Assembly: GCF_001598795.1 (NCBI RefSeq)
Contig: NZ_BCZP01000042.1
Span: 1-32,000 of the forward strand
Direction: 5' to 3'
From: Delftia acidovorans NBRC 14950
Lineage (GTDB): Bacteria; Pseudomonadota; Gammaproteobacteria; Burkholderiales; Burkholderiaceae_C
Length of the DNA stretch: 32,000 nucleotides
In this document: piece by piece, positions 1 through 32,000 of the stretch
How positions within the stretch are numbered: the stretch's first letter is position 1
How the letters are laid out: each line of letters opens with the position of its first letter
Made by a program: the position numbers and the translations under genes
Notes under the pieces: model-generated
The model's input: the letters and a program-made list of their open reading frames with translations, nothing else
Told to the model about the DNA's origin: nothing
The model's database searches: none

Positions 1-198
1 GACCCAGTCGCCGATGGAGGAGGCCGTTGCTGCCGCTGCACCGGCCTCCGCTGGCGCGGCCTGCGCCAGCGGAATCAGCAGGCTGCCGGCAGCAGGCGCC
101 ACCAGCAGCGCAGCAGCGCTCTGGAGCAGATGCCTGCGCCGCAGCGAGATGGCAGAGCCGGCCGTGCGGCCCCGTTCATTGCTTGGACGCTGCGGCAT
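1..198 (-). CDS. Molybdopterin-binding large subunit of an aldehyde oxidase/xanthine dehydrogenase-family (IorB-like) enzyme; N-terminal 66 codons only, runs off the window
   Basis: Minus-strand ATG at 196-198 gives MPQRPSNERGRTAGSAISLRRRHLLQSAAALLVAPAAGSLLIPLAQAAPAEAG... This has a twin-arginine-type signal (RRRHLL, hydrophobic core, AQA). It overlaps the stop of a [2Fe-2S]-subunit-type tail, which is the usual small/large subunit order. It is absent from the ORF track because it is open at the window edge. Confidence 0.45.
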   Translation of the reverse strand, partial: MPQRPSNERGRTAGSAISLRRRHLLQSAAALLVAPAAGSLLIPLAQAAPAEAGAAAATASSIGDWV

Positions 199-1135
199 GG
201 ATGGCCTCCCGGATGCGGTGGTAGGTGGCGCAGCGGCACAGATTGGTCATGGCCTCGTCGATCTGCGCATCGGTGGGCTGTGGATGGGAATCATGGTTCT
301 TCAGGCTCGGCTGATAGATTTTTCCTGCCGCGCAATTGGCGTTGTAGATCTCGGGGCGATAAATCTTCTGGAAGGTTTCCATGGTACTGATGGTGCCGAT
401 CAACTCGAGATTCGTGTAGTCGGCCAGCAGGTCACCCTGAAAATAGAAAGCCAGGGGTGCAACGCTATTGGGCGGCATGAAAAATCGAACCTGCATTCCC
501 ATCTTCCCAAAATACCGGTCCGTCGATGACAGCTCATTTTGCTGATACTCGGCACCCAGTACGGGATGCTGGTTTCCGGTGCGCTGATAGGTCTTGCTGG
601 TAGAGGCGCTGATGCAGATGACGGGAGGCTTGTTGAAGTGCTCCCTGTACGTGCTCGAACGGGCGAACTGCTTGAACAGCTTGCCATGCAGGTCACCAAA
701 ATCGTCCGGCGTGCTGAACTCCTGGCGGTTGATGTTGTACTCCGGCAGCAGAACACTGAAGTCATAGTCACGCACGTAGGAAGAAAAATTATTCCCTGCA
801 ATGCCGGCTATGCGCTTGTTCGATCTTCTGTCGAGAATGCTGGTCTTCAATATCTCTATCAACGGAAATACGCCACTTCCCATCTCGGCACCCATGCCCA
901 TCTCGACGGAGATGATGTCCAGCTCGACTGAATAGCGGTCTCCCGTCGGATTGTCCCAATGCGCCAGGTCATTGAAGCGGTTGTCAATCATCCTCAGCGT
1001 ATGGCGCAGGTTCTGTTGCCGGCTCGCTCCCCGGGCCAGATTGGCAAAGTTGGTGGTAATGCGCGTGCTGTCCGATGGGTGATAGTTCTCATCGAAACGG
1101 ATGCTCTTGAGGCTGAAGTGCAGTTCTGCGTTCAT
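176..1135 (-). CDS. DUF1852 (MesX-like) protein whose last ~35-45 codons look like the C-terminus of a [2Fe-2S] small subunit (IorA/CoxS type); apparent chimeric ORF
   Basis: 319-aa ORF. I recognise the body (MNAELHFSLKSIRFDENYHPSD...FQKIYRPEIYNAN) as the DUF1852 family. The tail PQPTDAQIDEAMTNLCRCATYHRIREAIHAAA matches the conserved end of the Fer2_2 domain of molybdo-hydroxylase small subunits (canonical ...GNxCRCGTYxRIxxAI). The gene body is visibly lower in G+C than the tail. Confidence 0.75.
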   Translation of the reverse strand: MNAELHFSLKSIRFDENYHPSDSTRITTNFANLARGASRQQNLRHTLRMIDNRFNDLAHWDNPTGDRYSVELDIISVEMGMGAEMGSGVFPLIEILKTSILDRRSNKRIAGIAGNNFSSYVRDYDFSVLLPEYNINRQEFSTPDDFGDLHGKLFKQFARSSTYREHFNKPPVICISASTSKTYQRTGNQHPVLGAEYQQNELSSTDRYFGKMGMQVRFFMPPNSVAPLAFYFQGDLLADYTNLELIGTISTMETFQKIYRPEIYNANCAAGKIYQPSLKNHDSHPQPTDAQIDEAMTNLCRCATYHRIREAIHAAASKQ

Positions 1136-1177
1136 GGTGATCCAATGACCTGATTTAGAAATAAAAAGTTGGTTGAT

Positions 1178-1759
1178 TCAGGCCGCAGCCATTTCCTCGG
1201 CCAGGCAGGGCCTGGCGCGGTGCATCAGCTCGACCAGCGGCAATGCCCGTTGCACCGCCAGTGCGGCCCGCTGTATCAGGGCCTCGTCGTGCAGGCGGTA
1301 GTCCACGAAATCCTTGTCGGTCGCGTACACGCCCAGCGGCAGCGTGCGCGCCTGGAAGAAGCTGAACAGCGGCCGCAGCTGGTGGTCGATCACCAAGGCA
1401 TGGCGCTCGCTGCCACCGGTGGCCGCCAGCAGCACGGGCTTGTCAATCAAGGCGTCCTGGTGGACGAAGTCGAAGAAGTGCTTGAACAGCCCGGTGTAGG
1501 CGCCACGGAAGACCGGGGTGGCCACCACCAGCACATCCGCCTGCTCCACCGCCGCAAGCTCACGCTCCACCCTCTCGGGCAACTGCGCGCGCCACACCGC
1601 GCCGGCAAGCTGCGGCGCAAGCTGGCCCAGTTCCACCAGGCGTTGTTCGCACGGAACTTCGTCGGCGATCAGATCAGACAGATGCTCTGCCAGGGCGGCA
1701 GATTTGGAGGGGCGTTGCAGTCCACCGGAAACGGCGACCAGACGGAGTGGACGTGACAT
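1178..1759 (-). CDS. NAD(P)H-dependent FMN reductase (SsuE/MsuE-like)
   Basis: MSRPLRLVAVSGGLQRPSKS...ADVLVVATPVFRGAYTGLFKHFFD...LLAATGGSERHALV is typical of the FMN_red fold. ATG at 1759 was chosen; an in-frame GTG at 1771 is an alternative. It lies immediately upstream of, and in the same direction as, the DUF1852 gene. Confidence 0.85.
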   Translation of the reverse strand: MSRPLRLVAVSGGLQRPSKSAALAEHLSDLIADEVPCEQRLVELGQLAPQLAGAVWRAQLPERVERELAAVEQADVLVVATPVFRGAYTGLFKHFFDFVHQDALIDKPVLLAATGGSERHALVIDHQLRPLFSFFQARTLPLGVYATDKDFVDYRLHDEALIQRAALAVQRALPLVELMHRARPCLAEEMAAA

Positions 1760-2042
1760 GGCTGCGCTCACGAGAGATGGCCAAGTTCAGCGCGGAAGCC
1801 GGCTCTGGCATCCATGCGATCCGAGGGTGTGGTGATGACCATGACTGCTTCCCAAATGCAAACGAACAATGGGAGCGAATGGTAGGGATGCGAATCGATG
1901 AAGTAAAATGGTTTTAATTCACAGATGCATGAGCTGCATTCATGTGAAAGTGTGATCCCATCCTTCTGCGCACTGCGCTATGCGGCAGCCATGCCAGGGC
2001 CTGCGCGCAACGGGGTTGCTGCGCAGTGAATCCAAGGCCAGT

Positions 2043-2945
2043 TCAGCCGCCCGCGCCCTGCACCTGCACCAGGCACTCCCGCAACGCCTGCGCCACAGGC
2101 CCCAGCACGCGGTCACGCCTTTGCAGCAGGCCCAGCGTGCGCCACACATCGGGCGCGGTCAGGGGCACCCCGCAGACCTGGGCGTGGTCCTGGCGCAGGG
2201 CCAGCTGGGGCACGGCGGCCAGGCCCAGGCCCGCTTCCACCAGGGCCAGGGCGCCTGTGACGTGGTTGCACTCGTGCCAGGCCACGGGCTGCTCGGGCAG
2301 GCCGGCCATCACCTGGTCCAGCAACAGCCGGTTGCCGCTCTTGTGGGAGACGGAGACCAGGCGCTTGCCCGCCAGCTCGGCCCATTCCACCTGGCTGCGC
2401 CCGGCCCAGGCGTGGCTGCGCGGCATGGCCAGCACATAGCGCTCGCGCGTGAGCGCCTCAAAGCGCAGCGATGGCTCCTGGCTGCCCGTGAAGCTCAGGC
2501 CAAAGTCCGCATCCCCGCGCAGCACGGCCTCCACAACCTGCTGCGCGCTCTCGTCGATGACGTGCACCTGCACATCGGGCTGCTCCACGGCAAAGGTCTT
2601 CAGCACGGGCGGCAGCAGATTGGTGGCCACCGAAGGCACGCAGGCAACCGTTACGCGGCCACGGCGCAGCTTCAGCTGGTCATCCACGCGCTGCACGGCC
2701 TCGTCCAGGCCGGCCAGGGCCCTGCGCGCCTCCTGCAGGAATTCATGGCCCACCTCGGTCAGTTCCACACGCCGCGTGGTGCGCTCCAGCAGCCGCGCGC
2801 CCAGCACGGACTCCAGCCGCTCCACCCGCCGGCTCAAGGCAGGGGGCGACAGGAAAAGCGCTTCTGCGGCCAGGCGAAAGCTGGCTTTCTCGGCCGTGGT
2901 CACGAAGGCGATCAGTTCCCCCATGTCGAATTTGATGCGCTGCAC
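2043..2945 (-). CDS. LysR-family transcriptional regulator
   Basis: The C-terminal 300 aa of the 520-aa track ORF contain the N-terminal wHTH (GELIAFVTTAEKASFRLAAEALFLSPPALSRRVERLESVLGARLLERTTRRV) followed by a LysR substrate-binding domain. GTG at 2945 is preferred (VQRIKFDMGELIAF); ATG at 2924 is an alternative. It is divergent from the Bug-family gene. Confidence 0.85.
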   Translation of the reverse strand: MQRIKFDMGELIAFVTTAEKASFRLAAEALFLSPPALSRRVERLESVLGARLLERTTRRVELTEVGHEFLQEARRALAGLDEAVQRVDDQLKLRRGRVTVACVPSVATNLLPPVLKTFAVEQPDVQVHVIDESAQQVVEAVLRGDADFGLSFTGSQEPSLRFEALTRERYVLAMPRSHAWAGRSQVEWAELAGKRLVSVSHKSGNRLLLDQVMAGLPEQPVAWHECNHVTGALALVEAGLGLAAVPQLALRQDHAQVCGVPLTAPDVWRTLGLLQRRDRVLGPVAQALRECLVQVQGAGG

Positions 2946-3056
2946 GCAACAGTCCTTCCAAAAGTTGCAATTCACAGAATAACACCCTCTGCATAGGATG
3001 GCGCCCTTGATAACGCTGCCCCCTGCGGGCAGACAAGACCAACAAACGGAGACGAC

Positions 3057-4031
3057 ATGCACCAACGCAGACTGATCGCAGGCGGAGCCCTGGCCGCCCT
3101 TCTTTCCCTGGCCGTGGGCACTGCCCAGGCCCAGGACTTCCCCCCCAAGAAACCCGTGGTCATGGTGGTCGGCTTCGCCGCAGGCGGCTCGGCCGACATT
3201 GCCGCGCGCATCATCGCCAAGAAGCTGGGCGAGAACATCGGCCAGAGCGTGGTCGTGGAAAACAAGCCAGGCGCGGGCGGCAACCTGGCCCACACGCAGG
3301 TGGCCAATGGCCCGTCCGACGGCTCGGTGCTGCTCTTCGGCTCCATCGGCCCGCTGGCCATTGCGCCGCACTTCATGAAGATCGGCTACGACCCGCTCAA
3401 GGACCTGGCCCCCATCACCATGGGCGTGAACTTTCCCAACGTGCTCGTCGTGCCTGCCGCCACCGGCATCAAGACCCTGGGCGAATACGTGGCCAAGGCC
3501 AAGCGCGAACCCGGCAAGCTGGACTTCGCCTCCACCGGCCCCGGCTCCGCATCCCACCTGGCCGGTGAACTGCTCAACGATGTCGCCAAGATCGACACCC
3601 TGCACGTGCCCTACAAGGGCGGCGCGCCCGCCCTGCAGGACGTGCTAGGCAACCGCGTGACCTCCTTCTACGCAGCCCCGCCCACAGCCCTGCCCCACAT
3701 CGAATCGGGCAAGCTGATCCCGCTGGCCACCACGGGCCTCACGCGCCCGGCCTACCTGCCCAACGTGCCCACCGTGGCCGAAAGCTTCCCCGGCTTCAAC
3801 GCCACCAACTGGTATGCCTTCGTGGCATCCGCCAAGACGCCCAAGCCCTTGCTGGACCGCTGGAACACCGAGCTGGTCAAGGTGCTGAACACCCCCGAAG
3901 TGCGCGACAACCTGCTCAAGCACGGCCAGACCGCCGCCCCGGGCACCCGCGAGGAGCTGGGCCAGTTCATTGCCGCCGAGCACGCCAAGTGGGGCCGCAT
4001 CATCCGCGAGCGAAAAATCACCGCCGATTGA
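3057..4031 (+). CDS. Bug-family (TctC-like) tripartite tricarboxylate transporter substrate-binding protein, orphan
   Basis: Signal peptide (MHQRRLIAGGALAALLSLAVGTAQA), then FPPKKPVVMVVGFAAGGSADIAARII...VENKPGAGGN...YKGGAPALQDVLGNRV, the hallmark Bug/TctC motifs. Confidence 0.9.
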   Translation: MHQRRLIAGGALAALLSLAVGTAQAQDFPPKKPVVMVVGFAAGGSADIAARIIAKKLGENIGQSVVVENKPGAGGNLAHTQVANGPSDGSVLLFGSIGPLAIAPHFMKIGYDPLKDLAPITMGVNFPNVLVVPAATGIKTLGEYVAKAKREPGKLDFASTGPGSASHLAGELLNDVAKIDTLHVPYKGGAPALQDVLGNRVTSFYAAPPTALPHIESGKLIPLATTGLTRPAYLPNVPTVAESFPGFNATNWYAFVASAKTPKPLLDRWNTELVKVLNTPEVRDNLLKHGQTAAPGTREELGQFIAAEHAKWGRIIRERKITAD

Positions 4032-4086
4032 TCCCCCTCGGCAGCCGTTAGCCGTTCCCCAACCATAAAAAACCAGGAGACAAACC

Positions 4087-4932
4087 ATGACCGCCATCCG
4101 TTCCACCCCCCTGCAGTCCTCCGTGCCATCCACCCTTCGCCGCCGCACCCTGGGCGCGCTGCTGGGCGGCGCCCTCAGCCTGGGCCTGGCCCTGGGCGCT
4201 GCCACGCCCTCCACTGCCGCCGCAGATGAAATCCGCGTGGTCACCTCGGGCGGCTTCTCTGCCGCCTACGACCAGCTGATACCCCTGTACGAGCAGGCCA
4301 CGGGCCACAAGGTCGTCACCTCGCGCGGTGCCTCCATGGGCAACGCGCAGGACTCCATTCCCAGCCGCCTGGCGCGGGGCGAGCAGTTCGATATCGTCAT
4401 CCTCGCGGATGGAGCCTTGGACAATCTGGCCGCCCAAGGCAAGGTGGAAGCGGGCAGCCGTGTGGACCTGGCGCGCTCCATGATCGGCATGAGCGTGCGC
4501 AAGGGCACGCCCAAGCCCGACATCAGCACCGTGGACGCGCTCAAGCAAACCCTGCTGGATGCCAAGACCATTGCCTACTCGGCCAGCGCCAGCGGCACCT
4601 ACCTGGCCAACGAACTGTTCCCGCGCCTGGGCGTGGCCGAGCAGATGAAGGGCAAGGCCACCCGCATCCTCAGCGAGCGCGTGGGTGCCGTGGTGCTGCG
4701 TGGCGATGCGGACATCGGCTTCCAGCAGGTCAGCGAACTGCTGCCGTTCAAGGAACTGGAATTCGTCGGCCCCCTGCCCGATGAAGTGCAGCAGCGCGTC
4801 TTCTTCTCCGCAGGCGTGGCCACCGGCGCCAAGAGCCCTGACACGGCGCGCCACCTGATCCGCTTCCTGGCAGCCCCCGCCGCAGCGCCCATCGTGCGCA
4901 GCACCGGCATGGAGCCGGCGGCCAAGCCCTGA
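4087..4932 (+). CDS. Periplasmic substrate-binding protein, ModA-like (molybdate/tungstate-type PBP2 fold)
   Basis: AGGAGA Shine-Dalgarno sequence 6 nt upstream. Arg-rich signal (STLRRRTLGALLGGALSLGLALGAA). IRVVTSGGFSAAYDQLIPLYEQATGHKV...FDIVILAD resembles ModA-type binding proteins. No permease or ATPase gene is adjacent. Confidence 0.75.
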   Translation: MTAIRSTPLQSSVPSTLRRRTLGALLGGALSLGLALGAATPSTAAADEIRVVTSGGFSAAYDQLIPLYEQATGHKVVTSRGASMGNAQDSIPSRLARGEQFDIVILADGALDNLAAQGKVEAGSRVDLARSMIGMSVRKGTPKPDISTVDALKQTLLDAKTIAYSASASGTYLANELFPRLGVAEQMKGKATRILSERVGAVVLRGDADIGFQQVSELLPFKELEFVGPLPDEVQQRVFFSAGVATGAKSPDTARHLIRFLAAPAAAPIVRSTGMEPAAKP

Positions 4933-5096
4933 CGGCAGGCCCCCGAGCCCTCAAGGCTCTCTAGGCACTCAAGGCCCTCAGGGCCCTCGACACACAGGGG
5001 GCCTTCACCCCTCCCCGGTTCGACCTCCATTCAGCGGCGCTGCAACGGCACTGCTGCGGCATGCCGCTGCCCAGCCCTATCACCCTCGCCACACCC

Positions 5097-6164
5097 ATGA
5101 ACACCAAAACCCTGGTGCTGATCACCCTCGCCGCCGCACCGCTGTCCGCCCTTGCGCAATCCAGCATCACGCTCTACGGCATTGCCGATACCGGCGTGCG
5201 CTACACCAGCGGCCTCACCGCCGCCAACGCGGCCAGCAACACCTCGGGCGCCGCGCTGTCCAGCGGCGTCAACACCACCAGCCGCTTCGGGTTTCGCGGG
5301 CGCGAAGACCTGGGCGGCGGCATGTACGCCCTGTTCAACCTGGAAACCGGCCTGAACCTGGACACCGGCACCACCGCCAACTCCAGCAAATTCTTCGACC
5401 GCGCGGCCATCGTGGGCCTGGGCGGCAGCTGGGGCCAGGTCACGGCCGGGCGCCAGACCAACCTGCTGGCAGATGCCATCAGCCCCGTGGACCCCGTGGG
5501 CATGCGCTTCGCCGCCTTCAACCCCAACATCGCCACCGCCGCGCTCAGCAGCCACGGCCTGGGCGTGGAATACGGCAGCGCAGGCGCCACCACCGGCTCA
5601 TACCGGCTGGACAACTCGGTCAAGTACACCGGCCGCTTCGGCGGCCTCACCGCCCGCGCCATGTACAGCTTTGGCGAGACGGCGCAAGGCGGCTCCGCCC
5701 GCTCATCGGCCGGCGCAGGCCTGGCCTATGGCACGAAAACCTGGACGGTCTCCGGCGCCTACCAGCGCTTCAAGACCGCAGACCAATGGGAGCTGAAAGC
5801 CGCCACCCTGGGCGCCAGCTACAAATGGGACAACCTGCGCCTTGCACTGAACACCGCGCGCAGCGACGGCCAGACCAACGCCACCACCGCCCGCACCGTG
5901 CAGCGCGTGCACTCGCTGGGCGCCACCTGGTCCGCCCGCAGCACGCTGGACCTGACAGCCGCCCTGTACCGCGTGGAACGCGAACGCAGCGGCCGCGCCG
6001 CAGACGGCTACACCCGCGCCCTGCTGTTTGCGGAATACAAGCTCTCGCGCCGCAGCAAGCTGTATGCGGAACTGGACCGCACGCACTGGAGTGGAGGGTT
6101 TCAGGGCGGGCAGAACAAGGATGTGGCTACGGGGGTGACTGCGGGGTTGATGCATAGTTTTTGA
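5097..6164 (+). CDS. Outer-membrane porin (Gram-negative porin, beta-proteobacterial OmpC/Omp32-like)
   Basis: MNTKTLVLITLAAAPLSALAQSSITLYGIADTGVRY, then alternating beta-strand pattern and a C-terminal ...GVTAGLMHSF ending in Phe. Start moved to the ATG at 5097 (signal peptide) from the track start at 5061. Confidence 0.85.
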   Translation: MNTKTLVLITLAAAPLSALAQSSITLYGIADTGVRYTSGLTAANAASNTSGAALSSGVNTTSRFGFRGREDLGGGMYALFNLETGLNLDTGTTANSSKFFDRAAIVGLGGSWGQVTAGRQTNLLADAISPVDPVGMRFAAFNPNIATAALSSHGLGVEYGSAGATTGSYRLDNSVKYTGRFGGLTARAMYSFGETAQGGSARSSAGAGLAYGTKTWTVSGAYQRFKTADQWELKAATLGASYKWDNLRLALNTARSDGQTNATTARTVQRVHSLGATWSARSTLDLTAALYRVERERSGRAADGYTRALLFAEYKLSRRSKLYAELDRTHWSGGFQGGQNKDVATGVTAGLMHSF

Positions 6165-6180
6165 GGGGTGCTGCAGCGAC
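6014..6180 (+). repeat. Direct repeat copy 1: last ~50 codons of the porin gene plus ~15 nt downstream
   Basis: Aligns base for base with 8246-8412 (offset 2232). I counted 4 mismatches in the 151 nt up to the stop, all at synonymous third positions. Confidence 0.85.
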
Positions 6181-6244
6181 CCGCAGCGCCCACTTTTGAG
6201 GTGCTTGTGGAGGGTTGCTGCAGGCCGACCCAATCCCCTCAGAC

Positions 6245-6275
6245 GCAGGCACCAAGTAGTGCCTGCCTCTTGTCC
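6245..6275 (+). terminator. Candidate terminator hairpin downstream of the porin gene
   Basis: GCAGGCAC-caagta-GTGCCTGC (8-bp stem, 6245-6266) followed by CTCTTGT. The U-tract is weak. Confidence 0.35.
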
Positions 6276-6603
6276 ACCGGCATTGATTACAAGCTACTCT
6301 GGCCTGGCCAAGCGCGGGACGGACAGCGAATGGGCTGGCCGCTCAGCCCTCGGCGATCTCCAGGCAGACTTCTACGGCAAAGACTTCGAGCGTGAAGGAT
6401 TTGAGGTTCGCGTGCTTGCTGGCCAAAAGACCAAAGGCAGTGGACAGGCGCGCCGGCGCGCCCACGTGCTTGATGGCTTCCGCCTTGACGGTGACTTCTA
6501 CAGAGCCGCGCTTCAAACTGCTTCATTGACCGGCTGACTACACCGCCAAAAGAGATAGGTTGGCGCTGAGGCAGAATTAACCTATTTCCTGGCTGAGTGC
6601 GCA

Positions 6604-6861
6604 ATGGATCAAGACATCTGCTTTTTCTATTCTCAAGACCGCCAACGTCGCATCGCGCTTTTTCGTCGAGAGGTGGGAAGTTTTGGATTTGTCGAACAGT
6701 ATTACTTCGACAACGAAGCCGCCGGCATCGAGGGGTGGGCCTCCTGCCCGTCAGAGTCATCCTTCTACGCTGACTTGGAGACTGCCAAGAAGGAAGCGGT
6801 ACAAGGAATCCGATGGGCTGCGAGCGAAGATGGATTTGTCGCTGCCGGAAATGAGGTTTAG
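6604..6861 (+). CDS. Hypothetical small protein (85 aa)
   Basis: ORF in the lower-G+C stretch with balanced, protein-like composition (MDQDICFFYSQDRQRRIALFRREVGSFGFVEQYYFDNEAAGIEGW...). No recognisable domain and no clear RBS. Confidence 0.4.
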   Translation: MDQDICFFYSQDRQRRIALFRREVGSFGFVEQYYFDNEAAGIEGWASCPSESSFYADLETAKKEAVQGIRWAASEDGFVAAGNEV

Positions 6862-6977
6862 TCGCTGGGGGCGGACGATCCGCCTCGTTGCTCGACCTGC
6901 AGCTTGCGACCCGAAACGGAAGCAGTGACCGCAGGAAAGCGGACATTCAAGCGCAACAATTGCTACGTGTCTCAGGC

Positions 6978-7373
6978 TTACGTGGAGTTGGACTTTGGAA
7001 ACTGCCTGGCATATGCCGCCACATGAGCCGGAAACAGCTCTTCGTAGATGGGATACGCAATTCCCAATACGCTTAGCTCCAAGCCTTCTGGCCCGAGCTC
7101 AAACGAATGGTCTTCGAGATGAATGGTGCCGCCGCCGGGCAGAGGCGAGCCGTTCGTTAGCCTTACTGAGAGGAAGAGGTGGTCCTGGCTCCCTCCAGCA
7201 GATTCGACGACTGCCTTCTGAACGTTGACGTATGCTGGGAGGGGAACGAAGCGCCCGAAGGCGACGTTCACCCCATACCGGACCTTCCACCGCCCGATAA
7301 TTGACGCATGAACCCCTGGAAGCATGTCATCGCGAAGTTGTCCGACACTGGACCTCTTTTGGCTCACTGGCAT
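6978..7373 (-). CDS. Hypothetical protein (up to 131 aa; start uncertain, alternative Met at 7325)
   Basis: Protein-like composition (…HLFLSVRLTNGSPLPGGGTIHLEDHSFELGPEGLELSVLGIAYPIYEELF…). Its 5' end overlaps the 5' end of the divergent ORF 7308..7631, so one of the two starts must be shorter. Confidence 0.35.
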   Translation of the reverse strand: MPVSQKRSSVGQLRDDMLPGVHASIIGRWKVRYGVNVAFGRFVPLPAYVNVQKAVVESAGGSQDHLFLSVRLTNGSPLPGGGTIHLEDHSFELGPEGLELSVLGIAYPIYEELFPAHVAAYARQFPKSNST

Positions 7374-7631
7374 CTTTACTCGGGCGTAGCGTTCTACATG
7401 TACGTGCCGAGGAAGTCAGACATCGGCTCGGAGACTATCAAGCCCGACTCCGAAGTGCGCTTTGAGGAAATAGCGCGGCTGGACATCATGCGCTCCCTGC
7501 GCCTTGGAGGCTTGGAGGCAACAAACGACCTCGACGTATGTCAACGTGCTGTTGCTTCAATTCCGGAAATAGCCTTGCAGGAAATCGAAGGCGGCATTCA
7601 GCTGAGTCTGCGCGGCACCGAAGTCCGCTAG
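7308..7631 (+). CDS. Hypothetical protein (up to 107 aa; alternative Met at 7398)
   Basis: Protein-like composition (…SETIKPDSEVRFEEIARLDIMRSLRLGGLEATNDLDVCQRAVASIPEIALQEIEGG…). No recognisable domain. Confidence 0.35.
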   Translation: MNPWKHVIAKLSDTGPLLAHWHLYSGVAFYMYVPRKSDIGSETIKPDSEVRFEEIARLDIMRSLRLGGLEATNDLDVCQRAVASIPEIALQEIEGGIQLSLRGTEVR

Positions 7632-7730
7632 TGGCCGAAGCCGGGCCTAGCTACTTGTGAGCGCAGCACCGCAAGGCTGACTGTAAGCGTCCGGTAAAGG
7701 CATCCGGCTGACGCCAGTCCCGCTCAAGCG

Positions 7731-8086
7731 TCAGAGTCGCTCCACCTCTTCGGCGCCCAGCTTGAACCGCTGGCCCGTGGATTCGGTGCCATGCACCTCG
7801 AATTCCGTTGCAGCGTCTCTGAGCGAGCTGCGGATGCTGCGAAGCAGCTCAACGGGCATGCCGCGATCCGGATCACTGGTATATCGGCACACCGACGTCT
7901 GCGTCTCGCTTGCTGGCACGAGATGGGTTCGAGCAATGTCGATGTCGTTGAAGTCCCCTAATGTGCCCAGTGCCCACTCGTATTCGTTCTCAGCGTCGAA
8001 CTCGACGGGGGCCAGCCCGATTCGTTCGGCAAGCTCCTCGAGCGAGAGCCCGGTTCTGAAGCTGATCGACAGGTATGTCTTCATCG
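7731..8086 (-). CDS. Hypothetical protein (118 aa)
   Basis: Internal Met of the 161-aa track ORF: MKTYLSISFRTGLSLEELAERIGLAPVEFDAENEYEWALGTLGDFNDIDIARTH... The upstream extension is Cys/Arg-rich and overlaps the IS66 remnant. Confidence 0.45.
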
Positions 8087-8088
8087 AG

Positions 8089-8245
8089 TAAGTTGTGTTG
8101 TTGACTTCACTCTTGACATTCTCCTCGCCAGCAATGGGGCAGGAGCTCATTGATGCGGCTGGCCGGCTGCGTCGGCAGCAGTTCCAGCACGTCGCGCAAG
8201 TAGGCGTAGGGTTCAAGCTCGTTGAGCTTGGCCGAGTGAATGAGG
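8089..8245 (-). mobile_element. IS66-family remnant: last ~46 codons of the transposase (TnpC) plus a short downstream tail; 5'-truncated
   Basis: Minus-strand translation of 8107-8250 reads ...AAVMSLIHSAKLNELEPYAYLRDVLELLPTQPASRINELLPHCW... This matches the characteristic C-terminus of IS66 transposases (…SLIxTAKLNGxxPxAYLxDVLxRLPT…IDELLPxNW). It is fused directly to porin-derived sequence at ~8246. GTAAG begins at 8089, 15 nt beyond the stop. Confidence 0.6.
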
Positions 8246-8406
8246 CTCATCACGGCCGCGCCCTGCTGTTTGCGGAATACAAGCTCTCGCGCCGCAGCAA
8301 GCTGTATGCGGAACTGGACCGCACGCATTGGAGCGGAGGGTTTCAGGGCGGGCAGAACAAGGATGTGGCTACGGGGGTGACTGCGGGGTTGATGCATAGC
8401 TTCTGA
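8246..8406 (+). pseudogene. Detached 3' fragment of a porin gene (repeat copy 2)
   Basis: Encodes RALLFAEYKLSRRSKLYAELDRTHWSGGFQGGQNKDVATGVTAGLMHSF*, identical in protein to the end of the porin at 5097..6164. It has no porin 5' part, and the upstream sequence is the IS66 remnant. Confidence 0.8.
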
Positions 8407-8438
8407 GGGGCGCTGCGAGCGCTCGCCCCATTGCCAAC

Positions 8439-8720
8439 TCAGCCGCCCAGCTTTTTGAACGGAGTGTCGGAAGTGATCCAGCCCTTGCCTTGGGGGCAGA
8501 TCACTTCCTTGTAACGCAGCTCTTTTTCAAAGCTCCACTGCTGGCCAAGTGCGCAAACGTCCCCTGAGTTGAGGACAAATGCCACTGTCTGTGGATCGCC
8601 TTTTTTCAGCAGAACATCGACGCTTTGCGTCGCTTCCCACCGCCCACTCGGTGACTGGCTGCATCCCAGAGTTGCCAGCAACGCCGTGATCGCTGCCCCT
8701 CGCAGTAGGTTTTTCATCAA
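8439..8720 (-). CDS. Small lipoprotein (93 aa), unknown function
   Basis: MMKNLLRGAAITALLATLGC has a lipobox (L-A-T-L-G-C) followed by a short soluble domain. Confidence 0.65.
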   Translation of the reverse strand: MMKNLLRGAAITALLATLGCSQSPSGRWEATQSVDVLLKKGDPQTVAFVLNSGDVCALGQQWSFEKELRYKEVICPQGKGWITSDTPFKKLGG

Positions 8721-9053
8721 CTGCCTTTCTGGTAGTTGTTGCGCGAAGACTTCCGAGCGACGGCTTCAGGCTGGTTGCCGACGTTCAGCGGAAACAATCA
8801 GACGACGGTTCTCGACCCAAAGCGGACATTGGTAAGTGCCCAAAAGTGGGCTCAGCTCGTTATGAGCGCATTTGCCAGACTGGTGCCTTCTGCCTGCGGA
8901 GCCACAGTCTTGCTTTCAGTTGGCATTTAGCCGGATGGACACGGAGAGGGTCTTGAACAGCGGATGCCCCTGTCGTGCTTCCCAAGCAGCAGCTTCGCCG
9001 CTGAACTCGCGTTGATGCCGAAATAGATGGTGCTGGCCCCAAACCAAGGAGGC

Positions 9054-9440
9054 TCAGCACGGGAAATGGGGCGCATCGCCAGGCTTGCCGGCTTCGACCC
9101 ATGCCAGCTTCTCGGTCAAGAAGGTGAGAGCTGCATCGAGTGCTGCGCGCTGCGATTGCAACTTGTCTATCTGGTGCCGCAGGACCTGCCCCGTGCGTGC
9201 GGCGGACTTTGCACCCTGCCGGTACTCGCGGTTGAGCGCCGAGATCTCGCTCAACGTATAGCCCAGCGATTTCTGCAGCTGAATCATCCGCACCGCGGTC
9301 ACGTCATCGGCAGAGAACACTTGGTACGGGTTGCTGCCACCCAGCACGCCGCGACGCGGCTTCAGCAGGCCCTTCCCCACATAGAAGCGGACCGTCTCGG
9401 GCGACAACCCCACCTCCTTCGCAAACTCCGACAACAGCAT
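9054..9440 (-). CDS. MerR-family transcriptional regulator
   Basis: MLLSEFAKEVGLSPETVRFYVGKGLL...FSADDVTAVRMIQLQKSLGYTLSEI is a MerR HTH, followed by a coiled-coil dimerisation helix. A single Cys is the last residue. Confidence 0.9.
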   Translation of the reverse strand: MLLSEFAKEVGLSPETVRFYVGKGLLKPRRGVLGGSNPYQVFSADDVTAVRMIQLQKSLGYTLSEISALNREYRQGAKSAARTGQVLRHQIDKLQSQRAALDAALTFLTEKLAWVEAGKPGDAPHFPC

Positions 9441-9449
9441 GCCGTCTCC

Positions 9450-9480
9450 TTGACCACGTAGTTAACTACGTGCTTATAAC
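9450..9480 (+). promoter_or_regulatory. MerR-type promoter/operator for the aldo-keto reductase gene
   Basis: TTGACC (9450-9455), a 19-nt spacer, then TATAAC (9475-9480). The spacer contains a perfect 18-bp palindrome CACGTAGTTAACTACGTG (9455-9472). It sits between the divergent MerR and AKR genes. Confidence 0.6.
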
Positions 9481-9508
9481 AATGATTTTTCCACCTGGAT
9501 CCAACGCC

Positions 9509-10492
9509 ATGCAATCTCCTCCCACAAAACTCCCTTGCGTTCATCTCGGCATAGACGGCCCACTCGTGGGCATCCAGGGTCTAGGCTGCATGGGTATGAG
9601 CGAATTTTATGGCGCCACTGACACCGAAGAGGCACGAGCAACACTGGAACGGGCGCTCGCCTTGGGTGTGACGCTGTTCGATACCGCAGACATGTACGGT
9701 CTGGGCGCCAACGAATCGTTCCTCGCGCCGTTTGTGAAGGCCAACCGGCAGCGCGTGGTGATCGCCACCAAGTTCGGCTACACGCGTACGGTCGAGAGGC
9801 CCGATGACTGGAGCCTCAGCAATCGCCCAGACTACATCCGGCATGCGGTCGATCAATCGCTGCGGCGTCTTGGTATTGACACCATCGACCTCTACTACAT
9901 GCACCGCCGCACACCTGACGTGCCCATGGAAGATTCGGTGGGCGCGATGGCGGATCTGGTGAAGGCCGGTAAGGTTCGGGCGCTCGGCTTGTGCGAGGTC
10001 AGTGCTGAAGAGTTGCGTGCAGCGCATGCCGTCCACCCCATCGCCGCGATGCAGTCTGAATGGTCGGTGTTCAGCCGCCAGATCGAGCAAGAGATCGCAC
10101 CGCTGGCGGCATCGCTGGGTGTCGCGATCGTGCCATTCGCCCCATTGGGGCGGGGTATCCTGACCGGCGCTACGTTCGGCAAGCAGTTGGCAGCAGACGA
10201 TTTCCGCCGACACTTCCCGCGCTTCCAGTCAGACAACCAGGCGTCGAATTCGAGGCTGGTGGCGAGGTTGGAAGCGCTTGCCAAAGCCCGTGGCATCTCG
10301 ACGGCGCAATTGGCGCTCGCCTGGCTGCAGACTCGCGCCAGGCAGTTCGACGTGACAGTCGTGCCTATTCCCGGCACGCGCCGTAGAGCGCGCCTCACCG
10401 AGAACGTGGCGGCTGCCTCCGTAGCATTGGATGAGCAGGAGATGTCGGCCATCGAGCCGCTGGCGGCGGCAGTTCAGGGCGTTTCGCTCTGA
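9509..10492 (+). CDS. Aldo/keto reductase (NADP-dependent oxidoreductase)
   Basis: GLGCMGMSEFYG...FDTADMYGLGANE...ATKFG...IDLYYMHRRTPDVP...GLCEVSAEELRAAH are classic AKR motifs. Start placed at ATG 9509 (MQSPPTK) rather than the track start 9470, which lies inside the promoter. Confidence 0.9.
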   Translation: MQSPPTKLPCVHLGIDGPLVGIQGLGCMGMSEFYGATDTEEARATLERALALGVTLFDTADMYGLGANESFLAPFVKANRQRVVIATKFGYTRTVERPDDWSLSNRPDYIRHAVDQSLRRLGIDTIDLYYMHRRTPDVPMEDSVGAMADLVKAGKVRALGLCEVSAEELRAAHAVHPIAAMQSEWSVFSRQIEQEIAPLAASLGVAIVPFAPLGRGILTGATFGKQLAADDFRRHFPRFQSDNQASNSRLVARLEALAKARGISTAQLALAWLQTRARQFDVTVVPIPGTRRRARLTENVAAASVALDEQEMSAIEPLAAAVQGVSL

Positions 10493-10566
10493 GCATGGCG
10501 GCCTGCCGCACATTTTGACGCTGCACCCCAAATCAATTAATATCCGTCCAGTCGGAAATAAATTAA

Positions 10567-11160
10567 TTGCTTATGGGACGCACGCGTGTAATAGATCAGG
10601 ACAAGCTGCTGGACGCGGCAGAAGTCGTTGTGGCTCGGGACGGGCCTGCGAAGCTGACGCTGGAGTCCGTCGCCACCGAAGCTGGCGTTAGCAAGGCGAG
10701 CGTGCTGTACGACCACCGGTCCAAGCAGGCTCTGATCCAGGCGCTCGTTCAGCGGGCACTGGTCCGGGACAACGCCTTCAACTCCGAAGCGGCGGAGCGT
10801 CTCGGCGAGATCGATTCCCGGACTGTCCGCGGGCGGATTGCCGCGGCCGCCGCTCCGCTGCCAACAGCACAACGTGCCGTTGCCCTGAGCCTCAGCGCCG
10901 CGCTGGTGCAGGACGCAAGTCTGCGCGAGTCGATGCAGGCGAATCAGGCTGCCGTCATCGACGCAGTACAGAGTGACGCGGCGCAACCAAGGGGCGCGCT
11001 GCTTGCCTACTTGGCGCTGGAAGGGCTCAAGCTGTTGGAGAGCTTGGACTTCCACACATTCCCGAAGGCGGAGCGAGATCGCTTGCTGCGCGAGATCGAA
11101 GGGCTGGTCGACCGGCCTGTCGCACTTGATTCATTCGTGAGACCTCAGCGGCCCCGCTGA
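10567..11160 (+). CDS. TetR/AcrR-family transcriptional regulator
   Basis: N-terminal HTH: LLDAAEVVVARDGPAKLTLESVATEAGVSKASVLYDHRSKQALIQALV. The C-terminal domain is helical. Confidence 0.85.
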   Translation: MLMGRTRVIDQDKLLDAAEVVVARDGPAKLTLESVATEAGVSKASVLYDHRSKQALIQALVQRALVRDNAFNSEAAERLGEIDSRTVRGRIAAAAAPLPTAQRAVALSLSAALVQDASLRESMQANQAAVIDAVQSDAAQPRGALLAYLALEGLKLLESLDFHTFPKAERDRLLREIEGLVDRPVALDSFVRPQRPR

Positions 11161-11243
11161 GGCGCTCTACCCCATATCAATTCCCATCCCGCCCGGGCCG
11201 ACAAGACGGCCCGCGGACTAACCACGTCAGTACGTATCGAGTC

Positions 11244-12302
11244 ATGAACGCTGTTGTCTCTAAATTGCCTGAATCGCATCCCGCACGATTGCCAGCCCGC
11301 CTGTTCCTGACGGGGGGAAGCGGCTATGTCGGTCGCAACCTGATCCGCCACTTCGTCTCGCAAGGTGTCGAAGTCATCGCGCTGGCGCGCAGCCCCGCTG
11401 CACAGGACACGATTCGCGCGTCAGGGGCGAATCCGTTCGAGGGAGATCTGCTGTCGGAGAATCTAGCCACCGGCATGGCGGGCTGCGATGCCCTGATTCA
11501 CGCCGCAGCGGATACGGACCACGGTCTCTCCACGGACGCACAGTTTCAGACGAACGTCATAGGTACGCGCCACGTGTTCGCAGCTGCTGCGCGAGCAGGC
11601 GTGCGGCGGGCTGTGCACCTGAGCACGGAGTCAGTGCTCCTAGACGGAAGCCCACTGGTGGACGCCGAAGAAAGCCGATCCATCCCCACCAGACCGGTCG
11701 GCGGCTACTCCGCCACGAAAGCTCTGGCGGAACGCGAGGCGATTGCCGCTGCGCGGCACGGACTAGACGTCGTCATCGTCCGCCCGCGCTTCATCTGGGG
11801 ACGCGACGACACGACCGCGCTTCCGCAACTGCTGCAGGCTGTGGATGCTGGGAAGTTCGCCTGGATCGATGGTGGCCGCTATCGCACGTCAACGACGCAC
11901 ATCGGTAATCTGGTGCACGGTATCGAGCGCGCGCTGATCGCTGGCGAGACGGGCGCCTGCTACTTCATCACAGATGACGACATCGTGGAGTTTCGTGCAT
12001 TCATCAGCGCATTGCTACAAAGCCAAGGACGCTCTGTCCCGACCAAGGAGGTTCCGGGCTGGGTGGTACGGGCCGTGGCCAGCGTCTGCGAACGTCTGTC
12101 GTCACTGACCGGCGGACGGTGGCGCCCGCCGGTCACCCGGCAGGCACTGGCGCCCTCGGCCGTTGAGGTGACGTTGAACATCGACAAGGCTCGACGCGAA
12201 CTGGGCTACCAGCCGCAAATCTCGCGCGCGCAAGGGCTTGAGGAACTAACGCTCGAGGACCGAGGTGAAAAGGGGCACCTGACAAGGAGTAAGCTGACTT
12301 AG
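11244..12302 (+). CDS. NAD-dependent epimerase/dehydratase-family (extended SDR) protein
   Basis: LFLTGGSGYVGRNLIRHF is a Rossmann GxxGxxG motif, and YSATKALAE is the catalytic YxxxK. The gene follows the TetR gene. Confidence 0.85.
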   Translation: MNAVVSKLPESHPARLPARLFLTGGSGYVGRNLIRHFVSQGVEVIALARSPAAQDTIRASGANPFEGDLLSENLATGMAGCDALIHAAADTDHGLSTDAQFQTNVIGTRHVFAAAARAGVRRAVHLSTESVLLDGSPLVDAEESRSIPTRPVGGYSATKALAEREAIAAARHGLDVVIVRPRFIWGRDDTTALPQLLQAVDAGKFAWIDGGRYRTSTTHIGNLVHGIERALIAGETGACYFITDDDIVEFRAFISALLQSQGRSVPTKEVPGWVVRAVASVCERLSSLTGGRWRPPVTRQALAPSAVEVTLNIDKARRELGYQPQISRAQGLEELTLEDRGEKGHLTRSKLT

Positions 12303-12397
12303 CCGATTCAATACGGCCGGATTGTTGATTTCCACGCACCCCCAGATTGCTTCGGTACTAACATGAAGCATAAAGGTGCTCTGAGGGCATCTTTTTG

Positions 12398-12682
12398 TCA
12401 CTTGAGAATGGCAGCTTTGCAAGCTAGGAACTGAGGCCGAGTGAGGATTCCAGCCTGCCTAAGCATTTCCATGGCTTGTATTGCTTTGGCTGTCTGAGCG
12501 GCAGGTGATGCTTGGGAAGGTTGTACTACAGCTTTTTTCTCTGAAGATGACTTCCTTGGCTGATCCCCGAAATCGATGTACTTGACCTGCCATGGCGCGT
12601 ATCCAACTGCTGCAGCCTCTGCAATTTCATCTGCAGAGTAGCCTTGGCTATGCATGTCATGTAGAAAGTCCCAGTCGCTCAT
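12398..12682 (-). CDS. Hypothetical protein (94 aa) with a SHOCT-like C-terminal motif
   Basis: GAGGG Shine-Dalgarno sequence ~7 nt upstream of the ATG. The C-terminus AIQAMEMLRQAGILTRPQFLACKAAIL resembles the short SHOCT motif (L..L...G.IT..E....K..LL). Confidence 0.5.
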   Translation of the reverse strand: MSDWDFLHDMHSQGYSADEIAEAAAVGYAPWQVKYIDFGDQPRKSSSEKKAVVQPSQASPAAQTAKAIQAMEMLRQAGILTRPQFLACKAAILK

Positions 12683-12915
12683 GTTGCGCCCTCTAGTTTT
12701 GGCTCTTTACAGCGTACAGGATGCTTGGCGGATCGTCAAAATTGACCACAGCTAGCTTCAATGTCTGGAGGATGGCTGATCTTCAACTGTCACAGATCGC
12801 CCCTATGCTGACGTTCGAGTCTCGATGAGCAATGTCTGCTTTGCAGCGGTTGCAGCCGCTTATTGCAGCTGGGCGAACTACCGCTCACCTAGTCATAGCG
12901 CTCTTTCAGAGCGCC

Positions 12916-12944
12916 AAAACAGTCACTTCCCCAATGACTGTTTT
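12916..12944. terminator. Symmetric hairpin, possible terminator for the gene ending at 13079
   Basis: AAAACAGTCA-cttccccaa-TGACTGTTTT: perfect 10-bp arms with A/T runs on both sides. Confidence 0.3.
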
Positions 12945-13078
12945 CAGGTCCGCAGCAGCCCCTCGCTAACAGGCAGTCACTGGGGATGCAGGAAGTCCGC
13001 TATCTCGGCCCGCGAATGAGTGCTGTCGACCCTTTCCTGACAAACGCTCTTGCCCAAAGCGGTCATTGGCGTCGCTCG

Positions 13079-13702
13079 TTAGCGGTCGTTCGACGTAAAG
13101 AGCGTTTGGTCGCCGGGATCGGTTACAACCGAAATCCCGGCCGCGTCGACCATTACCAGAAAGCCTTCAGGCAATACCAATGCCGCCGCGAGCTCGGGTC
13201 GCATCTTGAGCAACTGAAACGCGAAAACGGCTTCGAGCGCTGGAGCCAGCTCGCGAGGCCCTTGCTGGCCGATGAACCAGCCAGAATCGCCGTCGGTGGG
13301 ACTGGGTGCGCTACGCACCATGAACAAATTGTCCGCACTGAGGCATCCCTGGTCGATGACCACCTTGTCTTGAAAAGTGGTAGGAACGGGTTCGACGTCA
13401 ATCTTCTTGGCGAATGAGATTTGATTGAAAAGGACCTGCAGCGCGTTGCTCACATCGGTCGTCTCGTCTTTGAACGGGTCCGCATCGACATCTGGCACGC
13501 AAACCGCGAGTTCATTTGAAGGCAGGCGTCGAAAGGACATGAGCATGCTACCGACCTGCAGTCGCACTTCCTCGCCTACGCTTTGCCCAGACCCGTGGAG
13601 ACGAGTCAGGCAGTCGAGCAACCATTCGGCGTGAACAGCCATGCTGTCCGCACAAGCAACGGTTACCACCTCATCGCCGATCGCTGCATGTTTCTGAAGC
13701 AC
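13079..13702 (-). CDS. Hypothetical two-part protein (207 aa); C-terminal half possibly immunity-protein-like (Imm33/DUF2185-like, from memory only)
   Basis: GTG start preceded by AAGGA 5 nt upstream. The sequence has protein-like composition. The C-terminal ...SPTDGDSGWFIGQQGP...LLKMRPELAAALVLPEGFLVMVD recalls the SGW-containing DUF2185 pattern. The family call is not verified. Confidence 0.55.
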   Translation of the reverse strand: MLQKHAAIGDEVVTVACADSMAVHAEWLLDCLTRLHGSGQSVGEEVRLQVGSMLMSFRRLPSNELAVCVPDVDADPFKDETTDVSNALQVLFNQISFAKKIDVEPVPTTFQDKVVIDQGCLSADNLFMVRSAPSPTDGDSGWFIGQQGPRELAPALEAVFAFQLLKMRPELAAALVLPEGFLVMVDAAGISVVTDPGDQTLFTSNDR

Positions 13703-13876
13703 TTCAATCCTTCATCTTCTGAACACAATGTCTGCTGTTGGCCGAATTCTGCCTCACGCGTCGGGGGCTACGCGCCCGGACCGGCCATCGATGTCCGTTC
13801 TTTGAACGTCGGCAACCGCTGCAAAGCCGCCACACACAACCCACAGATCAGCATCACCAAATGGGTCGATATCAGA

Positions 13877-14011
13877 TCAGAAGCTAGACGACTGGCCAAG
13901 CCAGCGGATCAGTTCCGAGGGAGAGCCCAATTGCTTGGCTCTGCGACTGACCCATTCCAAGCGTATGCACAAGGCATTCAAGTTCCCGCGACGGATGAAA
14001 GATTCAGCCAT
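13877..14011 (-). CDS. Possible 44-aa ORF immediately downstream of the first CI-like repressor
   Basis: ATG 13 nt after the repressor stop: MAESFIRRGNLNALCIRLEWVSRRAKQLGSPSELIRWLGQSSSF. It is below the ORF-track length threshold, with no clear RBS and no domain. Confidence 0.2.
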   Translation of the reverse strand: MAESFIRRGNLNALCIRLEWVSRRAKQLGSPSELIRWLGQSSSF

Positions 14012-14026
14012 CAAGACAGGACAGAC

Positions 14027-14686
14027 TCAGAGCTTGGCCCCGACCCATATGGCTCGCCCTTGCACCAGGCCCTCAGCCTTCCCGGCAATGACGATATCCG
14101 GGTGCTCGCCCTTATCAGCGTTGTCGGCCACGGCATGCCAAACATCGCCCACCCGCTGAAAGCGCCGCACAAGCATCTGCCCTTCCCACGCGAATGCATA
14201 GACGCTGCCACGGCGCGGCGTTTGATCCGCACGATTGAGCAAGAGCACGGCACCGTCCCGGATCGTGGGCTCCATGCTGGTTCCTGCCACATGGACGAGG
14301 GCCGCGTTCACCGGGCTGACGCCGATAGCACGCAGAAAATCGCGTCGGAACTGGAGAGCCCCGAGTTCCTCGACAAGATTGGTTTTTCGAGAGCGTTCGG
14401 GCGCGGCTTCAGCATCCAGGCGGACGAGTTGGATGAAGTCCTCACCTTCCGCGACACGGCCTCGCAACAAGGTATCGACGTCCACGCTGAAGTAATCAGC
14501 AAACTTCTGCAGTGACTCCATTCGCACGCCAGTTTCCCCGCCAACGATGCGCTGCAAAGTGCCCTGCCCGATGTCGAATCCAGCATTCTTCATGTCACTA
14601 CGCAGGCGCCCGATCGCCTTGCCCTTGATCATCAGGGCAGCGTTTTCGGCCAATGTTGCGTTCACGAAGCTGCGCATGGGCAGCAT
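14027..14686 (-). CDS. CI/LexA-like repressor 1: XRE-type HTH + peptidase S24-fold domain
   Basis: N-terminal HTH (…GFDIGQGTLQRIVGGETGVRMESLQKFADYFSVDVDTLL). C-terminal VAGTSMEPTIRDGAVLLLN...GSVYAFAWEGQMLVRRFQRVGDVWHAVADN follows the GxSMxP...(V/L)-K-R-(L/F) layout of S24 autopeptidases. Confidence 0.85.
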   Translation of the reverse strand: MLPMRSFVNATLAENAALMIKGKAIGRLRSDMKNAGFDIGQGTLQRIVGGETGVRMESLQKFADYFSVDVDTLLRGRVAEGEDFIQLVRLDAEAAPERSRKTNLVEELGALQFRRDFLRAIGVSPVNAALVHVAGTSMEPTIRDGAVLLLNRADQTPRRGSVYAFAWEGQMLVRRFQRVGDVWHAVADNADKGEHPDIVIAGKAEGLVQGRAIWVGAKL

Positions 14687-14701
14687 TCTTTGGTCTTGCT
14701 A

Positions 14702-14745
14702 TACCGATTTCGGTACGATAGAGTTAGTGCAAATTCACTTGAATT
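14702..14745. promoter_or_regulatory. Two palindromes in the repressor-1 / paralogue-A intergenic region (candidate operators)
   Basis: TACCGA-TT-TCGGTA at 14702-14715 and AATTCA-CT-TGAATT at 14732-14745. Both have perfect arms and lie in the A/T-richer 184-bp gap. Confidence 0.4.
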
Positions 14746-14870
14746 CGCCAGTTTTGAAGAGCCAGCCTATGGCTCAACTTAAAACTTCTCATACCGCGTT
14801 CGGTGAAGCTGTCCAAACTCTGGATCAACTTGGCCGCACAAGCTTCAACTAGACGCAGACGCCTACATCC

Positions 14871-15587
14871 ATGCACATCACCCACCACTTCACCCCTGGC
14901 CTGCGCTTCGCTGCGCAATGGAAGTACGCCGCCCGCGCGCCATCGGGCCGGGCCTGTTGGTCGCGGCTGCCGCTGGGGCAGCCTGATGCGGGCAGGGCTG
15001 ATCCGCATGGCGCCTGGTGGTGTGTGCGGCGCTGCGCTGCCGTGCTGCGGCGGGAGATGTGGCAGTCGGTGAATCTGCCTTCAGACATACCTTTGCGGCC
15101 GGGGCCGGAAGATGTGGCGCTGGCCCTGAACGCGCTGATGCCGCGCTGGCAGGTACAACTGAGCGCAGGGGCCGGGCACATGTCCATGCAGTCCTGCACC
15201 CAGGCAGTGATGGCCGGGGGCGGAGCGGTGCTGCAACTGCAGTCAGAGGCGCTGCACCAGCGGCCGCAGAGCACGTTCTGGGCCTGGGTGATTGGCGTGG
15301 AGATGCATCAGAAGATGCGGCCCGCGCCGGTGAAGCCATGGCCCGCAAGCCGCGCGCCCCGCCCTGTCGCGCTGCTGACCATTCCCTTTGGCTGGAGCAT
15401 GCCCTGGGCCTGCGGCTATGCGGCGCGGGTGCAGATGAACAGCGACGGGCGCTGCGATGTGGATGGCATTGACGGGCAGTGGCGCGAGTGCCGCTGCCTT
15501 GCCGCCGTGACGCTGTCGCCCGCGCAAGACGTGCAACGCGGCCAACACGGCCATGCCGGCCTCCTGCAGGGGTACCCACTGTGTTGA
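14871..15587 (+). CDS. Uncharacterised Trp/Cys-motif protein, paralogue A (238 aa)
   Basis: Shares GLRF..W.Y, DPHGAWWCVRRCAAVL, GGGAVLQLQSE, FWAWVIGVEMH, LLTIPFG..PW and GRC-x11-C.C.AAVTL with ORFs B, C and D. Nucleotide differences between the paralogues in the WWC motif fall mostly at third positions (tgt/tgc, gtg/gtt, cgg/cgc), which supports this frame. Confidence 0.6.
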   Translation: MHITHHFTPGLRFAAQWKYAARAPSGRACWSRLPLGQPDAGRADPHGAWWCVRRCAAVLRREMWQSVNLPSDIPLRPGPEDVALALNALMPRWQVQLSAGAGHMSMQSCTQAVMAGGGAVLQLQSEALHQRPQSTFWAWVIGVEMHQKMRPAPVKPWPASRAPRPVALLTIPFGWSMPWACGYAARVQMNSDGRCDVDGIDGQWRECRCLAAVTLSPAQDVQRGQHGHAGLLQGYPLC

Positions 15588-15676
15588 TGCCTGCCCGCGT
15601 CGGAAGATTTTCCCAAGCCGCTTGTCGCTTGCCACCATCCATGAACCACGGGCGCGGTGCCAGGGCTTCGGCCCTG

Positions 15677-16342
15677 CTACCTGGCCTGGAGCCGCCGGCG
15701 ATGCTCCACCACGGTGCCGCGCAACTGCAGTGCCTGCTCGTCGCTGCACAGTGTGGGATGGTCTTCGTTGAGCGGCACCAGCTCGAAGATTTCCGCACCG
15801 GCCTTGTCCAGGCCGCGCACCCGGTACTTGCGCAAGATGGACTGTTGCCGGCAGTCGGTGGCCAGCACGCAGTCCCCGGGCCGCGGCGTCAGGGCTGGAT
15901 CGATGAGCACGCGGTCCCCTTCCCGGATTTCCGGGGCCATGGCGTTGTCTTCCAATCGCACGAAGAACGCACGAGGCGATGCGTTGTCGCTGGCGACTTC
16001 GATGCCCAGGAACTGCTCGTCGTCGGCATCGCCCATGGCGTCTTCTGCGCTGCGGCCGCCGGCCTGCTGCAGGCCAAGCAGCGGGTAGCGGCGTGTGCCC
16101 TGGGGCAGTTGGCGCTGCAGCGCTGCGGCATCGGCCGACATGGGGCCCTTGCCGCATTCCAGCCACAGGGCCGAGACACCGCACAGGGACGCGAGCGTGG
16201 CTGTTTTGGAGGTGCCGCTTCCGCTTCTCTCAAGGTCAGCAATGGTCGATTGCCCCATGCCCGCCTGGCGGCCCAGCTGCGCTTGGGTAAGACCCGCGAG
16301 ACTGCGAGCGCTTTTGAGACGTTGGCCGAAATCGGTTGACAT
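15677..16342 (-). CDS. CI/LexA-like repressor 2: XRE-type HTH + peptidase S24-fold domain (nucleophile Ser replaced by Ala)
   Basis: HTH: LKSARSLAGLTQAQLGRQAGMGQSTIADLERS. C-terminal FFVRLEDNAMAPEIREGDRVLIDP...GDCVLATDCRQQSILRKYRV...LVPLNEDH aligns with lambda CI EVEGNSMTAP...FTFKKL...LQPLNPQ. Confidence 0.85.
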   Translation of the reverse strand: MSTDFGQRLKSARSLAGLTQAQLGRQAGMGQSTIADLERSGSGTSKTATLASLCGVSALWLECGKGPMSADAAALQRQLPQGTRRYPLLGLQQAGGRSAEDAMGDADDEQFLGIEVASDNASPRAFFVRLEDNAMAPEIREGDRVLIDPALTPRPGDCVLATDCRQQSILRKYRVRGLDKAGAEIFELVPLNEDHPTLCSDEQALQLRGTVVEHRRRLQAR

Positions 16343-16345
16343 GCT

Positions 16346-16409
16346 CCGTAGCTTACGGAAAACCGATATGTCAAATTCGATTGTAAAAAAATCGACTTTT
16401 CGATAGCAT
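16346..16409. promoter_or_regulatory. Repressor-2 / cro-like intergenic control region: palindromes and a candidate promoter
   Basis: CCGTA-GCT-TACGG at 16346-16358. TCGATT-gtaaaaa-AATCGA at 16377-16395. TTGTAA (16381-16386), a 17-nt spacer, then TAGCAT (16404-16409), whose last base is 7 nt before the A of the cro-like ATG at 16416. Confidence 0.35.
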
Positions 16410-16415
16410 GAAACT

Positions 16416-16649
16416 ATGGAATGGAAAGACTACCTCGCCAGACTTGCTGCGAAGGGTGTCAGTCAAAGCCAGATCGCCCGCGAAGTGGGCTGCGGTCAAG
16501 CAACGATTTCTGACCTCGCATTGGGCAAGACCAAAGAGCCGCGCACATCCCTGGGTATGGCGCTCATGCGCATCGGGGACCGCTGCGGCATCAAGACTCC
16601 GTACGGTGCCCCGCCTTCGGCACACGATGATGAGAGGTCCTGTGGCTGA
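16416..16649 (+). CDS. Cro-like small HTH protein (77 aa)
   Basis: MEWKDYLARLAAKGVSQSQIAREVGCGQATISDLALGKTKEP contains a helix-turn-helix. It is divergent from repressor 2, as in a phage immunity switch. Its stop (16647-16649) overlaps the start of paralogue B. Confidence 0.7.
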   Translation: MEWKDYLARLAAKGVSQSQIAREVGCGQATISDLALGKTKEPRTSLGMALMRIGDRCGIKTPYGAPPSAHDDERSCG

Positions 16650-17340
16650 GACCACGCACCTCACCCACCGCTTCACCCGAGGGCTTCGCTTTGACGGACT
16701 GTGGACCTACTCGGCGCTCACGCCTTCAGGCCGAGCCTATTGGGCACGACTGCCGGCAACCCGGGCAGGCGGCATGGCTGCAGCAGATCCACAGCGGGCC
16801 TGGTGGTGCGTGCGCCAGTGCGTTGCAGTGCTCAATCGCAGGCCCTGGCGTTCCGCGCATCTGCCCTCGGGCCTGCCTGCGCAGCCGGAATGTGGCGATG
16901 TGGCGCTGGCCCTGGGCGCAATGCTTGCGGACTGGAACGTGAAGGTGCTCGATGACCCCTCGACACAGGCGCCGCTGCTGCGCAGCACCGATGCGCTGCT
17001 TGCCGGTGGCTGCTCTTTGCTGCAACTGCAGACCGAGGATTCAAGCGATGGCGTGCAAGCCGTTTTCTGGGCCTGGGTGATCGGCGTGGAAATGCACGAG
17101 AGGTTCCAGCGCGCCAAGCGCATTTCAGCCTTTGACATGCCCGGGCGTCCTAGCGCGCTGCTGATCTGGCCCTTCGGCTCGCCCCTGGCATGGAATCACG
17201 CCTTGAGGGTGACGGTGGATGGCGAGGGGCTGTGTGATGTGGATGGCCTGGATGCGCGCGCAAGCCGGTACCGCTGCACGGCGGCCATCACGCTGGAGCC
17301 ACTGAGCAACGACATTGCCATCAACGGCAGCTTCTCCTGA
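16642..17340 (+). CDS. Uncharacterised Trp/Cys-motif protein, paralogue B (about 232 aa)
   Basis: Same motif set as A (GLRFDGLWTY, DPQRAWWCVRQCVAVL, GGCSLLQLQTE, FWAWVIGVEMH, LLIWPFG, GLC-x11-C.AAITL). GTG at 16642 is preceded by GAGAGG 4 nt upstream. In-frame ATGs at 16627/16630 are alternatives. The rest of the 310-aa track ORF upstream overlaps cro in another frame. Confidence 0.65.
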   Translation: MAETTHLTHRFTRGLRFDGLWTYSALTPSGRAYWARLPATRAGGMAAADPQRAWWCVRQCVAVLNRRPWRSAHLPSGLPAQPECGDVALALGAMLADWNVKVLDDPSTQAPLLRSTDALLAGGCSLLQLQTEDSSDGVQAVFWAWVIGVEMHERFQRAKRISAFDMPGRPSALLIWPFGSPLAWNHALRVTVDGEGLCDVDGLDARASRYRCTAAITLEPLSNDIAINGSFS

Positions 17341-17372
17341 CCGGCTTTTTCTGACCGGCTTTTCCTGACCCG
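17337..17372 (+). repeat. 14-bp tandem repeat (2.6 copies) at the B/C junction
   Basis: CTGACCGGCTTTTT / CTGACCGGCTTTTC / CTGACCCG. The first TGA is the stop of paralogue B. Because the unit is 14 nt, the three TGAs fall in three different frames. Confidence 0.8.
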
Positions 17373-17377
17373 ATGAA

Positions 17378-18121
17378 ATGCAGAACTCCAATCTCACGCC
17401 AGAGCAGTACGAGCGGGAAATTCCGCTGGAGCCAAGTAGTCCCGGTCAACGCCTCATCAGCGGCCTGCTCTTTGATGGTCACTGGCAATACATAAGGCGT
17501 GCGGAAGCCGGCAAGACCAGCTGGACACAGCTGCCGATGGCCTCCGACCTTGCTGGCCCGGCCGACCCTTATGGCACCTGGTGGTGCGTTCGCCGGTGCG
17601 CCGTGGTTCTGGAGCAGCACCACTGGTTGTTCCTGCGGCTGCCCGTTCACCTGCCCCCGCTTCCCGACGTGGAGGAGCTGGCGCAGATCCTTGATGTGCT
17701 GCTGCCCGATTGGGACGTGCAGGCACCTGCGGAATGCGCCCGGACGCCCTTGCTGTGCGCCCAGGCAGTCGAGCAGGGAGGCAGTGCCTTGCTGATGCTG
17801 GAGTCACCGGAATGCGAAGGGCCCAAGCCGGGCATTTTCTGGGCCTGGGTGGTGGGGTACGAGCCGGAGCTGCCGTTGTCGTGCACCGACGATTGCGTTG
17901 CGTCCGAAACGTTGCCGTCAGCGGGTGCGCAGGCCATGGCGCCTCCCAAGGCTTTGCTTGCCATGCCCTTTGGCTCGACCCTGCCCTGGTCCAGCGGGTA
18001 CGCCACCCGGATCCAGGTGCAAGCCGACGGGACCTGCCTCCTGCATGATGCGGGCGGCCCCTGGCACCCATGCCAGTGGCTTGGCACGGTCACGCTTGCA
18101 GCCAGGCCCGCACCGGACTGA
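17378..18121 (+). CDS. Uncharacterised Trp/Cys-motif protein, paralogue C (247 aa)
   Basis: GLLFDGHWQY, DPYGTWWCVRRCAVVL, GGSALLMLESP, FWAWVVGYE, LLAMPFGSTLPW, GTC-x11-C.W.GTVTL. It has a longer N-terminus and a longer insert after the FWAWV motif. Confidence 0.65.
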   Translation: MQNSNLTPEQYEREIPLEPSSPGQRLISGLLFDGHWQYIRRAEAGKTSWTQLPMASDLAGPADPYGTWWCVRRCAVVLEQHHWLFLRLPVHLPPLPDVEELAQILDVLLPDWDVQAPAECARTPLLCAQAVEQGGSALLMLESPECEGPKPGIFWAWVVGYEPELPLSCTDDCVASETLPSAGAQAMAPPKALLAMPFGSTLPWSSGYATRIQVQADGTCLLHDAGGPWHPCQWLGTVTLAARPAPD

Positions 18122-18143
18122 CGCTGGTGACTCTGCAGCCGCA

Positions 18144-18830
18144 ATGCACATGCCCAGGTCTCCAATTCGTACCTTCATGCCCGGCCTGCGCTTCGATACG
18201 CAATGGCGCTACGAGGTGGGTACACAGACGCGCAAGACGCGCTGGGCCACACTGCCCACGGTTCCCGATGCCCAGTGCCTGCCCGATCCGCTGGGCGCCT
18301 GGTGGTGTGCACGGCGATGCGCTGCCGTGCTGCGGCAACGGGCATGGCTGCAGGTGCAATTGCCGCTGCAGTTGACGCCACAGCCCGGCCCGCAAGAGCT
18401 GGCGCAGGTTCTGGCTTTGCTGCTGCCCGGCTGGAAAGCGCAGCTTGAGAATTTCCCCGCCCTCGCTCCGCTGCGTTGTGCCCAAGCCATGCAGCGGGGC
18501 GGCAGCGCCATGCTGCTGCTGGAAATGCCAGGTCACAGATTTCGCCACCCGGCGCTCTTCTGGACCTGGGTGATCGGCATGGAGCGATCACCGCTGCGCC
18601 TGCGCTCTGCAAAAAATCTCACGCGCCTCGAACCCTATCCACCAGCGCAGCCGCTGCCCGAAACCTTGCTGGCCATGCCCGCCCGCCGCTCAAGGCCCGG
18701 CGCCAACCGCCACGTCACCCGCATCCAGATGGACGCCGCCGGGCGCTGCATCTCGGATGACGCCGCCTGGCCATCGGATGGATGCAGGTGGCTGGCCTGC
18801 ATCACGCTGGAGCAGTTGGGCGGGGGTTGA
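18144..18830 (+). CDS. Uncharacterised Trp/Cys-motif protein, paralogue D (228 aa)
   Basis: The start ATGCACATG resembles the paralogue A start ATGCACATC. Motifs: GLRFDTQWRY, DPLGAWWCARRCAAVL, GGSAMLLLEMP, FWTWVIGME, LLAMPAR, GRC-x11-C.W.ACITL. The upstream part of the 310-aa track ORF overlaps paralogue C out of frame. Confidence 0.65.
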   Translation: MHMPRSPIRTFMPGLRFDTQWRYEVGTQTRKTRWATLPTVPDAQCLPDPLGAWWCARRCAAVLRQRAWLQVQLPLQLTPQPGPQELAQVLALLLPGWKAQLENFPALAPLRCAQAMQRGGSAMLLLEMPGHRFRHPALFWTWVIGMERSPLRLRSAKNLTRLEPYPPAQPLPETLLAMPARRSRPGANRHVTRIQMDAAGRCISDDAAWPSDGCRWLACITLEQLGGG

Positions 18831-18869
18831 GCTGTGGTCGCGGCAGCCAGGCGCCCTGCGCTGCACGCC

Positions 18870-20048
18870 TCAGGTCGGCGTATCCACGTCATCCCAGTCA
18901 TTGCCCTCGAAGCGCACCAGCCAGTTCAGCGCATGGTGGCGTTCCATGAGCACGTCGGCGCTCAGCCCGGCGGGCGCGGGCTGCTGTTGCACCTGGGCCT
19001 GGCGCACGATCCAGTGCAGGCGGTAGTGCTGGTCCAGGGCGTCGAGGATTTCGCTGTCGGGCCGCATGCGTGCGGCATGCAGGGCGCCTTGCAGGTCGCC
19101 CGCCTGCAGCAGGGTGCGCGAGGTGAGCGGCACATCGCAGATGGCGTCGGGGAACGGCAGCGCATCGACCAGGCCCAGCGCCCATTCCAGCAAATACGCG
19201 GCTTCGTAGCGCCAGCCGAACTTGGCGATGGCCTCTTCGGAGGGCTGGGCAGTGGCCATGAATTCGCGCTCGTTGGGGGTGAGCGCAGCCTGGGCGGCCG
19301 GCAGGCGCTGGAACAGCTGCTCGGGCGTGAGCGGTTCGCCACTGGTCAGTGCTTCGTTCAGTGCGTCGTTCAGTGATTCGGCGCGCACGGCCACGGCCAG
19401 CAGGGCAAAGGCACGGGCGGCGATCTCGTCGGGTGCGCGCATGCGCAGTTCGGGCTCGGAGATCAGCGGCGGCAGGCTGGCCGCTGGCGTGAAGCCGCGC
19501 TGCGCCAGCACCTGTTCGCTGCGCTGCTTGCGATGCCAGGCCTGCTGCGGATAGGGCAGCGCAGCCTGGTCATCAGGCTCGGCGCCGCTGGCATCCAGCA
19601 GGATGCGGCCCTGCGGGTCGCGGATGCTGCCGTCCGTCAGAAAGGCGATGGCGTTGGCGCGCTGTGCCCAGCCGGCAAAGGCATCGAGCTGGGCCGGCGC
19701 AATGCCCAGGCTCAGGTGCTGCTGCACGCGCTGGATGTGGCGCATGGCGTGGTAGCGGTTGCGCGTCATCTGCCCATCGCCGCGCCCCAGCACATAGCCG
19801 ACAAAGCCTGAAAGATGCGATGCCAGTTCGGGGTCCGACAGATCGCGGCGCCCGGCCAGCGTGTGCGCAAAGTCAAGCGCGGGAAGGTCCCAGACGGTGC
19901 AGTAGGCGTTGATGAGTACTTCGTCTTCTGCGGCATCCGACTGGGGTTCGTGCGGCTGGTGCTGGTTTTGCGGGTGTTCCTGTTGGCGAGCGGGCTCGGG
20001 GGCGGGCTTGCTGAATGCGGTCTTGAGGCGGGTGAGGAGGTTTTTCAT
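18870..20048 (-). CDS. DUF4272-domain protein (C-terminal half) with an uncharacterised N-terminal half (392 aa)
   Basis: The C-terminal ...FGWRYEAAYLLEWALGLVDALPFP...HYRLHWIVRQA...LMERHHALNWLVRFEGNDWDDVDTPT matches my recollection of the DUF4272 signature (…ERHxALNWL…WDxVxTxT). Start set at MKNLLTRLK (20048). The 25-codon upstream extension is low-complexity. Confidence 0.6.
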   Translation of the reverse strand: MKNLLTRLKTAFSKPAPEPARQQEHPQNQHQPHEPQSDAAEDEVLINAYCTVWDLPALDFAHTLAGRRDLSDPELASHLSGFVGYVLGRGDGQMTRNRYHAMRHIQRVQQHLSLGIAPAQLDAFAGWAQRANAIAFLTDGSIRDPQGRILLDASGAEPDDQAALPYPQQAWHRKQRSEQVLAQRGFTPAASLPPLISEPELRMRAPDEIAARAFALLAVAVRAESLNDALNEALTSGEPLTPEQLFQRLPAAQAALTPNEREFMATAQPSEEAIAKFGWRYEAAYLLEWALGLVDALPFPDAICDVPLTSRTLLQAGDLQGALHAARMRPDSEILDALDQHYRLHWIVRQAQVQQQPAPAGLSADVLMERHHALNWLVRFEGNDWDDVDTPT

Positions 20049-20058
20049 GTTCACGGGC

Positions 20059-20088
20059 TTGGTTCCGGGGTTGGTTCCGGGATTGGGA
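20059..20088. repeat. 12-bp tandem repeat just upstream of the DUF4272 gene start
   Basis: TTGGTTCCGGGG / TTGGTTCCGGGA / TTGGGA(GC). On the minus strand this would read PNPGTNPGT if the longer start at 20123 were used. Confidence 0.6.
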
Positions 20089-20144
20089 GCGGCAGGAATC
20101 ACCCCGCCTCTTGGCCACAGCACGGCCTGCAGGCGGCGGGTGAC

Positions 20145-21686
<1,542 letters not shown>

Positions 21687-21748
21687 CCTAGCGGAGTCGC
21701 CTTGGGTCCCCTTGAGATCCCTTTTGGCAGCCTGCGGGTCTGCCGCGC

Positions 21749-22069
21749 TCAGCCCTGCGCGATGGCGACCTGGGCGCAGATGGCGCGGCACATCTGCGCC
21801 GCCTGCGCGTTGGCGATGAAGTAGTAGATGCTGACGCCTTCGCGACGCCGGCCCAGCACGCCGGCCTGGTACAGCGTGTTCAGGTGCTGGGACATGTTGG
21901 GCTGCGTGGTGGTGATGTCGGCGAGCAGTTCGGTCACGTTCTTCTCGCCATGGCACAACACGCTGATGATCTTCAGGCGCACGGGCGCCGCCATGGCACG
22001 GAACAGCTCCGCAGCGCTCTCGAACACGCTGTCGTCGCTCAGGTCCATGCTGTCATTGCGGCTGTCCAT
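21749..22069 (-). CDS. ArsR/SmtB-family transcriptional regulator (two-Cys, BigR/YgaV-like layout)
   Basis: AELFRAMAAPVRLKIISVLCHGEKNVTELLADITTTQPNMSQHLNTLYQAGVLGRRREGVSIYY is an ArsR wHTH. Cys residues lie in helix 2 (VLCHGE) and near the C-terminus (QMCRAICAQ). Confidence 0.85.
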   Translation of the reverse strand: MDSRNDSMDLSDDSVFESAAELFRAMAAPVRLKIISVLCHGEKNVTELLADITTTQPNMSQHLNTLYQAGVLGRRREGVSIYYFIANAQAAQMCRAICAQVAIAQG

Positions 22070-22340
22070 AGGCGTCTGTCATCCTGGTAATGGCGGGTGG
22101 GCGGGTTGGCGGGCCGGCATGCTCGCCGCCCCATCGGGCTAGTTTATAGCCCGCAGGGCGGCAGCGCAGGCTCGGCCCGGCTCGGGCTCGGCTTGATCTA
22201 CGGCAAGGCGCCGTGTCATCGCTCAGAAATCAACCGTGGCCGACAGCAGGACTTGCCCAAGGCAGGCCGCACAGCGGCATCGGAGCCATCGCTCCGATGT
22301 CCAGGCTCAAATCTGCAAACCAGCTCTTGCCGGTTCACAG

Positions 22341-23654
22341 CTAGCGCGGCAGCAGGCCCGGCAGTATGGCATTCAGATCCACCGCATCGGCCATGGCGCG
22401 GTTGCCTTCGTCGCCAGGATGCAGCCGGTCGCCCGAGTCGAAGCGCGCCGCCATGCGGGAGGGATGGGCGCCATCGCGCAGCACGGCGTCGAAGTCGATG
22501 ACGGCATCGAAGGCACCGCCCAACCGTATCCATGCATTCACCTGCCGGCGCAGGTCGTCCTTTTCGGCCTGGTAGTAGTCGTCCAGCGGCGTGCCTGGCA
22601 AGGCGCCCTCGAAGGGCGGCAAGGTGGCGCCGATCACGCGCAGGCCGTGGCTGCGCGCCCTGGCAACCAGCTGGCGATAGCCCTCTGCCATGTCCTGCAG
22701 GGTGGGACGCGGCGCCTGCCGCGCAAAGGCCGTGCCGGGCCAGGAAATATCGTTGATGCCCAGCAGCACGATGAGGCTGCGCACACCGGGCTGGGCCAAC
22801 ACATCACGCTCCAGCCGCGCCAGCGCATGCTCGCCCATGCCATCCGACAGCAGGCGCGCGCCCGAAATGCCGGCATTGACCACCGCCGCGCCGTGCGGCG
22901 CAAGGCGCGCGGCCAGGAAGTCCGGCCAGCGGCTGTCCCGGTCCAGGCTGGCCGTGGCGCCGTCGGTGATGGAGTCGCCCATCACCGCTACCACGGGCAC
23001 CGCAGGCTCCGCGAGGTCGGCCTCGACCTGAATACCCGCCAACAGCGGGCGGGCCGTGCTGCTGATTGCGCCAGGGTCCGAAGTCCGCAGCGCCGCAGCA
23101 GAGGACTGGTCGCCCGCCACGATCCAGCCGGTCTGGCGCCCATCCCAGTGAAAACTCTGCACAGGCGTGACGCCGGGCAGGTACAGGCTCACGGCCACCT
23201 GCGACAGCGAGGCCAGCGGCAATGCCACAGGGTCGCTGACCAGGGATGCGCCTGCGGCAATGGTGGCTTGCGCGCTGCCGCCAAAAGTCACGGCCTGCAG
23301 GCTGCCAGCGTCAATGGCGCCCTCCGGCAACGGCTTTGCCACGGTCGCCCTGCCCACGGTCACAGGCTGGCCGCCATAGGCGTTGGACAGCACGATGCGC
23401 AGGCGCGGCCCGCCCAGGCTGATGCGCGCCACCTGGCGCACGGTCTGGTCCTGCAGAACGGCGGGCAGGTTGGTAGGAAAGAGGAAGTCCGCCCCCCAGA
23501 CTGGCTGCGGGCTGGCCTGCCACGTGGCAGCCCAGTTGGAGGCTTCAGCCGAACCCGCCGGCACCGTCGAATCCGCCATGGCTGGCGTGGAAATCAAAAG
23601 CGCCAGAAGGACTGCGCCCGAGGCCGTGGAAAGCGATGGAAAAAGTTGCCGCAT
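22341..23654 (-). CDS. Secreted SGNH/GDSL-family hydrolase with an N-terminal accessory domain
   Basis: Signal peptide MRQLFPSLSTASGAVLLALLISTPAMA. Block I: VVAVMGDSITDG. Then LLGINDI and ...DRLHPGDEGNRAMA (DxxH block V). Confidence 0.8.
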   Translation of the reverse strand: MRQLFPSLSTASGAVLLALLISTPAMADSTVPAGSAEASNWAATWQASPQPVWGADFLFPTNLPAVLQDQTVRQVARISLGGPRLRIVLSNAYGGQPVTVGRATVAKPLPEGAIDAGSLQAVTFGGSAQATIAAGASLVSDPVALPLASLSQVAVSLYLPGVTPVQSFHWDGRQTGWIVAGDQSSAAALRTSDPGAISSTARPLLAGIQVEADLAEPAVPVVAVMGDSITDGATASLDRDSRWPDFLAARLAPHGAAVVNAGISGARLLSDGMGEHALARLERDVLAQPGVRSLIVLLGINDISWPGTAFARQAPRPTLQDMAEGYRQLVARARSHGLRVIGATLPPFEGALPGTPLDDYYQAEKDDLRRQVNAWIRLGGAFDAVIDFDAVLRDGAHPSRMAARFDSGDRLHPGDEGNRAMADAVDLNAILPGLLPR

Positions 23655-23764
23655 GAAAGAAACCCGATGTCTGTCGATGGCGGGATCATGGATTCAAGGG
23701 CTGCGCGGGACTAGACGGTCTGCTGGAACACCATCTATGAATGGAAGGCATCAACCAGCGGACG

Positions 23765-23796
23765 AAAAAAAAGCCCCTGCCTCGGAAGGCAGGGGC
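23765..23796 (-). terminator. Rho-independent terminator after tctA
   Basis: The minus strand reads GCCCCTGCC-ttccga-GGCAGGGGC followed by TTTTTTTT (9-bp G+C-rich stem plus an 8-U tract), 60 nt past the tctA stop. Confidence 0.85.
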
Positions 23797-23855
23797 TGTC
23801 AGGGGCCCGGGGCGCCATGCGTGACACCGCCGGGCCGGCTAGCAACGGGTTGGCA

Positions 23856-25364
23856 TCAGCCGGCAGCCGCCTCCGGCGAGGGCTGAAGGCGCTTGAGCAC
23901 GCGCGGCACGATAAGCACGCAGGCCACGATGATGATCAGCGTCAGCGACATGGGGCGCTGCAGGAAGATCCACCAGCTGCCTTCGCCGATGGACACGGCA
24001 TTGCGCATCTGTGCCTCGGCCAGGGGGCCCAGGATCATGCCGACCACGACGGGCGCGGTGGGGAAGTCGAAGCGGCGCATGATCACGCCCAGCACGCCGA
24101 TGCCGTACAGCAGGAACAGGTCGAAGGCGCTCTGGCGCATGCCGTAGGCACCCACGGTGGCGAAGATCAGGATGCCTGCGTACAGCTGGGGACGCGGGAT
24201 CTTGAGCAGCTTGACCCACAGGCCCACCATGGGCAGGTTGAGCACCAGCAGCATCAGGTTGCCGATGTACAGCGAGGCGATCAGCGCCCAGACCAGGGCG
24301 GCGGACGAGCTGAACAGCTGCGGGCCGGGGTTGATGCCGTAGTTCTGGAACGCACCCAGCAGCACGGCCGTGGTGTTGCTGGTGGGAATGCCCAGGGTCA
24401 GCAGCGGGATCAGCGCGGCGGTCACGGTGGCGTTGTTGGCGGCCTCTGGGCCGGCCACGCCTTCGATGGCGCCCTTGGTGCCGAACTCGGCACGGTTCTC
24501 ACCCTTGGCCAGCTTCTTTTCGGTGGCGTAGCTCAGGAAGGTGGGGATCTCGGTGCCGCCGGCAGGGATGCAGCCGAAGGGTGTGCCGATGACGGTGCCG
24601 CGCAGCCAGGCGGGCCACGAACGCTTCCAGTCGCGGCCGGTCATGTGCACGCGGCCCATCTTGTTTTGCGTATCGACGACCTTGCCTTCGTACATGGCGG
24701 CGTACAGCACCTCGGCCACGGCGAACAGGCCCACGGCCACGAGCACGATGTCCACGCCGTCCAGCAGTTCCATCTTGCCCATGGTGTAGCGCGCAGCGCC
24801 CGAGATCTGGTCCATGCCGATGCAGCCCAGCGCCAGCCCCAGGAACAGGGCCGTCATGCCGCGCAGCGCGCTTTGGCCGAGCACGGCACTGACGGTGGTG
24901 AAGGCCAGCACCATCAGCATGAAGTACTCGGGCGGGCCCAGCTTGACGGCAAAGTCGGCCACCGACGGCGCGAACAGCGTGACGACCACGGTGGCCACGG
25001 TGCCGGCCACGAAGGAGCCGATGGCGGAGGTGGCCAGCGCGGCGCCCGCGCGGCCGCTCTTGGCCATCTTGTTGCCCTCCATGGCCGTGACCATGCTCGC
25101 GGTCTCCCCGGGCGTGTTCAGCAGGATGGAGGTGGTGGAGCCGCCATACATGGCGCCGTAGTAGATGCCCGCGAAGAAGATCATCGAGGCGGTGACCTCG
25201 ACCTTGGCAGTAATGGGCAGCAGCATGGCCACGGCCACGGCCGGGCCGATGCCGGGCAGCACGCCCACGGCCGTGCCCAGGGCGCAGCCGACCAGAGCCC
25301 ACAGCAGGTTGGCGGGTGTGATGGCGGTGGCGAAGCCCGCCATCAGTGCGTCAAAGATTTCCAT
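23856..25364 (-). CDS. tctA: Tripartite tricarboxylate transporter large permease TctA
   Basis: [42 protein letters not shown]...[24 protein letters not shown] are TctA family motifs. The ATG at 25364 overlaps the tctB stop (TAATG). Confidence 0.9.
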
Positions 25365-25933
25365 TACAGCCACCCTGTCTCAGTCAGGCCCGGCAGGTTG
25401 ATTGCCAGGAATTGCGTGAAGGCCCAGAACACGGGCGCCGAGATGAGCAGCCCGGTGACCACGTCCTTGACCCAGGTGATGGGTGCGCCCGCCTGGGCCT
25501 GGCCGCCAGCACGGCGCAGGCCCTGCACGGCCAGCACGTAGCAGATGGTGCAGCTGACGATGAAGCCCGCCGTGCCGATCAGTGCGGCGTTGACCATCAG
25601 GCCGGCCGACACCCAGACGAAGGCGCCGATGTCGGCGCGTGGATGGCCGCCAGGTGCGGAGGCTTCGCGGTAGCCGCCCGTGCGCGCCTCCCAGACCAGC
25701 CAGGCGCCGCAGACCGCGAGCACCACGGCGCATAGCCAGGGCAGGAAATTGGGGCCGACGCCGCCGTAGCCGGAGTCGGAAGGAATCTGCAGCGCGCCGA
25801 AGGCCAGGCCTGCAGCGACGAGCAGCACGCCAGAGCCGACGATGGTCTGCGCGCGAACCGAGGGAAAGCCGCTGGGCTCTTCGGCCTGGACGGCATCCGT
25901 GGCAAGTGGATTGGGTTGTGAGGACTCGGACAT
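25364..25933 (-). CDS. tctB: Tripartite tricarboxylate transporter small membrane subunit TctB
   Basis: 189-aa hydrophobic protein with about 4 predicted transmembrane segments, located between tctC and tctA and translationally coupled to tctA. Confidence 0.75.
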
Positions 25934-26149
25934 GGTCAGTTCCTGGCCGCAGCGGAACCGGCGACCGGGCCAGCCACCGCTGCAGACGTGGGGAAAAAAT
26001 TAAGCCGCCGGGGCCTGCGGGCCGCTGGCGCGGCGCGCGGGCATCTTCCGCTTCTTGAAGCAGGCGCTGCGACTGGCGCCTGCCGTGGCCCGCAGGAGTG
26101 CAGGCCTGTGGCCGCACCAGCCCCGCAAGAGGCCGGTGCGGCCGTGCGA

Positions 26150-27109
26150 TCACACCATGCCGGACTTGACCATGGTGGCGCGCAGGCTCGCGAACTCCTG
26201 GTCCACGAACTCGCCGAAGGCATCGCCGGCCAGCCACGCGGGCGTCCAGTCGTTCTTCTGCAGAGCCTCGGCCCAGGCCTTGCTCTTGGTGGCCTTCTCC
26301 AGCATGGCGACCAGCGCGTCGCGCTGGGGCTTGGTGATGCCGGGCGCGCCGTACACGCCGCGCCAGTTGCCGATCTCGACGTTGATGCCCTGCTCCTTGA
26401 GCGTGGGCACGTCCACGCCCTTCAGGCGCTGGCCCGAGGTCACGCCGATGGGCTTCATCTTGCCGGTGCTGATGTACTCGGCGAACTCGCTGAAGCCGCT
26501 GCCGCCCACGGTGACGTTGCCGCCCAGGATGGCGGAGATGGCCTCGCCGCCTCCACGGAAGGCCACGTAGTTGATCTTGGAGGGATCGACGCCGACTTCA
26601 CGCGCGATCATGGCCGCCGCAATGTGCTCGGTGGAGCCGCGCGAGCCGCCGCCCCACTTGACGGAGCCAGGGTCCTTCTTGAGCTGGGCGATCACCTCGG
26701 CCATGTTCTTGAAGGGCGAGTTGGCGGGCAGCACGAACACGTTGTATTCGCTGGTCAGGCGCGCCAGCGGCGTGGCCTGCGTCAGGTTCACGGGCGGCTT
26801 GCCCGTGATGATGCCGCCCAGCATGACGGCGCCCATGACCATCATGGCGTTGGGATCGCCCTTGCTGCCGTTGACGAACTGCGCAAGACCGATGGCGCCA
26901 GCGGCGCCGCCCTTGTTGTCATAGGTGACGGAAGCAGCCTGACCAGCGTCCTGCAAAGCCTTGCCCAGGGCACGGCCCGTGGTGTCCCAGCCGCCGCCGG
27001 GGTTGGCCGGCAGCATCATCTTGACGGCGACCGCAGCCTGAGCAGACAGCGGCAGGCTGCCTGCGGCGGCCAGTGCGGCCAGCGACTTCAGAAAAGTATC
27101 ACGACGCAT
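26150..27109 (-). CDS. tctC: Tripartite tricarboxylate transporter substrate-binding protein TctC (Bug family)
   Basis: Signal peptide followed by Bug-family motifs (PANPGGGWDTTGRAL...YDNKGGAAGAIG...FRGGGEAISAILGGNV). It heads the tctCBA operon and is divergent from tctDE. Confidence 0.9.
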   Translation of the reverse strand: MRRDTFLKSLAALAAAGSLPLSAQAAVAVKMMLPANPGGGWDTTGRALGKALQDAGQAASVTYDNKGGAAGAIGLAQFVNGSKGDPNAMMVMGAVMLGGIITGKPPVNLTQATPLARLTSEYNVFVLPANSPFKNMAEVIAQLKKDPGSVKWGGGSRGSTEHIAAAMIAREVGVDPSKINYVAFRGGGEAISAILGGNVTVGGSGFSEFAEYISTGKMKPIGVTSGQRLKGVDVPTLKEQGINVEIGNWRGVYGAPGITKPQRDALVAMLEKATKSKAWAEALQKNDWTPAWLAGDAFGEFVDQEFASLRATMVKSGMV

Positions 27110-27245
27110 GGTTTGACTCCTTGTGTTGTAAGGCTGTCGATGATCGGTTCGCTACCTGTCAAATGGCTGTCCAAACCCCTAGGGGAATCCCTAGATCGCT
27201 CTTGGCGCGATGGCCTGCATCGCGCCCGGTGCTAACGTGCGGGCC

Positions 27246-27932
27246 ATGCAATTGCTGCTCGTAGAAGATGACAACGCCATGCGCACCACGCTGCAGCGCA
27301 CGCTGATCCGGCGCGGCATCCAGGTGGAGACGGCGGCCGACGGCCCCTCGGCCCTGGCGCAGTGGCTGGTGCGCGAGCCCGACGCCGTGGTGCTGGATTT
27401 GAGCCTGCCCGGCCTGGACGGCCTGCAGGTGCTGGAGCGTGCGCGCGGCCAGGGCCTGCGCACGCCCGTGCTCATCCTGACTGCGCGCGGCACCGTGGGC
27501 GACCGCGTGCTGGGCCTGAACGCCGGCGCGGACGACTACCTGGCCAAGCCCTTCGACCTCGACGAGCTGGAGGCCCGGCTGCGCGCCCTGCTGCGCCGCA
27601 GCAGCGACAGCTTCGCGCCCAAGCCGCCGCCCGAGACCATTGCCATGGGCGCGCTGCGCTACGACAAGACCAGCGGCGCCATCCACCGCGATGGCGAGAT
27701 CATGGAGCTGACGCCCCGCGAGCTGGCCCTGATGCACGCCCTGCTGGCGCGCCCCGGCCATGCCGTGGCCAAGGAGCGGCTGTTCGCGCTGGTGTTTCCC
27801 GGTGAGTCCGACGTGCAGTACGAGGCCGTGGAAGTCGTCGCCTACCGGCTGCGCAAGAAGCTGTCGGGCACAGGCGTGCAACTGGTTACGCTGCGCGGGC
27901 TGGGCTATCTGCTCAAGGCCGAGTCAGCCTGA
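27246..27932 (+). CDS. tctD: OmpR-family response regulator TctD
   Basis: MQLLLVEDDNAMRTTL...DAVVLDLSLPGLDG...ADDYLAKPFDLDELEARL is the receiver domain. The C-terminal winged helix is ...VTLRGLGYLL. Start moved from 27210 to 27246 by receiver-domain alignment. Confidence 0.85.
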   Translation: MQLLLVEDDNAMRTTLQRTLIRRGIQVETAADGPSALAQWLVREPDAVVLDLSLPGLDGLQVLERARGQGLRTPVLILTARGTVGDRVLGLNAGADDYLAKPFDLDELEARLRALLRRSSDSFAPKPPPETIAMGALRYDKTSGAIHRDGEIMELTPRELALMHALLARPGHAVAKERLFALVFPGESDVQYEAVEVVAYRLRKKLSGTGVQLVTLRGLGYLLKAESA

Positions 27933-27962
27933 CGCATTGCCGCATTCCTGCACCGCAAGCCC

Positions 27963-29450
27963 ATGCGCGACCCCGGTCTTCCCCTTCCCGCCCCCGCCCG
28001 CGCGCGCCAGCCCTGGTCGCTGCGCCGCCAGCTGCTGACGGGCATTCTCGTCCCCGTCATTCTGTTCATTGGCTTCAATACCTGGAGCCTCTACCACCAG
28101 ACGCTGGCTGCGCTGAACACGGCCTATGACCGCACGCTGCTGGCATCGGCCAAGAGCATCAGCGAGCAGCTGGATGTGACGGGCTATGACGAGTCCGCCC
28201 AGTTGCATGCCATCGTTCCCTACTCGGCGCTGGAGATCTTCGAGGCCGACAACCAGAGCCGCATGTTCTACCGCGTCTCCACGCTGGACGGGGAAATGGT
28301 GTCGGGCTTTGGCGAGCTGCCCATGTGGCACGGCGTCATCCCCCAGCGCCCGCCCTACGCGGCCCTGGTCGATTTCTATGACGCACAGTTCCGCGGCAGG
28401 CCCGTGCGCATGGCCGTGCTGCTGCAGCCCGTGGCCAGCGCCAAGGGGCGCGGCATGGCCGTGATCCAGGTGGCCGAGACGCTGGAGCTGCGCGAGACCC
28501 TGGCCCTGCAGATCCTGCGCACCACGCTGGCACGCCAGGCCCTGCTGGTGGCTGCCGTGGCGCTGATCGTGATCTTTGTGGTGCAGCGGGCCACCCAGCC
28601 CGTGCGCCAGCTCAGCAGCGACCTGCGCTCGCGCCCGCGCGGCGACCTGAGCCCGCTGTCGGCCCCCGCTGCGCCGCGCGAATTGCAGCCGTTGCTGGAG
28701 GCCATCAACCAGCTCATGCTGCGGCTGCGCCAGCTGCTGTCGGACCAGAAGCGCTTTGTGCGCGATGCATCGCACCAATTGCGCACACCGCTGGCCGTGC
28801 TCAAGGCCCAACTGCAGTCGGCCCAGCGCGGCGATGTGCCGGCCGAGCAGGCATTCGAGGAAATCGGCGCCACCGTGGACCGCGCCACGCGGCTGGCCAA
28901 CCAGATGCTGGCGCTGGCCAAGGTCGAGCAGCTGCGGCAGGAAGACAGCGCCGAGCCGGCGTCGCCCGCCCCCAGCCTGCTGGACGAAGTGGTGCGCGAC
29001 GTGGCCATCGAACTGTCGCCGCTGATTGCCGAGCAGGACATCGATTTCTCCATAGACACCGAGCCCTGCCCCGTGCCGGCCCATGAATGGATGCTGCGCG
29101 AGCTCACGCGCAACCTGCTGCACAACGCCATACGCCACATGCCTGCGGCCGGCAGCCTGCACATCAGCGTGCACCAGGCCGGCAGCCAGGCCGTGCTCAG
29201 CCTGCGCGACAGCGGGCCGGGCATAGACAGCGATCTGGCCCAGCGGCTGTTCCAGCCGTTCTCGGCCGGCAATGCGCGCAGCGGCTCGGGCCTGGGGCTG
29301 GCCATCTGCCACGAGATCGTGCAGACGCTGGGCGGTGCCATCGAACTGCGCAACATCTACCGGCAAGGGCTGGTCTGCGGTCTGCACGCGCACGTGGCGA
29401 TTCCGCTGCAACCGGCCACTGGCAAGCACCCCGCGCCGCGCGCACAATAA
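27963..29450 (+). CDS. tctE: Sensor histidine kinase TctE
   Basis: Two transmembrane segments flank a periplasmic domain. H-box: FVRDASHQLRTPLAVL. N-box: LLHNAIRH. G-boxes: DSGPGI and GSGLGLAICHEIV. Confidence 0.85.
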   Translation: MRDPGLPLPAPARARQPWSLRRQLLTGILVPVILFIGFNTWSLYHQTLAALNTAYDRTLLASAKSISEQLDVTGYDESAQLHAIVPYSALEIFEADNQSRMFYRVSTLDGEMVSGFGELPMWHGVIPQRPPYAALVDFYDAQFRGRPVRMAVLLQPVASAKGRGMAVIQVAETLELRETLALQILRTTLARQALLVAAVALIVIFVVQRATQPVRQLSSDLRSRPRGDLSPLSAPAAPRELQPLLEAINQLMLRLRQLLSDQKRFVRDASHQLRTPLAVLKAQLQSAQRGDVPAEQAFEEIGATVDRATRLANQMLALAKVEQLRQEDSAEPASPAPSLLDEVVRDVAIELSPLIAEQDIDFSIDTEPCPVPAHEWMLRELTRNLLHNAIRHMPAAGSLHISVHQAGSQAVLSLRDSGPGIDSDLAQRLFQPFSAGNARSGSGLGLAICHEIVQTLGGAIELRNIYRQGLVCGLHAHVAIPLQPATGKHPAPRAQ

Positions 29451-29454
29451 CGCC

Positions 29455-29904
29455 ATGACCGATATCGAATCCATGCGTCTGGACAAATGGCTGTGGTGCG
29501 CGCGTTTCTACAAGACGCGCAGCCTGGCGGTAGAAGAGATCGGCAAGGGCCGCATCACCGTCAACGGAGCCCTGGTCAAGCCCGCGCGCGAGGTGCGCTG
29601 CGGCGACACCGTGGTGCTGCGCCAGGGCCAGATTCCGCGCACCGTGGTCATTCGTGGCCTGTCCGGCATGCGCGGCCCCGCGCCCGTGGCCCAGGCCCTG
29701 TACGAAGAAACCGCCGCAAGCCTTGCCGAGCGGGAGCGCCTGGCCGAGCAGCGCCGGCTGGCGCCCGAGCCCGCCAGCAGCATTGCCGACCAGCACGACG
29801 GCCGCCCCACCAAGCGCGACCGCCGCCAGATTGACCAGGTGCGCGAGCGCGGCAACTGGGACAGCCGCTGGAGCGCATCCATCGACGACCTGGACCGGCG
29901 CTGA
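29455..29904 (+). CDS. hslR: Ribosome-associated heat-shock protein Hsp15 (S4 RNA-binding domain)
   Basis: MRLDKWLWCARFYKTRSLAVEEIGKGRITVNGALVKPAREVRCGDTV is an S4 domain, followed by an Arg/Glu-rich tail. ATG at 29455 is in frame within the longer track ORF. Confidence 0.8.
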   Translation: MTDIESMRLDKWLWCARFYKTRSLAVEEIGKGRITVNGALVKPAREVRCGDTVVLRQGQIPRTVVIRGLSGMRGPAPVAQALYEETAASLAERERLAEQRRLAPEPASSIADQHDGRPTKRDRRQIDQVRERGNWDSRWSASIDDLDRR

Positions 29905-29940
29905 ATACCGCGGCCCTGCCCGCCTCACGCCTCTTCCAGC

Positions 29941-29976
29941 AAAAAGGCCATGCGCAACCACTGCGCATGGCCTTTT
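29941..29976. terminator. Bidirectional rho-independent terminator between the convergent hslR and permease genes
   Basis: AAAAA-GGCCATGCGCA-accac-TGCGCATGGCC-TTTT: an 11-bp perfect stem with an A-run on one side and a T-run on the other. Confidence 0.85.
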
Positions 29977-30010
29977 CTCATGGGTTTGCGGCCGCAGCCC
30001 CCTGCGGCGT

Positions 30011-31384
30011 TCAGACCACCTGGTCCTTGGCCGGTGCGTCGTCCCCCTGCGCACGCGGCAGGATGAGGTTCATCACCATGGCGGCCATGGCCCCCACGGT
30101 CACGGCCGAGCCCAGCAGGTACTGCAGCATGTCCGGCAGGGTCTGGACCCAGTCCTTGGGAGCCAGCGTGGCGAAGAACGAGCAGATGATGGGCACGCCC
30201 ACCACCAGCATGGCGCGCTCGTCCAGGCGCACATGGCGCAGGATGCGGATGCCCGCCATGGCAATGGTCACGCAGACCACGGCGAACATGCCGCCGATCA
30301 CGGGCGAGGGAATGGCCGCAATCAGCGCCGAGAACTTGCCCAGGAAGCCCAGGCAGGCCAGCACCAGGCCGGCTGCAATGAAAACCATGCGGCTGGCCAC
30401 GCCGGTGATCGAGATCACGCCGGCGTTGGTGGAATAGCCGGTGACGGGCGTGGCGCCTATCAGGGCGGCCACGCTGCAGCTCAGGCCCTCTCCCACGGCG
30501 CCACGGTCGAGCTGGCGGCTGGTGATGGGCTGGTTGATCACGGCCGATACCGCAAACCAGGTGCCCGTGGTTTCCGCCATGACCACCAGATAGATCACGA
30601 CAAAGGTCAGCACGGCAGGCAGGCTGAACTGCAGCGGGTAGTCGATGCCGGCCAGCTTGGGCAGCGTCAGCCAGGGCGCATCCACAACCGGCTGCCAGGC
30701 GAACAGGCCCATGGCCCAGGCCACGGCCGTGCCGCCGGCCAGCGCAATGATCACCGACGACAGGCGCATCCAGCGGCCCAGCCGGTTGTCAAAGCGCAAG
30801 CCCAGCATCATGGCCGCGATCAGCAGCGCCGCCGATACCGATGCCAACGCAATCGACTGGTTGACCGTCATGCCGCCATGGACCGAGAACACGTTGGCGC
30901 TGAGCGCAATCGGCAGCAGCGACAGCCCCACCACGAGGATGATGGTGCCGCCGACGATGGGCGGCACCAGCCAGCGGATCACGCGGTGGAACCAGCCCAG
31001 CGCCCCCAGCGCAATGACGATCAGCGCTCCCGGAATCAGCGCGCCATAGACCGCTCCCATGCCGCCGAAGCCACCGCCCGCGCCAAAGGCCACGGCCAGG
31101 ATGGCACCCAGCGGAATGTAGGAAGGCCCTTGTGCCACGGGCATGCGCATGCACCAGGCGGTCTGGATCAGCGTGCCCAGTCCCGCTGCGAGAAAGGTGG
31201 ACTGGATCATGGACGCCGCATCGGCTTGCGACAGCGCCAGGGCCGAGGCAATGATGAAGGGCACGACATACACGTCCATGGCCATCACATGCTGCAGGCC
31301 CAGCAACAGGGCCTGTGACAGCGTGACGCGGTCGTCGGGGCGGGCGATCAGGCGCCCTTCGTAGGAGGAGGTCGGTTCGGTCAT
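30011..31384 (-). CDS. Nucleobase:cation symporter-2 (NCS2) family purine permease (xanthine/guanine-type)
   Basis: MTEPTSSYEG...LLLGLQHVMAMDVYVVPFII...GGMFAVVCVTIAMAGI... is multi-transmembrane NCS2-like. Start trimmed to ATG 31384. It lies directly downstream of a guanine-deaminase-like gene. Confidence 0.85.
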   Translation of the reverse strand: MTEPTSSYEGRLIARPDDRVTLSQALLLGLQHVMAMDVYVVPFIIASALALSQADAASMIQSTFLAAGLGTLIQTAWCMRMPVAQGPSYIPLGAILAVAFGAGGGFGGMGAVYGALIPGALIVIALGALGWFHRVIRWLVPPIVGGTIILVVGLSLLPIALSANVFSVHGGMTVNQSIALASVSAALLIAAMMLGLRFDNRLGRWMRLSSVIIALAGGTAVAWAMGLFAWQPVVDAPWLTLPKLAGIDYPLQFSLPAVLTFVVIYLVVMAETTGTWFAVSAVINQPITSRQLDRGAVGEGLSCSVAALIGATPVTGYSTNAGVISITGVASRMVFIAAGLVLACLGFLGKFSALIAAIPSPVIGGMFAVVCVTIAMAGIRILRHVRLDERAMLVVGVPIICSFFATLAPKDWVQTLPDMLQYLLGSAVTVGAMAAMVMNLILPRAQGDDAPAKDQVV

Positions 31385-31431
31385 GGGACGGAAAAATGCG
31401 GAAAACGGCCGCAGCGCAAAGACTGCGGCGC

Positions 31432-32000
31432 TCAGACAGCAGTGACAGCGCCGACCGCGCCGGCGGCCTGGCGCCGGTGCACGCACTCGCCCTGCACCCA
31501 GGTGCTGGCCACATTGGCGCGCGTGGCGTGGTGGATGATCTTTTGCAGAATGTCGACCGGGCCATCCGCGCCGGGCCAGATCTGGACATTGGAGTCAGGC
31601 CCCTGGCAGTCGATGGCCAGGGCGTCCATGGCGTGGCCGGGCTCGATGCGGCCAATCGGCAGGTCCAGCGCATCGCCCCCCGCCGCCGTGGCCAGCCACA
31701 GCGCAAAGACGTGGTCGATGCGGGCCTGAACGCCCTGCCGCGCCCTGCCGCGCTGCGAAGCGTCCAGGGCCGGGTCCACCCCCTCATGCAAGGCCAGCGA
31801 GGCCGTCATGGCGTGGCGGCAGGCATCGAACATGCTGGGGCTGTAGCCGCCCGAGATATCCGTGGCCAACCCCATGCCCAGGCCCTGCTCACGGCCGCTA
31901 CGCGCGGGGAAAACGCTGTTGGCGAAATAGAAGTTGGACAGAGGGCAATGCGCGACCGAGGCGCCCGTGCGCGCCATCAGCGCCACGTCATCGGCCGTGA
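31432..32000 (-). CDS. guaD: Amidohydrolase-superfamily nucleobase deaminase, probably guanine deaminase; C-terminal part only, 5' end outside the window
   Basis: ...ASVAHCPLSNFYFANSVFP...LGMGLATDISGGYSPSMFD... carries the HCP-SN and (T)D-xGG metal/substrate motifs of guanine deaminases. The reading frame stays open to the window edge. Confidence 0.65.
   Translation of the reverse strand, partial: TADDVALMARTGASVAHCPLSNFYFANSVFPARSGREQGLGMGLATDISGGYSPSMFDACRHAMTASLALHEGVDPALDASQRGRARQGVQARIDHVFALWLATAAGGDALDLPIGRIEPGHAMDALAIDCQGPDSNVQIWPGADGPVDILQKIIHHATRANVASTWVQGECVHRRQAAGAVGAVTAV

Follow-up and report, generated by a model that had tools for sequence, protein, structure and literature searches.

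A repressor-linked tandem array of four paralogues with a predicted papain-like fold and an apparently degenerate catalytic centre in Delftia acidovorans

Introduction

In the cryptic prophages of Escherichia coli, the repressors of the RacR-YdaS/YdaT and DicA-DicC-DicB systems keep early genes silent. Other repressors are paired with a protease: the partners of ImmR (ICEBs1), CapH and DdrO, namely ImmA, CapP and IrrE, are metallopeptidases with intact active sites which are co-expressed with the repressor. Stl of SaPI elements provides a precedent for a repressor inactivated by a phage protein. Protease scaffolds may also serve in binding: the C39-like domains (CLD) of RTX/HlyB-type ABC transporters have kept the papain/C39 scaffold without its catalytic residues. 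Here we describe four tandem genes, A to D, associated with two phage-type repressor genes and a Cro-like gene (Table 1). They lie in the window, i.e. the 32,000-nucleotide stretch of D. acidovorans NBRC 14950 that was analysed.

Results

The four open reading frames that the original prediction had placed behind the repressors all exist and carry the motifs listed for them. They are genuine paralogues, with 38-46% identity to A, 32-47% pairwise identity among the four and 45 invariant columns in their alignment. Their exact protein sequences occur in Delftia acidovorans as hypothetical proteins (accessions QQB51976-80), and the sequence cluster of each paralogue comprises 200-260 members across Delftia. 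In all four genes GC3 (0.75-0.81) exceeds GC1, which exceeds GC2. The bias towards third-position differences, which had been taken as a sign of selection on this frame, was also recovered: among the columns with an invariant amino acid, 22/44 vary at codon position 3, as against 3/44 at position 1 and 0/44 at position 2. When orthologues in D. acidovorans MMO-42 were used as reference, dN/dS was 0.32 for A, 0.54 for B, 0.33 for C and 0.12 for D, in all cases below 1; values for A span 0.22-0.32 overall. The codon-position pattern and these ratios indicate that A-D are under purifying selection. The PFG..PW motif is degenerate in D, yet this copy has the lowest dN/dS of the four. Where four invariant cysteines had been claimed, only three were found (C51, C55 and C195); the position of the fourth differs by two columns, A and B having it at 209 but C and D at 207. 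In the family as a whole none of these four is conserved. Within clade I, 20/20 sequences have both C51 and C55, a constancy that may point to chemistry or metal binding and not to binding alone.

Table 1. Coordinates of the repressor genes, the Cro-like gene, the four paralogues and the candidate operators in the window.
Feature	Position	Strand	Remarks
rep1, HTH + Peptidase_S24 repressor, divergent from A	14027..14686	-	Pfam S24 E 6.5e-14; HTH_26 E 0.0017
Candidate operator O1, palindrome ATACCGATTTCGGT(A)	14701..14714		adjoins rep1 start; read from sequence
Candidate operator O2, ATACCGCGTTCGGT	14791..14804		upstream of A
Paralogue A	14871..15587	+	238 aa; AF2 model, triad-equivalent residues
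rep2, HTH_31 + Peptidase_S24 repressor	15677..16342	-	Pfam S24 E 7.9e-11; HTH_31 E 3.2e-9
Candidate operator, inverted repeat AAATTCGATT / AATCGACTTT	16373..16399		within 73-nt rep2-cro spacer
Cro-like small HTH protein, first gene in cro-B-C-D operon	16416..16649	+	77 aa; Pfam HTH_3 E 6.8e-5
Paralogue B	16642..17340	+	232 aa; GTG start
Paralogue C	17378..18121	+	247 aa; includes Daci_2535 of strain SPH-1
Paralogue D	18144..18830	+	228 aa

Pfam matches identified the two divergent HTH-S24 repressors and the Cro-like gene overlapping B, in agreement with what had been proposed, the HTH match of rep1 being weak. In addition, rep1 matched the transcriptional repressors of PHROG_4 (E 2.9e-24) and the Cro-like gene matched PHROG_6831 (E 4.3e-13). 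The TGA stop of cro (16647-16649) overlaps the GTG start of B (16642) by 8 nt, and a GAGAGG Shine-Dalgarno sequence is present upstream of this start. Values of dN/dS were 0.21 for rep1, 0.24 for rep2 and 0.10-0.25 for the Cro-like gene, which has orthologues in the related loci L001, L002 and L006. For the two proposed CI/Cro-type switches, the repressor sequences speak against canonical self-cleavage. When rep1 was aligned with LexA and lambda CI, Arg (MLVRRF) was found in place of the general-base Lys of S24, and nothing aligned with the Ala-Gly sites of LexA or CI. All rep1 orthologues share this replacement, and that of L013 additionally has Gly in place of the Ser. In rep2 of the window strain Ala takes the place of the nucleophile Ser (DNAMAP), while the Lys and the QQA-GG site are retained; the same Ser to Ala change is found in L006, and in the alignment the orthologues of L001, L002 and L004 retain the Ser. 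Because neither repressor has an intact Ser-Lys dyad, classic SOS self-cleavage is unlikely for both in the window strain. Among the candidate operators, O1 belongs to the direct-repeat family D2 and is identical in L001, and O2, 90 nt downstream, is 86% identical to it.

The family had been presented as unrecognised, and it has indeed no match in Pfam, NCBIfam, PADLOC or PHROG; peptidase profiles did not match any of 64 members at E <= 1. The AF2 model of A (pLDDT 82.6, pTM 0.82) was compared with the PDB using Foldseek, and the top 10/10 matches were clan CA peptidases (C0362, staphopain A/B/C, BtaeB CTD and IdeS/IdeC), with probabilities of 0.97-1.00 and TMq of 0.35-0.46. An independent AlphaFold model of a distant member, P0066 (pLDDT 91.8), likewise had only papain-like peptidases at the top, its first 8 matches being UfSP2, IdeC/IdeS, C0362 and BtaeB. 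A T6SS effector (toxin) domain is among the structural neighbours, and TM-scores over both models are modest (0.35-0.48). The models thus predict a papain-like (clan CA) fold, accompanied by a family-specific N-terminal beta-hairpin region. The order of motifs and secondary structures parallels that of staphopain (GWC and G.WWC, KGIAILG and GG.A.L.L, GHAMAVVG and FWAWVIG, NPW and PW). This order, together with a non-significant hhalign alignment (probability 0.28), defines the correspondence with the papain triad, which places Cys51, Phe136 and Pro172 of A at the catalytic positions. By this correspondence C-F-P occupies the three positions in 23 sequences, among them the four window copies, C/S/A-R-D in 25 sequences and C-H-D in 2/93; the family as a whole has C56/S16/A13 at position 51 and C69/A17 at position 55. 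The protease catalytic centre hence appears to have decayed in the family. An earlier guess, a papain/C39-like fold that had lost its His, is supported at the level of the fold, and Phe stands at the His-equivalent position in 4/4 copies.

Searches among 1.84 billion proteins gave a small family of 100 representatives, whose named sources are all Comamonadaceae. It was not found in the phage, plasmid and IMG/VR collections searched, so that the type of mobile element must be read from neighbouring genes alone. For distant members, the gene is the final one of a DUF932-YqaJ-Gp3-like (RDF-like) operon carried by integrative elements. The order DUF932-YqaJ-Gp3-like-X(-H-NS), in which X is the family member, was observed in L005, L008-L012, L015/16, L019 and most of 23 metagenome loci, and X overlaps its upstream gene in L012, L015, L018 and L019, as B overlaps cro in the window. 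At some clade II loci X directly follows DUF932 or YqaJ without a Gp3-like gene. Clade II members have no adjacent repressor, and toxicity is therefore not implied there. The proposed linkage to S24 repressors was found in every close homologue examined, i.e. in 8/8 close-clade loci besides the window (L001-L004 by blast; L006, L013, L014 and L017 as called divergent genes), and the repressor module is present in other genera too. An NJ tree, which carries no bootstrap support, places the S24-linked members in a single clade within the diversity of the DUF932/Gp3-linked ones, suggesting that this lineage arose by capture followed by tandem duplication. At L019 the family member lies beside defence cargo (Wadjet).

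As had been noticed, the 32-kb window contains no integrase, capsid, tail or replication gene, and the genes flanking the array are ordinary chromosomal ones. The reading of the array as stand-alone rather than prophage holds in that the module can stand alone, as in L006 where it sits among housekeeping genes, but the family belongs to mobile genetic elements, to which the DUF932-YqaJ-Gp3-like operons tie it. The array occupies a variable, low-GC chromosomal spot adjoining Imm33-like and DUF4272 genes, and genes for a cognate toxin, PAAR, Rhs or CDI are absent from its vicinity. Co-occurrence with DUF4272, which was to be checked, turned out to be Delftia synteny only. Array copy number is 1.3, 2, 4 or 5 depending on the locus, and relatives contain decayed or rearranged copies: a deletion has left a B/D hybrid, one Comamonas copy has an in-frame stop, and P0027 is a frameshift fusion. 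Such flux is typical of conflict loci.

Discussion

We tentatively propose, with somewhat less than even confidence, that A-D are silenced activation-phase genes of a mobile element, which act by binding rather than by cleavage in host or inter-element conflict. The family's older setting would be at the end of a DUF932-(YqaJ)-(Gp3-like, RDF-like) operon carried by integrative elements of Burkholderiales, often with translational coupling to the preceding gene. One lineage would have come to lie behind an HTH-S24 repressor of phage type, accompanied by Cro or not, and tandem duplication at a variable site of the Delftia and Comamonas chromosomes would have followed. We infer that the proteins would be made only once the repressor is removed and the switch flips. 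As pseudoproteases they may bind a cellular or rival-element protein without cleaving it, in host takeover, growth arrest, exclusion or counter-defence. The repressor would be retained to silence them, as in the RacR-YdaS/YdaT and DicA-DicC/DicB pairs. Permanently silent genes should decay, and dN/dS below 1 thus implies that A-D are expressed under some condition.

The predicted fold could also point to active thiol enzymes of a non-canonical kind (protease, deamidase, transferase or similar), using Cys51/Cys55 and a substitute base and acting as intracellular toxins or modifiers once derepressed. The invariance of both cysteines in clade I, the toxin domain among the structural neighbours and the conserved P178-W179, which corresponds to the NPW element beside a papain-type active site, would fit. 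However, every window copy has Phe and Pro at the His- and Asn/Asp-equivalent positions, H5, the best candidate for another base, gives way to Gln in C and to Arg in D, positions 51 and 55 vary across the family and 0/64 members match a peptidase profile, which makes active enzymes unlikely. Loss of the same catalytic residues weighs against a role as switch partners, in which A-D would bind or inactivate the repressor, like ImmA with ImmR or CapP with CapH, or assist Cro or the RDF-like protein, and so create positive feedback once the switch begins to flip. A protease-like fold, repressors not expected to self-cleave and, in both settings, coupling of translation to the DNA-binding switch protein encoded just before (cro-B; Gp3-like-X in L012, L015 and L019) speak for such partners. 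But A-like copies pair either with rep1 (window, L013) or with rep2 and cro (L002, L006), hence without co-variation, four to five diverged copies are unnecessary for one repressor, and X may lack a Gp3-like neighbour in clade II. We regard switch partners as distinctly unlikely.

A phage-sensing defence island, in which non-cleavable CI-like repressors would be sensors inactivated by a phage anti-repressor or other protein and A-D would block the phage or abort infection, is improbable in our view. The broken dyads of both window repressors, extending to the rep1 orthologues throughout, would call for an external trigger; diverged tandem copies in flux, the variable low-GC spot with its Imm33-like and DUF4272 genes and the defence cargo near relatives, e.g. 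Wadjet in L019, are also in line with defence. Yet PADLOC recognises no paralogue, no effector chemistry is known, clade II members sit in the operon of the element itself rather than in cargo, and rep2 orthologues elsewhere retain the Ser, Lys and Ala-Gly site, so that in those strains the trigger is more simply sought in ordinary SOS induction. The tandem diverged copies, the same neighbours and the strain-dependent copy number might instead suggest orphan immunity-type proteins against polymorphic toxins, gathered in an immunity island. This we consider most improbable: toxin, PAAR, Rhs and CDI genes are lacking nearby, the DUF4272 adjacency is mere synteny, the Cro side of a CI/Cro switch is not the normal place for immunity genes, and clade II members are fixed parts of the DUF932-YqaJ-Gp3-like operon. 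Finally, the truncated, hybrid, frameshifted and stop-containing copies of relatives, the lost catalytic residues of the repressors and the disappearance of all other element genes from the window could mark a remnant without function, namely a decayed element's immunity region on its way to being lost. Against this stand intact reading frames, dN/dS of 0.12-0.54 for the four copies and 0.10-0.25 for the regulators, conservation of each copy in >200 Delftia sequences and of the module in other genera, and we hold a remnant to be very unlikely.

Compared with clan CA peptidases (staphopain C47, IdeS/IdeC/C0362 C66-like, UfSP2 C78), the modelled A-D family has the same overall fold and order of elements: a Cys helix and an alpha/beta insert with the G-G strand come first, then the 'His' strand, which has G at its end, and lastly a strand with P-W behind it. 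Sequence similarity is absent (no significant hhalign alignment, no PDB or Pfam match), and at the positions matched by motif, Phe (window copies) or Arg (many relatives) takes the place of the His and Pro that of the Asn/Asp. The family also has an extra N-terminal four-strand region bearing the conserved motif HxFxGLRF..Y, and its members are cytoplasmic proteins of about 200-250 aa without pro-region or signal peptide. A scaffold devoid of catalytic residues recalls CLD and other papain-fold pseudopeptidases, in line with the papain/C39 comparison made in the original prediction; CLD are transporter domains whereas family members stand alone, and neither sequence nor profile searches linked them to Peptidase_C39. 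With ImmR/ImmA, CapH/CapP and DdrO/IrrE the locus shares an HTH repressor adjoining the gene of a protease-fold protein in a mobile or defence element, but A-D belong to the repressed genes and their products are without the catalytic residues. Lambda CI/Cro, LexA and SetR-type (SXT) regulators have in common with it HTH and S24 domains, divergent promoters, palindromic candidate operators and a small Cro-like HTH protein, and differ in that self-cleavage is not expected in the window, owing to the changes in rep1 and rep2. The Rac and Dic systems differ by downstream genes unrelated in sequence and fold, where the Delftia array has 4-5 paralogues of one family, and by the S24 domain with a broken dyad in the window repressors. 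They resemble the locus in having a CI-like repressor divergent from a Cro-like gene that is followed by early genes, an arrangement that persists without integrase or structural genes.

Four diverging paralogues under purifying selection

The four open reading frames of the array, A to D, lie exactly where the original prediction had placed them, and their alignment over the full length (38-46% identity to A, 32-47% pairwise, 45 invariant columns) confirms that they are paralogues. Selection on this reading frame had been proposed from the position of nucleotide differences. It is borne out by base composition, with G+C content highest at third codon positions (0.75-0.81), followed by first and then second positions, and by the 44 columns in which A to D have a common amino acid: the codons vary at position 3 in 22 of these, at position 1 in three and at position 2 in none. 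The comparison of orthologous loci that had been suggested as a check was made with D. acidovorans MMO-42. It gave dN/dS values of 0.32 for A, 0.54 for B, 0.33 for C and 0.12 for D, compared with 0.07 for the nearby porin gene and 0.21-0.25 for three regulators. Purifying selection acts on A to D, which are genuine paralogues. Their exact sequences are recorded as 'hypothetical protein' (QQB51976-80) in public D. acidovorans genomes. The 90%-identity clusters, one per paralogue, contain 200-260 members each, all from Delftia except for one Polaromonas record. The B-C spacer carries a 13-nt tandem duplication (CTGACCGGCTTTT, twice) followed by CCTGACCC (17339-17366).

Coordinates of the array, its neighbours and rearranged copies in related loci
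Sequence	Feature	Position	Strand	Remarks
Window	IS66-type transposase, C-terminal fragment	8107-8397	-	end of the ~2.1-kb segment
Window	94-aa protein, SHOCT-like C-terminus	12398-12682	-	by eye; no Pfam match
Window	Imm33-like protein, 207 aa	13079-13702	-	Pfam E 6.6e-16
Window	rep1, repressor	14027-14686	-	HTH + Peptidase_S24; Pfam and PHROG matches
Window	Palindrome ATACCG-N2-TTCGGT, two copies in the rep1-A spacer	14701-14714 and 14791-14804		candidate operators O1/O2; conserved in MMO-42
Window	Paralogue A	14871-15587	+	ORF
Window	rep2, repressor	15677-16342	-	HTH + Peptidase_S24; Pfam and PHROG matches
Window	cro, small Cro-type HTH protein	16416-16649	+	profile match
Window	Paralogue B	16642-17340	+	ORF
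Window	Paralogue C	17378-18121	+	ORF
Window	Paralogue D	18144-18830	+	ORF
Window	DUF4272 protein, 417 aa	18870-20123	-	Pfam E 1.5e-72; convergent with D, 39-nt gap
L003 (D. tsuruhatensis NBRC 16741)	B/D hybrid	10712-10965		first 85 B codons + last D codons
L002 (Comamonas MAG)	B/D hybrid	4689-4942		first 85 B codons + last D codons
L001 (D. acidovorans MMO-42)	Fifth, partial copy, then 4-kb insertion	13921-14373 and 14605-17229

A narrow family new to annotation libraries

In agreement with the earlier statement that the family was unrecognised, no Pfam, NCBIfam, PADLOC or PHROGs family was matched by A to D or by 64 relatives. One weak match to PHROG_5050 (E 0.0027 over 25 residues) was set aside, and the PADLOC search gave only weak HTH matches for rep2 (capH, RmrA). 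A profile search of PDB sequences returned a single designed repeat protein (E 0.97). Relatives were recovered as 28 clusters by a word-indexed search and as 100 sequences at E <= 1e-3, 42 of them at E <= 1e-10, by an exhaustive HMM search of 1.84 billion representatives. The named sources, Delftia, Comamonas, Acidovorax and Polaromonas, are all Comamonadaceae. No family match was found in plasmids or phages by tblastn, nor any relative in IMG/VR when scanned with separate patterns for the close homologues of WWCxRRC type (clade I) and the distant ones (clade II), alignment A3 being too diverse for pattern scanning. Literature searches on PF18897, Gp3-like/YagK and Daci locus tags returned nothing, and those on DUF932 only descriptive mentions, including a Variovorax ICE gene mutated under phage pressure. 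The family is narrow in range and new to annotation libraries; its parts, an S24/Cro switch and a predicted papain fold, are of known kinds and its regulatory architecture is conventional.

A predicted papain-like fold with degenerate catalytic positions

From an alignment of 20 sequences, AlphaFold (AF2) produced a model of A with a pLDDT of 82.6 and a pTM of 0.82. Comparison with the PDB by Foldseek returned papain-like cysteine peptidases for all ten best matches (Treponema C0362, staphopains A/B/C, the Bacteroides T6SS effector domain BtaeB-CTD, IdeS/IdeC), with probabilities of 0.97-1.00 and TMq of 0.35-0.46. For the distant member P0066, a second model (64-sequence alignment, pLDDT 91.8, pTM 0.88) again gave clan CA proteins as its top eight matches (UfSP2, IdeC/IdeS, C0362, BtaeB). 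Taken together, these ten and eight matches had E values of 4e-4 to 1.4e-2 and TMq of 0.30-0.48. The predicted order of elements parallels that of staphopain (sequence checked against 1CV8): the Cys helix (G.WWC in the family, GWC in staphopain), the strand after the second helix (GG.A.L.L, KGIAILG), the long 'His' strand (FWAWVIG, GHAMAVVG) and a strand followed by P-W (PW, NPW). An hhalign comparison of the family with staphopain was not significant (probability 0.28) and was consulted solely for residue pairing; it pairs C51 with Cys24 and F136 with His120 (numbering of A). The predicted models show a papain-like fold for the family. The clan CA matches and the order of elements thus support, at the fold level, what had been offered as a weak structural guess, namely a papain/C39-like fold deprived of its His; the equivalent residue is Phe136 in A to D.

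In an alignment of 93 sequences the near-universal residues were G10, F13, L33, P34, W137, G142, E144, L168, L169 and W179, with slightly lower conservation of H5, R12, Y19, P178, G182, R186 and G202. Position 51, the Cys equivalent, falls within helix 48-60 of the predicted model of A as placed by motif correspondence; it is invariant in clade I and distributed as C56/S16/A13 family-wide. Position 136, the His equivalent in the H-x5-G strand, is Phe in A to D and R31/F25/C9, with few His, across the family. Position 172, corresponding to Asn/Asp, is Pro in A to D, Asp in the distant clade and D44/P31/G10 overall. The combination C-F-P at 51/136/172 is shared by 23 sequences, A to D among them, and C-H-D is found in only two of the 93. 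Neither a curated peptidase profile (Pfam, NCBIfam; A to D and 64 members) nor a solved peptidase sequence (PDB sequences) was matched. Motif correspondence thus shows residues that would be non-catalytic at the triad-equivalent positions, and on sequence grounds canonical Cys-His proteolysis by the window proteins is excluded. H5, the only other conserved His, was considered as a substitute and rejected, being Gln in C and Arg in D.

The claim of four invariant cysteines had to be corrected: only C51, C55 and C195 are invariant in A to D, and the last Cys stands two columns apart in A/B and C/D. Within clade I, positions 51 and 55, separated by a single turn of the helix, and position 195 are occupied by Cys, as is either 207 or 209; in P0025 and P0026 those at 195 and 207/209 were lost together, with 51 and 55 retained. 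Because these cysteines are kept in clade I, they could form a metal or redox site or take part in other Cys-based chemistry. A zinc finger or four-Cys site as a family-wide feature was rejected, since the cysteines are not conserved beyond clade I.

Two switches whose repressors should not self-cleave

Profile matches and sequence confirmed the two divergent HTH + S24 repressors and the Cro-like gene. The latter overlaps B, ending with TGA at 16647-16649 where B begins with GTG at 16642, and GAGAGG lies upstream. On the rep2-cro side the divergent repressor and the small Cro-like HTH gene are separated by 73 nt containing an inverted repeat (AAATTCGATT/AATCGACTTT), a candidate operator; the rep1 side has two palindromes and no Cro gene. 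A sigma-70 consensus scan returned 0 sites, and terminator-like sites showed no excess over shuffled background. A 27-codon ORF between rep1 and A (MAQLKTSHTAFGEAVQTLDQLGRTSFN; 14769-14852) spans candidate operator O2, and its peptide also begins P0027, a frameshifted 265-aa fusion protein of another Delftia genome. A leader peptide is one possibility, simple conservation of the DNA the other.

When aligned with LexA and lambda CI, the S24 domain of rep1 retained the nucleophile Ser and had Arg in place of the general-base Lys (MLVRRF). The Lys to Arg change was found in all four orthologues examined, and a fifth (L013) carries Ser to Gly in addition. Where the cleavage site would be, rep1 has LGALQ and no Ala-Gly, although the linkers align poorly. 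In rep2 the Lys is kept and the Ser replaced by Ala (DNAMAP) in the window strain and in L006, whereas its orthologues in L001, L002, L004 and L017 keep Ser; QQA-GG of rep2 aligns with the QA-GM cleavage site of CI, again within poorly aligning linkers. As both window repressors are without an intact Ser-Lys dyad, neither should self-cleave in the window. The proposed CI/Cro-type switches therefore stand as architecture (HTH + S24, cro, repeats), and self-cleavage is not expected of them. From its sequence, rep2 looks like a recently locked allele of the ind-minus type, and the rep1 lineage should have been uncleavable for long. Such alleles, with Lys to Arg fixed in one lineage and Ser to Ala found in individual strains of the second, form a natural comparison set for studying the rewiring or locking of CI-type switches that follows domestication.

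Two genomic settings of the family

In the loci examined, close homologues always adjoin a divergent S24 repressor, and A-like copies occur behind either repressor type. The arrangements comprise a rep2-type repressor with a Cro of 75 aa and a single copy, surrounded by ordinary metabolic genes (L006), a rep1-type repressor with one copy (L013/L014), an S24 repressor with two tandem copies (L017), and two repressors with two copies, the second bearing an in-frame stop (L004, Comamonas). L001 has a window-like organisation; its fifth copy matches the 3' half of A at 89% identity, and the insertion codes for a nucleotidyltransferase fragment and for a He_PIG Ig-repeat protein of 874 aa that carries an IPTL-CTERM sorting signal. 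In L002 and L003, A is accompanied by a fragment of B that runs directly into the end of D. The B part is 98% identical to the window, and the deletion probably arose by recombination between paralogues; in L003 it also takes out rep2 and cro.

Distant homologues occupy another setting, as the last gene (X) of DUF932-YqaJ-Gp3-like-X, Gp3-like being PF18897, 'recombination directionality factor-like'. This operon was seen in L005 (an Acidovorax chromosome), L008-L012, L015/16 and L019; in L012, L015, L018 and L019, X and the gene before it overlap. It recurs in most of 23 metagenome loci, 16 of which have a DUF932, YqaJ or Gp3-like gene upstream of X on the same strand, with DUF932-YqaJ-X and DUF932-X as variants. 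YagK/YfjJ is often found upstream of the operon, and X is followed by an H-NS gene and then by cargo (metal resistance, WYL, Wadjet or IS elements). Near the distant members neither an S24 nor a Cro gene was found, so that the expected linkage to an HTH-S24 repressor holds for every close homologue examined and stops there; conversely, the window contains no DUF932, YqaJ or Gp3-like gene. In a neighbour-joining tree (without bootstrap support) all S24-linked members form one clade nested among DUF932/Gp3-linked lineages.

Directly downstream of the distant member lie a Wadjet JetA-D operon in L019 (3880-9772) and, in L009 (8545-14694), WYL/WCX, SHOCT, SWIB and one large GTPase-like gene. This defence-type cargo suggests that the family gene marks the border between the core operon of the element and its cargo region. 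After the H-NS gene of the L005 element comes a gene (11474-13144) for a repeat protein of 556 aa that has a hydrophobic anchor at its C-terminus; by eye this protein resembles the L001 Ig-repeat IPTL-CTERM protein, which may be coincidence.

Chromosomal neighbourhood

The locus is flanked, in Delftia and Comamonas, by a porin gene on one side and by a DUF4272 gene with a sigma-54 regulator on the other, the spot differing between strains. Part of the window has a G+C content of about 58%, compared with 68%; from ~6000 to 15000 it is 55-64%, compared with 67-70% on both sides, consistent with horizontally acquired DNA. Among its ORFs are MerR-like, aldo/keto reductase-like, TetR-like and epimerase-like ones (by eye), which differ from L001 at the same place. 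The remainder of the window consists of ordinary genes. Integrase, replication, packaging, structural and lysis genes were all absent from the 32-kb window, as were tRNA genes (tRNA scan) and Rfam features. The absence of prophage genes beside the switches, noted originally, thus extends to the whole window, and the family itself was not found in the phage and IMG/VR collections searched.

The porin gene end (last ~50 codons, …LLFAEYKLSRRSKLYAELDRTHWSGGFQGGQNKDVATGVTAGLMHSF) is duplicated 2 kb downstream, where 8095-8406 repeats the final part of 5061-6164. The intervening ~2.1 kb (6174-8256) are missing from L001 and L003, and the segment looks like an insertion with duplication of the end of its target gene. 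Just upstream of rep1 (12398-13702) are the SHOCT-like and Imm33-like genes; the presence of an orphan gene of immunity type next to the array is in keeping with a variable conflict island. A link to DUF4272, for which co-occurrence had been proposed as a check, was rejected: the gene adjoins only in Delftia-type synteny, is absent from other family loci and is separated from the array by the 4-kb insertion in L001.

Origin and possible role

Besides being new to annotation libraries, the family has lost the defining catalytic residues and is linked reproducibly to a mobile-element operon that is itself uncharacterised. Nameless as the family is, its predicted papain-like and catalytically degenerate fold, its phylogenetic range and its two recurring genomic settings now make it experimentally tractable.

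We tentatively favour an element-derived family of which one lineage was captured by a repressor and expanded. The ancestral gene would have been an accessory gene in the activation-phase operon of integrative elements; one lineage would then have come under a CI-type repressor and undergone tandem expansion. Its products would bind rather than cleave, and act in host-directed or inter-element conflict. If the proteins are such binders, they would help to explain the recurrent DUF932-YqaJ-Gp3-like operon of Burkholderiales integrative elements and exemplify the reuse of inactive enzyme scaffolds by mobile elements.

Other readings appear less probable. The cysteines of clade I would suit a non-canonical thiol enzyme or toxin, an unlikely assignment for a family with Ser or Ala at position 51 in many members. 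An equally low probability is given to a phage-sensing defence module with the uncleavable repressors as sensors; the broken dyads accord with it, and PADLOC found no such system in A to D. We consider just as doubtful an inducible conflict module in which uncleavable CI-like sensors of invaders release diversifying pseudoproteases, or Cys-dependent enzymes, that disable invader or host proteins, the family having been recruited from the integrative-element activation operon.

An ImmA-type partner of the switch would agree with the overlap of cro and B, and A-like copies behind either repressor type speak against it; we regard it as improbable. Slightly more so is a functionless remnant, which the in-frame stop in L004 and the B/D hybrids might recall and which sits poorly with purifying selection on all four frames. 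Least probable of all, and very much so, is an orphan immunity array: the Imm33-like neighbour is of that type, and the neighbourhood has no cognate toxin, PAAR, Rhs or CDI gene.

In the element-derived reading that we prefer, the repressor would have been retained to keep the products silent. The window repressors would in this respect resemble those of RacR-YdaS/YdaT and DicA-DicC/DicB, in which a repressor holds its neighbours silent.
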